A stretch of DNA of 61,557 bases, counting the filler. It is 6 parts of 6 records of this genome, joined end to end, with 100 filler letters (N's around TTAATTAATTAA, not from the genome) between each part and the next. Parts side by side here need not be neighbours in the genome. Positions count along the whole stretch, not along the records: positions 20,916 to 34,856 come from SRR31156797_29601; 5 more parts are not named here. The stretch is one strand, 5' to 3'. Below are positions 1 to 61,557 of this stretch, in pieces. The position numbers were made by a program, and so were the translations under genes. Numbering within the stretch: position 1 is the stretch's first letter; every line of letters starts with the position of its first letter. Below the pieces are notes generated by a model that had not been told where the DNA came from, ran no database searches, and saw nothing but the letters and a program-made list of their open reading frames with translations.

Positions 1-16
1 TTTTTTATCTTCCAAT

Positions 17-1027
17 TTAGAACTGTTTCAGAAATTCCACGTCATTTTCAAACAGGATACGAATGTCATTTATACCCAAACGCATCATGACCATACGCTC
101 AACCCCCAGTCCAAAAGCGAATCCGGAGTATTCTTCCGGATCAATATTTACCGCTTTCAAAACGTTGGGATCTACCATACCGCATCCCATGATCTCGAGC
201 CATCCGGTATTTTTACATACGCGGCAACCTTTTCCTCCGCAAAGGAAACAAGATACATCGATCTCTGCTGAGGGCTCGGTAAAGGGGAAATAAGATGTGC
301 GGAATTTGATCTTTACGTCTTTACCGTAATACATACGGCAAAATAACTCGATCGTCCCTTTTAAGTCGGCAAAGGTAATATCCTTGTCAACATACAAACC
401 TTCGATCTGGTGGAACAGACAGTATGAACGTGCAGAGATTGCTTCGTTACGAAAAACACGTCCGGGAGCCACGATCCTGATAGGCGGTTCATTTTTGGAC
501 ATGAATCTTGTTTGCACAGGTGAGGTATGTGTACGAAGAACGCCGCCACCTTCGGTATAGAAAGTATCCTGCATATCACGTGCCGGATGGTTTGGCGGAA
601 AATTCAGGGATTCGAAGTTAAACCAATCTGTTTCAACTTCAGGTCCATAAGCAATATCAAAACCAATGCGTTTAAAGATGGACAACATGTCATCCACAGC
701 CTGGGTTAACGGGTGACGGGATCCTTTAGGCATGGAATACCCGGGCATCGTATAATCGACCCATTCTTTTTTTGTATCACCACTTGCGGAAGTCGCGATT
801 GTATTATCAAGTTGAGATTGAAGCTTGATCTTAAGTTCGTTCAGCATCCGCCCTACATCTTTTTTTTCTTCGGGTGGAATTTCTCCCATTAATGAAAAAA
901 GGCCTGCCACCTTTCCCTTTCTCCCGAGAAACGTATTCTTAATTTCTTCAAGAGAGAGCTTATCTTTGGCTTTGGCAAGCGCTTCTTCAAACTGCTTCTG
1001 AACTTCGAGTATCGTATCTTTGATCAT
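17..1027 (-). CDS. pheS: Phenylalanyl-tRNA synthetase alpha subunit
   Basis: HPARDMQDTFY, LRTHTSPVQ, YFPFTEPSAE and GFAFGLGVER motifs; follows rplT. Confidence 0.97.
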   Translation of the reverse strand: MIKDTILEVQKQFEEALAKAKDKLSLEEIKNTFLGRKGKVAGLFSLMGEIPPEEKKDVGRMLNELKIKLQSQLDNTIATSASGDTKKEWVDYTMPGYSMPKGSRHPLTQAVDDMLSIFKRIGFDIAYGPEVETDWFNFESLNFPPNHPARDMQDTFYTEGGGVLRTHTSPVQTRFMSKNEPPIRIVAPGRVFRNEAISARSYCLFHQIEGLYVDKDITFADLKGTIELFCRMYYGKDVKIKFRTSYFPFTEPSAEIDVSCFLCGGKGCRVCKNTGWLEIMGCGMVDPNVLKAVNIDPEEYSGFAFGLGVERMVMMRLGINDIRILFENDVEFLKQF

Positions 1028-1107
1028 AGTGCAATTTTTTTCGTATTTATCGCCTAACGTTCCGGCATCTACCGGACGGGCATGGTTAATTATATCTGTC
1101 AGCTAAA

Positions 1108-1455
1108 TTATTTCTTTACTGTTTCGACCAACTTTGCAAATGCTTCTGGCTGATGGATTGCCATTTCACTCAGCTGCTTACGATTAATCTCCACACCCTT
1201 TTCACCGAGTAGATAGATAAATCGTGAATAACTTAAACCGTGCTGACGTACAGCAGCATTGATTCGAGTGATCCACAATTTACGGAAATCACGTTTTTTC
1301 TGTCGACGGTCACGATATGCGTAAACCCAACCGCGTTCAACAGCTTCAACTGCAGTTTTATATAATTTGCGACGCGCACCGAACTGACCCTTTGCCAGTT
1401 TAACTATTTTCCGGTGTCTGCGATGTCTTGGTACTGAACTATTTGCTCTTGGCAT
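1108..1455 (-). CDS. rplT: 50S ribosomal protein L20
   Basis: AYRDRRQKKRDFRKLWITRINAA motif; infC-rpmI-rplT order. Confidence 0.98.
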   Translation of the reverse strand: MPRANSSVPRHRRHRKIVKLAKGQFGARRKLYKTAVEAVERGWVYAYRDRRQKKRDFRKLWITRINAAVRQHGLSYSRFIYLLGEKGVEINRKQLSEMAIHQPEAFAKLVETVKK

Positions 1456-1482
1456 ATTAAAACTCCTTTCAAGTCTCTGGGA

Positions 1483-1677
1483 TTATATTCCCAACATTCT
1501 GTTTACGCGTTTTGAATCCGCTGATGAAATACCAGCCTGCTCGCGCAGTTTACGGATCCTTTTTGTGCTCTTCTTCGTCAGAATGTGACTTGCATAGGCT
1601 TTTTTTCTTTTAATTCTGCCTGATCCGGTTACCTTGAACCGTTTTGCTGCACCACGATTTGTTTTCATCTTGGGCAT
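1483..1677 (-). CDS. rpmI: 50S ribosomal protein L35
   Basis: [27 protein letters not shown]. Confidence 0.98.
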
Positions 1678-1687
1678 GTGTAACTCC

Positions 1688-2233
1688 TTACTTTTTGGCG
1701 GCGAGATAAGCCGTTAGAAAGCGTCCCTCTTGTTTGGGAGCTTTATCGATTTTTGCAACATCTTCAAGAAGTGCGATCACCTTATTGATGGTATCCTGCC
1801 CCATTTCCTGGTGGGCCATTTCCCGGCCACGGAACATAACGGATATCTTTACCCTGTCACCGACTTCAATGAACTCACGGATCTTGCGAACCTTGGTCTC
1901 AATATCGTGAGTGTCGGTATGCGGGCGGAAGCGTACTTCTTTTACGGTAATAACATGCTGCTTTTTCTTGTTGATCTTCTCGCGCTTTTGTTGTTCGTAC
2001 TTATACTTACCGTAATCTATGATCTTACATACGGGGGGATTGGCATTTGGTGAAATTTCCACCAGATCCAGATCTCTTTTCTCAGCTATTTCCAGCGCCT
2101 CTCGTACGTCTACGATCCCTATTAATCCACCATCCTCAGAGATAAGTCTTACCTCTTTGGCCCTGATGGCATTATTAATTCTTGTCGTGTCTTCTTTTTG
2201 TCTCGGATTCGGTCTCATTGGTCGTGAGATAAT
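1688..2233 (-). CDS. infC: Translation initiation factor IF-3; probable non-AUG start (ATT 2233 or ATC 2230)
   Basis: [52 protein letters not shown] immediately precedes in-frame ATT-ATC. Confidence 0.96.
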
Positions 2234-2416
2234 AACTCCTTTAAAATTATACACTCTAATATAAATAATCCAATTCCCTCAAACAAAGGAATTTGAGCCA
2301 AATATACCGCACTAAGTGCTTAATTCACAATAGTTTTTTTAGATTTGTTCAAAATTGTATTGTTTGTTTATCGCTCGCCATGGCGTGTCGCTACAATATT
2401 TTAACTGCCATTGTGT

Positions 2417-4177
2417 CTACAATATATCAAGCAACGCTTTCGCCGCCTTTTCAGGGCCATCTTGTTCGTAGCCCGAAACACCTAATCTTGTTCGGAATTG
2501 ACCAACGAAAATATCGTTTTTATACAAGGTTTCAAAAAAGCGTTTTGCGATCGTTTCATGAAGGTTTTTATACTGAACAGGACCGAAAATATTGGCAAAA
2601 TACGAGTGGATCAAACCGGTAGACGTCGTCGTGCCTTTGCTCATCGCTGTTCCGTCACGAAATATCTCAAGTGCTTTTTCTGCAGAATTCAGTTTATCGA
2701 TCACGGGATGGTCTTCATCCACTTCTTCATAGTTGTTCGCATACAGAACAAGATCCACCTTATATCCTTTGATCACTTCTTCATAAGTTGTAACGGGAAG
2801 AACGATCCGGGCGTTAATTTTGCTGGGACTCATGATAATGGAGCGGTCTATCTGACCGAAAGCATACCCCGGTTGCAAGTCATCAAGACGAACAAATGCA
2901 CCTACTTCCGTTCCATATCCGATCACCTCCCCTTTTTCATTGATATCCAGAGATCCCATATCATCGGCAATGATAAGCATTTCTTTGATCTGGTCTTCCC
3001 CGATGATACGCAGAGCTTCAAGAGATTCGGATTTTCCGGTACCGCTTTCACCAATGACCAAGACATTCTTTGTGCGGTCATCTTTGGTAATGATCCTCAT
3101 CATTGCACCATGGAAAGGCATTTTATCACGTTTCATCATAATGATATTATGCAAGGTCAGGATCATTTTCTTTAAATAACCAAAATATCCATAAATATCG
3201 TCGTTCGGCACAGCTCCAACCAATAGGTCATTTTCTTTATCTTCATAAAAAACGGTAGGCATGGATGCCAAGCCGTCCAATGATCCGGATGGAGTTCCAT
3301 ATAAATAAATTGCGTCGGGTTTTCTTTCAAGATACTCGTCATCAGCCAGTTCAAATAGATTACAAAGTGTGAAACCCAGTTCAAAGAAACGTTCATGAAC
3401 ATAAACAAGGATCAGCAAGGATCCCACTTTAGCCGGATAACAGATCCATTCACTGCTTTTCACGTCGACCAAGTCCATGGGATTAACATCAACCTGCTCA
3501 AATTTTCCGCTTCGCTTGTTCATGGGTGGATCAAGCAATAATGGCGGATATAAAAGCATCTGTCTGATTGAGGGTATCTTTTCCAATTGATGATATTTCT
3601 TCGAATGCGGAAGTTCAAGGTCTTTCGTTCTTGTAATGATACCCAACTCTCCACCTGCTGCAACCTGCCTATAAACATTCGGATGTCTACCGATAATATG
3701 TTCTTCGATATCCCGGTATGTTTGTCTTACCAGGTGCATGAGGGTCTCAATGGTAGAATTGAACGTCCGGTATGGCCGTTTATCCAAAGGAAAGGTATCC
3801 GAATCACAAATAATGAAACGTTCGAAGGTTCTCCAATAATTGTATAGCCCCTCGACGAATTCCTGTAATAAATTGGGATTTTTTATAAAACTGTCAACAT
3901 CATCAAGCAATTTAGGAACCGATGCAAGCCCCATTTTTTCCAATACGCGGAAAACTTCGATCAATTTTCTTATGTCGCTATTCACGATCTTGGACCGTTC
4001 TTTGCCGAAAACATCCAGCAATCCGGATTCTTTTTTCTTTAGATCACGAATATATCTTTCAACAACATCAAGAAATAAGGTACTGGTCAGCAATTCCTCG
4101 GGTGTTTCACAGATCCGGTCTTTCAGACGAAGGACCACTTTGTTATCGACGAATTTTGCGGAGCCGTAGTTTTCCAT
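2417..4177 (-). CDS. Atypical phosphoenolpyruvate carboxykinase-family P-loop protein
   Basis: PEPCK-like motif series GYLKKM, PFHGAM, GESGTGKS, IADDM, GTEVGAFVR, NARIVLP. Confidence 0.7.
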   Translation of the reverse strand: MENYGSAKFVDNKVVLRLKDRICETPEELLTSTLFLDVVERYIRDLKKKESGLLDVFGKERSKIVNSDIRKLIEVFRVLEKMGLASVPKLLDDVDSFIKNPNLLQEFVEGLYNYWRTFERFIICDSDTFPLDKRPYRTFNSTIETLMHLVRQTYRDIEEHIIGRHPNVYRQVAAGGELGIITRTKDLELPHSKKYHQLEKIPSIRQMLLYPPLLLDPPMNKRSGKFEQVDVNPMDLVDVKSSEWICYPAKVGSLLILVYVHERFFELGFTLCNLFELADDEYLERKPDAIYLYGTPSGSLDGLASMPTVFYEDKENDLLVGAVPNDDIYGYFGYLKKMILTLHNIIMMKRDKMPFHGAMMRIITKDDRTKNVLVIGESGTGKSESLEALRIIGEDQIKEMLIIADDMGSLDINEKGEVIGYGTEVGAFVRLDDLQPGYAFGQIDRSIIMSPSKINARIVLPVTTYEEVIKGYKVDLVLYANNYEEVDEDHPVIDKLNSAEKALEIFRDGTAMSKGTTTSTGLIHSYFANIFGPVQYKNLHETIAKRFFETLYKNDIFVGQFRTRLGVSGYEQDGPEKAAKALLDIL

Positions 4178-4302
4178 AAAAACCCTTTGTTGTTTTCCCG
4201 ATCATACAAAACCGGGGATTGTCCGGAATGTCGTGAATAATAATTCACTTATTCGACTATATTTCCGGGCATATTCAAAAGGGAACAATTAGATCAATAG
4301 CT

Positions 4303-6225
4303 TTAATCCCGGCTATTTACTTGTTCCTTCAATAAGTTGATCATGTCTTCAACCGGCATTGCCGCCAGTTCTTCACCACCCTGATGACGCAATTTAACCA
4401 TGCCGCTTTCTTCTTCCTGCTGACCGATAACGATCATATAGGGAACTTTCAGGGTTTCGGCCTCGCGGATCTTATATCCCACACGCTCATTACGTGCATC
4501 CAATTCAACTCTGATGTCGGCTTTTTTCAGATCTTTTGTGATCTTCCCGGCAACATCATTGTACTTTTCCGAAACCGGAATAACCTTCAACTGAACCGGA
4601 GCGTACCAAAGCGGGAATTTTCCTGCGGTATGTTCGATCAGTACACCAATAAAGCGTTCTAAAGATCCCATAATAGCTCTATGGATCACAAATGGACGGT
4701 GTGCTTCACCATCGGCACCCGTATAGGTCATATCAAAGCGATCCGGTAAATTAAAGTCGAATTGAATGGTCGTACACTGCCATAGACGTCCGATGGCATC
4801 TTTGATCTTGATATCGATCTTGGGGCCATAGAATGCTCCCCCGCCTTCATCGACTTTATAATCGATGTCCATTTTTTCCATGGACTTACGCAGAGATTCC
4901 TGAGCCTTTTCCCAAAGTGCAGGTTCGCCCACAAATTTTTCCGCCGGTTTAGTGGACAGATACAATTCATATTCATTGAAACCGAAAGCTTTTAGAAAAT
5001 CAAATGAGAACTGGAGTAATTTTTCAACTTCCTTATTTAATTGCTCGGGTGTACAGAAAATATGTGCATCATCCTGAGTAAAACCGCGAACACGCATCAA
5101 GCCGTGTAGTGCGCCGGAAAGTTCATAACGATAAACTGTTCCAAGTTCGGCATAACGGATCGGCAGATCACGATATGAGGTTTGATGACGTTTATATACC
5201 ATGATATGGAATGGGCAGTTCATTGGTTTCAGGTAATAATCCTGATTTTCCACCGGCATCACCGGGTACATGGATTCTTTATAAAAGCTAAGGTGACCGG
5301 ACGTTTCCCAAAGTTCGGCTTTGCCGATATGGGGAGTTTGAATAATTTCATAATCGCGATCACGATGTTCTTTATGCCAGTAATCTTCGATCATTTTTCG
5401 CATCGTGGCACCTTTGGGATACCATAATGATAAACCCTGGCCAACTGTATCAGAGATCTCAAACAGATCCAATTCTTTTCCCAATTTGCGATGGTCGCGT
5501 TTTTTCGCTTCTTCCATTAATTCAAGATAAGCTTTCAACTCTTTCTTTGAAGGAAAAGCCGTACCGTAAATACGTGAGAGCATTTTATTCTTCTCATCAC
5601 CACGCCAATAAGCACCCGCTACACTCAATAGCTTAAATGCGGGGATCTTGCCGGTAGACGGGATGTGAGGACCATGGCACAGATCGGTGAAATCACCTTG
5701 TGAATACAGGCTAAGAATTTCATCTTCAGGGATCTCTGAAATGATCTCAACTTTGTAATCTTCACCCATTTTATCGAAAAGCTTAATGGCATCGTTTCGG
5801 GAGATCTCTTGTCGTGTAACAGGAAGATTTTCTTTAACGATCTTCTTCATTTCAGCTTCGATCTTTACCAGATCTTCTTCGGTAAAAGGTTTTTCTGTGT
5901 CAAAATCATAATAAAAGCGATTTTCAATGGCCGGACCGATCGTCACTTTAACCTCAGGGAACAGGCGCTGTACAGCCTGTGCCATCACGTGAGCCGTACT
6001 GTGTAATAGGACATCATGTGCTTCTTCATCTCTCCAGGTGATCAAACGAACCTCGGCATCCTCTTCGATATGAGCATTCATATCTGTCAGACGGTGGTTG
6101 ACCTCGGCAACAACGCAATTGCGCGCTAAACCTTCGCTAATGGATAAAGCAATATCCATTGCAGTCACACCCCGGTCGAATACTTTGACGGAGCCATCAG
6201 GAAGCGTAATGTTCACTTGAGGCAT
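4303..6225 (-). CDS. thrS: Threonyl-tRNA synthetase
   Basis: N-terminal TGS domain, HSTAH, RDHRKLGKELDLF, KPMNCPFH, RVRGFTQDDAHIF, GAFYGPKID. Confidence 0.98.
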   Translation of the reverse strand: MPQVNITLPDGSVKVFDRGVTAMDIALSISEGLARNCVVAEVNHRLTDMNAHIEEDAEVRLITWRDEEAHDVLLHSTAHVMAQAVQRLFPEVKVTIGPAIENRFYYDFDTEKPFTEEDLVKIEAEMKKIVKENLPVTRQEISRNDAIKLFDKMGEDYKVEIISEIPEDEILSLYSQGDFTDLCHGPHIPSTGKIPAFKLLSVAGAYWRGDEKNKMLSRIYGTAFPSKKELKAYLELMEEAKKRDHRKLGKELDLFEISDTVGQGLSLWYPKGATMRKMIEDYWHKEHRDRDYEIIQTPHIGKAELWETSGHLSFYKESMYPVMPVENQDYYLKPMNCPFHIMVYKRHQTSYRDLPIRYAELGTVYRYELSGALHGLMRVRGFTQDDAHIFCTPEQLNKEVEKLLQFSFDFLKAFGFNEYELYLSTKPAEKFVGEPALWEKAQESLRKSMEKMDIDYKVDEGGGAFYGPKIDIKIKDAIGRLWQCTTIQFDFNLPDRFDMTYTGADGEAHRPFVIHRAIMGSLERFIGVLIEHTAGKFPLWYAPVQLKVIPVSEKYNDVAGKITKDLKKADIRVELDARNERVGYKIREAETLKVPYMIVIGQQEEESGMVKLRHQGGEELAAMPVEDMINLLKEQVNSRD

Positions 6226-6286
6226 TTTATGTCCTTTCTTTTATCAATCGTAAAAAATAATGCTAATTTACTTAATATTCAATGCT

Positions 6287-8053
6287 TTATTTCAGCAATA
6301 CCACTTTTTGTGTCAATATTTCATTTGCATGAAAAATCCGCAAAAGATAAACACCGGTTGCAAGGTCGGCACCATTTACACTTATCTCATGATTACCTGT
6401 CATCATCCTTCCATCCTGAAGAACTTGTCTTTCATTTCCAAGAATATCCCATAATGATATTTTCACATAGCCATCATGTTTTAATTCAAGAGGAAGAATG
6501 CAAGAAGGATTAAAGGGATTGGGATATGCACTCCCGACAATAAATGTTTGCGGTACTACCGGATCAACAGCTACAGGATATGATGTCCATGTTACGTTAT
6601 CTATTGCCACTTGCCCTGATCCGCTTGAGCTTTGGATCAGTTGGATCACGGCGTCAGTACTTACATTGATCGTGATCTCACCGCTTTCTTTAACAGATCC
6701 GCTTTCGTTATCGGATGTCACGGTAGCATATTTGACTTGGTTAACATAAAGATCCAGGCTCACATTTGTTGAATATACCTGTTTGTATTGAAAGCTTAGT
6801 GTTGCAATACCGCCTGTGATCGTACCGGATGTTACAGAAGCAGTTGGAGTTCTTCCTTTTCCCAGACAGGGGGTTTCCCCATCGATCTGCAAATCTCCCC
6901 TGCATTGATCATAATACCATGTGGATCCATCCTGGCCTGTAAAAGAACCATCCACATAGGAGGAACCGGTTTCGGGATAATTAGCAAAGGTTTCTGTGTG
7001 AGTATCTCCTGGTATAACTGAACCACCACCATTGAGCGTTACAAGGTGAATGGCATTAGAGAATTCGCTTTCTTCACTGCTGTTATAAGCTTTTACTCTG
7101 TAATAGTATTCTGTTTCAGGCATTAAGTTGCCAACATTATCACTGGTTCCGCTTATGATCTTGGGGCCGTAACCGCTAATAAATGATGTAAAGAACTCAT
7201 TGGGCGCTACATAAAGTTTGTAGGCATCGGCATTTGAAACTGAAGTCCAATTTGCCGTAAAACTTGTTGAATCGACATTCGTTGCCGCATTGGCTTGAGG
7301 TGCGCTTAAACCTGAAGGTGTTTCGCCCTCCCAAATATATGCAACATACTCAGGGTGGTCAACAAAAGGGTTGCGATTATTTTGATAACCATATATTCGA
7401 TCGTTTCTGGTTCGCTCAAAATCATCTACGGGATCTTGAGTATGCCATGCCAACAAGGTCGAAAGTTTTCCAAATATCGGACCACTTGTTCCTGTATAAT
7501 CAACTAGTTCAAGATCCGGTTCGCCACTGACATCACCTTCATATCGAACAGTCATATAAAACATCATTCTTGCGACATCACCCTTTACAGCATCACGGGG
7601 TTCCCAAGAATCGCTATCATAGTAGCATCCTGTAGCTTCAGAATGTTGTGTTCCACCATTATCGAAGTCTTTACTGCCTCTATCACTATTAACACTTACA
7701 TCAGACGGCCTTAAATGATGCATATCTGTACCAGCTGGAGGATCATTATCAAAACTACCGTGTGATTTTGCCCAAACATGTTCACGATTCCAATCAGGAT
7801 ACCACGTACTTTTTGAAAGTGATCTACCAGTATATATTAATACCAAATTGGAGCTATTATTTGGATCCTCATCAGTTTGTGGCAAAGCCGTTTTTAAATA
7901 ATCATAGGAATATTCCGTATGATTATCAATAATGTTATGCAAAGCTGTTTTTAATGCCGTTCCTGATAAACCGGCAGCATTATCATAATACCCGTCAGGA
8001 ATGGCTGCAAATGCAAGTGTTGCAAGCAGAATAAGTGTTAAGATCTTTTTCAA
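6287..8053 (-). CDS. Secreted endonuclease I (EndA/Bsn family) with FN3-like domain and C-terminal T9SS-type/FlgD-Ig-like domain
   Basis: Signal peptide; NREHVWAKSHG, TDMHHLRP, KGDVARMMFYM, QNNRNPFVDHPE; C-terminal YPNPFNP...GVYLLR...TQKVVLLK. Confidence 0.88.
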   Translation of the reverse strand: MKKILTLILLATLAFAAIPDGYYDNAAGLSGTALKTALHNIIDNHTEYSYDYLKTALPQTDEDPNNSSNLVLIYTGRSLSKSTWYPDWNREHVWAKSHGSFDNDPPAGTDMHHLRPSDVSVNSDRGSKDFDNGGTQHSEATGCYYDSDSWEPRDAVKGDVARMMFYMTVRYEGDVSGEPDLELVDYTGTSGPIFGKLSTLLAWHTQDPVDDFERTRNDRIYGYQNNRNPFVDHPEYVAYIWEGETPSGLSAPQANAATNVDSTSFTANWTSVSNADAYKLYVAPNEFFTSFISGYGPKIISGTSDNVGNLMPETEYYYRVKAYNSSEESEFSNAIHLVTLNGGGSVIPGDTHTETFANYPETGSSYVDGSFTGQDGSTWYYDQCRGDLQIDGETPCLGKGRTPTASVTSGTITGGIATLSFQYKQVYSTNVSLDLYVNQVKYATVTSDNESGSVKESGEITINVSTDAVIQLIQSSSGSGQVAIDNVTWTSYPVAVDPVVPQTFIVGSAYPNPFNPSCILPLELKHDGYVKISLWDILGNERQVLQDGRMMTGNHEISVNGADLATGVYLLRIFHANEILTQKVVLLK

Positions 8054-8287
8054 TATTCAGTCCTTTTTTATCCGCAAAAGGTAAGAAAAACAAGTGCTAA
8101 AAGCCAATTATTTCATAAATAAGACATATGCAAATTACTGAATTTTTTGCATGACTTTTTAAAGGATGCGTTATATATTGCAATAGGATAAGAAATAAAT
8201 ATAAGAATATTACATCAGCCCGGAATTATCGTTTTTCTCGAGTATAGGTTAATAAAAAAGATAAAATCACAGGAAAAAGGAGACAAA

Positions 8288-8740
8288 ATGAAGAAACTAT
8301 TAGTTGTCATCATGATCTTGGTACTTTCCGTATCATTTGCTTTTTCTCAAGAAATTGAGACAAAAGGAATGGATATCGGCTTACGTACCGGTTGGCCCTT
8401 TGGTGTATCGGCAAGATTCCCGATGGGAGATAATATGCTGGAAGCTAATGTTGGTATTGCAACAAGTCTTATCACGATCACAGGCCTTTATGAATTCCAT
8501 AAACCGCTGAAGATCGGTGAGCTTGAAGGATTTAGTTGGTACTGGGGTTTTGGTGCTCACGTCAGCTTATTGACCCTTAACTTGGGTGTAGATGCCGTGA
8601 TAGGGTTGGAATATGATTTTGAACCTCTCATCAATTTCCCATTATCTGTTTCAACAGATTGGAAACCGGCCATCAACTTGTTCCATAGCGTCGCTAGCGA
8701 TATTGCTGATGCCAGTTTAACATTCCGTTATCATTTCTAA
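8288..8740 (+). CDS. Small outer-membrane beta-barrel protein
   Basis: Signal peptide, amphipathic beta strands, C-terminal TFRYHF; AGGAG RBS. Confidence 0.7.
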   Translation: MKKLLVVIMILVLSVSFAFSQEIETKGMDIGLRTGWPFGVSARFPMGDNMLEANVGIATSLITITGLYEFHKPLKIGELEGFSWYWGFGAHVSLLTLNLGVDAVIGLEYDFEPLINFPLSVSTDWKPAINLFHSVASDIADASLTFRYHF

Positions 8741-8754
8741 GAATTTGATATAAG

Positions 8755-8791
8755 AATAAAAAAAAGCCGTCAAATGACGGCTTTTTTTATT
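8755..8791. terminator. Bidirectional rho-independent terminator
   Basis: A-tract, GCCGTCA-aa-TGACGGC stem, T-tract just after the stop at 8740. Confidence 0.88.
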
Positions 8792-8800
8792 TTCTGATAT

Positions 8801-8826
8801 GTACGGAACAGACATGTCTGTTCCGT
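8801..8826. repeat. REP-like perfect palindrome at contig end
   Basis: ACGGAACAGACATGTCTGTTCCGT (8803-8826) is a perfect 24-bp palindrome preceded by GT. Confidence 0.55.
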
Positions 8827-8926
8827 NNNNNNNNNNNNNNNNNNNNNNNNNNNNNNNNNNNNNNNNNNNNTTAATTAATTAANNNNNNNNNNNNNNNNNN
8901 NNNNNNNNNNNNNNNNNNNNNNNNNN
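8827..8926. other. Artificial contig spacer
   Basis: N44-TTAATTAATTAA-N44. Confidence 0.99.
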
Positions 8927-9645
8927 GCATTGGACACTGCATCCTGTGCGATCCGGTCCGCCCGAGATTCACCTTTGGGAACGGTACAATCAACAATCAG
9001 GCCCATCGCATCGATGGCTTTGAACACGGCTTTTCGCCGGTCAACAATATCCGTGGTAATGATCAAATAATGTCCGGATGGGAAACCTTTTTCCATGGCC
9101 GTTTGCAACAGATCCCCATCGTCCCGGGATTCAGGAACGGAGAGTTTGTTGGCGACACAATAGTCGATCAATTGAGAAAACCAGGAGAGCGGCTCACCAT
9201 CGACATCTTCCATCACCTTGTTTCTCATGGCCGGAGTTTCTAAATCTTCGAAACTCAGACCGTAAAGTGCAAGCAGGTTGAGGAAAGGCCGTGAAGCCTT
9301 CTTCCAAGAGCCGTCCTGCCCTGTCTCCACCATTTTTTCTTTGAGCCCCTTTTGTGCCCTGGTGGAATAAAAGATACGGGCGTCCCGGAACACAACCACT
9401 TTGGTACCGGAAAGCAGCGCATAGGTATTCATGCTCGTCATCGCTGCACTGATTTGCGAATCGTTCCCGTCGAATGTTTCGACGCCCATGGCCTGTTCAT
9501 TTTCAGGCAGCAGCAGGCTCAGCGTCAACCGATAGGCCTTTTTGCAAAGCAGCTCTTCACCGCAGATCAGCGTAACCGCCGGCCAATCGTCCGGTTTCGA
9601 TGCCGAGATGTGATCGGTTAAGTTGTTGTAGGAGACAATGGACAT
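8927..9645 (-). CDS. holA: DNA polymerase III delta subunit, 3' end cut by contig end
   Basis: VTLICGEELLC, MNTYALLSGTKVVVF and VDRRKAVFKAI match the HolA N-terminal clamp-loader pattern. Confidence 0.75.
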
Positions 9646-9701
9646 AGGCCTAGTTTGTGAAGGATAAGGTTGCCCAAACGGGGAACCCTGAAAGAGGCAT
9701 C

Positions 9702-10241
9702 TTAATCGGGCATTTTTCCCAACAGAAGATGGGCTAAAAAAATTGTAATTCCAATGGTAATGCCGCTGTCCGCAACATTGAATGCAGGCCAGTGATAACT
9801 TCCCACATAGACATCGAGAAAATCGACCACTTCGCCAAACCGAATGCGGTCGATAAAATTTCCGATGGCTCCCCCAAAAATCATGGCCAATGCTGTTGCC
9901 AGTGTACGATGGCTTTTGGGGGTGCTGCGATAAAAATAGACAATGAGCCCCATGGCAAAGATTGAAACGCCGATAAAAAGGAAATTTCGCAGTTCCGGAC
10001 TGCCCGTGGCCAGGAAACCGAAAGCTCCGCCAGGGTTGTGGATATGGGTAAGGTTGAAAAACCCCGGTATCACATCAATGGAATGGTACAGCGGTATTTT
10101 GGCAAGAACCAACAGTTTTGAGGCCTGATCCAGGGCCACGACCAGTCCCGAGATCAGTAAAAAGGGCGTCCACCCCCATGACGTCGTCTGTGCTTTTGAA
10201 GAGGCTTTGTTTGCTGCTGTTTCTGAATGGTTCGTCGGCAT
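9702..10241 (-). CDS. lspA: Lipoprotein signal peptidase II (start taken at ATG 10241)
   Basis: LDQASK, HNPGGAFG, GGAIGNFIDR, VVDFLD, WPAFNVAD. Confidence 0.96.
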   Translation of the reverse strand: MPTNHSETAANKASSKAQTTSWGWTPFLLISGLVVALDQASKLLVLAKIPLYHSIDVIPGFFNLTHIHNPGGAFGFLATGSPELRNFLFIGVSIFAMGLIVYFYRSTPKSHRTLATALAMIFGGAIGNFIDRIRFGEVVDFLDVYVGSYHWPAFNVADSGITIGITIFLAHLLLGKMPD

Positions 10242-10608
10242 GGCAACCTTTGTAGAGTAGGGAATACTGAAATGTGTATGCAAAATAGACATAGGGGATT
10301 TCCTGGTCCGGATCAAAACGGGTTCCCATTCCATCCCGTACTGTTGTATAGAACAACCGTTCACCCGGTCAGCCTCCAACTTCAAAACACAGCCAAAACA
10401 CAGAAAGATAGGAAATGTCAAATGTCAAAATTCAAAACTAATGAAGGATGGAGCCGGTTATAAGGGATAAGAATGCCGAAAATGGTCATTTGCCAGTTGG
10501 GATGATCACCCCCTTTCTCTCACTTGAACCTTGAAAACAGGTTGGTTTTAGGTCAATATATTTGTTTAATCAAAAAAATGGCACACTGAAATTTATCAAG
10601 GAGTTCTC

Positions 10609-13600
10609 ATGCCCACCCCTTCCGCAAAAAAAGTTATCATCATCGGATCCGGCCCGATTACCATTGGACACACAGGTGCCTACGACGACGCAGCCTGCCA
10701 GGCCTGCATGCTTTACCGTGAAGCGGGGTATCAAACCGTCCTGGTTCACTGTGACCCGTCTGCTTTGTCCGCCGATTTGGAAACGGCGGACCGAACGTAC
10801 CTGTTGCCTTTGACGGTCCAGTCCCTGGCTGAGGTGATGCGAAAGGAAAAGCCAGATACGCTTTTACCGACCGTTGGCGGCCCGCGGGCGTTGAGCCTTG
10901 TAAAAACCTTTGTCCAAAACAATTTTTTGAAGGAAAAGGGTATTGACCTTGCGGGCATATCTGAAAAAGCCCTTGCATCCATCGATGATCCAGCCGTTTT
11001 TTGTGACACCGTCCATCAGGTGGGCCTCACCACCCCGGACGGGCTTTCCACGACGGGTGTTGCCGATGCCGTCAAAAGTGCGGAAGGCATCGGGTACCCT
11101 TTATTTGCGAGGACTTACGATCCCGCAGGAAATTCGCGGCATGGTATCGTTTATAATGTGGAGGAGTTGCGAGCCCTCATTGCCGGCGGTCACCTTCGAG
11201 GTGATGCGCCTGGCAGCTGCAGAATCGAAGAGGCGCTTTCCGGGTACACCGAAATCGAAGTGGAACTGATGCGGGACAATAAAAACCGGGTGGTCTTGAG
11301 CCTGGTTGAAAACATTGAACCGGTCGGCATTCACAGCGGAGATTCCACAGCCGTCATCCCACCTTCGGCCATCGGCGGTTCACTCCAGGATAAAATAGAA
11401 AAAGCCGCCTGCAACCTCGCACAAGCCTTTGACGTAACAGGCGCAATGCATGTAAAGTTCGCCGTTTCCCCGAAAACGGATAAAATTTTCGTCTTGTCCG
11501 TGGACCCCTGCTTTTCCCGTACAACCGCATTTTGTTCCAAGGCTTCCGGAATATCTCTGTCCGCCGTCCATGTGAAGCTCAGCTTGGGTATGTCGCTGGA
11601 AGGGGCCTTGGGTGCCCTTGCATCGATTTCATCCCTTGTCCCCGCCGGTATCGTGGCGATCCGTCTTCCCCGTTGGGAATTCGGGCGGTTCCCGGGGGAA
11701 ACGGCGAAGCTGGATGCACGAATGAAATCAACCGGGGCCGTCATGGGAATCGGCAAGAACTTTTTGGAAGCGTTTCAAAAGTCAGTCCGGGCCCGCTCCC
11801 CCCAGAACCCTGTTCTGGGCCTCGATGCGGATCTGGCGCCTCTTCCATTGGATGTTCTGATGCGTCGAATGGTTTTGCCGTCTCCCGACTGGTTTTCCAT
11901 TCTTACGGAAGCCCTGAAGAAAGGTGCCGAATCCGGACCTATTTCCAACGTTACGGGCATCGCCTCCCATTGGATCGAACAGCTCGCCACGTTGAGTAAA
12001 CTGGAAAAAACCATTTCCGAAAACGGGGAGAAAAAGATTCCTGCTTCCCTGTTGACGGAAGCGGTTCGCAATGGTTTTTCATCAAGGGAACTCTCTTTGC
12101 TGGCAGGAATCTCCGAAAAAACGGCCCAGGAACTGTTGGAGGGTGCGGATCTCGATGTCGGCCCATGCCCGCCCCTCAAAGAGGAGGGTGGTACCGCCCG
12201 TGTATTGTTCACAAGCGTGACCGGAATGCTGCCCGGGTATACCCCCACCGGAAAAACGGTTCTTCTTGTGGGCCCAGGTCCCGGACGTATCGGACAAAGT
12301 GTTGAAATGGATCATTGCTGTTCACGGGCTGCCAAGGCGCTAAAAACCACCGATCTTCGTGTGGCGGTTGTCAATGGAAATCCCGGGTCCGCCTGCGGTT
12401 TGAAAAATGTCGATCGGACCTATGTTCAGCCACTTGCCTATCCAGACATTGAAACCGTTTGCAAGTTGGAAAAACCGCATGGGGTGATCCTCCAGTTCGG
12501 CGGATATCGAGCCATGTCAATGGCAAAGCGGTTGTCGGAGAAAGGCTATTCCGTTTTAGGGACTTCCCATGAACAAGTCGCCCTGACCCAGGATCGGCTC
12601 ACCTTCAACGGCCTGCTAAAGGAGTTGGGCATCGCCCATTCCCAAATGGGGGTGGCCGAAAGCCCGGAAGAAGCCATGGACATGGCCGAATCCATCGGTT
12701 ATCCGCTGATGGCCAGACCGCAGGTAAAAAACAAGTGGCGGCAGCGAACCATCATCATGGAGCCGAGGATGATGGAAAATTATGTAAAAAAAGTACCGAT
12801 TTCTACGGACGCACCCATTTTGCTGGAGCAGTTCCTGGAGTACGCCGTCGAAGTCGAAGCCGATGCGTTGAGTGACGGAAGCAGTGTATATGTTCCGGCG
12901 GTCATGGAGCACATTGAGCTTGCCGGCGTCCACTCCGGGGATGCCGCCATGGTGATCCCGCCTTACAGTACTCCGCCGCGCCATGTGGAAACCATTACAG
13001 CCTATATTCAAAAACTTGCTCTTAAAATAGGTGTAAAAGGCATCATCAATATCCGTTTCGCCGTGTATAATGACACGGTTTACCTTCTGGAGGCACGGCC
13101 TTGGGCGTGCCGAACCGTGCCGATGGTTTCCAAAATGTGCAATGTACCCATGGCTGAACGGGCTGTTGAGATCATGCTGGGAATGCGCTTGGAGGAGATG
13201 GACCTTCCCCGTCGCATCCTTCCCCACTATGGCATCCGTTCGTCGGTCTTTCCCTATACCACCTTTACGAAAACGGATCCTCTGTTAGGACCCCGCATGC
13301 GATCCACGGGCCAATCCATGGTCCTGTCCGAGGTATTCGGCATGGCCTATTTCAACTCCCAGGAAGCTGCCGGATCGGCCCTTCCCCTCACCGGAGACGT
13401 TTTGATAACGGTTACCGATGAAGACAAACCCAGTATCCTGGAACCCGTCCGTCTTTACAGTGAACTGGGCTTCGGCATTCAGGCTACGAGGGGAACACAC
13501 GCCTTTTTAAAGAAAAACGGTATCGACGCCAAGCTGGTGAAAAAGGTTGGCTTTGGTCGCCCTGATCTGGTGGACGGAATCAAAACCGGGGAAGTGGCGC

Positions 13601-13794
13601 TGGTGGTAAATACTCCCAGCGACCGCCAGAGCCACCAGGACGATGCCTACATTCGAAACACAGCCATCCGCTATGGTATTCCCAACATCACAACACCGGC
13701 CGGTGCGCTTGCCTCCGCCAAAGGAATCGCTGCACGAAAAAAGGGGCAGGATGCGTTGTGTACGCTGCAGTCGTATGTGCGGATGATACGGTAG
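10609..13794 (+). CDS. carB: Carbamoyl-phosphate synthase large-subunit homolog with degenerate ATP-grasp sites
   Basis: Full CarB architecture (IGSGPITIG, GIHSGDS, MKSTGAVMGIG, GVHSGDA, MGS domain); catalytic loops substituted; no adjacent carA. Confidence 0.85.
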   Translation: MPTPSAKKVIIIGSGPITIGHTGAYDDAACQACMLYREAGYQTVLVHCDPSALSADLETADRTYLLPLTVQSLAEVMRKEKPDTLLPTVGGPRALSLVKTFVQNNFLKEKGIDLAGISEKALASIDDPAVFCDTVHQVGLTTPDGLSTTGVADAVKSAEGIGYPLFARTYDPAGNSRHGIVYNVEELRALIAGGHLRGDAPGSCRIEEALSGYTEIEVELMRDNKNRVVLSLVENIEPVGIHSGDSTAVIPPSAIGGSLQDKIEKAACNLAQAFDVTGAMHVKFAVSPKTDKIFVLSVDPCFSRTTAFCSKASGISLSAVHVKLSLGMSLEGALGALASISSLVPAGIVAIRLPRWEFGRFPGETAKLDARMKSTGAVMGIGKNFLEAFQKSVRARSPQNPVLGLDADLAPLPLDVLMRRMVLPSPDWFSILTEALKKGAESGPISNVTGIASHWIEQLATLSKLEKTISENGEKKIPASLLTEAVRNGFSSRELSLLAGISEKTAQELLEGADLDVGPCPPLKEEGGTARVLFTSVTGMLPGYTPTGKTVLLVGPGPGRIGQSVEMDHCCSRAAKALKTTDLRVAVVNGNPGSACGLKNVDRTYVQPLAYPDIETVCKLEKPHGVILQFGGYRAMSMAKRLSEKGYSVLGTSHEQVALTQDRLTFNGLLKELGIAHSQMGVAESPEEAMDMAESIGYPLMARPQVKNKWRQRTIIMEPRMMENYVKKVPISTDAPILLEQFLEYAVEVEADALSDGSSVYVPAVMEHIELAGVHSGDAAMVIPPYSTPPRHVETITAYIQKLALKIGVKGIINIRFAVYNDTVYLLEARPWACRTVPMVSKMCNVPMAERAVEIMLGMRLEEMDLPRRILPHYGIRSSVFPYTTFTKTDPLLGPRMRSTGQSMVLSEVFGMAYFNSQEAAGSALPLTGDVLITVTDEDKPSILEPVRLYSELGFGIQATRGTHAFLKKNGIDAKLVKKVGFGRPDLVDGIKTGEVALVVNTPSDRQSHQDDAYIRNTAIRYGIPNITTPAGALASAKGIAARKKGQDALCTLQSYVRMIR

Positions 13795-13854
13795 GATACG
13801 AGTGGGTTGGGTTTGCTAAATGAATTGAAATGGTTGTAGGCTATTGACGAAGAT

Positions 13855-14553
13855 CTACCTCCTGTCCCCAATCTTCGGGATCAGCCACACCAGACTCCGT
13901 TTTGCCTTGAGATAAGGCAACGTGTAAGGAACCGTACACGTATAAAAAACGGTATTGCCCAAAGAAACCGTGCCGTCATCCGCAGGTTTTGGCAATTCAT
14001 GGCCATGTTCCGCCTTAGGTCCCTTGAGCGCCAGAAGACGACCGCCTTTGCGTAAAAACGGTAACGTCAACGAAACGAATGTTTCCATGGAAGAGAAAGC
14101 CCGACAAATCACCATGTCGAATTTGGCGCGATATTGGGGAGAGCGCCCCAGGTCTTCCAACCGGCCATGCACGGCGTGAATGTCCTTCAGTTTTAGTGTA
14201 CGAATGGTGTGTTTGAGAAAAGAGACTTTCTTGCGTACACTATCCACCAATGTCATTGAAACGTCGGATCGAAGAATTTTTATGGGAATCCCGGGAAATC
14301 CCCCCCCGGATCCGGCATCCAGAATCCGGATACCGTCCCCGATCAGTGGCGCAGGGGCAACCGCGTCCACATAGTGCTTGACGGCAACCTCCTGCGGATC
14401 GGTTATGGCCGTCAGATTTACGGAACGGTTCCACTGCATCAGCTCTTTGGCATGTTGCTCCAATTGAAAAACCTGATGGGTGGAGATGCTGACGCCCAGT
14501 TCCAATGCACCGTCCACCACCAACTCGCGCCATCTGTCAGAATCGATCTCCAC
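13855..14553 (-). CDS. rsmG: 16S rRNA m7G527 methyltransferase RsmG/GidB (GTG start after GGAG)
   Basis: WNRSVNLTAI, KHYVDA, LDAGSGGGFPGIP, DSVRKKVSFL, CRAFS, LALKGP. Confidence 0.95.
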   Translation of the reverse strand: MEIDSDRWRELVVDGALELGVSISTHQVFQLEQHAKELMQWNRSVNLTAITDPQEVAVKHYVDAVAPAPLIGDGIRILDAGSGGGFPGIPIKILRSDVSMTLVDSVRKKVSFLKHTIRTLKLKDIHAVHGRLEDLGRSPQYRAKFDMVICRAFSSMETFVSLTLPFLRKGGRLLALKGPKAEHGHELPKPADDGTVSLGNTVFYTCTVPYTLPYLKAKRSLVWLIPKIGDRR

Positions 14554-14569
14554 TTGTCGCTCCAAATTC

Positions 14570-15509
14570 TCATTCAGGTTTGACACCCTTGATAATACCT
14601 GAATCATTTGTCCCTGTAAAATCCAACCGTTGCCTATCCGTCAAACCCGCAGCTCCAAGCATAAGAAAAAGTTCCTCCTCACTGTAGGTCTTCCCTGCCC
14701 TGGTCCCCAGCAGCATGTTCAGGGAAAACAGAGCGGGGAACAACGGACCGTCCTTTGTATTGTCCAAAATGAAATCATGAATCAAAACAATTCCGCCGGG
14801 GTTCAACCGTTGGACTGCACGATCGATAATTCGCCGGCAGTCCACAGGGGACTCACCATGAAAAATGTGGGACATCCAGACCGCATCATAGGACCCGGGC
14901 AGGTCATCATGCAAAAAATCTCCGGCAGCAAAGGTGATTCGATCCTTCATTCCCATCTTCCGGATGGTTTTTTCGGCAAAAGGGCGGGTGGTCGGTAGAT
15001 CCATAACCGTAGCGACCAGATCTGGATTGTATCGGCAAAAATGAATGGCATAGGTCCCCGGCCCACCTCCCAAATCCAGCAGGGTTTTACATCGGGAAAG
15101 GTCAACGGCGGGCACCAAGACCGGTGCCAGCTGGTTGGCGAGGTTGAACATTCCCATCAAAAATGCCTCTCTGGGCCCCTCTTCTTTCTCCCGCACGGGT
15201 AACCGGACAGGTCTGTTTTCAACAACGGCCTCCGGCAATCGGGCCCAGGATTCCACCAGGTGGTGGTGGTGTTTAATGATGTATCCGATGTATCCCTTGG
15301 AATCGGAGCAAAGATAGGTTCTGGATTCTTTCGTGTTCGCATACATCCCATCGGTTTTCGCCAGCAGTCCCATGGCGCATAGGGCATCCAGCAGCCGGCC
15401 AAGACTGTCAGACGGCACGTCCATCTTCTCCGCCAGGGCTTTGCAATCCAACGGATCGTCCCCGATCAGGGTGAAGAGTTCCAAAGCCACTGCACCTTGA
15501 AGCGCACAG
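14570..15509 (-). CDS. SAM-dependent O-methyltransferase (Methyltransf_2 with dimerisation domain), 5' end cut
   Basis: LLDLGGGPGTYA, DLPTT, AGDFLHD, SHIFH, LNPGGIVLIHDF. Confidence 0.88.
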
Positions 15510-15609
15510 NNNNNNNNNNNNNNNNNNNNNNNNNNNNNNNNNNNNNNNNNNNNTTAATTAATTAANNNNNNNNNNNNNNNNNNNNNNNNNNNNNNNNNNN
15601 NNNNNNNNN
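15510..15609. other. Artificial contig spacer
   Basis: N44-TTAATTAATTAA-N44. Confidence 0.99.
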
Positions 15610-15909
15610 TTTGCCGGGCCCTGTGCTGCCCTTTTCCGGAAGGCGTTCAAAGGGCCCTCGCATTTGTGCTGCCTGGGCAGCCGAATATTCGCCTATATAG
15701 GGATTAGCACCGTTGGCGAAGCGAAGTTCACTCAGGATATGTTCAATATTTTTTCTGCTGTACTGAACATATTGACTGAAGGGCAAATCCGGATCCGAAG
15801 GAACGCCGGCCGGACTGCCGGTTTCTTTCAGAAAAGAAGGTTTCGGAGCGCAGGAAGCAAAAACAAACAAAAAAAGAACAAAAAAACCGTATATTTTAGA
15901 TCTGAACAT
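15610..15909 (-). CDS. Lipoprotein N-terminus, cut by contig end
   Basis: AGGAG RBS; MFRSKIYGFFVLFLFVFASC with lipobox FASC. Confidence 0.65.
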
Positions 15910-16166
15910 GTTGATTCTCCTTTGAAAGAGTTCATCCGACCTATGGCCATGGAAATGGGTTCGGTGAGTCATCTATCCATGTCTCTGGTGCCTTAATGAG
16001 TCTGGCAATGCCTATCATTTTATGGTAGCTTTCACGATCAGGCAACCCCGGAAAGTGTTCACGACCCGTTTCAAAGGAACAATTCAACATCAGTTCAACT
16101 GATCGTGTATCCGGAAAACCAAGTTGTAGCAGGATTATAGCTGAACAAATAAAAAAGGAAAGAGCT

Positions 16167-17267
16167 ATGATGAAGCTGAAAAAAAAGGAACTCAAAGACA
16201 TCGCCAACGGCGCGTGCCTGCTGGCGAGTGGGGGCGGGGGAACCATCCAGGCCCCGGAATGGATCATCCCGGAAATTTTAAAAATTGCCAAGCATGTGGA
16301 CCTGATTGGTCTTGACGAAGTGGCACCCAAATCCTCGGGAGCCGTGGCGGTCTGCATGGGATCTCCCCTGGCACTTAAAGCGGTCGGCTTTCACGGTTCG
16401 GTCTTCAGGGCCTGGGATCTTTTGGAGCAAACCCTGGACCGGAAATTTTCCTTTTCTATTCCCGGGGAGATTGGGTCGGTCAACACCCTGATAGCCATGC
16501 TTACGGCGGTTAAACAAGGGATACCGGCATTGGACGCCGACGGTTCGGGACGGGCTGTCCCCACCCTGTCCATGACCACCTATGCCCAGCCTATTCCCAT
16601 TTCCCCCTTTACCATTGCCAACGAGGCCGCATCCGGGTTCCACGAACCTGACGCCCGGGCTGTCCTATACGGCAAGACCCCCACAGACATAGAAAATATG
16701 GCCAGGCCCTTTATCTCCATTCCCGGAGAGTTTGACCAGACCGCAGGCGTGGCTGGTTGGGCCATGGGACAAAAGGAGATAGAGACAAAAAAACCTCTGA
16801 TCTGGGGAACCGTTACAAGGGCCCGTAAAATGGGCAAAGCCCTGCGCAAACATAAAGACCCCATGGCTGCTTTGGAATGTGTGCTGGGTAAGGATGTCTC
16901 CTTGATCATTCAGGGGAAATTAACCCAGATTGTCCAGGCGGCATCCGGCGGGTTTGACCGGGGCGTTTTGACCTTTGAGGACGGAAAAAAGACCATCCAT
17001 GTGGTCAACCAGAATGAAAACATGATCGCCTGGGATGCCGATACCGCCCGCCCGGTGGCCATGGCCCCGGACGGCATCGGCTATGTGAACAAAAATGGCC
17101 AGGCCCTGTCCAATGCTGATCTTAAAAAGGGAGACAAGGTCTATGTGGTGGGCGTCAGGGCCCAGGAGCGGCTCAGGACCGATGCCTATCTCAAAGCCCA
17201 GTTCCTGGCCGGCTTGAAGAACGTCGGGTACTATGGAAAATATATTCCCATTGAAGACCTGACTTAA
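16167..17267 (+). CDS. DUF917 family protein (thiohydantoin desulfurase-like)
   Basis: GACLLASGGGG, MGSP, EIGSVN, LDADGSGRAVP, NQNENMIAW, AMAPDGI. Confidence 0.85.
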   Translation: MMKLKKKELKDIANGACLLASGGGGTIQAPEWIIPEILKIAKHVDLIGLDEVAPKSSGAVAVCMGSPLALKAVGFHGSVFRAWDLLEQTLDRKFSFSIPGEIGSVNTLIAMLTAVKQGIPALDADGSGRAVPTLSMTTYAQPIPISPFTIANEAASGFHEPDARAVLYGKTPTDIENMARPFISIPGEFDQTAGVAGWAMGQKEIETKKPLIWGTVTRARKMGKALRKHKDPMAALECVLGKDVSLIIQGKLTQIVQAASGGFDRGVLTFEDGKKTIHVVNQNENMIAWDADTARPVAMAPDGIGYVNKNGQALSNADLKKGDKVYVVGVRAQERLRTDAYLKAQFLAGLKNVGYYGKYIPIEDLT

Positions 17268-17288
17268 CCCATCTGCCACGGAGGAATC

Positions 17289-18005
17289 ATGAAGATCAAG
17301 ATCATTGTGCCACTGGCCACGGATGAGTACAATGCCGGCGTTAAAGCAGAGGTGGATACGGTAAAGGCCCCGGACTGCAGCATCAGTATCGAGAACTTAA
17401 AAAAAGGCCCCCGGTCCATTGAAGGCCGATATGACGCCTTCCTTGCCGGACCGGATATCGTCAAAATCGCCTGTAATGCCCAGGATCAGGGGTTTGACGG
17501 CATCTTTATCGATTGCTTTGGCGAGCCTCTGGTGCCAACAGTCCGGGAGTTGGTGGATATCCCTGTGATTGGGGGATTCGGAGGAGCCCTCATGGCGGCC
17601 AATATGATCTCCCAAAAATTTTCCATCATCAATGTGCTGGACAGAGTCGTGGCCATGAACCGGACCCTGGTCAGGGATTACGGTATGGAGCAAAATATCG
17701 CCTCCATGCCGGTGATCGGGATGCCGGTTAAGGCACTCAAAGATAAAAAAAAGCTGACAAAGCGGCTGGTGGCAGTAAGTTTGGAGGCCATCGAGACCCA
17801 TGGGGCCCAGGCTATCGTTCTGGGATGCACCGGGATGCTGGATGTAGCCAAGGGGGTGGCCCGGATACTGAAAGAAGAGGGGCAACCCGCTCCGGTAATT
17901 GATCCCACCACAACCGCAGTTACCCTGCTTCAGTCCCTGATACGAAACGATCTTTCCCAAAGCCGGTTGACCTATTTCAAACCAGAGGAGCAACAAGCGC
18001 TTTAG
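17289..18005 (+). CDS. Hydantoin/allantoin racemase (Asp/Glu racemase family)
   Basis: GPRSIEG, two catalytic-type Cys in IDCFGEP and VLGCTGM, PVIDP; GGAGG RBS. Confidence 0.88.
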   Translation: MKIKIIVPLATDEYNAGVKAEVDTVKAPDCSISIENLKKGPRSIEGRYDAFLAGPDIVKIACNAQDQGFDGIFIDCFGEPLVPTVRELVDIPVIGGFGGALMAANMISQKFSIINVLDRVVAMNRTLVRDYGMEQNIASMPVIGMPVKALKDKKKLTKRLVAVSLEAIETHGAQAIVLGCTGMLDVAKGVARILKEEGQPAPVIDPTTTAVTLLQSLIRNDLSQSRLTYFKPEEQQAL

Positions 18006-20815
18006 ATGACGGTATTTTTCAGGGGACAGCGGCGTAAAAAGGGGACTTGTCTCGTCCATGGGCGGCTGGAAAGCTTTGGCCTATTTTTAATCCCGATCGT
18101 GGTTTTGATCTTCTGCTGCCCATGCGTATCATTGGCCCTCAGGGCTATGTTCTCCCATCCCTTTGATACAGAATCTTATAATTGCGGCCTTACCCAGGAC
18201 AGTGATGGGTTTATCTGGGTGGGCACCCCCGAAGGGATAGTCCGGTGGGACGGGTATGAGATGAAGCGGTTCTCATCCGGCCCCAAGTCCCTCAGCAACG
18301 ACATTGCGCCCTGTGTGTTCGCCGACAGTTCCGGTCTGAGGATCTGGGTGACCACCATGGGGGGGGGATTAAATTGTTACGATAAGCAGCTTAACCGATT
18401 CATTTATTTCCGATATGATCCCGACAATCCGGCCAGCATCAGTTCAGACTTTTTCAACTGGGCCCCCAGGACTATTGCAGAAGACCAGGACGGAAAAATC
18501 TGGGTGGGGACACAGAAAGGCCTGAACCGTTACGATCCCCTTGAAAAAACCTTTGCCCGCTACCTTCCCGAACCCGGGAACCCCAACAGCCTGAGCCACG
18601 GAAATATTTTCACGGTCTTTGTCGACCGGGAGAACAAAATCTGGATTGGCACCAAAGCCGGAGGGCTGAATCGCTTGGATAAAGAAACAGGACGGGTCAC
18701 CCGGATTTCCCTATGGGCTTTGGGGCAGCAATCCTTGGACGCCCCAGACAATTCTGGGACCGGGTGCATCAACAGTATCATCCAGGGGCCAAAAGGATTC
18801 CTCTGGATCGGCACCGCCAAAGCCGGACTTTTTCGTCTGGATACCCAGACCCTTGAGACCCGGCAATTTGCCCATGATCCCCATAAAGCGCAGGGGTTGA
18901 ACAGCAACTATGTCTATGCGCTCATGTCCGACGACAAGGGCAATATCTGGATTTCCCACTCCTATACCGCCCCTGTTGGGATGGAAATCTTTAACACTGA
19001 CTCTGAGACATTCACATCCCTGCGTCATAATCCAGATAATCCCCTGAGCCCCAGTGGCGACAAAATTATGGACCTTTTTAAAGACCGCCAAGGCATCATC
19101 TGGACGGTAGAAAATACAGGCCCTGTGGATGCATGGGACAGCTTTGCCCACCAGTTTGCCGTCTACGCCCACAATTCCAGGGACAACAAAAGCCTGAGAT
19201 CCAACTCAGTGATCATGCTCTACCAGGACAGCCGGAACACCATCTGGGTTGCCGGCGGGAGTCAAGGCGGGCTTTCCCGATTCAACCCCGGGACAGATAA
19301 CTTTTCCAAGGCAGGTTTGATTGAACAAAAAATCCTTGCCCTTTCTTCGGTATATTCGGTGTGCGAAGGCAGCGCCGGACGGTTATGGGTGGGGTCGGGT
19401 GACGGAACTTTGAATGTATACAACCGGGAGAATCGAACCATAGAAGCAACTTACCAGAATCCTCTGGTTAACGTGGCGCCGCCCAGGAGCCTTATACAGG
19501 ACAGCCGTAATCCGCACCTGCTCTGGTTCGGCACCCAGGAAAACGGGCTCTTCCGGTTTAATAAAAAAAATGGCAGGTTCCGGCAGTTTGTCCATGACCC
19601 TGCCGACCCACGGAGCCTGAGTAACAACGTGGTTCTCAACCTGGTTGAGGATAGGAAAGGAGCCCTATGGGTTTGTACAAACGCCGGGCTGAACCGTTAC
19701 AACCCCGTAACAAAAACCTTTGACCGATTTATGAAAGGAAAAGGCGGCCTTCGAGGGAACAATATTAATGACTGCCATGAGGATGCAAAGGGCCGTTTCT
19801 GGGTGAGTACCGAAGACGGGGGTCTTCATCTTCTTGACAGGAAAATCGGGGGGATTACCCCTATGACACAAGAGCAGGGTCTTCCCTACGGAGCCATACG
19901 GGCCATACTGGAAGATGACAGAGGACGGCTCTGGCTGAGCTCTGATAAAGGACTGTATCTTTTTGATACCAAGGACCGGAAGGTCCTGGCCAATTACGCA
20001 GCAAAAGACGGGCTCCAGGGAGACAGGTTCAGTGTCTATGCCACTAGTGCGCTGAAAAGCCGGGAGGGAGAATTGTGGTTTTCCGGCCTTTCAGGGGTGA
20101 ACCGTTTCCACCCGGACCGGATCATGAAAAACCCCTATGTCCCGCCGGTGATGCTCATTTCCCTTGAACAGGCAGGACGACCCCTTTGCACCGGAAAGGC
20201 CACGGAAATCATTCAGAGTATCCATCTGCCCTGGCATAAGAATTTTTTTGAATTTGGATTTTCAGTCCTGAATTTTACCCGTCCCGTAAACAATGAATAT
20301 GCCTATTTTCTTGAAGGGTTTGAAACCCAATGGAACCGGACCGGAACCCGGCGGTACGGAAAGTATACCAACTTACCCGGGGGAACCTATACCCTGCAGC
20401 TGTTCGGCAGCAACAACAATGGGGTATGGAACAAAAAGGGCAAGGCCATCAAAATTCAGGTGGACAAGCCGCCCTGGAAGCGGACCTGGGCCTATGTGGC
20501 CTACTTTGTTGTCTGCATTGGGATCTGGCTCGGGGGCAGTCGGCTGGCCCACAAAGGGGTAGAAAAAAAAATAAAGGGCCAAGCGGAAGAGCTAAAAAAG
20601 GAAAAACAGATCATCGAGCAGCTCCTTGCCATTGACAAAATGAAATCCGAGTTGCTCAAAAAGCAGGACCAGGTCGAGAACGAACTTGTCAAAAGCAAGC
20701 TGAAATTAGAAGAGATGGTGAAGGAGCGGACCCAGGACCTCAAGGCTGCAAAGGAGAAGGCCGAGGCTGCCAGCCAGGCCAAGGACGAATTCCTGGCAAA
20801 CATGAGCCATGAAAT
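18006..20815 (+). CDS. Sensor histidine kinase with beta-propeller (Reg_prop) repeats and Y_Y_Y domain, cut at the H-box
   Basis: Repeated DxxGxIWVGT blades, YTNLPGGTYTL, TM helix, coiled coil, AKDEFLANMSHE. Confidence 0.9.
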
Positions 20816-20915
20816 NNNNNNNNNNNNNNNNNNNNNNNNNNNNNNNNNNNNNNNNNNNNTTAATTAATTAANNNNNNNNNNNNNNNNNNNNNNNNNNNNN
20901 NNNNNNNNNNNNNNN
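20816..20915. other. Artificial contig spacer
   Basis: N44-TTAATTAATTAA-N44. Confidence 0.99.
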
Positions 20916-20960
20916 TAGCAGGGGTAGGACTCGAACCTACGGCCTCCGGGTTATGAGCCG
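20916..20960 (-). tRNA. 3' half of initiator-type tRNA-Met(CAT); displaced att fragment, not a full gene
   Basis: Reverse complement CGGCTCATAACCCGGAGGCCGTAGGTTCGAGTCCTACCCCTGCTA has anticodon loop, T-arm and 3' acceptor strand; D-arm and 5' strand absent. Confidence 0.85.
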
Positions 20961-21305
20961 CAGTAGTGCTTTTTATTATTTTTTTTGTCTATCTCTATAT
21001 ATAGTCGTATTTTAGGTTTTCTAATTCAAGAGTGGAATCCCATGGATTGTCATGATTTGCCAGGTGTAATCAGGAGTTTGGTGTCAGTTTTTTGGTTATT
21101 GTATTGTCGGATCTCAATCAACCTTAAATCTAATTTTGAATAGTCACGGTAACCTTTTATATATTGGGGTTTCATTCTAAAACCTGTATAAAGATTCCGA
21201 ATAGTTGGCATCAAATAACCTACTTTATCATATTAGACAGCAGATAAATAATCATGGTATTCTTTTACATATAGATCTATGTGATAACTGTAAAAGGAAC
21301 GATCA

Positions 21306-24300
21306 ATGCAATCTACTAACTTTGATTTTCTGAAAAAGCATAACCCACTTTTCCATCAACTAGGCTCTATTGCTGAACAAAATTTTATTATAGATCCCAA
21401 TACAACCCTCATTAAACTCCGTCAACTCGGTGAAGCTATTGCTCAGGATGTCGCTGCTCGCTTAGGAATATCCTTCTATGAGAAACCTACCCAAGTAGAA
21501 CTGATTAGTAAAATTAGTAGGGAAACAAGATCAGACAGGACCATCATTGATCTATTTCATACTCTCAGGAAAGAGGGTAACAGAGCTACACATGGGTTTC
21601 AGACGAAACATAAAGAAGCTATCGACGGATTACGAATCGCTCGAGAGTTGAGTATATGGTATTATCGTTCCTTTATTGATCCCAATTTCAAGCCAATCTC
21701 TTTCAATCCACCACAAGATCCCAGTATAGAGCTGAGAGGTCTTCAAGCTCAAATCCAAATACTAAAAAATGAACTTTCTAAGACGAATCAGAAATTGGAT
21801 GATAGTCAGAGTCTTTCAAACCTTTTATCTGAAGAAAAGCATCAGTATGAAATATTAGCAGAACAGATGAATGTTGAAGCAAAAATCTATCAGGAAATTG
21901 CGAAAGAACATGAACAGGCTTTAGAAGAACAGCGGACAAAATTTGAGCAGGAACTTGAAAAAACGAGAGAAGAAGCCAAAAAAGATAACAAACAAGTAAA
22001 GGAACTGACAAACCGCACCAAAAAAGCATCAGATAAAATTGTATTAAATGAAGAACTAACAAGGATTATTATTGATTTAAAACTCAACGAACTAGGTTGG
22101 GATGCTGACTCTCAAGAGTTAACCTATGCTAAAGGAGTTAGACCTGAGAAAGGTAAAAATAAAGCAATATCAGAGTGGCCAGCACAAGGTCGACAGAGTG
22201 CAGATTATGTACTTTTTGTTGGAATGACTCCTGTAGGAGTTGTAGAAGCAAAAAAAGTAAATGTTGATGTTGCTGGGAAAATAGGTCAAGCAGAGCGCTA
22301 TTCTCGTGGATTTCAATTTGATGATGCCATGATAAAACCCTGGACTCATTCTGGGAATTTTTCTGCCTGGGACGATGGAGAGTCTGGCCTTTTCAACATC
22401 CCCTTTGTCTATTCTTGCAATGGAAGACCTTATGTTAAGCAATTGGCAGAAAAGTCGGGCACCTGGTTCCGAGATACAAGAAAAATTTCAAATATTAAAA
22501 GACCTTTGGAAAACTTCCATTCTCCTGAAGGTCTCATGGATTTACTTAAACGGGATAAAGAGAAAGCAGAAGAGAATCTCAGAAAAGAGGGATTTTCCTA
22601 TCTAGGTCTAAGAGACTATCAAATCAAGGCCATTGAGAAAGTAGAAGAGGCATTGGAAGATGATAAAAAACGATGCCTTTTGGCCATGGCGACGGGAACC
22701 GGGAAAACAAGAACCATTATTGGTTTAATGTATCGTATGCTTAAAGCTGAGCGATTTAAAAGAATCCTTTTTCTTGTTGATAGGAACTCTTTAGGTGATC
22801 AAGCTCTCGATTCATTTAAAGATACAAATCTTGAACAAAACCAACCTCTCTCAAAGATTTACAATATAGCTGAATTGCGAGATATGGCTGTAGAGGCTGA
22901 GACTAGAATTCAGGTTGCAACCGTACAGGCTATGGTTCATCGGATTTTTTTATCGGAAAATCCTCCTTCTATTGATAACTATGACTGTATCATAGTCGAT
23001 GAAGCTCATAGGGGGTATGCCCTCGATCAGGAAATGACAGAAGGTGAATTACAAGTCCGAAATTCAGCACAGTATCTCTCGACCTATAGAAGGGTGTTAG
23101 ATTATTTTGATACTACATTGATCGGATTGACCGCTACTCCGGCTAAGCACACGACAGACATTTTTGGTAAGCCGGTCTTTACTTACTCCTACAGGGAAGC
23201 CGTTGCTGAAGACTGGTTGATTGATCATGAACCCCCTATTCGGTATTACACCCGCTTGGCTGAGAAGGGGATACATATCCCCAAAGGGGAAGTCGCTGTA
23301 ATCGACACGACTACAGGTAAAGTTGAAACTACCACACTTGAAGATGAAATGAACTTTAATGTGGAATCTTTTAACCGAAGTGTTATCACCGAAGGGTTTA
23401 ACGAAGTTATTTGTGATCAATTAGCTCAGGAAATCGATCCTTTCGGAGATGAGAAGACTATGATTTTCTGCGCAACTGATTTGCATGCCGATATGGTAAA
23501 AGATTTGTTGGATAAAACCTTCAACAAATACTACGGTAGTGAATACAATCAAGCTGCTGTAAAGAAGATAACAGGACAGAGTGATAAAGTCTCACAATTA
23601 ATAAAACAGTATAAGAATGAGAAGTACCCATCTATTGCTATTACTGTAGATCTGCTTACTACCGGTATTGATGTTCCGCAAATCTGTCATCTCGTTTTTT
23701 TACGACGAGTAAAATCAAGAATTTTGTATGAACAGATGATTGGTCGAGCGACCAGACGTTGTGATGAAATAGGGAAAACTGTCTTTAAAATTTATGATCC
23801 AGTAGATATCTACAAATCATTGGAGCAGGTTTCGACGATGAAACCATTAGTCAAAGATCCCAATGTCCCCTTAACTCAGTTGATCGATGAGCTCTCTAAT
23901 CCTGATAGCTATAATGTTTTGAATGAAGGCAATATGAGAACACATGCTGATGATGTCTTGGATGATATAACTCAAAGAGTCATGAGAGTCCTTAGAAAAG
24001 CGGAAAAGAAAGCTGAGAGACTTCCCGAGGTGAGAAAGAAGCTAAACGAACTGGGTACTTCCTGGGGGGTAGAGCCTTCGAAACTTCATACCTATCTGCA
24101 TTCTTTAGGTCCGAAGAAAGCCATAGAGTTTATTGAGAATAATACATACCTTGTTGAACAACTGGAAGAGGTCAAGTCAATAATCGGCTCTGATCGATGT
24201 CCTATAATTTCAGATGAACAGGATGTTATGCAGGCGAGAGAACAAGTCTTTGTCGGTTTTGAAAAACCCGAAGACTTTCTGGAAAGTTTTGATGAATTCA

Positions 24301-24764
24301 TCCGAAAAAACATTAATGAGTCGGTAGCTCTATCTACAATAGTCAATTCTCCAAAGGATTTGACAAGAGAACAGTTAAAAGAAGTAAAACTACTATTGGA
24401 TAAAGAAGGTTTTTCAGAAACAAAAGTCCAGACAGCCTGGAGAAATACCTCCAACAAGGATATAACAGCTTCTATTGTCGGTTTTATTCGACAGGCGGCG
24501 CTTGGGGAGTCTTTGGTTCCCTTCGAGCAACGTGTACAAAGTGCGATGGAGAAGATCTATTCTCTCCATAACTGGAATCCAGTCCAAAAGAAATGGCTGG
24601 ACCGTATTGCCAGTCAGTTAAAACATGAGCTTGTCATTGATGAGTCTTTTGTCAATAATGTATTTCTCGATGTGGGTGGTTCGAAAAGGATGGATAAAAT
24701 CCTGAACAACAAGCTCGATCTGGTTCTAGAAAACTTAACTGAATCCCTGTGGATTTCTGCATAA
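21306..24764 (+). CDS. hsdR: Type I restriction endonuclease subunit R, EcoKI-like
   Basis: NFDFL...DPNTTLIKLR N-terminus, ADYVLF..VVEAKK nuclease motif, MATGTGKT, DEAHRG, LTATP, LLTTGIDVP, QMIGRATR. Confidence 0.96.
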   Translation: MQSTNFDFLKKHNPLFHQLGSIAEQNFIIDPNTTLIKLRQLGEAIAQDVAARLGISFYEKPTQVELISKISRETRSDRTIIDLFHTLRKEGNRATHGFQTKHKEAIDGLRIARELSIWYYRSFIDPNFKPISFNPPQDPSIELRGLQAQIQILKNELSKTNQKLDDSQSLSNLLSEEKHQYEILAEQMNVEAKIYQEIAKEHEQALEEQRTKFEQELEKTREEAKKDNKQVKELTNRTKKASDKIVLNEELTRIIIDLKLNELGWDADSQELTYAKGVRPEKGKNKAISEWPAQGRQSADYVLFVGMTPVGVVEAKKVNVDVAGKIGQAERYSRGFQFDDAMIKPWTHSGNFSAWDDGESGLFNIPFVYSCNGRPYVKQLAEKSGTWFRDTRKISNIKRPLENFHSPEGLMDLLKRDKEKAEENLRKEGFSYLGLRDYQIKAIEKVEEALEDDKKRCLLAMATGTGKTRTIIGLMYRMLKAERFKRILFLVDRNSLGDQALDSFKDTNLEQNQPLSKIYNIAELRDMAVEAETRIQVATVQAMVHRIFLSENPPSIDNYDCIIVDEAHRGYALDQEMTEGELQVRNSAQYLSTYRRVLDYFDTTLIGLTATPAKHTTDIFGKPVFTYSYREAVAEDWLIDHEPPIRYYTRLAEKGIHIPKGEVAVIDTTTGKVETTTLEDEMNFNVESFNRSVITEGFNEVICDQLAQEIDPFGDEKTMIFCATDLHADMVKDLLDKTFNKYYGSEYNQAAVKKITGQSDKVSQLIKQYKNEKYPSIAITVDLLTTGIDVPQICHLVFLRRVKSRILYEQMIGRATRRCDEIGKTVFKIYDPVDIYKSLEQVSTMKPLVKDPNVPLTQLIDELSNPDSYNVLNEGNMRTHADDVLDDITQRVMRVLRKAEKKAERLPEVRKKLNELGTSWGVEPSKLHTYLHSLGPKKAIEFIENNTYLVEQLEEVKSIIGSDRCPIISDEQDVMQAREQVFVGFEKPEDFLESFDEFIRKNINESVALSTIVNSPKDLTREQLKEVKLLLDKEGFSETKVQTAWRNTSNKDITASIVGFIRQAALGESLVPFEQRVQSAMEKIYSLHNWNPVQKKWLDRIASQLKHELVIDESFVNNVFLDVGGSKRMDKILNNKLDLVLENLTESLWISA

Positions 24765-24779
24765 TTTAAAGGAATAAAA

Positions 24780-26360
24780 ATGGCTCAAAGCGATATTGTA
24801 CAAAAACTGTGGAATCTCTGTGATATTTTACGAGACGATGGTATTAACTACTCTGAATATGTAACGGAACTGGCTCTTCTTCTATTTATTAAAATGGAGT
24901 CTGAAATGGTTGAAGTCGATTCAGATTTTAGCCACAGACTGCCAGAAGGGTGTAGATGGAACGATCTGAGTTCTCTATCCGGTATTCCATTGATGAACAA
25001 ATACAAGAGAGTTTTATTGATTCTTTCTACTGGCATTGACACAGAAAAAGAGGTCGATAAACTCAAGGAAGATGGTTCTGAGAAGACAGAAGCCGAGATT
25101 GAAGCTGAACGACATGTAGTCGAGGACCAGTTAATTCTGTCAATATATGCTGATGCCCAGACTAGGCTTAGGGAGCCGAGACATCTGGAGTCATTAGTCT
25201 GTAAGCTCGATGAGATGAATTGGTTCAGTGATGAAAAAGACGATCTCGGAGATATGTACGAAGGACTTCTGGAAAAGAACGCTAATGAGACGAAATCCGG
25301 TGCAGGTCAGTATTTTACTCCCAGGGCTTTGATTAAGAGCATTGTGCGAATTGTCAAACCTCAGTTCGGGGAGAAAATCCAGGATCCTGCAGCCGGTACA
25401 GCCGGTTTTCTTACAGAATCTCACAAATTGATTCGTGAAGATATGTATAATCACCCACAACCGGAAATTAAGAAACATCTGGAAAAGAATTATGTTGGTA
25501 TGGAGCTTGTTCCCAATACTAGGCGTCTGGCTCTTATGAATTGTCTGCTTCATGGAATGGAAGGGGAAGATGACGGTGTTGTTCACCTCGGAAATACTCT
25601 GGGGGATCCTGGTGCAAACCTCCCCAAATCCAATGTGATTTTGACCAACCCTCCATTTGGAACAGCAAAGGGCGGTGGTGGTTCTACTAGAAGTGACCTG
25701 ACTTATGAAACTAGTAACAAGCAACTTTCCTTTCTTCAGCATATCTATCGGAATCTAAAACCAGGAGGCCGGGCCGCGGTCATTCTCCCCGATAATGTTC
25801 TTTTTGAAGCTGGTGTTGGTACTGAGATTCGTAAGGATTTGATGAATAAGTGCAATCTTCATACTATTCTGAGATTGCCTACTGGCATTTTCTATGCTGC
25901 TGGTGTTAAGACCAATGTTCTATTCTTTACCAAAGGGACAAAAGATAATATCGATCAGATTGAAAACTGTACGGAAAATGTCTGGGTTTACGATTTGAGA
26001 ACCAATATGCCTATGTTTGGTAAGAGGAATCCTTTTAATGAATCGCATTTGAAGCCATTTGAGGATCTATTTGGCGATGATCCATATGATCAGTCGGGAA
26101 GAAAAGAGGGGGATTGGAGTTTTATAGAGCATGGGAAGGTTAACTCTGATGAGAATAACAGATGGCGTTTTTTTTCTCGGGAATTTATTGATAAAAAGAA
26201 GGATAATTCTTTAGATATCTCCTGGATTAAAGATAAAGACGCTGTTGATTCTGAGGATCTGCCTGCTCCGGAGGTTCTAGCTAATGAGGCTATGAATGAG
26301 TTGAAAGGAGCTCTTGAGGATATTGAAGAATTGATTATACAGTTGAGGAATGCTAAATGA
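24780..26360 (+). CDS. hsdM: Type I R-M N6-adenine methyltransferase subunit M
   Basis: KLWNLCDILRDDG, GAGQYFTPR, DPAAGTAGFL, NPPF, LRLPTGIFYA. Confidence 0.96.
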   Translation: MAQSDIVQKLWNLCDILRDDGINYSEYVTELALLLFIKMESEMVEVDSDFSHRLPEGCRWNDLSSLSGIPLMNKYKRVLLILSTGIDTEKEVDKLKEDGSEKTEAEIEAERHVVEDQLILSIYADAQTRLREPRHLESLVCKLDEMNWFSDEKDDLGDMYEGLLEKNANETKSGAGQYFTPRALIKSIVRIVKPQFGEKIQDPAAGTAGFLTESHKLIREDMYNHPQPEIKKHLEKNYVGMELVPNTRRLALMNCLLHGMEGEDDGVVHLGNTLGDPGANLPKSNVILTNPPFGTAKGGGGSTRSDLTYETSNKQLSFLQHIYRNLKPGGRAAVILPDNVLFEAGVGTEIRKDLMNKCNLHTILRLPTGIFYAAGVKTNVLFFTKGTKDNIDQIENCTENVWVYDLRTNMPMFGKRNPFNESHLKPFEDLFGDDPYDQSGRKEGDWSFIEHGKVNSDENNRWRFFSREFIDKKKDNSLDISWIKDKDAVDSEDLPAPEVLANEAMNELKGALEDIEELIIQLRNAK

Positions 26361-27940
26361 AAGGGATTCCGGAAGAGTGGGTAGAATGCACTCTAGATGA
26401 TATAATACTAGATATAATTGGGGGGGGGACTCCATCAAAAAGAAATCAAAGTTATTATTCTGGTAAAGTACCGTTTATGACGGTTAAAGATATGAAATCC
26501 TTTCGTCCAAAAGATACAATTGATCATATAACAGATGAAGCAATATCTAATTCAAGTACAAATCTAATTCCTGAAGGAACAATTATAGTTTCAACAAGAA
26601 TGGGATTAGGGAAAATCGTACGTGTTCCATTTTCAACTGCTATTAACCAGGATTTAAAAGCTTTAATATTCTCTACTCAGATAAGTCTAGATTTTATTGA
26701 ATATTACTACAGAAATTTATCTCCATATTTAGTCAGCAAAGGAACGGGGTCAACAGTTAAAGGGATAACATTAAATGTATTAAAATCTGTTCCAATTCTA
26801 TTATCTTCATATTCTGAACAAGTGGAAATTGCTTCAAGGCTTGAACTTCTTCTTAAGCAAGTTGAAAAGATAGAAAGTCGTATTGATAGTATTCCTGAGA
26901 TTCTTAAGAGGTTTAGGCAATCTGTTCTTTCTGCTGCTGTTAGTGGGAAGCTTACGGAGGATTGGCGGGGAAATCGTGACTTTGGATCTAGTGTAAAATT
27001 AGGAAAATGTGCAGAAAACATTCGTTATGGTACTTCTAAAAAGTGTACTGCTAAAGCTGAAGGAATACCTGTATTAAGAATTCCTAATATAAAAGATGGT
27101 ATAATTGATCATGAAGATTTAAAATATGCTTCATTTGATGACAAGGAACTAATGTCATTTGCACTTAATGAAGGTGATATTTTATTAATAAGATCAAATG
27201 GAAGCATAGATTTGGTTGGAAAACCTGCATTGATATCAAAAAATGATGAGAAGTGTCTCTTTGCAGGATATCTAATAAGAATAAGGCTTAATAAATCTAA
27301 AGTTCTTCCAAAATATTTATTGTTCTGTTTGCAAAGTCCTCAAGTAAGAAATCAAATTGAGATTACTGCAAGATCAACAAGTGGTGTGAATAATATAAAC
27401 AGTCAGGAACTAGCTGATTTAGAATTTATTTTGCCTAATATAGATGAGCAAATGGAAATAATAAAACGAGTTGAGAATTATTTATCGTTATCAGATTCTA
27501 TCGATTTAAAGGTTAGACATACGATGAGTCAGATTAATAATCTAAACCAATCAATTCTTGCAAAAGCATTTAATGGGGAGTTGACTAAAGAGTGGAGAGA
27601 GTTGAATCAGGAGCTGATTTCTGGTGAGAACTCTGCTTATGCTTTGCTTGAGAAAATTCATGAAGCAAAAAAGATGATTCAAACTAGCAATATGAAACGA
27701 AAAAAGGGAGTAAAAAAGGTAAAAATGAAAGAAATCATTCCTATAACTTCTGCTTTAAAAAATGCAGGAAAATTACTTACTGCTCAAGAGCTACTCCAAG
27801 AAGCTGGGTATCCAAATGATAGCAACACAGAAACCTTAGAAAACTTTTTTCTTGATATTAGAGAAGCTCTAGAAAGTGGAAATGTTAAAAGAACTCGTAT
27901 TGAATCTGAAGATGTGTTTGAGCTAATAAACAAGAGATAA
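26357..27940 (+). CDS. hsdS: Type I R-M specificity subunit S with extra C-terminal domain
   Basis: Two TRDs; EcoKI-type conserved regions RFRQSVLSAAVSGKLTEDWR and QSILAKAFNGELTKEWR...ISGENSA; ~71 additional residues. Confidence 0.94.
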   Translation: MKGIPEEWVECTLDDIILDIIGGGTPSKRNQSYYSGKVPFMTVKDMKSFRPKDTIDHITDEAISNSSTNLIPEGTIIVSTRMGLGKIVRVPFSTAINQDLKALIFSTQISLDFIEYYYRNLSPYLVSKGTGSTVKGITLNVLKSVPILLSSYSEQVEIASRLELLLKQVEKIESRIDSIPEILKRFRQSVLSAAVSGKLTEDWRGNRDFGSSVKLGKCAENIRYGTSKKCTAKAEGIPVLRIPNIKDGIIDHEDLKYASFDDKELMSFALNEGDILLIRSNGSIDLVGKPALISKNDEKCLFAGYLIRIRLNKSKVLPKYLLFCLQSPQVRNQIEITARSTSGVNNINSQELADLEFILPNIDEQMEIIKRVENYLSLSDSIDLKVRHTMSQINNLNQSILAKAFNGELTKEWRELNQELISGENSAYALLEKIHEAKKMIQTSNMKRKKGVKKVKMKEIIPITSALKNAGKLLTAQELLQEAGYPNDSNTETLENFFLDIREALESGNVKRTRIESEDVFELINKR

Positions 27941-27942
27941 AA

Positions 27943-29448
27943 ATGAAATTAGATTATTTGGAAATCAGAAGTCCTTATAAAAACCTCAATAATGTAACAA
28001 TTGATTTTGATGAAAACAACTTGATGACTGTTGTTGTTGGTAGAAATGGTTCTGGAAAGTCGAATGTTCTAGAAGCTATTGTTGAAATTTTCAGGAATCT
28101 TGATCTAGGAGAAACAGCTCCTTTTTCATATGTAATAAAATATAAACTTGAAAATGATTTATATGGGAAGTGGATAACTATAGTTGCTGATTCTCAATAT
28201 AAAACACCGGCTAAGCAATACAAAATCACATGTGAAATAGAATCTAAGGTTCAAGTTATTCCTTTTTCTAAAGTAATGAGAGATAGAGAAGGACATTCAG
28301 ATTATCTACCTAAATACATTTTTGCGTATTATTCAGGTCCTAGCGATCGGTTGGAGAAACACTTTAAAACTCATAGAACAAGATTTTATAAAGCATTGCT
28401 AAATAATAAGATTGATCTTGCGGGAGATATCAGACCATTGTTTTATGCCAAACCTTACCATAGCCAATTCGTATTACTCGCTTTTTTTCTGAGTAAGCAA
28501 AATGAACAGGAGAGAGCTTTTTTAAAAAAGCATATTGGAATTGAGAGTCTTGACTCAATACACTTTGTTTTACGACGACCTGATTGGACAAAAAACAAGA
28601 AAGAACTCTTCTGGGGTGCCTATGGAGTTGTTCGAGAGTTTTTAGAAAACCTATATCCATTTGCTATGGCACCTGTGAAAGTTACTAGGAATGAGGATGT
28701 TTCTCTTACAGGTAGTAATATTATTAATGAGTTTTTCCATCTTTTTTTACCAAACGTTGATACCTTGAGAGAATTTGCAAAAGATTTATCTCCAGAAGTT
28801 TTTTTTAAAATGCTTGAAAGTACCCTGTTATCAGAAATTATTTCTGAAGTGAGTATAAGGGTAAAAACTACAAGTTGTGATAAACCTTTAACTTTTCGTG
28901 AATTAAGTGAAGGTGAGCAGCAGTTATTAACCGTTCTAGGATTACTTAAGTTTACTGGTGGAAAGGATTCCTTATTTCTATTAGATGAGCCTGATACTCA
29001 CCTGAACCCTTCTTGGGTTGTTAAATACCTTGACTTCCTAAAGGATTTTGTACCAGATCATAAATCAAGTCATTTGTTAATGGTTACGCATCAACCTTTA
29101 GCAATTGCAGAATTGGAAAAAGAGCAGTTACAGGTTATGTCGAATGATGCTAATCAGATAACAGCAAAGCAGCCAGTAGAAAATCCAAGAGGAATGGGAA
29201 TCAATCTAATTCTTAGAAGTGATATTTTTGGAATGAAAACAACATTAGACAATGACACAAATTTAAAAGTATTAAGAAGGAATCTACTAGCTAGTAAGGA
29301 ATCACTTACTGATGAAGAAGAATCCGAACTAGAATCATTGAGTGAAGTGTTAGACAATTTAGGTTTTTCCTTTTCTGATGATGATCCTGATTACTCCGAT
29401 TTTTTATATAATCGATATCATAAAATATCATCAGGAAAAACTAAGTAA
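27943..29448 (+). CDS. ABC-family (AAA_21-like) ATPase, Septu PtuA-like
   Basis: Walker A GRNGSGKS, signature LSEGEQ, Walker B/D-loop LLDEPDTHLNP, H-loop VTHQP; no TM segments. Confidence 0.88.
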   Translation: MKLDYLEIRSPYKNLNNVTIDFDENNLMTVVVGRNGSGKSNVLEAIVEIFRNLDLGETAPFSYVIKYKLENDLYGKWITIVADSQYKTPAKQYKITCEIESKVQVIPFSKVMRDREGHSDYLPKYIFAYYSGPSDRLEKHFKTHRTRFYKALLNNKIDLAGDIRPLFYAKPYHSQFVLLAFFLSKQNEQERAFLKKHIGIESLDSIHFVLRRPDWTKNKKELFWGAYGVVREFLENLYPFAMAPVKVTRNEDVSLTGSNIINEFFHLFLPNVDTLREFAKDLSPEVFFKMLESTLLSEIISEVSIRVKTTSCDKPLTFRELSEGEQQLLTVLGLLKFTGGKDSLFLLDEPDTHLNPSWVVKYLDFLKDFVPDHKSSHLLMVTHQPLAIAELEKEQLQVMSNDANQITAKQPVENPRGMGINLILRSDIFGMKTTLDNDTNLKVLRRNLLASKESLTDEEESELESLSEVLDNLGFSFSDDDPDYSDFLYNRYHKISSGKTK

Positions 29449-30272
29449 TGCGTTGGATATGTAAAGCAGATATTGAGGAATCTCTAACAGAAGAATGGCG
29501 AAATAACGCAGATGCAGCTTTAAAGGAATTAGAGAATGCATCTACTCCTCAAGATAGAAAAAGTAAAATTGATTCAGCTGCTTCTGGAAAAATCTGGAGG
29601 GACTTTTATGATTTGTTGCCTGATGATTTGAAAAAGAAATGCTGGTATTGTGAAGCTGAAGAAATTCGTTCTGATATGCCAGTTGATCACTTTAGGCCAA
29701 AAAAGAAAATTACTGAGGATGATAGTCATCCTGGATATTGGTGGCTTACATATGATTGGAAAAACTATAGATGTGCTTGTACTTATTGTAATAGTAGAAG
29801 AGTATTTGAAAATTCTGAAGGAGGAAAGCAAAATAGTTTTCCACTGATTGATCCTAGTAAGCGAGCTTCAAGACCTGAAGATTTATTAGATCTTGAAGAA
29901 CCTGCTTTTCTAGACCCCTTAGATTGTGATGATTATAAATTATTATGGTTTGATAATGATGGTTTTCCTATTATAAATCCCAATAGAATTTCTACTACAG
30001 CCCAATTGAAAGTTGATAATTCAATAAGTATTTTCCATTTACATGAAGGAAAGTTAGTAAAAAATAGAAACCGGATACGTATAAAAATAAACAATATTGT
30101 TCGTGAACTGAAACAAGCAAAAAAAGTTGGAAATTTACGAGTTGTAAAGACCAAGAAAGAAGAATTAACAAAAATGATACGTCCTTCAGAGATGTTGTCT
30201 TTAACGGCATTGGTTTATTTGAAGCAACATAAGCATATAGATGAGGTTAAAGATATTCTAAACCCAGAATAG
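29448..30272 (+). CDS. HNH endonuclease, Septu PtuB-like
   Basis: CWYCE...VDHFRPK...YWWLTYDWKNY..ACTYCN; TAATG stop/start overlap with the ATPase. Confidence 0.85.
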   Translation: MRWICKADIEESLTEEWRNNADAALKELENASTPQDRKSKIDSAASGKIWRDFYDLLPDDLKKKCWYCEAEEIRSDMPVDHFRPKKKITEDDSHPGYWWLTYDWKNYRCACTYCNSRRVFENSEGGKQNSFPLIDPSKRASRPEDLLDLEEPAFLDPLDCDDYKLLWFDNDGFPIINPNRISTTAQLKVDNSISIFHLHEGKLVKNRNRIRIKINNIVRELKQAKKVGNLRVVKTKKEELTKMIRPSEMLSLTALVYLKQHKHIDEVKDILNPE

Positions 30273-30314
30273 ATGTGAAAGTACAGATTTAATAATTTAA
30301 ATGTGGAGAAGTTA

Positions 30315-32864
30315 ATGTACGACTGGATACCATTTTTTAATGAACTTACTCAAAAAACATTAGAAAATAAACAATCTTTAAAATCCATATCCAGAAAAGT
30401 ATTTGGAGAAGATTTCGTTCTACTTCAGTGGCCGATGGACCCATTTACCTTCATCTACGTCATAGCAAGTAGAAACAGTGAGAAAAACTTCAGCGAATTA
30501 AAAAGAAGTCTTGAACTAGATTCTGCCGTACCATCTGACCGGATATTCCCAACTCCACAAGGTAACTCAAATAGAGGTTTTCACAACAACGGAGACTATC
30601 TTCCATTATCTGAAGAAGATATGTGGGAGTTCTTTGAACTTGTTATATCTGATCCTCGAGGTGATTCAATATTAGCTTATTTCAATAATTCATTAAAAAT
30701 AGGCAATGTAGGTATCACAAAGCTCACTCAGGCATTATTTCTTATTAATCCGGAATACTTCATTCCAATAGATCCACGAACCGCAATTTTATTCCCTGGA
30801 AGAAATACCAATCAACTGAAAAAAGTCATCGAGAAAGATGGCTTTGCTGGATATTTGAGACTGATGGAAGAGCTGAAATCAAGATACTTCGGTTGTCAAT
30901 TCTGGGAAATGAATAGGCTGGCTTTTGCCATTATTGGAGAGAATCTAAAACCCGACTTTGACAATTCATGGCATCAAATTAGTTCTCAATGGGATGGTGA
31001 AGGCGGTGGAGATTATATTGACAAATGGTTTGAAGACAGTCAAATCGCTATTGGATATACAGATGGTGATTACTTTGAAGTATTTAAAAAACTCTCAAAG
31101 GGAAATGTCATTATAGCTAAAAAAGGAATGAGTACTTTCCATGGCTTAGGAGTAATCTTAAATAATTCTATTTCTTCAGCATTAGACGTTAGACCTATTA
31201 CTAGAGACATTATTTGGATTTTGAAAGATAAATCTAAAGAGCTTAAGCACTTTAATAGAGTTACTATTTGCCAAACTCAACAAGATAAAGTTTATGATCA
31301 GATCGCTGATTCTTATCCCGATATTTGGGAGTTTCTATCAGTTTTTTCAACCGAAAGTCAACAAGATTCATCCTCATTAACAGGAGAAACGCATATGAAA
31401 TCCAACTTTCCTAAAAATCAGATCCTCTATGGACCTCCAGGTACAGGAAAGACTTACAGGACTATAGATGAAGCTCTCAAAATATGTGATGTAGCAATTG
31501 ATGATTGGAGTGATCGAACAGAGTTAAAGCGTGAATTTGATAAGTTGGTATCAGAAGGTAGAATTTTATTTACAACATTTCATCAAAGTATGTCCTATGA
31601 AGATTTTATAGAAGGAATTAAACCTGTACTAGAAGATTCTGGAGAGGAAGAATTATCATACAAAATCGAAAAGGGGCTTTTCTCTAAGATAGCGATTAAA
31701 GCTTTGTACTCAATAATCTCTGAGAATGAGGACTTTGCCAATACGTCGTCAGAAATACTTGATTTCTCTACTGCTTATGATCAATATATTGCAAATTTAG
31801 AAGAGTCTTTAACTCTACAAGACGATGTACAAATACAAACTAGAAACGGACATATTGTACTTGATTCAATATCCGACCAGAGAAATCTTAGAGTCAAACA
31901 TCCTGGCAGAGAAAGAAAGTATACAGTTTCAAAGAATCGACTATCACAACTTCACAAAGCATTCAAAGATGTAAATCAAGTTAATAATATTGACTTTGAG
32001 TTTAGAGTAACTATAGGAGGATCAAATTCAACCTGTTATTGGGCTGTACTGAAAGAAGTTCAAAATTATATGAAGAGTAATAATTACTCTAAGGAAACGG
32101 TTAATCGTCTTACAAATCCATCCTATGAGGAAATGGAACAATATAATGATAATTTTATGGAGAATGATTTTTCTATAATTTCTGGAAAATCTTATGTCCT
32201 TATTATCGATGAAATAAACAGGGGTAATATCTCCTCTATCTTTGGTGAATTGATCACATTAATCGAGGATGACAAGCGACTGGGTGCCGATGAAGAATTA
32301 AAAGTTACACTTCCATATAGCAAAAAAGCTTTTTCAGTACCGTCTAACCTGTACATTATTGGAACTATGAATACCGCCGACAGAAGTGTTGAATCTCTTG
32401 ATTCAACTCTTAGGAGAAGGTTTTCATTTACAGAAATAATGCCAGAGCCTGATTTATTATCCAAGAATGGATTCTCAGAGTTGAATTTTGAGAATAGGGA
32501 AGATTCTCTAAATCTCGCAATTCTATTGCAGACTATTAACAACCGTATCGAAAAACTGAAAGATCGAGACCATAGAATCGGTCATTCCTATTTTTATACT
32601 TTATTAGGAAAGAATACAGGAGAGGAACTTCGGGGGGAGTTGGAAAACATTTTCTCTAATAAAATCATCCCATTACTCGAAGAGTATTTCTATGGGGATT
32701 GGGAAAAAATTGGAATGATACTTGGAAGCAGTTTTGTTAAGAAGGAAAATCTGAAAGTTATATTCGCAGATGACTTCACTGAAAGCAGTGATGATATTGA
32801 TGATCTGAAGTATTCAATTAGGGAAAAATCAAACTGGAACTTTAAAAGCATCTATAATGGATAA
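30315..32864 (+). CDS. mcrB: McrB-family AAA+ GTPase with long N-terminal region (ATG 30315 after GGAG; GTG 30303 is the alternative)
   Basis: YGPPGTGKT, TFHQSMSYEDFIEG, IIDEINRGN, GTMNTADRS, LRRRF, IGHSYF, IIPLLEEYF. Confidence 0.93.
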   Translation: MYDWIPFFNELTQKTLENKQSLKSISRKVFGEDFVLLQWPMDPFTFIYVIASRNSEKNFSELKRSLELDSAVPSDRIFPTPQGNSNRGFHNNGDYLPLSEEDMWEFFELVISDPRGDSILAYFNNSLKIGNVGITKLTQALFLINPEYFIPIDPRTAILFPGRNTNQLKKVIEKDGFAGYLRLMEELKSRYFGCQFWEMNRLAFAIIGENLKPDFDNSWHQISSQWDGEGGGDYIDKWFEDSQIAIGYTDGDYFEVFKKLSKGNVIIAKKGMSTFHGLGVILNNSISSALDVRPITRDIIWILKDKSKELKHFNRVTICQTQQDKVYDQIADSYPDIWEFLSVFSTESQQDSSSLTGETHMKSNFPKNQILYGPPGTGKTYRTIDEALKICDVAIDDWSDRTELKREFDKLVSEGRILFTTFHQSMSYEDFIEGIKPVLEDSGEEELSYKIEKGLFSKIAIKALYSIISENEDFANTSSEILDFSTAYDQYIANLEESLTLQDDVQIQTRNGHIVLDSISDQRNLRVKHPGRERKYTVSKNRLSQLHKAFKDVNQVNNIDFEFRVTIGGSNSTCYWAVLKEVQNYMKSNNYSKETVNRLTNPSYEEMEQYNDNFMENDFSIISGKSYVLIIDEINRGNISSIFGELITLIEDDKRLGADEELKVTLPYSKKAFSVPSNLYIIGTMNTADRSVESLDSTLRRRFSFTEIMPEPDLLSKNGFSELNFENREDSLNLAILLQTINNRIEKLKDRDHRIGHSYFYTLLGKNTGEELRGELENIFSNKIIPLLEEYFYGDWEKIGMILGSSFVKKENLKVIFADDFTESSDDIDDLKYSIREKSNWNFKSIYNG

Positions 32865-34113
32865 TATCCTCCGAGTCTATGAACACGAAAAACTACACAT
32901 CTCTATTGGAGGTTTCACAAAGAAACACTACAAATCACTAATCGCTTTTGGTGAAGAGCACGGGTTCAAATACTTCAACATAGGTCGAAGCTCTGTAAAA
33001 TTCAAATCCTATGTTGGGATTATTCAGGTCGGAAAACTCATAATTGAAATCCTCCCCAAAACAAACAAAGCTGATAACTCCTCTGAATCTAAGGAGAACT
33101 GTCACAACCTTCTATTAACCATGCTGGAACGAAGCGGATTGATCTCTATTAGTCACCCTGAAAAAGCGAGCCAGAAACTGAAAAAGCAAAACCTTCTGGA
33201 ATTATTCTTCATTCAATTTATTAAGGAAGCTGAAGAGTTAATACACAATGGTTTAAAGAAGCAGTACAGAAAAGAAAATACAAACAAGAAAGCTTTGAAG
33301 GGTAAGTTGTTATTCACTGAAAATCTCCGGGTGAATATGGTCCATAAGGAGAAATTTTATACATCGGCTGAAACCTATGACAGAGATAATCTGTATAATC
33401 AAATTATCAAAAAAGCTCTAAGGATAATTTGTGATGTAACCCAGAACAAAACAACTAAGAGTGATGCTTCAAACCTTCTTCTTCATATTGAAGATATTAA
33501 AGATGTCAAAATTTCAGAGAAACAGCTGGAAAGAATAAAATATAACAGGCATACAGAACGCTACAGAATCGCTGTTGAGTTGGCTCGATTAATTATTCTG
33601 CAAATGATGCCGGATTTAACAGGGGGTAAAAATTCGGTTATTGCTCTTCTATTTGATATGAATCAGCTTTTTGAACTCTTTATAACTAGAGAATTACAGA
33701 AAACTATAAAAGATTATTCTGTACTGTCTCAGAAGCCCCAGAAGTATTTACTTGAAAATTCTGATCAAGTTACATCTTTTATGATGAAGCCAGATATCAC
33801 CATTAAAAAAAATGGTATACCCATTTCTATTATTGATGCAAAGTGGAAATTACTAAATCCCAAAGATAAAAAGAGGGGAATCTCACAAAATGACCTTTAT
33901 CAGCTTTATACATATGCAAATGAATACGATTGTCAGCGGGTTGTTTTGATTTACCCTAAGTGGAAAAAAGAACAGAAAACAGTTGATGAATTTAAATTTA
34001 AAGGAAATCAGAGAAAGATATTTATCCTTTCTGTACCTTTAGATGGAATTATGCAACCGATATATTTCAGACAACTAATGAAGAATCTCATGGAGTCAAT
34101 TATATGTGAGTAA
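32857..34113 (+). CDS. mcrC: McrC-family PD-(D/E)xK nuclease
   Basis: YVGIIQV..IEILPK, LLFDMNQLFE, KPDI...IIDAKWK, DLYQLYTYA; overlaps the mcrB stop. Confidence 0.93.
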   Translation: MDNILRVYEHEKLHISIGGFTKKHYKSLIAFGEEHGFKYFNIGRSSVKFKSYVGIIQVGKLIIEILPKTNKADNSSESKENCHNLLLTMLERSGLISISHPEKASQKLKKQNLLELFFIQFIKEAEELIHNGLKKQYRKENTNKKALKGKLLFTENLRVNMVHKEKFYTSAETYDRDNLYNQIIKKALRIICDVTQNKTTKSDASNLLLHIEDIKDVKISEKQLERIKYNRHTERYRIAVELARLIILQMMPDLTGGKNSVIALLFDMNQLFELFITRELQKTIKDYSVLSQKPQKYLLENSDQVTSFMMKPDITIKKNGIPISIIDAKWKLLNPKDKKRGISQNDLYQLYTYANEYDCQRVVLIYPKWKKEQKTVDEFKFKGNQRKIFILSVPLDGIMQPIYFRQLMKNLMESIICE

Positions 34114-34826
34114 AAGAAACTAACTAGAGCCTTTCTTATTATGGACTCCAGTGATTCTGAATTAAGTATCCCCTTTTGTGTCGGGATACGGAGTCCTATG
34201 TCGGGAGAAGGTTTTATCTCAATCTTGGATTCAATATGTGAAATTTCTACTCTGTAAGGAGCTTGAGATTGGAATAATCCATCGGTTTATTGAGAAGGTA
34301 ATAAAGGTGAATACCTCTTGGACTCTTACAGACAAGGGATGGCCAGTAATCAAATGAACCAGTTATCTCATAATAGAGATCCACAAGAGGTGGGTTCGGG
34401 GTGTATCCATCCCAACAGGGGGTAGGGAGGTTGTGGAAGTCTATGTCTATTCCCAGGGCTGGTGTCCTGAAACTGGATAACTAGCCCACTTCATAACCTT
34501 TCGTGATTGTTGATTGAATACGTTTAAGGGTTAAAGGACTGGGTTGGATGATCCATTGAGACTTTCCACCATAGTCTATTTTCTTAAAATATCGATGTGC
34601 TTATTTAATAGAGCTAATACCTCCCACCTCTCCGGTAAGGGGATTCCTGAATTTTACATAAAAAAGGGCCTGACGAATTCCGTCTGTACAAATAAAAGAC
34701 CGGTTGTCCATATCAACTCCGAATCAAGAAGTTTGGTATCACCTCTTGGTTACAGTAGATTTGATAAAAATACCGGTCTTTCGGTAGCTTTTTGCTACAT
34801 CCTTACTAGGTAAGGAATTATTTATA

Positions 34827-34856
34827 TAGCAGGGGTAGGACTCGAACCTACGGCCT
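34827..34856 (-). tRNA. 3' end of tRNA-Met, probably the intact gene (attL), cut by contig end; CCA not encoded
   Basis: Identical to 20916-20945; T-arm GTAGGTTCGAGTCCTAC and acceptor strand CCCTGCTA. Confidence 0.7.
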
Positions 34857-34956
34857 NNNNNNNNNNNNNNNNNNNNNNNNNNNNNNNNNNNNNNNNNNNN
34901 TTAATTAATTAANNNNNNNNNNNNNNNNNNNNNNNNNNNNNNNNNNNNNNNNNNNN
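34857..34956. other. Artificial contig spacer
   Basis: N44-TTAATTAATTAA-N44. Confidence 0.99.
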
Positions 34957-35255
34957 ATCCGATTTTCAAGGAGCTTTCGAGAATTCTCAAAGACAACGGT
35001 ATTTTTTCCTTTGTTGTCGCGGATTGCAATGAAAAGGAGAAACGTGCTGTAAATGTCAAGAGCCGCCATGATCCAAAGGAAAGGAAAGTCACGACGTACC
35101 GATTTTCTCAGTCCGACATTCAAGCAATACTCAACGAATACGGCTTTCAATCCCTATACGACCTGCAATTCGAAGCGTCCGCCATTGGCCATCAACGGGC
35201 CCGCTACAAGGCATATGTCACCCGGAAAGAGGATAGGAGGAGAATCGAAGAATGA
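34957..35255 (+). CDS. C-terminal part of a class I SAM methyltransferase (absent from the ORF track)
   Basis: Manual translation PIFKELSRILKDNGIFSFVV...EYGF...RRRIEE*; ATGA overlap with the next gene. Confidence 0.65.
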
Positions 35256-37423
35256 AGAGATCCATCGTTGCCACCTTAGGACCTGTAAAATTGAGTTGTA
35301 TGCTTTGTGTTGTAATAGCGATCGGTTTTTTGCCCATTGATCGCGTCCGGGCCGATGACGATACGCAAGCGCAGGAAACCGAACAACTCGGAGCCATCAC
35401 CGTTACTGCCCAAAAAAGAACCCAGGACGCCCAAGAAATTCCAGACAGCATCACCGTTCTGGATGACCTGACCATCGAGGATGCCGGTATCTTCGATTTG
35501 GAGCGTTTGTCGGACATGGTGCCCAATCTGGAATTCTACAATTTCGGTAGCCGCCGGCACAGTCTTACGTTCATGCGCGGCATCAAAAACATACACAGTG
35601 GCGAGCCGGCCACGGGCTATTACGTTGATGGCGTCAACTACGGCAAATCTTATATGTTCGATTTCCCCCTTTTCGATATCGAACGCATCGAAGTTTTGCG
35701 AGGGCCCCAGGGAACCCTCTACGGACGCAACACCATGGCAGGCGTGATTAATGTCTACACCAAGATGCCCGGTAACGAAACCGCAGCCGGTCTGGGAGGT
35801 GTTTTGGGAAATTACGACCAAAGAGAAATAAAGGGATATCTGCGAACACCTGTTATCAAGGACAAATTGTTCCTGGGAATTGCCGGACAGGGTTCTTCCC
35901 GTGACGGATACATGGAAAACGATGTCCCCGGCGTTGGAGATGATGGAAGGCACATGGAGGGCAGATCGGGGCGCGCCATTGTCAAGTACTACCCGGCCGA
36001 CCGATGGGACATCACCCTCGGCTTGGATGGCCAACAGCACGATGACGGTGCCTTCACCATGCGCAGAACCGAAAGGAACAGTTTTGTCAAAGCTGGAAAA
36101 TTGTCGGCCGACGAACCCTACCACTATTCCCATGACTATGCAGGAACGGCGGAAAACACTTTTTGGGGAAGTTCGCTGAATATCAGCGGAGATTTGCCAT
36201 GGGGACGGTTGACCGCCATAAGCGGGTACCGCGATTATGACAGCGATGAGACAATCGATTTGGATTTCAGCCCGATGGACATGGCGCGCATGAACTATGT
36301 TCTGGAAGAACGGTCCTTCTCCCAGGAGATTCGTTTTGCGTCTCCCGAGGATGGGAAAAAGCTAACCTGGCTCGGCGGATTGTATTATTTCCACATCGAC
36401 AACGAAAAAAAAGCCACAACCGAATACCGCCCGGCAATGGCCGGAAGCCCATCCAATCCGTTCAGTCCGAACACCGGCGCCCGGATGCAGGATACGGATG
36501 GGTTGAATCAGGGCGCGGCCGTATTCGGCCAATTCATCTATCCGATCGTTGAAAAACTCGATTTGACCCTTGGGCTGAGGTACGAGGTTGAAGAGGCTGA
36601 AATGGATGCCGCCATCCATGACACACCGGACGGTGGCAGCACAACGATCACAAATCAGCCGGCCCTGGAAAACGATTTTTCCGCCTTACTTCCCAAAGCC
36701 AGCCTGGCATGGCATTTCGCATCGGAAAAGATGCTCTACGCCACTGTTGCCGAAGGACATCGCAGCGGCGGTTTCAATGCCTTTGGAAGCAAAGATTCCT
36801 ATGATGAAGAGTACAGCTGGTTGTATGAAATCGGTGCCAAGTCCAGGTTTTGGGACAACCGCCTTGAGATGAACCTGTCCGGTTTTTACATGGACATCAG
36901 AGACGAACAGGTCACCCTGTTCGATGGTGAGACCAACCAGTCCTACGTGAACAATGCGGGCGCCTCTCACCGCGTCGGTGCGGAAGCCGAAGCGAGTTGT
37001 GTTCTGTTCTCGGGATTGATGTTGAGCGCCTCTTTCAGCCTTTTGGAAGCAGAATACGACGAGTACGAAGATCCGGTAACCGAAACGGATTACGAAGGCA
37101 ACACGGTTTTCGGTGTGCCGGATTATACCTTCAACCTCGCCGCCCAGTATCGCCGGGGGCTATGGAAACAATGGCATTTTTTCGGCCGCATGGAGTTTAA
37201 TGGCATGGGCAACCGCTATTTTGACGATGCGAACACCGTCAAGGGTTCGCCCTATGAACTGGTCAACCTCAAAATCGGAGTCGAGGGAGATCATCTGGAA
37301 GGGTATCTGTGGTCGAAAAACCTGCTGGATCGGGAATATGTGCTGTTCGAAAACACCGTCAAAGGAATTGCCGAGGATGGAGAGCCGCTGACTTTCGGTG
37401 TAACGGTAAACTACCGCTTTTGA
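35252..37423 (+). CDS. TonB-dependent receptor, FyuA-like
   Basis: TonB box ITVTAQKR, plug IERIEVLRGPQGTLYGRN, C-terminal FGVTVNYRF. Confidence 0.95.
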   Translation: MKRSIVATLGPVKLSCMLCVVIAIGFLPIDRVRADDDTQAQETEQLGAITVTAQKRTQDAQEIPDSITVLDDLTIEDAGIFDLERLSDMVPNLEFYNFGSRRHSLTFMRGIKNIHSGEPATGYYVDGVNYGKSYMFDFPLFDIERIEVLRGPQGTLYGRNTMAGVINVYTKMPGNETAAGLGGVLGNYDQREIKGYLRTPVIKDKLFLGIAGQGSSRDGYMENDVPGVGDDGRHMEGRSGRAIVKYYPADRWDITLGLDGQQHDDGAFTMRRTERNSFVKAGKLSADEPYHYSHDYAGTAENTFWGSSLNISGDLPWGRLTAISGYRDYDSDETIDLDFSPMDMARMNYVLEERSFSQEIRFASPEDGKKLTWLGGLYYFHIDNEKKATTEYRPAMAGSPSNPFSPNTGARMQDTDGLNQGAAVFGQFIYPIVEKLDLTLGLRYEVEEAEMDAAIHDTPDGGSTTITNQPALENDFSALLPKASLAWHFASEKMLYATVAEGHRSGGFNAFGSKDSYDEEYSWLYEIGAKSRFWDNRLEMNLSGFYMDIRDEQVTLFDGETNQSYVNNAGASHRVGAEAEASCVLFSGLMLSASFSLLEAEYDEYEDPVTETDYEGNTVFGVPDYTFNLAAQYRRGLWKQWHFFGRMEFNGMGNRYFDDANTVKGSPYELVNLKIGVEGDHLEGYLWSKNLLDREYVLFENTVKGIAEDGEPLTFGVTVNYRF

Positions 37424-37460
37424 TCGAAGATAGATCAACCGATACAATTGGAGAAGGATA

Positions 37461-38216
37461 ATGAAGATTTTCAAACCCTTTCTTGTGCTGTCGACAATGT
37501 CCAAACCAGTGGAAGGTGAGATGTTCGGAAAAGAGAGAACACAGAAGAAAACAGGCGATTCGCCTGGTATGAGAATTCAAGTCAATGCAAAGCCAACTAA
37601 AATTTCTGTAAGGGTAAACCGATTTGGACGGAAAACCGCATCCTTGATCCTTTTTCTCTCCGGTTTCGTCGTTTTGCTGTCCAGCCTGGTTCTCTTTATC
37701 GGGCCACCAACCCATGTCGGGCATTTTTCGGATTGGCGAATAATGGAATTGGGGAAATGCCAATGGAACGCCATGCATGTCATGGGCGGGCTGCTTTTCC
37801 TCCTGGCCATGCTTTTCCACGTCTACTTCAACTGGAAATCGATTGTCGCCTACCTGAAAAACAAACGCCGGGAAATGGTGGTGTTTACCCGACCGTTCAC
37901 GGTAGCATTGCTACTCACCGTATATGTCTGCGTGGGCACGTTTTGGGGAGCGCCACCCATGAACCAGATCATTCAGTGGCTTCGATCGGTGAAGATTGGC
38001 CATGTGCAAACCTATGGGGTGCCGCCCTACGGCCAGGCCCAGCAGGCACCGCTGAAAAGCATTGCCATGTACATGGGATGGGATCCCCAAATATGCATGT
38101 CCACATTGCAGAAGAAGGGATTTATAGTCGAATCCGTCGATCAGCCGATGAAACAGATTGCCGAAACCAACGGGTTGTCCATCGGCGCCGTTGTTGAAAG
38201 TATGAGAAGTTTATAA
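37461..38216 (+). CDS. DUF4405 membrane protein, putative b-type cytochrome domain; true start may lie further downstream
   Basis: TM helices with WNAMH...LFHVYFNWK His pair; PPYGQA soluble tail. Confidence 0.75.
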   Translation: MKIFKPFLVLSTMSKPVEGEMFGKERTQKKTGDSPGMRIQVNAKPTKISVRVNRFGRKTASLILFLSGFVVLLSSLVLFIGPPTHVGHFSDWRIMELGKCQWNAMHVMGGLLFLLAMLFHVYFNWKSIVAYLKNKRREMVVFTRPFTVALLLTVYVCVGTFWGAPPMNQIIQWLRSVKIGHVQTYGVPPYGQAQQAPLKSIAMYMGWDPQICMSTLQKKGFIVESVDQPMKQIAETNGLSIGAVVESMRSL

Positions 38217-38229
38217 ATAGATTGGGCTT

Positions 38230-38980
38230 TTACTTCCGGGCGATATCCAGATCCAAGACTCCCATAGGCGTATCGATGGTCCGTGAGCGGACGGAACGAA
38301 AGCCCTGGGCCAGCATGATGTCGGCCAGTTCACCCTGGGCCAGGCGCATGTCCCGGCCCGTGGCGAGCAGGTTGCCAAGCCAGCATGACCTCCGGCCGGG
38401 TCCCCTCGTGGGTCATGCCGTCCTGGAGGGCGATGAAATACCCTCCTGGCTTCACGGCAGCATGGGTTTTAGCGATCAGATGCGCAAGGTCGCCCTTGGC
38501 AAAGGTCAAGGCCGCGCTGGCCCAGACGAGATCATACCCCTTTCCGATGGGATCTTTCAGATAATCTCCGGCCATAGTGCTCACCAGCTCTTGCATGCCG
38601 TATGTGTCGATAGACTGATCTGCCGTGTCCACCACCGCCGGCAGGTCGAAGACCACCGACCTGAGGTCCCGGCTTTCCCCGGACCATGTAAAAAGAGAAG
38701 ATGTCGTGTCCGCCTCCCAGGTCCAACATTTTCCGAAATTGGTAAAAGCCCGGCAACGTTGGCACCATGCAGGCCATGCGGCAGCCCATCTCCCCCAGGG
38801 CCCAGGGCGCACTGGCCCGGGCGGCCACCATGCAAAGCGATTCAAGTCCCGCGTTATCTTCAACCCCCTCGGGCCGGGGCCCGCTACGAACCATTTCCTC
38901 CATAACCTGTCCAGAACATCGAAAATCCCCAGGGCCAGACCGGTTTGGAGCAGCCGGGCATGGGCCTGGCCCATCAGCAT
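38230..38980 (-). pseudogene. Frameshifted and internally deleted O-methyltransferase
   Basis: Pieces in different frames: LLQTGLALGIFDVL; KMLDLGGGH; VVFDLPAV..AGDYLKD..YDLVW; GFRSVRSRTIDTPMGVLDLDIARK*. Confidence 0.75.
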
Positions 38981-39545
38981 GTCGTGGAGGGGTTGAAAAC
39001 CATCGGTCTCAACGGCAGGGCTTTTCTGCCGCTGCTCTACGGCGGCATTTGCAACATCCTCGGTGTCTGGGGGACCCGCATCATCGATACCCAGCGTGCG
39101 AGGCTGATGATGATTTTGCTCAATCCTTTCGTTCCCTGCTCAGCCAAAACCGCGGTGCTGGTCACCATCGCATTTATGTTCTTTTCACCCATCAAGGCCC
39201 TGCTCATTGTCATCGGCCTGTATCTCTTCAATCTTGTGATGCTGTGCGCCACCGGTCTGCTGTTGGATAAAACCGCGTTCCAGCGCGAGGAGCGGGCGGA
39301 GTTGATCATGGAGCTGCCCGCCTACCATCGTCCCAACCTGAAAACCATCTGGAGCGGCACTTGGCCCCGGATTACCGGCTTTGTGGTAAAGGTCGGCTCC
39401 GTAGCGATCCCCCTGGGCATGATAATATGGTGGCTGTCCTGCTTTCCGACCGGCGAGATCCACACAAGCTACCTGACTGGTTGCGGAAAATTTCTCAACC
39501 CCATTGGAAATCTGATGGGGCTCGACTGGCGCAATATCAGAATTT
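38980..39545 (+). pseudogene. feoB: Internal fragment of FeoB membrane domain, no GTPase domain
   Basis: GLNGRAFLPL, PFVPCSAK, LIMELPAYHRP, SYL..G..LNPIGNLMGLDWR. Confidence 0.8.
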
Positions 39546-39760
39546 TTACAGCACTTCGAATGATAACATTTTATAATTGCGGATTCTGGTTTATTGTCAT
39601 TTCAACGGTTTTGACCTGGTTCGGAATCTATTTCCCCAACGGTTCGGCTGACAACAGCTATCTTGCCGCATTCGGGTGAAAAATTGAATTTTTCGGGCAG
39701 GTGGTGGGCTGGGACTGGCGCTTTTGCATTACCTTTCTCATTGCCATGTTCTCTCAGGAG
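39546..39760 (+). pseudogene. Second FeoB-paralog fragment with in-frame TGA
   Basis: WFGIYFPNGSADNSYLAAFG*KIEFFGQVVGWDWRFCITFLIAMFSQE repeats the FP..SYL..G..G.DWR segment. Confidence 0.6.
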
Positions 39761-40238
39761 CGACGATGCCTACCTTGATGTTGCCTGTGGTGGTGGCGTG
39801 TTGCTGGAGATGGCGTTACAGACAGTGCGTCGGGCAGCGGCCATTGATCATAGTGCCGATATGGTGGAATTGGCCACGGAAAGAAACAAGGCGGCGGTAG
39901 ACAGAGGCTTCGCTGAGATCGTTGAGGGTAATGCAGAGTCTCTACCCTGGCCGGATGAGCGCTTTTCCTGCGCTGCCTGCGCTAACGCTTTCTTTTTCAT
40001 TGAACATCCCCAACTGATGTTGGGCGAAATATCTCGGGTGCTCGGGCCAAAAGGCCGCCTGGTAATCACCTCCCTGCCCGGCAAACCGTCTCTGGTCGGT
40101 ATCGTGTTTAAACACCCTTACAATTTGAGGATATACCCGGATTGGCGGGTGCGACTCATGCTATATACTGCCGGCTTCAGGGTGGCAGAAGTCAACACGG
40201 CATCGGGTATGCAGGTTTGGGTGGCGCAGAAACCATAA
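39760..40238 (+). pseudogene. Class I SAM methyltransferase lacking its N-terminus
   Basis: YLDVACGGG, AIDHSADMV, EGNAESLPW, RVLGPKGRLVI; upstream sequence is feoB-derived. Confidence 0.7.
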
Positions 40239-40269
40239 ACCGCTTTCGCCCTTGCGGCAGCAAAGACGT

Positions 40270-40445
40270 GGGCAAGGTTGGCACATCGCGACAACACGTC
40301 GTGGCCGCATCCGACTTTTTCGATGGTTCCATGAATTAGCGTAGCAGCGCGCACACATTGACAAATGGTCCAGCTCTTCCAGTTGCAGCGCAAACCGTTC
40401 AAGCGCCTTCGCCTCCAAAAAGAATAAGACGTAGAAAAAAGGCAT
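40270..40445 (-). pseudogene. Remnant of a PchR/YbtA-like AraC regulator
   Basis: FFLEAKALERFALQLEEL resembles the helix preceding the HTH in this subfamily; no intact HTH follows. Confidence 0.4.
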
Positions 40446-40605
40446 AAAAACAAGCGCATTACAACATCTTGCGGTATCCATGATTCCTCTTTTGACCCTG
40501 TTCCAACATTTCGGGCTATTTTTAATCCCTCCTGCGGTGGTCTGATTCGGCTGAAGGGGCCTATAGATAGTTTCCCCTAAATTCCGAAGAAAGGACGTTG
40601 AAAGA

Positions 40606-42690
40606 ATGAGAGGAAAATCATCGCAGAAGCACCCGATCAAATGGACAAAACAATGGCTACCATTTCTACTTGTCTTCAGCCTTTGGGCAGGTGGTGTATC
40701 GGCCCAGGATCAGGAAAGCAATATTACCGAAAAGGAGGCCGAAGCGGAGGCCGATCTAGGTACATTTAAGGTCTGGGGAACCGAGGTCAGCAGTACCTCC
40801 CTGAGTGAAGGCCAGATCGAAACAAAACAGGCGGATCATCTCAGTGACCTGCTGCGCGACATTCCCGGTGTTGATGTCGGAGGAACCCACTCGATCAACA
40901 ACCGTATTAATATCCGCGGTTTCCAGGATGAAGACTTAGAGATTACGCTTGACGGTGCAAAAGTGCAAAATGCCAATATGTTTCACCACATCGGAAACCT
41001 GCTGATTAATCCCGATATTTTGAAAAGTGCGGACATACAGGTCGGTACCAATTCCGTTGTCCGCGGTTCGCTCGGCGGTGGCGTCACCTTTGAGACCAAG
41101 GACGGCGCTGATCTGCTACGATATGACCAACGTTTTGGTGCCCGTGCTGCCGGTAACTATTACACCAATGACGAGTATGGCGGTTCTCTTTCCGGTTATG
41201 GCAAGATTACCGATCACTCTGACTTTCTTTTGTATTACCGCCATGTCGAAAAGCAAAACTGGACTGATGGTAACGGTAACGAGACCTTTGGCAATGAAGG
41301 AACCATCTACAATGCACTGGCCAAAGTAGCCGCTGATCTGGGAGAGAAACAGCGCATATCGCTCTCTTACGATACGGTGCATGATGAGGGCGACTACTCG
41401 CCGCGCCCCGACTTCGGACGGGAATACAATGAAGCGCGTACCGGGCTATACACCTTTCCAACCGAATATGACCGTCAAACGATTACCCTCAATCATAAGC
41501 TTGACCTTCAGAATGCTATGAATATGACAACGTCGATCTACTATAATGAAAACGAACTGGAGCGTTATGAGAAGCTTGATGGAGAGACCGTCGTACGTCC
41601 CGATTTCAGCGTTCCTCCGGCGTTATGGCCTACCGAGGGTCTGCTTAACGGCAAGGTAATAACGCAGGGTATCAATCTTAAGACCCGTTCCGTTATCGAT
41701 ACGGCAATGATGGTGAATTCATTGACCTATGGCGGGCTTTACGACAAGCAGGAGAGTAAAGTGACCTGGGATAGTGAAAAGTACGGTGAAGATGAAGAGG
41801 CGAAATATCTCGCACTCTTTTTGGAAGATGAGATCTACTTCAATTTTGGCCTGACGCTGACACCCGGGATTCGCTATAACCTTTATGATTTTGACGGTGC
41901 CTATGGAGAGATCGATGATTCCGAATGGACCTACGGTCTGGCCGCAGAGTATGAAATTATTGAAGGGTTGTCACTGCTGGCAAGTACGACGACGCTCTTT
42001 AAAGGCGTAGAGATGGTCGATGTTTTGGCCACGAATCGCACAATTATCGCTGATAATGAAGATCTCAAGTCTGAAACGGGGGTAAACAATCAGGCGGGAA
42101 TTAAATATACCGGGCAAAATCTGCTGGGTACCGACTCACTCAGCTTTACATTTACCTACTTTCAGACGACGATTAATGATTCTATCGTGCAAGAGTACGA
42201 CCACATATATAACGGAGGCACACTGGATATTGAAGGTTTTGAAAGCAGTCTGTATTGCAAAATCGCCAATTTCAGCGGAATTTTGACTTACTCACACTCC
42301 GATTCCGAGTTCGAAGAGACGGGAGATCCGTTGAGCAAACAACCGGGCGACATGCTCACGCTGGGTCTGACCTATTATATCCTGCCGCAGATGATGCTGC
42401 AGTGGGATTCGATCTTTGCATTCGAACAGGATAACGTTCCGACGCAAGGAGATTATACCTATAACGTTAAAGAGGCTTACAATGTTCATGATATTGCCTT
42501 GAACTGGACGCCGGAGGCGCTTCCGGGGGCAACGTTTATTGTCGGAGTCGATAATATCTTTGATGAAGCCTACGTATCGCATATTTCAGAGAACCGCGCG
42601 ATTGCCACTGAATCGGGTGGTGAGCCCAAAAGCACTGCCGACTATGAGCCGGGGCGAAGTTTCAAGTTTACCATCGCCTATGTTTTCTGA
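40606..42690 (+). CDS. TonB-dependent receptor, FetA/FrpB-like iron receptor
   Basis: Signal peptide, LSDLLRDIPGVDVGG, INIRG, LGGGVTFETKD, VDNIFDEAY, EPGRSFKFTIAYVF. Confidence 0.93.
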   Translation: MRGKSSQKHPIKWTKQWLPFLLVFSLWAGGVSAQDQESNITEKEAEAEADLGTFKVWGTEVSSTSLSEGQIETKQADHLSDLLRDIPGVDVGGTHSINNRINIRGFQDEDLEITLDGAKVQNANMFHHIGNLLINPDILKSADIQVGTNSVVRGSLGGGVTFETKDGADLLRYDQRFGARAAGNYYTNDEYGGSLSGYGKITDHSDFLLYYRHVEKQNWTDGNGNETFGNEGTIYNALAKVAADLGEKQRISLSYDTVHDEGDYSPRPDFGREYNEARTGLYTFPTEYDRQTITLNHKLDLQNAMNMTTSIYYNENELERYEKLDGETVVRPDFSVPPALWPTEGLLNGKVITQGINLKTRSVIDTAMMVNSLTYGGLYDKQESKVTWDSEKYGEDEEAKYLALFLEDEIYFNFGLTLTPGIRYNLYDFDGAYGEIDDSEWTYGLAAEYEIIEGLSLLASTTTLFKGVEMVDVLATNRTIIADNEDLKSETGVNNQAGIKYTGQNLLGTDSLSFTFTYFQTTINDSIVQEYDHIYNGGTLDIEGFESSLYCKIANFSGILTYSHSDSEFEETGDPLSKQPGDMLTLGLTYYILPQMMLQWDSIFAFEQDNVPTQGDYTYNVKEAYNVHDIALNWTPEALPGATFIVGVDNIFDEAYVSHISENRAIATESGGEPKSTADYEPGRSFKFTIAYVF

Positions 42691-42700
42691 TTAGACCTTT

Positions 42701-42988
42701 ATGAAACCGGACAGACTTAGAACCCGCGCCATTCCGGCCCTTACCTGGATCAGCGCCCTGTTCGGGGGCCTTATCCTTGCCTACCTGGGTATGATCCTGG
42801 TGGTGGCGTTGACTCCTGCCGCCGCGGCCGAGAAACTCATTGTTCCCATGATCCTGCTACCCGTGGTCTGGTGCGGCGCCGGGGTGTGGATTTTTCACTC
42901 TCCCAGCGGCCGGCATGCCCTGCTGAAAACCGTGATGGCTGTCGCGATCCTGGCGGTACCGGCCCTGGTGCTCTATTTGCGTAGATAA
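42701..42988 (+). CDS. Small three-TM membrane protein of the kind found in TBDR-PepSY operons
   Basis: Three hydrophobic helices; tight spacing between the receptor and the PepSY-TM gene. Confidence 0.6.
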   Translation: MKPDRLRTRAIPALTWISALFGGLILAYLGMILVVALTPAAAAEKLIVPMILLPVVWCGAGVWIFHSPSGRHALLKTVMAVAILAVPALVLYLRR

Positions 42989-42991
42989 CCG

Positions 42992-43703
42992 ATGAACCGA
43001 TCCCAAACGCGCATCATCTTATTTCATACCCATGCCGGAATCGGCGTTGTGGTGGCGGCCTTTTTTTACATTGCGCTTTTTTTCGGCTGTATCAGCATGC
43101 TCAGTCCATACATCGGTATCTGGGAGAAACGTTCACGCACCTTTGTTGCCCCACCGCGCGAGTCGATCGACCTGGACGCCGTCATCCTTCCCGAGCTTTC
43201 CGGCGGCGATTGGCCGGCTGAGGGCATTGTGGTAACCCTGCCCAGCAGAAGGGATCCGGCGCTTTCCATCGGGCATCGCTTTGCCGTCCCTGTTTACCTG
43301 AACCCCGCAACAGGAGCCGTCCTGGAGGATGAAGGCCGGGGCCTTAAGCAGTTTTTCGTGGACCTGCACTGGGGTCGGGTGTTGGGCCGCACGGGGGTCT
43401 ATATTATGGGCTTTGGTGCGGTCGGCGTGCTGTTTCTTAGCATCAACGGCTGGTGGCTGGTTTTTACGCACCGGGCCTATTCGGTTTCCCTGTGGCGGTG
43501 GCGTCCCTCGGCATGGCTTCGATGGCATCGCAAATTGACCCAATGGCTGTTTCCCGCACTGCTGATTCTGGCCCTTAGCTCGGCCTTTATCGGTGTCATG
43601 TTTACCCTGGGCAAAGGGCTCGCCTATGTGGCCAGCAACGGGACGACGGCAAGCACCCACGCCATCCTTGGCCCAGTGGTGTTTCCCAAAAAGAAGACCC
43701 TTT
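42992..43703 (+). CDS. PepSY-associated TM helix protein (putative ferric reductase), cut by contig end
   Basis: FHTHAGI, YLNPATG, FFVDLHW, WHRKL. Confidence 0.85.
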
Positions 43704-43803
43704 NNNNNNNNNNNNNNNNNNNNNNNNNNNNNNNNNNNNNNNNNNNNTTAATTAATTAANNNNNNNNNNNNNNNNNNNNNNNNNNNNNNNNNNNNNNNNN
43801 NNN
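43704..43803. other. Artificial contig spacer
   Basis: N44-TTAATTAATTAA-N44. Confidence 0.99.
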
Positions 43804-44429
43804 CCGAACCTGTTTCCAAGTATTGGGTATCCGCTTTCAATATCTATTGCCATTCCTTTTACGGTATTGATTGCAACAACAGCATCTGCACCACCTCTTT
43901 GCGCGGCTTCTCCTATTGATACGATGTCTGTTACATTTGGTGTAAGTTTTACCCAGACCGGTATGTCAACAGCATCCTTTACGGCAGTTGTGATACTCTC
44001 AACTGCATCCGGATTGCTTCCGACGGATGCACCGTATCCTAATGCATGGGGGCAGCTTACATTCAACTCGAATGCATCTGGTTTCGACTCAAGAAGTCCC
44101 TGTGCTACAGCCACAAATTCTTCTTCTGTTCCACCAAATATACTTGCAATCACCGGGGTACCGGATTCTTTCTTTGCAATTGCAAGTTCATTCTTAAAAT
44201 CAGGGTAAGATGGATTCGGTAAACCCATGGCATTCAGGAATCCGTATCCTCCAAGATCTATCATGCTCGGATTCTTATGGCCTTCCTTGGGCTCGGGACC
44301 AATGGACTTGGTAACAACAGCACCGGCTCCTTCCTTTGCAACACGGACAAGGGATGCACCTGTGGTGCCCATGATTCCGGCGGCCAGTATTGTGGGATTC
44401 TCAAGTTCAATTCCGGTAATCTTAATCAT
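43804..44429 (-). CDS. pyrD: Dihydroorotate dehydrogenase family 1 catalytic subunit, 3' end cut
   Basis: NPTILAAG, VVTKS, LNAMGLPN, ELNVSCPH, VKLTPNV, AINTVKG. Confidence 0.93.
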
Positions 44430-45369
44430 ATTGTCCCTGCACCTCTTCGGCTGTTCCTGCGCTCAGCTGGCAGACTGCCCTCTGCACAAGTTCCTTGCCA
44501 CCCATTTGAACAAGGGCTTCTGCAAGTATCTTCGCATGGTACTGGTAATTCTCTGCAGGGATTATCTCGTCTATGAGTACATGTTCTGTACCATCCAGTG
44601 CCAGTACCTCGCAGCGTATGCTGATCTCATCTTCATTGATGAACTGTGCAAAGGAGCCAATTGGTGCTGTACAACCTCCTTCCACGTCCGCTGTGACAAT
44701 GCGCTCGATCTGTGTTTCGATCCTTGTCTGCTGGTGGTCGAGGTTGGATGTAACCTCTTCTGCCTCGGTTCCGGCAGGAGTGACAACTGCTATGGTTCCC
44801 TGGTTTGCTGAAGGGCAGAAATGTTGCGGGTCAAGACGATCGACATCCAGTTCCCATCCCATTCTCTGAAGACCTGCCTCCGCGAGCAATATACCGTCAT
44901 AAAGTCCCTCTTCAAGTTTTCTTATTCTTGTATTGATATTTCCCCTGAGGTCCTGAACATGAAGATCCGGTCTGTATCTGAGAATCTGGGCTCTTCTGCG
45001 CATGGATGTTGTTCCAAGTACTGCTCCTTCAGGGAGATCGTCCATCTTTGAACCATCTGTGGTAAGCAGAACATCGTATGGTGAATCACGCTTGAGCACC
45101 GCGGATATTGTGAGTTCTTCCGGACGGACGGTTGGCAGGTCCTTCATGGAGTGGACCGAGATGTCAATCTCACCAGCAAGCATCCTGTCATCCAGTTCTC
45201 TTACAAATGCTCCGACACCTGCCACTTCGTGCAAAGGCCTGTCTGTAAAGGTGTCACCAGATGTCTTTATTATTTTCCTGGTAGTGTCAACTCCCAGCTC
45301 GGACAGAAGGCCTTCTATGGTCGTTGTCTGTGCAAGGGCCAATGCACTTCCGCGGGTTCCTATTATCAT
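44422..45369 (-). CDS. hemC: Hydroxymethylbilane synthase
   Basis: IGTRGSALALAQ, VHSMKDLP, GTTSMRR, LRGNINTR, EGGCTAPIG. Confidence 0.97.
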   Translation of the reverse strand: MIIGTRGSALALAQTTTIEGLLSELGVDTTRKIIKTSGDTFTDRPLHEVAGVGAFVRELDDRMLAGEIDISVHSMKDLPTVRPEELTISAVLKRDSPYDVLLTTDGSKMDDLPEGAVLGTTSMRRRAQILRYRPDLHVQDLRGNINTRIRKLEEGLYDGILLAEAGLQRMGWELDVDRLDPQHFCPSANQGTIAVVTPAGTEAEEVTSNLDHQQTRIETQIERIVTADVEGGCTAPIGSFAQFINEDEISIRCEVLALDGTEHVLIDEIIPAENYQYHAKILAEALVQMGGKELVQRAVCQLSAGTAEEVQGQYD

Positions 45370-45406
45370 GTGAGTTCACCGGTTATTCGTAATTTTATCT
45401 GCAATC

Positions 45407-46672
45407 TTACTTGAGATTTGTTTCGTATGCAGAGAGTGTTTTCTCTCTATCTTCTTCAGTGTGTGCAGTGGAGAGGAAATTTGTCTCGAACTGTGATGGT
45501 GGCAGGAAAATACCACTATCAAGCATCTTGAAGAAGAATTTCAGGTATCCTTCCTTGTCACACTTCAATGCTTCCTGATAGTTCAGTGGCTTGTCCCCGA
45601 AGAAAACCATGAACATGGATGCAAGTCCTGAAACAGTGTAGTCAAGTCCAAGATCTGTTACTATCTCTGTAAGTCTTGATCTGAATGCATCTCCTGTGGC
45701 ATTGAGCTTCTTGTGCACTTCTTCTTTTTCCAGAACATCAAGTACTGCAAGACCAGCTGCAACCGATGAAGGACTTCCGCTGTATGTGCCTGCCTGGTAG
45801 ACAGAACCGGATGGAGCTATCATCTCAATGATCTCTTTCTTTCCACCGAATACTCCAATTGGCAGACCGCCGCCTATGATCTTTCCAAGTGTTGTCATGT
45901 CAGGTGTAACGCCGTAGTATTCCTGGGCTCCGCCCATTGCAAGCCTGAAACCAGTGATGACTTCATCGAATATGAGTACGATGTCGTTCTCTTCTGTGAC
46001 CTTGCGTACTTCCTCAAGATATCCTTTCTCCGGAAGTATAGGTCCGATGTTGCCCATTACAGGTTCCATGATGAGTGCAGCTACTTCGTCATCATTCTTC
46101 TCAATGACTGCTGTGAGTGCTTCAATGTCGTTAAATGGAGTCTGGAGTGTATGTTTTGTGAAATCTGCAGGGATTCCGAGCGAGTCCGGTTTTCCAAGTG
46201 TGGTGGCACCTGAGCCTGCCTGTACGAGTACGGCATCATGTGCACCGTGGAATCCGCCTTCTATCTTGATGAATTTGTCCTTGCCTGTAAATCCCCTGGC
46301 TGCGCGTATGGCGCTCATTGTAGCTTCAGTACCGGTTGAGACGAATCTGAGCATGTCGATGCCCGGGTATATGTCTGCAATCCTGCTTGCAAGGTTCACT
46401 TCAAGATCAGTTGGTGTGCCGTATAACCATCCTTTGTCAAGTTGTTTGACGATTGCTTCTTTGATGGATGGGTTTGCATGTCCCAGTATGTTAGGACCGT
46501 ATGCAAGACAGTAATCTATGTACTCATTACCATCAGCATCAGTGATCTTTGAACCATTTGCAGATTCAGTGTAGAATGGGTATGGTTTGATGGCTCTTAC
46601 TGGACTGCTAACTCCGCCTGGCAGGAGTTTACTTGCTTTTTTGTATAATTCTCTGGACTTATCTAATGACAT
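45407..46672 (-). CDS. hemL: Glutamate-1-semialdehyde 2,1-aminomutase
   Basis: [43 protein letters not shown]. Confidence 0.97.
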
Positions 46673-46685
46673 AAGAACACCTTAA

Positions 46686-47660
46686 TTATTTTAACATCCG
46701 TGCCATTTCCTTGGCAAAATAGGTAATTATCATATCTGCGCCTGCACGTTTTATTGACATAAGTGATTCGTGCATGACCTGCTTCTCATCGAGCCAGCCG
46801 TTCTGCGCAGCTGCCTTGAGCATGGCGTACTCGCCACTGACATTGTATGCTGCGGTTGGCATCTCGAATTCGGTCTTGAGGCGGTATATTATATCCAAAT
46901 ATGGAAGTGCCGGTTTGACCATTATTATGTCTGCTCCCTCTTCGATATCAAGGGCTGTTTCCATGAGCGCCTCATCGGAGTTTGCAGGGTCCATCTGGTG
47001 TGTTGACCTGTCTCCGAAGCAGCATCCGGAACCCGCTGCATCCCTGAATGGTCCGTAGAATGCAGAGGAATACTTTGCAGCATAGGACATTATGGGTATA
47101 TTGTGGAAATTGTTCTCATCAAGTGCACTGCGTATAGCACCTATCATGCCGTCCATCATTCCCGATGGTGCAACCATGTCGGCCCCTGCTTTTGCGTGGC
47201 TTACAGCTGTCTTTCCGAGTAACGGAAGTGTAGGGTCATTCATGATTTCCTCTGTATCATGGTTGACCATTCCGCAGTGTCCGTGGCTGGTGTATTCGCA
47301 AAGGCATACGTCGGTTATCACCATCATGTCCTTGCCAAGCTCAGCTTTGATCTCCCGCACTGCCTGCTGAACCACATCGTCGTCTCCCCATGCAGTGCTT
47401 CCCTTCTCATCCTTTGTTTCAGGGATTCCGAAGAGTATCATGGCAGGTATGCCAAGATCAGCTGCTTCCTTTGCGTCATCTGCTACCATGTCAACGGGCA
47501 TGTTGAAAACGCCTGGCATGGACGAAACTTCCTGTGGGGAATCTATTGTCTCGTTGACAAATACCGGATATATCAGGTCATTGGCGGACAGTGTTGTCTC
47601 ACGCACCATGTCTTTGATCTTGCCGCTTCTCAGCCTTCTCATTCTGCGTTCGGGGAACAT
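46686..47660 (-). CDS. hemB: Porphobilinogen synthase, Zn-dependent
   Basis: [41 protein letters not shown]. Confidence 0.98.
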
Positions 47661-48937
47661 TTTACCAGCTCATTCTTTTCTTTTTCAATGGATCTGTCAA
47701 CGTTAAATACTCTGGCAACGGACTCAAGGAGCTCATCGTCACCGATTTCTGCTGCATATCTCAGCACCTTGGTTGGCTCTGCCAGCATCTTATTGATTAT
47801 CGAATGTGTGAGATCCTCTATGATCTTCTTCTCTGTCTCACCAATTGTATGATAGGCACTTAATCTTGTGACCGCTTTTTCCTTTTCGTTCACACGAAGT
47901 TTGTATGACTGGGCGTATAGTTCGGAAACAAGGCTGTCTGCTCTTTGTCTTTTGTACTGTTTGATTAGCAGTCCGAACTCCTCGTTGATGATGGCCTGTG
48001 CCTTCTTTGCTTCTTCCATTCTCATCTCGAGGTTCTTTTCGTTGATTACTCTCAGGTTGTCTATATTATGTAGTGTGACGTGAGGTATACTTGTGATGGA
48101 AGGATCGATATCTCTTGGATTGGCTATATCTATCAGCAGGAGTTCCTTTTCCCTGAGACTCATTGCTTTTTCTATCTGTTCATATTTCAGGACGAAATGC
48201 GGGGCACCGGTGGCACTGATGACAACATCGGCCCTCCTGAGATTTTCTTCTATCTGGTCGAAGTGGACTGCATGCCCTCCCATTTCCTCGGCAAGCTCAT
48301 GTGCGGTCTCATAGGTCCTGTTGGCTATATACATCAACTCGATTTCTCTGTGTGAGAGTGCACGTGTGACAAGTGTACCCATTTCCCCGGTACCTATGAC
48401 AAGCACCATTTTGTCCTTGAGGTTACCTATCGTGTGTTCTGCAAGGTCAACGGATGCCGATGCAATGGAAAGTGCACCACGGTTAATTTCTGTCTCGGTC
48501 CTTACACGTTTTCCTACCTGGATAGCTTTGCTGAATGTGGTATCCAGCATTCTTCCGGTTACTCCGAGTTTCTTAGCAACAAGATAGAGGTCCTTTATCT
48601 GCCCGAGTATCTGGTCTTCTCCTATTATCATGGATTCAAGGCCGGATGCCAGTCTTAACAGATGCATGATTGATTCTTCATGCTCGAAAAAATCCACTAT
48701 ATTGGAAGATAGTCCCATTTTCTTTGCGAATTGGAACAGGACAGTACTTCCCTTTGGTGAGACTATGTATATCTCCACACGGTTGCATGTCTTCATTACA
48801 ACGCATTCACAGACCAGTTCATTAGAATGCAGGTCCAGAAGCATCTTTTCGATGTCTCCTTCCCACGCTTCCTCGATCTCCTCTACAGTTGCTTTGGAAT
48901 GGGTGATCACCATACTGGTTATCTCGGTCATGGGCAC
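47639..48937 (-). CDS. hemA: Glutamyl-tRNA reductase
   Basis: [39 protein letters not shown]. Confidence 0.97.
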
Positions 48938-48983
48938 CTCTTATAATGTGTATATCCTGAATGGAAGTGGCTACGGTACATGT

Positions 48984-49658
48984 TCATCTGACTTTCTCGT
49001 TTATTTTCTTCCTTACTATACCTTGTGCTATCTTAAACCCTTTTTCATAGGATTCTTCAAGCCCGCCCCACACTTCTTTGCTTTCCAGGACGTCCCACAA
49101 TATATCTTTCCTGTCTCTCTGGTAAGGGACTTCATTTTTCAGATATGTTCTCATCTCGTCCTGTATTCGTATCATGTCTGCAAATTCAGGAGTGATGATC
49201 TTCTCTACCTGCTGTCTTGTGAACCTGGAAAATGCAGGGCTTGATCCGGTGGTTGATATGCTAATGGTAAGGTTTCCTCGCTTGATTACAGCAGGAACTG
49301 TTACGTCCCCAATGGCATCTACCTCATTTGTGAGGATGCCGAAAGCCTTTGAAAGCTGTACGATTCTCACGTTGATCGTCCTGTCATTGGTTGCAGGTAT
49401 CACAAGGAACGCATCTTTAATGATTCCCTTGATGGTATCATCAGTCAGCTTTCCAGCATCGGCTTCTATAAGCTTGATACCGTTCTTACGCTCAAGTTCA
49501 AAAAAGACATCGGAAAAACTGCGGCTGACAACAGTCACCTCAGCATGTTCTGAGAACAGGTTGGCTTTCCTTTCTCCAACTGACCCACTTCCAAAGATGA
49601 CGACCTTCTTGTCGCTCATATCTATCAGCAGTGGCAGGAAGTGGTTCTTGTCTTTCAT
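48984..49658 (-). CDS. sirC: Precorrin-2 dehydrogenase (SirC/CysG N-terminal family)
   Basis: VVIFGSGSVGERK, ATND, ISISTTGSSPA. Confidence 0.9.
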   Translation of the reverse strand: MKDKNHFLPLLIDMSDKKVVIFGSGSVGERKANLFSEHAEVTVVSRSFSDVFFELERKNGIKLIEADAGKLTDDTIKGIIKDAFLVIPATNDRTINVRIVQLSKAFGILTNEVDAIGDVTVPAVIKRGNLTISISTTGSSPAFSRFTRQQVEKIITPEFADMIRIQDEMRTYLKNEVPYQRDRKDILWDVLESKEVWGGLEESYEKGFKIAQGIVRKKINEKVR

Positions 49659-49718
49659 ATCTCCATCTCCGGGAATATCAGCCTTCTGCTTTTTCAGGAA
49701 ATTAGTTAAAGATTGCGA

Positions 49719-50186
49719 TTACAATCTAACTCCAGTTTTCTTGAATTCCCTGTCACTAAAAAGAAGTTTATAATCATTAATACCTGTTGCCTCTGATATC
49801 CTTGCTGCAACTTCCTCACAATCTCTCTTTGTGTATGAATGCACCATGGTAAAAAGGTTGTAATCCCATCCCGGGGCCCTGGGTCTTTCATAGCAGTGTG
49901 TGACCTCTGAAAAGTCTGCCATTTTGTTCCCTACTTTTTCTGTCCTTTCGTCAGGTACGTTCCAGACGCACATTGCATTTGCCACAATTCCTATATCCCG
50001 ATGTCCTATGGATGCACCGAACCTGCGAATGGCTTCCTTTTCCTGTAGTTTTTTAAGGCGTTCGATTATTTCCTGCTCACTGATACCAAGTTCACTGGCG
50101 ATATCTGCAAAGGGTGATTTTTTGATAGGGATGCCGTTTTGTGTTGTTTTTATTATTTTCTCATCAATGTCATCCATAATTATCAC
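49719..50186 (-). CDS. ahbB: Siroheme decarboxylase subunit beta
   Basis: Lrp-like fold, IRRFGASIGH, VTHCYERP, WDYNLFTMVH, EFKKTGVRL. Confidence 0.92.
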   Translation of the reverse strand: MIIMDDIDEKIIKTTQNGIPIKKSPFADIASELGISEQEIIERLKKLQEKEAIRRFGASIGHRDIGIVANAMCVWNVPDERTEKVGNKMADFSEVTHCYERPRAPGWDYNLFTMVHSYTKRDCEEVAARISEATGINDYKLLFSDREFKKTGVRL

Positions 50187-50651
50187 CTATTTAATATTGA
50201 ACCTGACTCCTATCTTGAACAGTTTTTTTGTGGGAAGGTCTACAAAATCAAGTCCTGTCTTTTCCACAAGCTCTTCCAGTATAGTATCAATTCTTTTCCG
50301 GTCTGGTGCGGAAATAGTAAACCAGACATTGAATTTTTCAGGTCGATGGTAGTTGTGAGATACTTCATGATATTCGTTGATGTGGCCTGCGACTTCATCG
50401 ACTTCCTCCTCAGGGACTGTAACGGCTACCAGGGTGCTTGTTCCGCCCACTCCCTTGCGATTGATGATGGGTCCTATTTTTCTGACCGCACCCTCATTAT
50501 GCAGTCTGTCAAGCCTTTCTATCACTTCATCTTCACTGATACCCAGGTTTTCACCCAGTTTTTTATATGGTTCTGTTTCCAGGGGAAAGTCAAACTGAAT
50601 TGTGTTGAGTATCTTTTTATCCATGTCATCAAGAAATATCATTTGAATCAC
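50187..50651 (-). CDS. ahbA: Siroheme decarboxylase subunit alpha
   Basis: IQFDFPL..EPY, VSHNYHR, FNVWFT, FKIGVRF. Confidence 0.92.
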   Translation of the reverse strand: MIQMIFLDDMDKKILNTIQFDFPLETEPYKKLGENLGISEDEVIERLDRLHNEGAVRKIGPIINRKGVGGTSTLVAVTVPEEEVDEVAGHINEYHEVSHNYHRPEKFNVWFTISAPDRKRIDTILEELVEKTGLDFVDLPTKKLFKIGVRFNIK

Positions 50652-51694
50652 TGTTTTTTGGGTACATATATGCAGTATGGTTCTTCTTCAAGGTAGTCTC
50701 CTGTGGCAGCGTAAGCACGGGCACGACATCCTCCGCATACTGTATTATATTCGCATATTCCACATTTTCCTTTGAGTTTTGAAACATCACGAAGGTCATT
50801 GAATACCTTTGAGTTTTCCCAGATATCTTTAAAGCTTTTTTCTTTTATATTTCCGGCAAGTGCAGGCAGGTAACCACAGGGAAAAACCTCTCCTATACTT
50901 GATACAAAACAAAATCCAGTTCCACCAAGGCATCCTTTTGTCATTGCTTCATAGCCATGTGTCTTGACGCTGATCTCAATGCCTTCCTTTTTTGCCCTCT
51001 GCCGCATAATCCTGAAATAATGCGGTGCACAGGTGGCTTTGAGTTGAATGCCTGCATCCTTCTGTTTGTCGTAGAACCAGTTAAGTATTCTTTCATATTC
51101 TACAGGGGGTATTTCCTCATTTTCAAGTTCTTTTCCCCTGCCTGTGGGGACTAGGAGGAAAATATGCAGTGCATCTGCGTCAAGTTCCTTTGCCATGTCA
51201 AGTATTGCGGGAATCTCGTCGATGGTACGTTTTGTGATGGTTGGATTAATCTGGAAGCCTATTCCTGCATCTTTAAGGTTTTCAATTCCTGTCATTGCAC
51301 CTTCAAAAGCTCCGGGCATGCATCGGAAATCATCGTGTGTCTGTGGGCTCGAACCATCGAGACTGATACTGACTCTCTGTATACCTGCGCTTTTCATCTT
51401 CTCTGCCATTTCAGGAGTTACTAATGTGCCGTTAGTTGCCATAGCAACACGCAGGCCTTTTTGCGCAGCGTACTTTGCAATTTCAAAGATGTCATCCCTG
51501 ACAAGAGGTTCCCCTCCACTGAGTATCAGTATGGGGTTTCCCATGTCACATATGTCGTCAATAAAATGAAAAGCTTCTTCAGTTGTAAGTTCGCCTTCGG
51601 GTTTTTTCTCAGTGGATGATCCTCTGCAGTGTTTGCATGAAAGGTTACATCCTGCTGTTGTTTCCCAGGCTATGAGTCTTGGAGGTTTTACCAT
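50648..51694 (-). CDS. ahbD: Heme b synthase, radical SAM
   Basis: PRLIAWETTAGCNLSCKHCR, KATCAPHYFR, SPASM cysteines; heads ahbA-ahbB-sirC-hem. Confidence 0.93.
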   Translation of the reverse strand: MVKPPRLIAWETTAGCNLSCKHCRGSSTEKKPEGELTTEEAFHFIDDICDMGNPILILSGGEPLVRDDIFEIAKYAAQKGLRVAMATNGTLVTPEMAEKMKSAGIQRVSISLDGSSPQTHDDFRCMPGAFEGAMTGIENLKDAGIGFQINPTITKRTIDEIPAILDMAKELDADALHIFLLVPTGRGKELENEEIPPVEYERILNWFYDKQKDAGIQLKATCAPHYFRIMRQRAKKEGIEISVKTHGYEAMTKGCLGGTGFCFVSSIGEVFPCGYLPALAGNIKEKSFKDIWENSKVFNDLRDVSKLKGKCGICEYNTVCGGCRARAYAATGDYLEEEPYCIYVPKKQ

Positions 51695-52032
51695 AATTGA
51701 TCATGAGGTTTATTTGTTCGTATGTTTACCTATATATAGTATGGAACTATACTACTGCACACCCATATTAATACTTGATTATCAGGTAAGGCCATCCACT
51801 ATATGCATTGGTTCTTCCGTCTTTGTTTATTGCTATAGGTTCCGTCTTAATACTAATGACGGGCAAAGGTAAACCTGATATAGAGGTGATTCTTTATAGG
51901 CGCACTAGAAATTGCATTCTTGGTTACGTGGATTGCACTGTCAATATATATTGTATATCTGTTACATTCCCGCAAAGGACTAATGCGGCAATATTGCAGA
52001 ATGGCAAAATAATTTCACAATGGAGTGTTCTT

Positions 52033-52413
52033 ATGGATAAAAAACAAAAAACTGCTTTTGCAGTTGTTTTCATTGCTGTTGTTGCTTTTGCAGGTCTGTG
52101 GAATGTGGACCTGTCACAGGGTTATCTTATGATATCGGAAATTTCTTCAAATTCTGATGAATATGTCGGCCATGATGTGAATACTATGGGAATGATCAAG
52201 AATGAAAGCCTTAAAATAACAACTGGCAGTACTTCCTTTGCACTTCAGGATCTTGAAGATCCTTCTTATGAGCTGAATGTGGAATATACTGGTTCGCTTC
52301 CTGCTAACCTTGTGGAAGGGCAGAGTATCAGTGTTAGTGGAAAAATGGTTTCAAAAGACATGGTTGAAGCAAATCAGATAGTGATGAGCTGTCCTTCAAA
52401 ATACTCAGAGTGA
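52033..52413 (+). CDS. ccmE: Archaeal-type cytochrome c maturation heme chaperone CcmE (start ATG 52033)
   Basis: N-terminal TM anchor, OB-fold-like body, C-terminal CPSKY (CxxxY); GGAG upstream. Confidence 0.88.
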   Translation: MDKKQKTAFAVVFIAVVAFAGLWNVDLSQGYLMISEISSNSDEYVGHDVNTMGMIKNESLKITTGSTSFALQDLEDPSYELNVEYTGSLPANLVEGQSISVSGKMVSKDMVEANQIVMSCPSKYSE

Positions 52414-52426
52414 TCAGGCGAAAGAT

Positions 52427-53296
52427 ATGGTACAAATAGAAGATCTGGATGAATTTCAGCTTATTAAAAAATCCAAGGATAACATAGTCTCTTCCATGGA
52501 TGATAGCTCCCAGATGAAGAAGATGCTTATGCATATATGCAGCTCCGGTGGCAAGAATATTCGTCCTGTCATGCTTGTATTGTGTACTCGCATGTGTGGT
52601 GGCAATTCTGAAGATAGTGTAAAAGCTGCACTTGCTATTGAGTTTATCCATTCTGCTTCCCTGATTCATGATGATGTGCTTGATGGTGGCCTCTTACGCA
52701 GGGGCGTGGAATCAGCACACGAAAAATACGGTATTCCTGCAGCTATTCTTTGCGGAGATTTTCTAATATCCAAAGCAATATCACTTATTTCCGGGTATGG
52801 CAATGATGCTGTGAATGAATTAGGCAGGGCTGGAATGTATATGGCAGAAGGTGAAACCATGGACATCTCCAGTGTTGATGAGAAGTTCATGGAGGGTAAT
52901 TATTATGAGTGCATCACTAAGAAAACCGGTTCCCTTTTCGCTGCCAGTGCTGCTATAGGTGCATATGTTGCAGGGGCAGATATGGATACTGCTCTTAAGT
53001 TAAGGACATTTGGTGAAAATGTAGGGAATGCTTATCAGATCGTTGATGATCTTCTTGAGTACCTTAATAAACTCGAAGATAAAAGTTCGACTTATGAGTC
53101 AGTAACCTTACCTCTTATTTACAGAAGGACTATGGACCACGATGCAGCCGTGGAACATACTGTGCATCAGGTCCGTGTTTGTGTGGATGCCGCAAAAGAG
53201 ATCCTTGCTTTATTCCCCTCTTCTGATGCAAGGACGAAGCTGGAGCTTATAACAGATCTTATTACGCTTGATATGCTCCCAGGGGACATCCTTTAA
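52427..53296 (+). CDS. trans-Polyprenyl diphosphate synthase, probable geranylfarnesyl (C25) diphosphate synthase
   Basis: GGKNIRP, FARM ASLIHDDVLD..RRG with small Ala at -5, KKTGSLF, variant SARM QIVDDLLE. Confidence 0.8.
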   Translation: MVQIEDLDEFQLIKKSKDNIVSSMDDSSQMKKMLMHICSSGGKNIRPVMLVLCTRMCGGNSEDSVKAALAIEFIHSASLIHDDVLDGGLLRRGVESAHEKYGIPAAILCGDFLISKAISLISGYGNDAVNELGRAGMYMAEGETMDISSVDEKFMEGNYYECITKKTGSLFAASAAIGAYVAGADMDTALKLRTFGENVGNAYQIVDDLLEYLNKLEDKSSTYESVTLPLIYRRTMDHDAAVEHTVHQVRVCVDAAKEILALFPSSDARTKLELITDLITLDMLPGDIL

Positions 53297-53322
53297 ATTT
53301 TATCTAATTATCAGGTGACTTC

Positions 53323-54513
53323 ATGAGGGTTTATGATAAATCAGTAATTAAAGTAAATGCCAGCACAGAAAATGGAAAAGTTGTTCTTGATACGGAGGGT
53401 CCGTTGTCCCCCATTGCAAAACCTATTATTAAACGTATCAATAAGATTTTCCTTGAAGAGAAGCCAATTTACTCTGATGAGGACAATATAATCTTCTCCA
53501 CATGGGCTCCACCCATGCCTGGTGGGATATTTAACAGGATGATAAGTGCCCAAGTGGCCTCTATCCTGAAGAAAAGGATACCTGACCAGTTCTCTATTGG
53601 TATTACAACGCATTGTCCTTATGATTGTATTCATTGTGGTGCAGCCGGTATTGTGGCTGATCCTATTCTTTCCTTTGATGAGATCAACGGTGCTATAGAG
53701 CAGGCAATCGATCTTGGTTCTTACTACATAGCCTTTGATGGTGGAGAAACCCTTCTCAGAAAGGACCTTGAACAAATGATTGCAAAGGTGGACAAGACTC
53801 GTGCAATAGCTACCTGTTTTACATCAGGCTTTGGTCTGACTGAGCAGAGGGCTAGGGATCTTAAGGCAGCAGGTCTATATGCTGCTCATATGAGTCTGGA
53901 CAGCCCGGATGCTGCAGAACATGATCGTGTAAGGGGACGCGAAGGTGCTTTCCAGAATACGGTGGATGGCATAAAACACATTGTAAATGCAGGCATACTT
54001 GCTGATCTCTTTGTGGTTGTCTCTCCGGATAACATAGATGATCTTGATGGTTTCTACAACTTTGCAGCAGATATGGGTATGCAGGAGATGTCCATTTATG
54101 AGATAATTGCGGTTGGACGCTGGATGGACCATGAGGATGAGGTCATGACTTCCAAAGATGTTGATCGCCTTGGAAAGTTCCAGGCTTCGATGAACAATAA
54201 AGAGGATGGTCCAAGGGTGACTTCATTCCCGAATTTCATGGGTCCTGATCAGTTCGGTTGTTTTGCAGGCCGGAGATGGATGCACACAACAGCCGGTGGG
54301 GATGTTCTTCCTTGCGCATATACTCCTCTTTCATTCGGGAATATCCGTGAGGAAAAGCTTGCTGCTATATGGGAAAGAATGGGTAAGCATGAGGCATACA
54401 ATTGCTCTGCAGATTACTGTATGATGCGCAACCCTGAATTCAGGGGTAAATATATCCATACTATAGCGGAAGGAACACAGCTTCCGGTACGGCTAGATAA
54501 AGTTATGCGTTAA
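53323..54513 (+). CDS. Radical SAM protein with SPASM/twitch-like tail, function unknown
   Basis: CPYDCIHC, GGETL, SLDS..HDRVRG, GCFAG...VLPC. Confidence 0.9.
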   Translation: MRVYDKSVIKVNASTENGKVVLDTEGPLSPIAKPIIKRINKIFLEEKPIYSDEDNIIFSTWAPPMPGGIFNRMISAQVASILKKRIPDQFSIGITTHCPYDCIHCGAAGIVADPILSFDEINGAIEQAIDLGSYYIAFDGGETLLRKDLEQMIAKVDKTRAIATCFTSGFGLTEQRARDLKAAGLYAAHMSLDSPDAAEHDRVRGREGAFQNTVDGIKHIVNAGILADLFVVVSPDNIDDLDGFYNFAADMGMQEMSIYEIIAVGRWMDHEDEVMTSKDVDRLGKFQASMNNKEDGPRVTSFPNFMGPDQFGCFAGRRWMHTTAGGDVLPCAYTPLSFGNIREEKLAAIWERMGKHEAYNCSADYCMMRNPEFRGKYIHTIAEGTQLPVRLDKVMR

Positions 54514-54647
54514 TTTTCGATAATTGTTATTCGTTATAAATTCATGAGAAACACAGTCTGATAGTAACATTTTGAATAATAGCCAGCAGATAAAAACCAG
54601 CAATGTAATGATAAATCATTATCTTTCTGGGTCCGCTGGTACCCGGA

Positions 54648-54666
54648 AAACCGAATACTTTATATG
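54648..54666 (+). promoter_or_regulatory. Probable archaeal BRE/TATA promoter of the ATP synthase operon
   Basis: AAACCGAATAC-TTTATAT about 70 nt upstream of ahaH. Confidence 0.5.
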
Positions 54667-54731
54667 TGAGTTAGCAGTAGGAGATGTTGATTTATTCGGG
54701 ATAATTAGCAATTCATCACATGAGGATTAGC

Positions 54732-55058
54732 ATGGCCAAAGAAAAAATCTTGTCGGAAATCAAAGATGCAGAAGACAATGCACAAACAATGGTTGACGAC
54801 GGTAAGAAAAGAAAAAATGACCGTATCGCCAGTGCACGTGCCGAGGCCAGGGAAATCATTAAACAGGCCGAGGTCGATGCACAGAATTCTGCACAAAGTG
54901 CAATGAAATCTGCAGAAGAGTCTATCGCTTCAGATAAAGCAAAAATCATTGAGGATGGAGGCAGTGAAGCTGCATCTATTGCCGGTTCCACTTCGTCCAA
55001 AGTCGATGAAGCTGTCGGGTTAATCGTAAACGAATTCGAGAGGGCAACACATGCTTGA
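54732..55058 (+). CDS. ahaH: A1Ao ATP synthase subunit H
   Basis: [14 protein letters not shown] coiled-coil stalk protein, first gene of operon; GAGGA RBS. Confidence 0.88.
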
Positions 55059-57003
55059 ACTAAAGCAGATGAATCGTGCCGTAATCGTTGGCCATAAAAG
55101 TATTTTTGAAGAAACGGTCGATGCTCTGCACAAGTCAAATCTGTTTCAGATCGAGGATTTTAATGAAGATGACTCCGGTCTGCGTATTGGCAGGCCATTT
55201 GAGAATGTAGATGACGTTTCTAAGAAACTTATCAAAATCAGATCAATAGCCAGTTTACTTGGTGTGAAAGATGCAGAGTCCAGAAAGCAGAGTAAGGGTA
55301 ATGTTCTTCCATCATTGGATGAAACTCTTAACAAGCTGGATGCTGAACTTGATGTAAAGACTGAACAGAAGAGCAAACTTGAAGCAGAAGTCAAAGAGAT
55401 TGAATCTCTTAAGAAAGAACTGGTTCCATTTGCAAACATTTCACTTAGTCTTGATCTTTACACAGGTTACGAGAGTCTTTCTGTTTACACCGGTTATGTA
55501 AAGGAAGATATTGAATCTGCAGTTTCCCAAATTACTTCTTCATACGAGCTCTTCTACGATGCTAAGGAAGGTACAATTGCACTTTTCGTAGCAAAGGAAA
55601 AATCCAGCGAAGTTACGGATGTACTTGCAGATTACGGATTCAGAGAAATAAGAGTTCCACAGACCAGTGGAATGCCAGCACAGGCACTTTCAGAGATAAC
55701 ATCTAAGGAAGCAGGACTAATCAAGCAGATTGAGTCCATCGATGCTGAAATCGAATCCCTGAAAGACAAATACGCTGATTTCATTCTGTCCAGTAATGAG
55801 CTTCTTTCCATTGAAGCCCAGAAGTCAGAGGCTCCCCTTAGGGTTGCAACTTCAGAAAGCACATTCATGATTGATGGATGGGTACCTGCAGAAGACTTCT
55901 CAAAGCTGGAAAGCATTGTGAAAACAGCTACTAACGGACGTGCATTCGTTTCCGTGCAGGAAATGACAAAAGAGGACGAACAGGTTGTTCCAATAGAATA
56001 TAACAACTCAAAGGTTGTAAGTCCTTTCCAGGAGATAATGGATCTTTACGCACGACCAACATATAAGGAACTTGATCCTACCACATTAATATTCATTTCT
56101 TTCCCACTTTTCTACGGAATGATTCTTGGTGATATCGGCTATGCACTGATTCTTCTTGCATTGGCTGTAGGTATCAAAAAAGCAGTTTCTTCCGAAGCAA
56201 TCAAACCACTCATGAACGTACTTATATACTGTCAGATATCGACTCTGATATTCGGTGTGTTATACGGTGAGTTTATGGGATTCCCTCTTGCAAGTCTTAC
56301 TTCACATGGAGTGACTACAGACGGTTTGATTCCTGGTTTTGCAACAATCAATCTTATTGCATCTCCTGTAGGAGGAGAAATGATCACTTATCCTATTCAC
56401 AGGACTCACCTTGTTATGACCATGATCGTATTCACTGCCCTTCTGGGACTGGTACACATCAACTTTGGTTACATGCTTGGTTTCATAAATGAGAATAGGA
56501 AACACGGAATGACAGCAGCTCTTATGGAGAAAGGCAGCTGGATAGTTATTGAACTAGGTCTTCTTTTGGCAATTCTCGGCTACGCAGCAGTACTGCCTGC
56601 AGCAACAACATACGCTGGTATCGTTGTTTTCCTTGTAGGATTTGTAATGCTTCTTAAAGGAGAAGGTATCAAAGGACCAATCGAACTACCTTCACTTCTC
56701 AGTAACTCACTGTCTTACACTCGTATTATAGCTGTAGGATTATCATCTATCTATATTGCTTCAACTGTCAACCTCATCGCCTTTAAGATGATGTGGGAGC
56801 CAGGAACGCCAATCGGTGTAGCAACAATAGGTGCAATTATTGTGTTCTTAGCCGGACACTCATTAAACACTGTCCTGAGTATTATCGCCCCCGGTTTACA
56901 TTCACTCAGGTTACAGTATGTAGAATTCTTCGGAAAATTCTACGAAGGTGGGGGACGCAAATACGATCCATTTGGATATATTAGGAAATACACGGAGGAA
57001 TAA
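55051..57003 (+). CDS. ahaI: A1Ao ATP synthase subunit I (a)
   Basis: [50 protein letters not shown]. Confidence 0.96.
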
Positions 57004-57007
57004 GAAA

Positions 57008-57250
57008 ATGACAGACGCAGCAACAGCAGTAACAATGATGGACCCAGCAGGATTAAAAGCAATTGGAGCAGGACTCGCAGTAGGCCTTACAGGAATTGCA
57101 TCCGGTATTGCAGAAAAGGATATTGGTAGTGCAGCAATCGGTGCAATGGCTGAGAACGAGAGCCTTTTTGGTAAGGGTCTTATCCTGACTGTTATCCCAG
57201 AAACAATTGTCATCTTTGGTCTTGTAGTCGCACTCTTGATTAACGGATAA
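57008..57250 (+). CDS. ahaK: A1Ao ATP synthase proteolipid subunit K (c), single hairpin
   Basis: AIGAGLAVG, AEKDIG, VIPETIVIFG. Confidence 0.96.
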   Translation: MTDAATAVTMMDPAGLKAIGAGLAVGLTGIASGIAEKDIGSAAIGAMAENESLFGKGLILTVIPETIVIFGLVVALLING

Positions 57251-57254
57251 ATTT

Positions 57255-57284
57255 ATTTAAGAGCATTATTTGCTCTTAAATTTT
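57255..57284 (+). terminator. Intra-operon stem-loop after ahaK (attenuator or mRNA stabiliser)
   Basis: ATTTAAGAGCA-ttatt-TGCTCTTAAAT perfect 11-bp stem followed by T residues. Confidence 0.5.
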
Positions 57285-57299
57285 CCAAAGGTGTTGAGC

Positions 57300-57851
57300 A
57301 TGGGACTTGAAATTGTTGTTAAAGATATCATGGATGCTGCACAGGCAGAAGTTTCCAAACTGGATTCTGAAGCTGATGCAGAGGTCTCCCTGATTCTGGA
57401 AGAAGCTAAGCAAAATGCCAAGCAGATTATGGGAGAAAGTCTTGCAAAAGCAGAGGATGATATTAAAAAGATCAGGCAGCAAGAAATATCCAGTGCAAAT
57501 CTTGAAGTGAAGCGCACATTGCTCAATGCACGCAAGGAAATACTCGATAAAGTATATGTCCAGGCTGTAGAAACCATATCCGCATTCTCTCCTGAGAAAA
57601 ATGAGGAACTCCTCAAAGCCCTCATAGATAATTATGGGTCCAATGGGACTAAGATCTATTCCAACGCAGGGTCTGAGGAGATTGTAAAGAAGTTATCTTC
57701 ACTCGAATACGCTGGCAATATTGATTGTCTTGGTGGCGTTGTCATTGAGAATGAAGATGGTACTATCAGATTGGATTATACCTACGATGTCATCCTTAAA
57801 AGCGTGAATGAGCGGTTGTTGAAACAGACATCTGATATTCTATTCGGGTGA
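57300..57851 (+). CDS. ahaE: A1Ao ATP synthase subunit E
   Basis: MGLEIVVKDI, IDCLGGVVIENEDGTIRLDYTYD. Confidence 0.93.
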   Translation: MGLEIVVKDIMDAAQAEVSKLDSEADAEVSLILEEAKQNAKQIMGESLAKAEDDIKKIRQQEISSANLEVKRTLLNARKEILDKVYVQAVETISAFSPEKNEELLKALIDNYGSNGTKIYSNAGSEEIVKKLSSLEYAGNIDCLGGVVIENEDGTIRLDYTYDVILKSVNERLLKQTSDILFG

Positions 57852-57858
57852 TTTCTAA

Positions 57859-58935
57859 ATGCAGCTGTTGCAGAAATTTAAGCGTGGCAGTTCTAAAAGA
57901 ACTAAGCCAAAGGGTCATGCTAACTATGCGTACACAACAGCGCGTGTACGTGCAATGAAGAGTAAGATCCTGCCTAAAGAGACCTATCCAAGGCTCATGA
58001 ATATGAGCATCGATGAAATTACCAGGTTCATTGAGGAATCTGAGTATAAAGAAGATGTCGATGAATTGGCAAGGCAGTATGAAGGCGCAGATCTTATTGA
58101 GCATGCATTAAACAGGAATCTTGCTGTAACCTTCACAAAGCTACTAAGCATATCAGAAGGTGACGTTAATTTCCTTGTTGGCGAGCAGCTCAAGAAGTAT
58201 GATATCTGGAATATAAAGACCATTCTTCGTGGTAAATACTGTAATGCTTCCACAGAGGAAATCCTTGATGCTATTGTTGCAGCAGGAAGGTTTAGTTATA
58301 CTTTCCTTTCAGATCTTGCATCAAAGCCAACTTATGAGGACGTAATCTCTGAGCTTGCAAATACTGAGTATTACTTCATCCTGAAGAGTTATGACGGTAC
58401 AAATCTTTCGGATATTGAGAATCAGCTTGACAAAATTTACTATGCTGGTCTCTTTGAAGCAGTCGGTGAATCAAAATCCAAGGATCGTAAATTGTTTGCT
58501 AAATTTACCAGAATGGGTATTGATATGAAGAACCTTATTACGCTTTTCCGCTTGAAGAAGTCCGGAATCACAGATCCTGAAATGATGGATTTGATGATTG
58601 ATGGTGGACTCAAGTTAAAGCTTAAGGATATTGAAAGATTAATGCCTCTTTCATTTGCAGATTTTGTCTCCGATCTTGAGAAAAATCCATATTGGGATGT
58701 CATTTCAGACGTCGCAAGCCCGGATATGGTATCATTGATCGATGTCGAGAGCCGACTTAAAAAACACAGGCTTAAATCTGCAGCAAGCTTCTCACACGTT
58801 TATCCGATCTCAATTGTACCAATTATGGACTACATGCTAAGTAAAAGAAATGAGATTAACAACTTGCGGATAATAATACGTGGCAAGGCTGCCAACCTCG
58901 ATGAAGAAACTATCAAGGAACAGTTGGTGATTTGA
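57859..58935 (+). CDS. ahaC: A1Ao ATP synthase subunit C
   Basis: [40 protein letters not shown]. Confidence 0.95.
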
Positions 58936-59234
58936 TGGAATTAGCAGTGGTCGGAAGTGGCGAGTTTGTAACAGGCTTCAGACTGGCCGGTATTAAGAAA
59001 ATATTTGATGTTAATGATGGCGAACTTGAATCTACTGTAGAGATGATACTTAATGATCAGGAAGTCGGTATTCTTGTAATGCACGGTGATGATCTGATTA
59101 AACTACCGGAGATGTTGAGAAGCACTATCAACGATTCTGTTGAGCCAACTGTCGTGACTCTCGGAGGTAGTGGTGAAAGTTCGAATTTAAGGGAAAAAAT
59201 AAAACAATCGGTAGGTGTAGATCTGTGGAAATGA
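58935..59234 (+). CDS. ahaF: A1Ao ATP synthase subunit F
   Basis: [30 protein letters not shown]. Confidence 0.95.
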
Positions 59235-60961
59235 AAGGTGAAATTTATCGTGTGGCCGGACCTGTCGTCACGATCATGGGTATCAAGCCAAAGATGTACG
59301 ATGTGGTACATGTTGGTCACGAAGGTCTTATGGGCGAAGTTATCAGAATTGAAGGTGACAAAGCCACTGTTCAGGTATACGAGGATACATCCGGTATTAA
59401 GCCAGGTGAACCTGTAGTGAACACTGGAATGTCTCTCTCTGTAGAACTCGGTCCAGGTTTATTAGAAAGTATTTATGATGGTATTCAGAGACCTCTGAAA
59501 GTTCTCCAGGAAAAGATGGGAGACTTTATTAACAGAGGTGTAACCGCTAACGGTCTTGACCGTGAAAGAGTATGGGAGTTCAAACCAACAGTATCAAGTG
59601 GTGACTCCGTAACCGGCGGTCAGACAATTGGTGTTGTACAGGAAACAGAGAATGTTGAGCACAAGATCATGCTGCCTCCAACAGTTTCCGGTACAGTTGA
59701 AGAAATAAAGTCAGGAAAGTTCAAGGTGGATGAAACAGTTTGTGTGCTCACAGACGGTACAGAAGTCTCCATGATGCAGAAGTGGCCGGTAAGAATGCCA
59801 CGTCCTGTAGACAAGAAGTTCATCCCAAAAAGACCTCTTATTACTGGTCAGAGGATCCTTGATGGTCTCTTCCCGGTTGCAAAGGGCGGTACAGCAGCTA
59901 TCCCTGGTCCATTTGGTTCAGGAAAGACTGTTACACAGCAGCAGCTTGCAAAGTGGAGTGACACTGACATTGTAGTTTATATCGGATGTGGAGAACGTGG
60001 AAACGAGATGGCTGACGTACTGAATGAGTTCCCTGAACTCCAGGACCCAAAGACTGGTCGTCCACTCATGGAACGTACAGTTCTTATCGCAAACACATCC
60101 AACATGCCGGTAGCTGCCCGTGAAGCATCTGTTTACACAGGTATCACAATTGCAGAATATTACCGTGACATGGGATACGATGTATCACTCATGGCTGACT
60201 CTTCATCCAGATGGGCAGAAGCAATGAGGGAAATTTCCTCAAGGCTTGAAGAAATGCCTGGTGAAGAAGGTTATCCAGCATACCTTTCTGCAAGGCTCTC
60301 TGAGTTCTATGAGCGTGCAGGTGCAGTAAAGTCACTTGCAGCAGAAGAAGGTTCAATTACAGTTATTGGTGCAGTATCACCACCTGGTGGTGACTTCTCA
60401 GAGCCTGTAACACAGAACACCCTCCGTATCGTAAAAGTGTTCTGGGCACTGGATGCAAAACTTGCACAGAGAAGGCACTTCCCTTCCATTGACTGGCTTA
60501 CAAGTTACAGTCTGTACACCCAGGGTCTTAATGACTGGTTTGCAGAGAACGTTGCACCTGACTGGGTACCACTCAGAGACCATGCAATGGATCTTCTCCA
60601 GCAGGAATCCGAACTTCAGGAGATCGTACAGCTCGTTGGTTCCGATGCACTTCCGGAAGACCAGCAGCTTGTTCTTGAGATCTGCCGTATGCTCAGGGAA
60701 TATTTCCTTCAGCAGAATGCGTTCCACCCTGTTGACACATACTGTCCATTTGATAAGCAGTACAAACTACTCAAAGCAATCTCCAAGTACAGTGACATGG
60801 CACAGGCATCACTGGAAGCAGGTATACCAATGAAGGACATACTTTCAGTCGAGTCCAAGGATGAGCTTGCAAAGGTCAAATTCGAAGAAGACTTCGATGG
60901 TGCACTGAACGTTGTCATGGAAAAGATGGACAAGGAATTTGCAGCACTTGGAGGCAACTAA
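59225..60961 (+). CDS. ahaA: A1Ao ATP synthase catalytic subunit A, no intein
   Basis: [38 protein letters not shown]. Confidence 0.98.
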
Positions 60962-60962
60962 G

Positions 60963-61557
60963 ATGACCAAGGAATATAAGACGATCACAGAGATCTCAGG
61001 ACCATTGATGTTCCTCGAGAAGACCGAACCGGTAGGCTATGGTGAACTTGTTCACATCAACCTTCCGGACGGTACAACAAAGAGGGGTCAGGTTCTTGAT
61101 ACCTCAGCAGATGTTGTAGCAGTTCAGGTATTCGAAGGTACAGGTGGACTGAACGAGGAATCCGGTGTAGTATTCTCCGGTGAGACCATCAAGCTCCCTG
61201 TATCAAAGGACATGCTCGGTCGTATCCTTTCAGGTTCAGGTGAACCACTGGATGGCGGACCACGTATCGTCCCTGAAGACAGAGTAGATGTTAACGGTGC
61301 ATCAATGAACCCATATTCAAGGATGCCACCAGAGGACTTTATCCAGACAGGAATCTCAACCATCGACGGAACAAACACCCTTGTCCGTGGGCAGAAGCTT
61401 CCTATTTTCTCAGGATCAGGTCTTCCACACAACGAGATCGCACTTCAGATCGCACGTCAGTCAAAAGTACCAGGTTCCGATGAACCTTTCGCAGTAGTAT
61501 TCGCTGCAATGGGTATCACAAACGAAGAAGCCCAGTATTTCATGGAGGACTTCGAGA
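60963..61557 (+). CDS. ahaB: A1Ao ATP synthase subunit B, runs off the window (absent from the ORF track)
   Basis: Manual translation [17 protein letters not shown]...VQVFEGT...IQTGISTID...[15 protein letters not shown]. Confidence 0.96.

Follow-up and report, generated by a model that had tools for sequence, protein, structure and literature searches.

The gene prrC is located directly after hsdS, the specificity gene of a restriction-modification system of type I. The PrrC protein, embedded in a type IC locus, is kept latent and becomes activated when a phage inhibits the enzyme (PMC12707154). In Ronin, HsdM and HsdS restrain a toxin without HsdR and respond to the anti-restriction proteins Ocr and ArdA (10.1101/2023.04.06.535777). 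PtuAB, in turn, is sequestered by retrons (PMC12819146), and RloB is found in Campylobacter type I loci (cited in PMC10440598). Of Menshen operons, 27.9% adjoin methylases and systems of the BREX, type I or type III kind. The literature searched yielded no published description of a coupled hsdM-hsdS-ptuA-ptuB system, the arrangement discussed below.

The locus lies in a window of 61,557 nucleotides, the whole stretch of DNA that was analysed, which is made up of contigs chained by 100-nt linkers (N44-TTAATTAATTAA-N44) at 8827, 15510, 20816, 34857, and 43704. Those at 20816-20915 and 34857-34956 border the contig of the locus, and the adjacent "chromosome" in the window is made up of unrelated contigs, none a true neighbour of the locus. 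Seven genes occupy 21306-34113 of this contig. Its features are as follows.

20916..34856, no strand: assembly contig of 13,941 bp (~35% GC by profile) with the entire locus inside, delimited by linkers
20916..20945, minus strand: left one of two identical 30-nt terminal repeats, from a repeat search and direct sequence reading
21306..24764, plus strand: hsdR, type I restriction subunit of 1152 aa (PADLOC REase_I, 5.2e-264)
24780..26360, plus strand: hsdM, type I N6-adenine methyltransferase of 526 aa (PADLOC MTase_I, 9.8e-202)
26357..27940, plus strand: hsdS, specificity subunit of 527 aa (PADLOC Specificity_I, 1.5e-106, residues 4-450)
27943..29448, plus strand: ptuA, Septu-type ABC (SMC/Rad50-like) ATPase of 501 aa (PADLOC PDLC00293, 9.6e-198)
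29448..30272, plus strand: ptuB, HNH nuclease of 274 aa (PADLOC PDLC00330, 2.6e-89)
30303-32864, plus strand: McrB-like GTPase of 853 aa (Pfam AAA_5)
32857-34113, plus strand: McrC (Pfam McrBC, 5.5e-79)
34827..34856, minus strand: right copy of the 30-nt terminal repeat, from a repeat search

HsdR matches ResIII, EcoEI_R_C, and Helicase_C in Pfam, with a DUF4145 region at its N-terminus and EcoEI_R_C as its tail, and HsdM matches N6_Mtase (2.8e-76) and carries motif I (D202-F210) and NPPF (290-293). HsdS is made up of two variable target-recognition domains (TRDs), conserved helices and a C-terminal extension, and its length exceeds that of the best-matching PADLOC profiles (459-461 positions). 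The earlier note had placed an ATPase gene 2 nt after hsdS, coupled by a TAATG overlap to an HNH gene, and both junctions read as claimed: the hsdS stop TAA is followed by 2 nt and then the ptuA ATG at 27943, and TAATG at 29446-29450 is common to the ptuA stop and the ptuB start. PADLOC, at the E-values listed, identifies the ATPase as PtuA and the HNH protein as PtuB; in Pfam, PtuA matches AAA_21, AAA_15, and SMC_N, and the HNH match of PtuB is weak (0.0024). The impression, gained by eye, that hsdS and these two genes are more AT-rich than hsdR and hsdM is borne out, with GC of 0.323, 0.326, and 0.327 in hsdS, ptuA, and ptuB versus 0.390 and 0.411 in hsdR and hsdM, and GC3 of 0.20-0.23 versus 0.34-0.37. 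No retron component was detected, in keeping with the earlier statement that reverse transcriptase is absent: a domain search found a reverse transcriptase domain in none of the seven genes of the contig, and Rfam returned a single sub-threshold match on it. By reading, the terminal 30-mer corresponds to the 3' end of a minus-strand tRNA (T-arm and acceptor), and the likeness to a tRNA extends beyond the left copy up to ~20970; ARAGORN found no whole tRNA. The right copy could be a direct repeat of the att type, or else arise from overlap in the assembly graph. What stands of the att-bounded island described earlier is the identical 30-mer at both contig ends, while its boundedness is partly an artefact of contig concatenation.

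The ATPase motifs of PtuA had been called intact, and all are present: Walker A at G33-S40, the signature at L321-Q327, Walker B at L344-E349, the D-loop at P350-D351, and H383, conserved at 95% or more in 80 homologues. The nuclease residues of PtuB (D80-H81, N106, and N115) are at least 95% conserved in 73 homologues. In sequence, PtuA resembles characterised PtuA only distantly, its match to 8ee4 (E 3e-4) being confined to the C-terminal lobe, and a search of the PDB with the PtuB sequence found no match. The predicted PtuB model (pLDDT 93.7) retrieves PtuB chains as 11 of its 11 top Foldseek matches in the PDB.

The pairing of hsdS and ptuA was surveyed in the best-scoring 80 of 418 relatives, one genome per species. 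Where at least 1,700 nt of upstream DNA is available, hsdS directly precedes ptuA on the same strand in 72/72 loci (70 by tblastn and two by Pfam Methylase_S), which answers the neighbourhood question raised in the earlier note and shows that the pairing goes beyond chance. The surveyed loci come from Pseudomonadota, Bacillota, Actinomycetota, Planctomycetota, Bacteroidota, and Acidobacteriota. The hsdS stop lies -26 to +28 nt from the ptuA start in 67 of the 68 loci for which both ORFs were resolved by script, and 196 nt away in the remaining one. Across 401 Pseudomonadota genomes, PtuA matches occur in nine (E <= 1e-10). Four are strong and all have the order hsdM-hsdS-ptuA-ptuB (the query centre, one on the same contig as the surveyed locus L037, and two with 33-35% identity), two remoter matches likewise follow hsdS, and the three weakest are AAA_21 ATPases of another kind, whose short flanks show no hsdS. 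Among six plasmid matches (H1-H6), an S subunit is annotated overlapping the match in three (H3-H5), and an S-subunit gene lies directly upstream in all three inspected (H1, H4, and H6). The module is present in 11 of 5,426 complete E. coli genomes, and two inspected E. coli modules read methylase, S subunit, AAA ATPase, hypothetical. No member of the PtuA clade was seen away from hsdS in samples with readable upstream DNA. The module is located on plasmids, beside integrases, and in Tn7-like contexts. Two surveyed loci (L067 and L069) are 99-100% identical although they come from two orders.

The C-terminal extension of HsdS provides a candidate point of contact between the two halves of the module, at the following positions.

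27599..27937, plus strand: C-terminal tail of HsdS (aa 415-527), in which a basic linker leads into a winged-helix domain at ~aa 460-524
28555..28860, plus strand: middle region of PtuA (aa 205-306), within which lies the surface predicted to contact the HsdS tail

An alignment of 68 HsdS proteins of 497-624 aa shows that the tail is conserved, and its model (H-H-H-beta-hairpin, pLDDT ~88 in the domain) retrieves generic winged-helix folds. Among the 401 Pseudomonadota genomes the full-length tail occurs only in two close, PtuA-positive ones; the tails of divergent members are homologous (hhalign 95-96%), and one locus (L071) encodes the tail on its own, as a 75-aa ORF directly before ptuA. 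Variation in the tail goes with PtuA (Spearman 0.77) and not with HsdM (0.39), whereas the HsdS helices that contact HsdM track HsdM (0.62 and 0.61). Median tail identity is 74% in nine pairs of loci with PtuA at least 80% and HsdM at most 60% identical, against 17% in six pairs of the reverse kind, where HsdM is close and PtuA divergent. The predicted complex of PtuA with the HsdS tail reaches an ipSAE of 0.76 in three of three runs (best control 0.00), with contacts agreeing at 54% or more and partner pLDDT of at least 71. That value is reached by 51/78 solved complexes and 2/108 mismatched pairs, and the same test is passed by 7/44 blind neighbouring gene pairs, the score being a model confidence and no measurement. 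The predicted interface coincides with the most conserved residues of both PtuA and the tail; on PtuA it comprises residues 205-209, 238-250, 266-270, and 302-306, among which S205, H207, F208, P244, K246, H266, F268, P270, V303, and R306 are invariant in the PtuA alignment. We read the HsdS tail as a probable adaptor for PtuA. The conserved gene order across phyla, often without a restriction subunit, argues for one coupled system, in which, very probably, ptuA-ptuB is the effector arm of a conserved hsdM-hsdS-ptuA-ptuB module and PtuAB is tethered to HsdM2-HsdS via the tail. The earlier view of one cassette functionally tied to the restriction-modification core thus gains support from the 72/72 adjacency, the tail, its co-variation, and the predicted complex.

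The restriction subunit is an optional member of the conserved module. Among the best 80 of 418 relatives, hsdR is absent from 23 of the 49 fully flanked loci, and these 23 contain no ORF of at least 550 aa with a ResIII or helicase domain. A search for cognate-family HsdR anywhere in the genome or record was negative in all four cases without a local hsdR, while its positive control matched. On the PtuA tree, loci with and without hsdR are interspersed (18 changes, equal to a shuffled mean of 18.5). Since 23/49 loci do without it, whole HsdRMS cannot be the general sensor, and the proposal that the restriction-modification complex is the partner of PtuAB survives for HsdM and HsdS and fails for the complete enzyme. 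Gene content 3' of ptuB varies among related loci, with an McrC match in 3 of 79 of those among the best 80 of 418. The McrB-like GTPase and McrC are a neighbouring type IV system outside the conserved module, and the idea of a three-layer island that includes mcrBC by design is not upheld as a general feature.

Tentatively, we prefer a reading in which the methyltransferase core restrains PtuAB and anti-restriction proteins trigger its release. The winged-helix domain of HsdS, on its basic linker, very probably docks onto the PtuA middle region, and PtuA with its HNH partner PtuB would thereby be tethered to the HsdM2-HsdS methyltransferase core. The DNA-reading core would keep PtuAB latent until an infection disturbs that core, as DNA-mimic anti-restriction proteins of the Ocr/ArdA type might do, and PtuAB, freed or activated, might then abort infection through ATP-controlled HNH cleavage of DNA or tRNA. 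If so, PtuAB would back up restriction in loci with hsdR, the window included, and the methyltransferase core would serve as bait in loci without it. Ronin, PrrC and the retrons that sequester PtuAB are precedents for such a guard.

Alternatively, PtuAB may be a restriction arm directed by methylation, a possibility we consider less probable. Here HsdM2-HsdS on unmethylated foreign DNA would recruit or license the tethered PtuA-PtuB to cut DNA while self DNA is shielded by the same methyltransferase, so that PtuAB would either replace HsdR or serve beside it as a further R module, and hsdM-hsdS-ptuA-ptuB would be a new kind of restriction-modification system. The same anatomy fits both readings, and the predicted HsdS tether would position the nuclease at the recognition complex. 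The loci without hsdR or a large ResIII or helicase ORF, and the four hsdR-less genomes or records with no cognate HsdR anywhere, favour such an arm. So does HsdM itself, in which NPPF and motif I are intact in 23/23 loci without hsdR (and 36/36 with it), though, given the interspersion on the PtuA tree, this retention may reflect just recent loss of hsdR. The TRDs are exchanged between otherwise near-identical modules, hsdR-less ones included, as expected under selection for new specificities; L023 and L026, for example, share 89% identity in PtuA and 92% in TRD1 but 17% in TRD2. Swapped TRDs and intact methyltransferase motifs, which a pure bait would not need, suggest that DNA specificity and methylation matter. 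A precedent is MADS, which is methylation-based and needs the ATPase-nuclease pair MAD3-MAD4 (PMC13662399), and HsdM, HsdS, and PtuA of the window match mad2, mad5, and mad3 (4.1e-55, 8.6e-55, and 6.5e-19). On the other hand, two restriction nucleases sharing one core seem redundant in loci that have hsdR, such as that of the window, and characterised PtuAB are abortive-infection effectors, acting partly on tRNA-Tyr (PMC13096335). An arm that cuts unmethylated DNA would also put each newly entered host at risk, but the module spreads freely, as the near-identical pair from two orders illustrates.

It is also conceivable, if improbable, that the two halves are independent neighbours and that ptuA-ptuB is a self-contained Septu in type I hotspots of defence cargo, neither binding nor sensing HsdM or HsdS. 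Type I loci here do collect cargo, since Fic and PIN genes are lodged in related operons (15 and two, respectively, of 17 ORFs tested, all of them either between hsdR and hsdM or shortly upstream of the latter). Published parallels exist: TgvAB inside a Vibrio cholerae type I cluster is a type IV enzyme of its own (PMC12409362), Septu inside Hma operons gives no gain over HmaA against T4 (PMC11232893), and two genes suffice for characterised Septu (PMC13096335). Independence is difficult to reconcile with the unbroken adjacency over phyla, where identity is 33-69% and stop and start codons abut, with a dedicated HsdS tail that tracks PtuA rather than HsdM, with a predicted interface on conserved residues (ipSAE 0.76 versus 0.00), or with the failure to see a clade member away from hsdS where upstream DNA is readable. 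Least likely of all is an addiction module, in which PtuAB would be a putative toxin checked by HsdM-HsdS, loss of the methyltransferase genes would be lethal, and the cassette would be stabilised without sensing phage: mobile contexts (plasmids, nearby integrases, Tn7-like), maintenance in loci without hsdR, ABC ATPase and nuclease pairs within toxin-antitoxin networks (PMC10440598), and a predicted tether compatible with stoichiometric restraint all accord with it, but every related family with data acts against phage, and TRD turnover is left unexplained.

Several described systems come close to the locus. Type I Septu (E. coli PtuAB, 8EE4/8EEA; Septu Ec-B88) shares the adjacent, overlapping genes, one for an ABC ATPase whose motifs are intact and one for its HNH partner. 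Characterised members, however, act as two genes alone (PMC13096335), whereas the clade of the window follows an hsdS with an adaptor tail, and its PtuA is remote in sequence (8ee4, E 3e-4) and its PtuB without a PDB sequence match. In type I-A retrons, or type II Septu (Ec78, also Eco7, and Ec83), a PtuAB-type effector has been co-opted by a separate sensor that is bound to nucleic acid and restrains it (PMC12819146), and the PtuB fold is shared by Foldseek. The locus differs in having no reverse transcriptase or retron RNA found, and its partner is instead the HsdM-HsdS core, via a predicted protein-tail contact.

PrrC/EcoprrI (and RloC) also combine an ABC-type ATPase and a nuclease, encoded within a type I locus. 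PrrC, however, is one polypeptide with an anticodon-nuclease domain, and the locus has two proteins, uses an HNH nuclease and adds a winged-helix tail to HsdS; Pfam and PADLOC found no PrrC-type match in the window proteins. Ronin (hsdM, hsdS, and the 61-aa RonA) tightly links a type I core, mostly without hsdR, to a lethal effector, which parallels the 23/49 related loci without hsdR. Its effector is a small membrane protein rather than an ATPase-nuclease pair, and the available portion of its report describes no HsdS adaptor tail.

MADS (mad1-mad8) resembles the locus in its type-I-like methyltransferase and specificity genes and its required ABC ATPase-nuclease pair (PMC13662399), but it has eight genes and a Toprim/DUF4276 nuclease rather than HNH, and the other mad genes are absent from the locus. 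Finally, type I operons also house RloA/RloB, TgvAB, Menshen, and PARIS, as ATPase-nuclease pairs or as defence genes of other sorts. These are described as variable cargo (independent in the case of TgvAB), whereas the hsdS-ptuA link is constant over phyla and is matched by an altered HsdS.

The window contains five linkers of 100 nt, each built as N44-TTAATTAATTAA-N44, at 8827-8926, 15510-15609, 20816-20915, 34857-34956, and 43704-43803. These linkers are artificial, and the window is therefore a chain of six contigs and not one molecule; GC content varies among the contigs from about 35% to 55%, and readings across any linker are unsafe. The locus studied here occupies one 13,941-bp contig (20916-34856) with a GC content near 35%, and because the contigs are concatenated, the sequences that flank it in the window are not its true neighbors. 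For the same reason, the earlier note's description of an att-bounded island in a chromosome cannot stand as worded. The same 30-mer is present at both contig ends (20916-20945 and 34827-34856), its minus strand reading as T-arm and acceptor end, the 3' part of a tRNA, and about 55 nt at the left end (20916-20975) are tRNA-like. No whole tRNA was found on the contig by ARAGORN, and the contig carries no integrase. A tRNA-inserted island broken by the assembler at direct repeats would look like this. Alternatively, the terminal 30-mers may be the overlap of a circular molecule. A megablast search against complete E. coli genomes returned no match for the contig or for one neighboring contig. 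The contig encodes seven genes, all on the plus strand:

21306-24764, plus strand: hsdR (REase_I, 5.2e-264; ResIII)
24780-26360, plus strand: hsdM (MTase_I, 9.8e-202; N6_Mtase)
26357-27940, plus strand: hsdS (Specificity_I, 1.5e-106; Methylase_S)
27943-29448, plus strand: ptuA, 501-aa ABC ATPase (PADLOC PDLC00293, 9.6e-198)
29448-30272, plus strand: ptuB, 274-aa HNH protein (PADLOC PDLC00330, 2.6e-89)
30303-32864, plus strand: McrB-like, 853 aa
32857-34113, plus strand: McrC

The local reading of the genes in the earlier note holds well. The hsdS stop codon TAA is followed by two bases and the ptuA ATG, the ATPase and HNH genes overlap in TAATG, and hsdS, ptuA, and ptuB are more AT-rich at third codon positions (GC3 of 0.20-0.23 vs. 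0.34-0.37 for hsdR and hsdM). A reverse transcriptase domain is absent from all seven contig proteins, as claimed, and a search for retron RNA with Rfam at E ≤ 1 gave one unrelated weak match on the contig. HsdR, HsdM, and HsdS are all present with the domains of type I restriction-modification, and HsdM of the window shows motif I (D202-F210) and NPPF (N290-F293), both shared by at least 95% of 72 HsdM proteins. HsdR begins with an additional domain that precedes the usual nuclease and motor, an N-terminal DUF4145 region (residues 1-225, 21306-21980) that also matches the PADLOC candidate PDC-M16A (2.7e-24). The N-terminal 370 residues of the McrB-like protein have only a weak PDC-S02 match and may form an unusual DNA-reading domain. 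The roughly 740 nt after mcrC (34114-34856) hold a single listed ORF, unassigned and of 89 aa (34544-34813).

The pair behind hsdS is Septu by profile, and PtuB qualifies by fold as well. The PDLC00293 match of PtuA (9.6e-198) spans residues 1-494 and is accompanied by Pfam AAA_21 (8.2e-20); its motifs are intact, as had been noted, with Walker A, Walker B, signature, and H-loop conserved in 80 homologs. PtuB is encoded directly downstream of ptuA, and its D80-H81, N106, and N115 are invariant. When the PtuB model (pLDDT 93.7) was compared with the PDB using Foldseek, the top 11 matches were all PtuB chains, from the E. coli Septu system and from retrons Ec78, Ec83, and Eco7, with 8eea_G the best (3.1e-4); the twelfth was another chain of the retron Ec83 entry (E 2.1), and unrelated entries never scored better than E 3. 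By sequence, PtuA matches PDB entries over short stretches only (AriA, 5.6e-7; retron Ec83 and Ec78 ATPases, 8e-5 to 1.4e-4; 8ee4, 3e-4), and PtuB has no PDB match. As far as these short stretches go, the likeness to solved PtuA, AriA, and the retron ATPases is remote, and the pair is best placed as a separate clade inside Septu in the wide sense. The usual picture of a self-contained two-gene system, alone or with a retron, does not describe it, as all 72 relatives that could be read follow hsdS and the HsdS tail is linked to PtuA. More than 7,000 protein clusters match the ATPase. In two comparisons of surveyed loci (L003 vs. L023 and L005 vs. L021), PtuA is 82-83% identical and PtuB just 34-35%, from which it follows that two PtuB types are exchanged behind one PtuA clade.

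Gene order was surveyed as the earlier note had proposed. Twenty-three homologs were aligned, one genome per species was scanned, and the best 80 loci of 418 relatives were taken and read by tblastn with the window's seven proteins, ORF calling, and Pfam; 79 of these loci contain the ptuA start, and in one the contig end cuts ptuA. Among these best 80 of 418, hsdS lies directly upstream of ptuA on the same strand in 72/72 loci with at least 1,700 nt upstream (70 assigned by tblastn, L053 and L076 by Pfam). The end of hsdS is visible in four of the seven loci with shorter upstream sequence (L029, L048, and L074 by tblastn; L071 by profile comparison), and the other three have 258 nt or less. 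Where both ORFs are resolved, the hsdS stop and ptuA start are separated by -26 to +28 nt in 67 of 68 loci, with 196 nt in L044, and an overlap of 1 or 4 nt between ptuA and ptuB is the usual case. The place of the methyltransferase gene is less fixed: hsdM precedes hsdS in most loci and comes after ptuB in nine, immediately in eight (L053, L061, L063, L064, L071, L072, L074, and L080) and one gene further in L079. As the position of hsdM varies, hsdS-ptuA-ptuB forms the constant, translationally tight core. The other genes behind ptuB differ from locus to locus and include integrases, Mrr, and housekeeping genes, and with an McrC match in just 3/79 loci, the idea that mcrBC belongs to the design was abandoned.

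The relatives are spread over Pseudomonadota, Bacteroidota, Bacillota, Actinomycetota, Planctomycetota, Verrucomicrobiota, Acidobacteriota, Chloroflexota, and others. Loci from Comamonas composti (L067) and Luteimonas padinae (L069) are 98-100% identical in PtuA, PtuB, HsdM, and all HsdS regions, which suggests that the module crossed from one order to another very recently. Between hsdR and hsdM, or immediately ahead of hsdM in loci lacking hsdR, some loci carry a SoFic-like Fic gene (L003, L005, L007, L012-L014, L016, L019, L027, L032, L038, L058, L060, L065; also L094 at 3624-4703). Of 17 ORFs tested at this position, 15 were of this kind, with a PIN gene in its place in L030 and L031.

Independent samples were also drawn. 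A set of 401 Pseudomonadota genomes, drawn evenly, gave nine matches at E ≤ 1e-10. The four strong matches are all arranged hsdM-hsdS-ptuA-ptuB; one is the query centre, one is on the same contig as L037, and the two that are only 33-35% identical have hsdR upstream. Two remoter ATPases (L086 and L087, in genomes G084 and G157) have PDLC00293 as their best PADLOC model and overlap the end of hsdS by 4 nt. Both are followed by another kind of partner, about 350 aa long, which gives matches to the PADLOC candidates PDC-M62B and PDC-M01B but none in Pfam at E ≤ 1e-5. The L086 ATPase is divided between two ORFs. The three weakest matches are other AAA_21 ATPases with no hsdS visible in their short flanks. 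For three of six plasmid matches, the feature column gives an S subunit overlapping the match, and each of the three that were inspected has an S-subunit gene just upstream; the two sets together cover five of the six. Vibrio anguillarum plasmid p15 (L095) holds a decayed copy, hsdR-hsdM-hsdS-ptuA in short annotated fragments. The module is present in 11 of 5,426 complete E. coli genomes; the two inspected are annotated as a methylase, an S subunit, an AAA ATPase, and a hypothetical protein, with hsdR absent within 9 kb. E. coli NCTC11121 carries such a four-gene module lacking hsdR.

Retention of the module does not depend on hsdR. Forty-nine loci come with 10 kb of upstream and no less than 4.4 kb of downstream sequence; HsdR was matched in 26 of them and not in the other 23. 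That hsdR is hidden downstream or has diverged was rejected for the loci tested: in those without an HsdR match, all 45 ORFs scanned (550 aa or longer) lack ResIII, HSDR_N, and helicase domains. In four genomes or records lacking a local hsdR, a search for cognate-family HsdR found none anywhere; the same search matched in a control genome with an in-locus hsdR and in 4 of 14 named control genomes. Fragments of hsdR are kept in L065 and L022. On a quick PtuA tree, the hsdR states are scattered (18 changes vs. a shuffled mean of 18.5), and HsdM retains an intact motif I and NPPF in 23/23 loci without hsdR and 36/36 with it. Because the hsdR labels are scattered and the methyltransferase motifs are intact everywhere, neither the tree pattern nor motif decay is informative as to whether the core guards PtuAB or uses it as a restriction arm.

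The probable link between the two halves of the module is at the end of HsdS, which is 497-624 aa long in these loci. Beyond the distal conserved helix there is a lysine/arginine-rich linker and then a conserved domain of about 65 aa, modeled as three helices and a β-hairpin in a winged-helix arrangement (pLDDT ~88). For this C-terminal 113-aa tail, Foldseek returned only generic winged-helix matches (best E 6.7e-3); the kleisin C-terminal domains that bind SMC heads are some among many such matches, and a kleisin-like domain is not claimed. Full-length matches to the tail profile occur in 2 of 401 genomes, both with the close PtuA clade, and the remaining matches are partial, covering an ordinary HsdS helix or the first helices of IHF/HU. 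The latter match tail positions 62-97 (~27782-27889) at E 1e-6 to 1e-2 in proteins of about 100 aa; these short matches occur in dozens of the 401 genomes, and one such ORF was inspected (L100, 1477-1773). The two divergent members have a homologous tail (hhalign 95-96%). In L071, the winged-helix domain is a separate 75-aa ORF (676-903) between a truncated-looking hsdS and ptuA, which may reflect either a sequencing error or a gene that is split in nature.

Across 1,653 pairs from 58 loci, which are not independent, so that these figures describe and do not test, tail identity follows PtuA identity (Spearman 0.77) more closely than HsdM identity (0.39), while the HsdM-contacting helices of HsdS follow HsdM (0.62 and 0.61). 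The tail has a median identity of 74% in the nine pairs with PtuA at 80% or more and HsdM at 60% or less, and of 17% in the six pairs of the reverse kind, where HsdM is alike and PtuA unlike. The target-recognition domains (TRD1 and TRD2) are uncorrelated with anything and are swapped between near-identical modules, as between L021 and L023 (PtuA 99%, TRD1 97%, TRD2 18% identity). HsdS carries a PtuA-linked adaptor, and the catalytic motifs of HsdM, PtuA, and PtuB are intact. Complex prediction, made without the PtuA and tail alignments, lends support, at the level of a model, to binding of the tail to PtuA: ipSAE was 0.76 in all three runs, and the best control gave 0.00. A score of 0.76 was attained by 51 of 78 solved complexes, by 2 of 108 mismatched pairs, and by 7 of 44 blind neighboring gene pairs. 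Contact agreement among the runs was at least 54%, with partner pLDDT of at least 71. The predicted contacts involve PtuA 205-209, 238-250, 266-270, and 302-306 and tail 62-107 (HsdS 476-521) and include the most conserved residues of both.

Some coupling of PtuAB to the type I core is very probable. The earlier note had the restriction-modification complex restrain the ATPase-HNH pair until anti-restriction proteins strike; the coupling is strongly supported, and the trigger stays a proposal. PtuAB would be tethered to the HsdM2-HsdS core and take its cue from it. The core may keep PtuAB latent, with anti-restriction proteins or other damage to the core setting it free, and by analogy we favor this trigger tentatively, at somewhat less than an even chance. 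PARIS is a precedent for such guarding. Others are Ronin (10.1101/2023.04.06.535777), PrrC (PMC12707154), and PtuAB held by a retron (PMC12819146). Alternatively, the core may license PtuAB on unmethylated DNA, as a restriction arm. The turnover of the target-recognition domains, the conservation of methyltransferase motifs in loci without hsdR, and the MADS precedent (PMC13662399) speak for this, and we regard it as possible if rather unlikely. It is also possible, if again rather unlikely, that both hold and that hsdM-hsdS-ptuA-ptuB is an unrecognized class of restriction-modification. Recruited through the winged-helix tail of the specificity subunit, the SMC-like ABC ATPase and its HNH nuclease partner would then destroy unmethylated DNA instead of HsdR or beside it, and the same tether would make the core a sensor of anti-restriction proteins. 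Mere co-location of PtuAB and type I genes, an arrangement documented for TgvAB as the independent cargo of a type I locus (PMC12409362), is improbable beside so constant an hsdS-ptuA-ptuB order. An addiction role for the module is less probable still.

Septu is among the commonest defense systems, and its activating signal is only partly known. A large PtuA clade here shows a visible and testable input, a type I methyltransferase core that would act via a defined adaptor domain. If the link holds, retrons would no longer be the only case of PtuAB wired to a foreign sensor; this would be the second, and it would explain the persistence of many "orphan" hsdM-hsdS pairs without hsdR. With its four genes, single tail, and few interface residues, it would also offer a simple setting for studying how restriction complexes communicate with abortive-infection arms or with alternative nucleases. 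Annotation would be affected as well: where tools list "RM type I" next to "Septu", they would be dividing a single machine.

A literature search, extended to passages of PMC8565338, PMC12065111, PMC13223576, PMC11232893, PMC12707154, PMC13064643, PMC10440598, PMC12904381, and two preprints, found no description of an hsdS-bound Septu clade, an HsdS adaptor tail, or four-gene modules without hsdR. The Campylobacter rlo genes, cited in PMC10440598, were an early instance of type I loci that hold an ATPase and nuclease pair, and others have been noted since; Septu occurs within Hma operons (PMC11232893). Retron type I-A, or Septu type II, has a reverse transcriptase and msr-msd RNA beside ptuAB, both of which are absent here. 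MADS comprises eight genes, mad1-mad8, including the Toprim MAD4, whereas the contig has only mad2-, mad3-, mad5-, and mad8-like matches, all secondary and the mad8 one weak and on HsdR, and all seven of its genes are assigned elsewhere. Ronin requires a membrane toxin gene of about 61 aa tightly linked to hsdM and hsdS, and the spacing in 26357-30303 leaves no room for one between hsdS, ptuA, and ptuB. In PrrC and RloC, one protein combines the ABC ATPase head with an anticodon nuclease at its C-terminus, whereas two genes are present here, and no PrrC-type family was found among the Pfam or PADLOC matches. PARIS pairs AriA with a Toprim/DUF4435 AriB; in this locus, AriA models reach only 8.7e-22, far short of the PtuA models, and the partner is an HNH protein.
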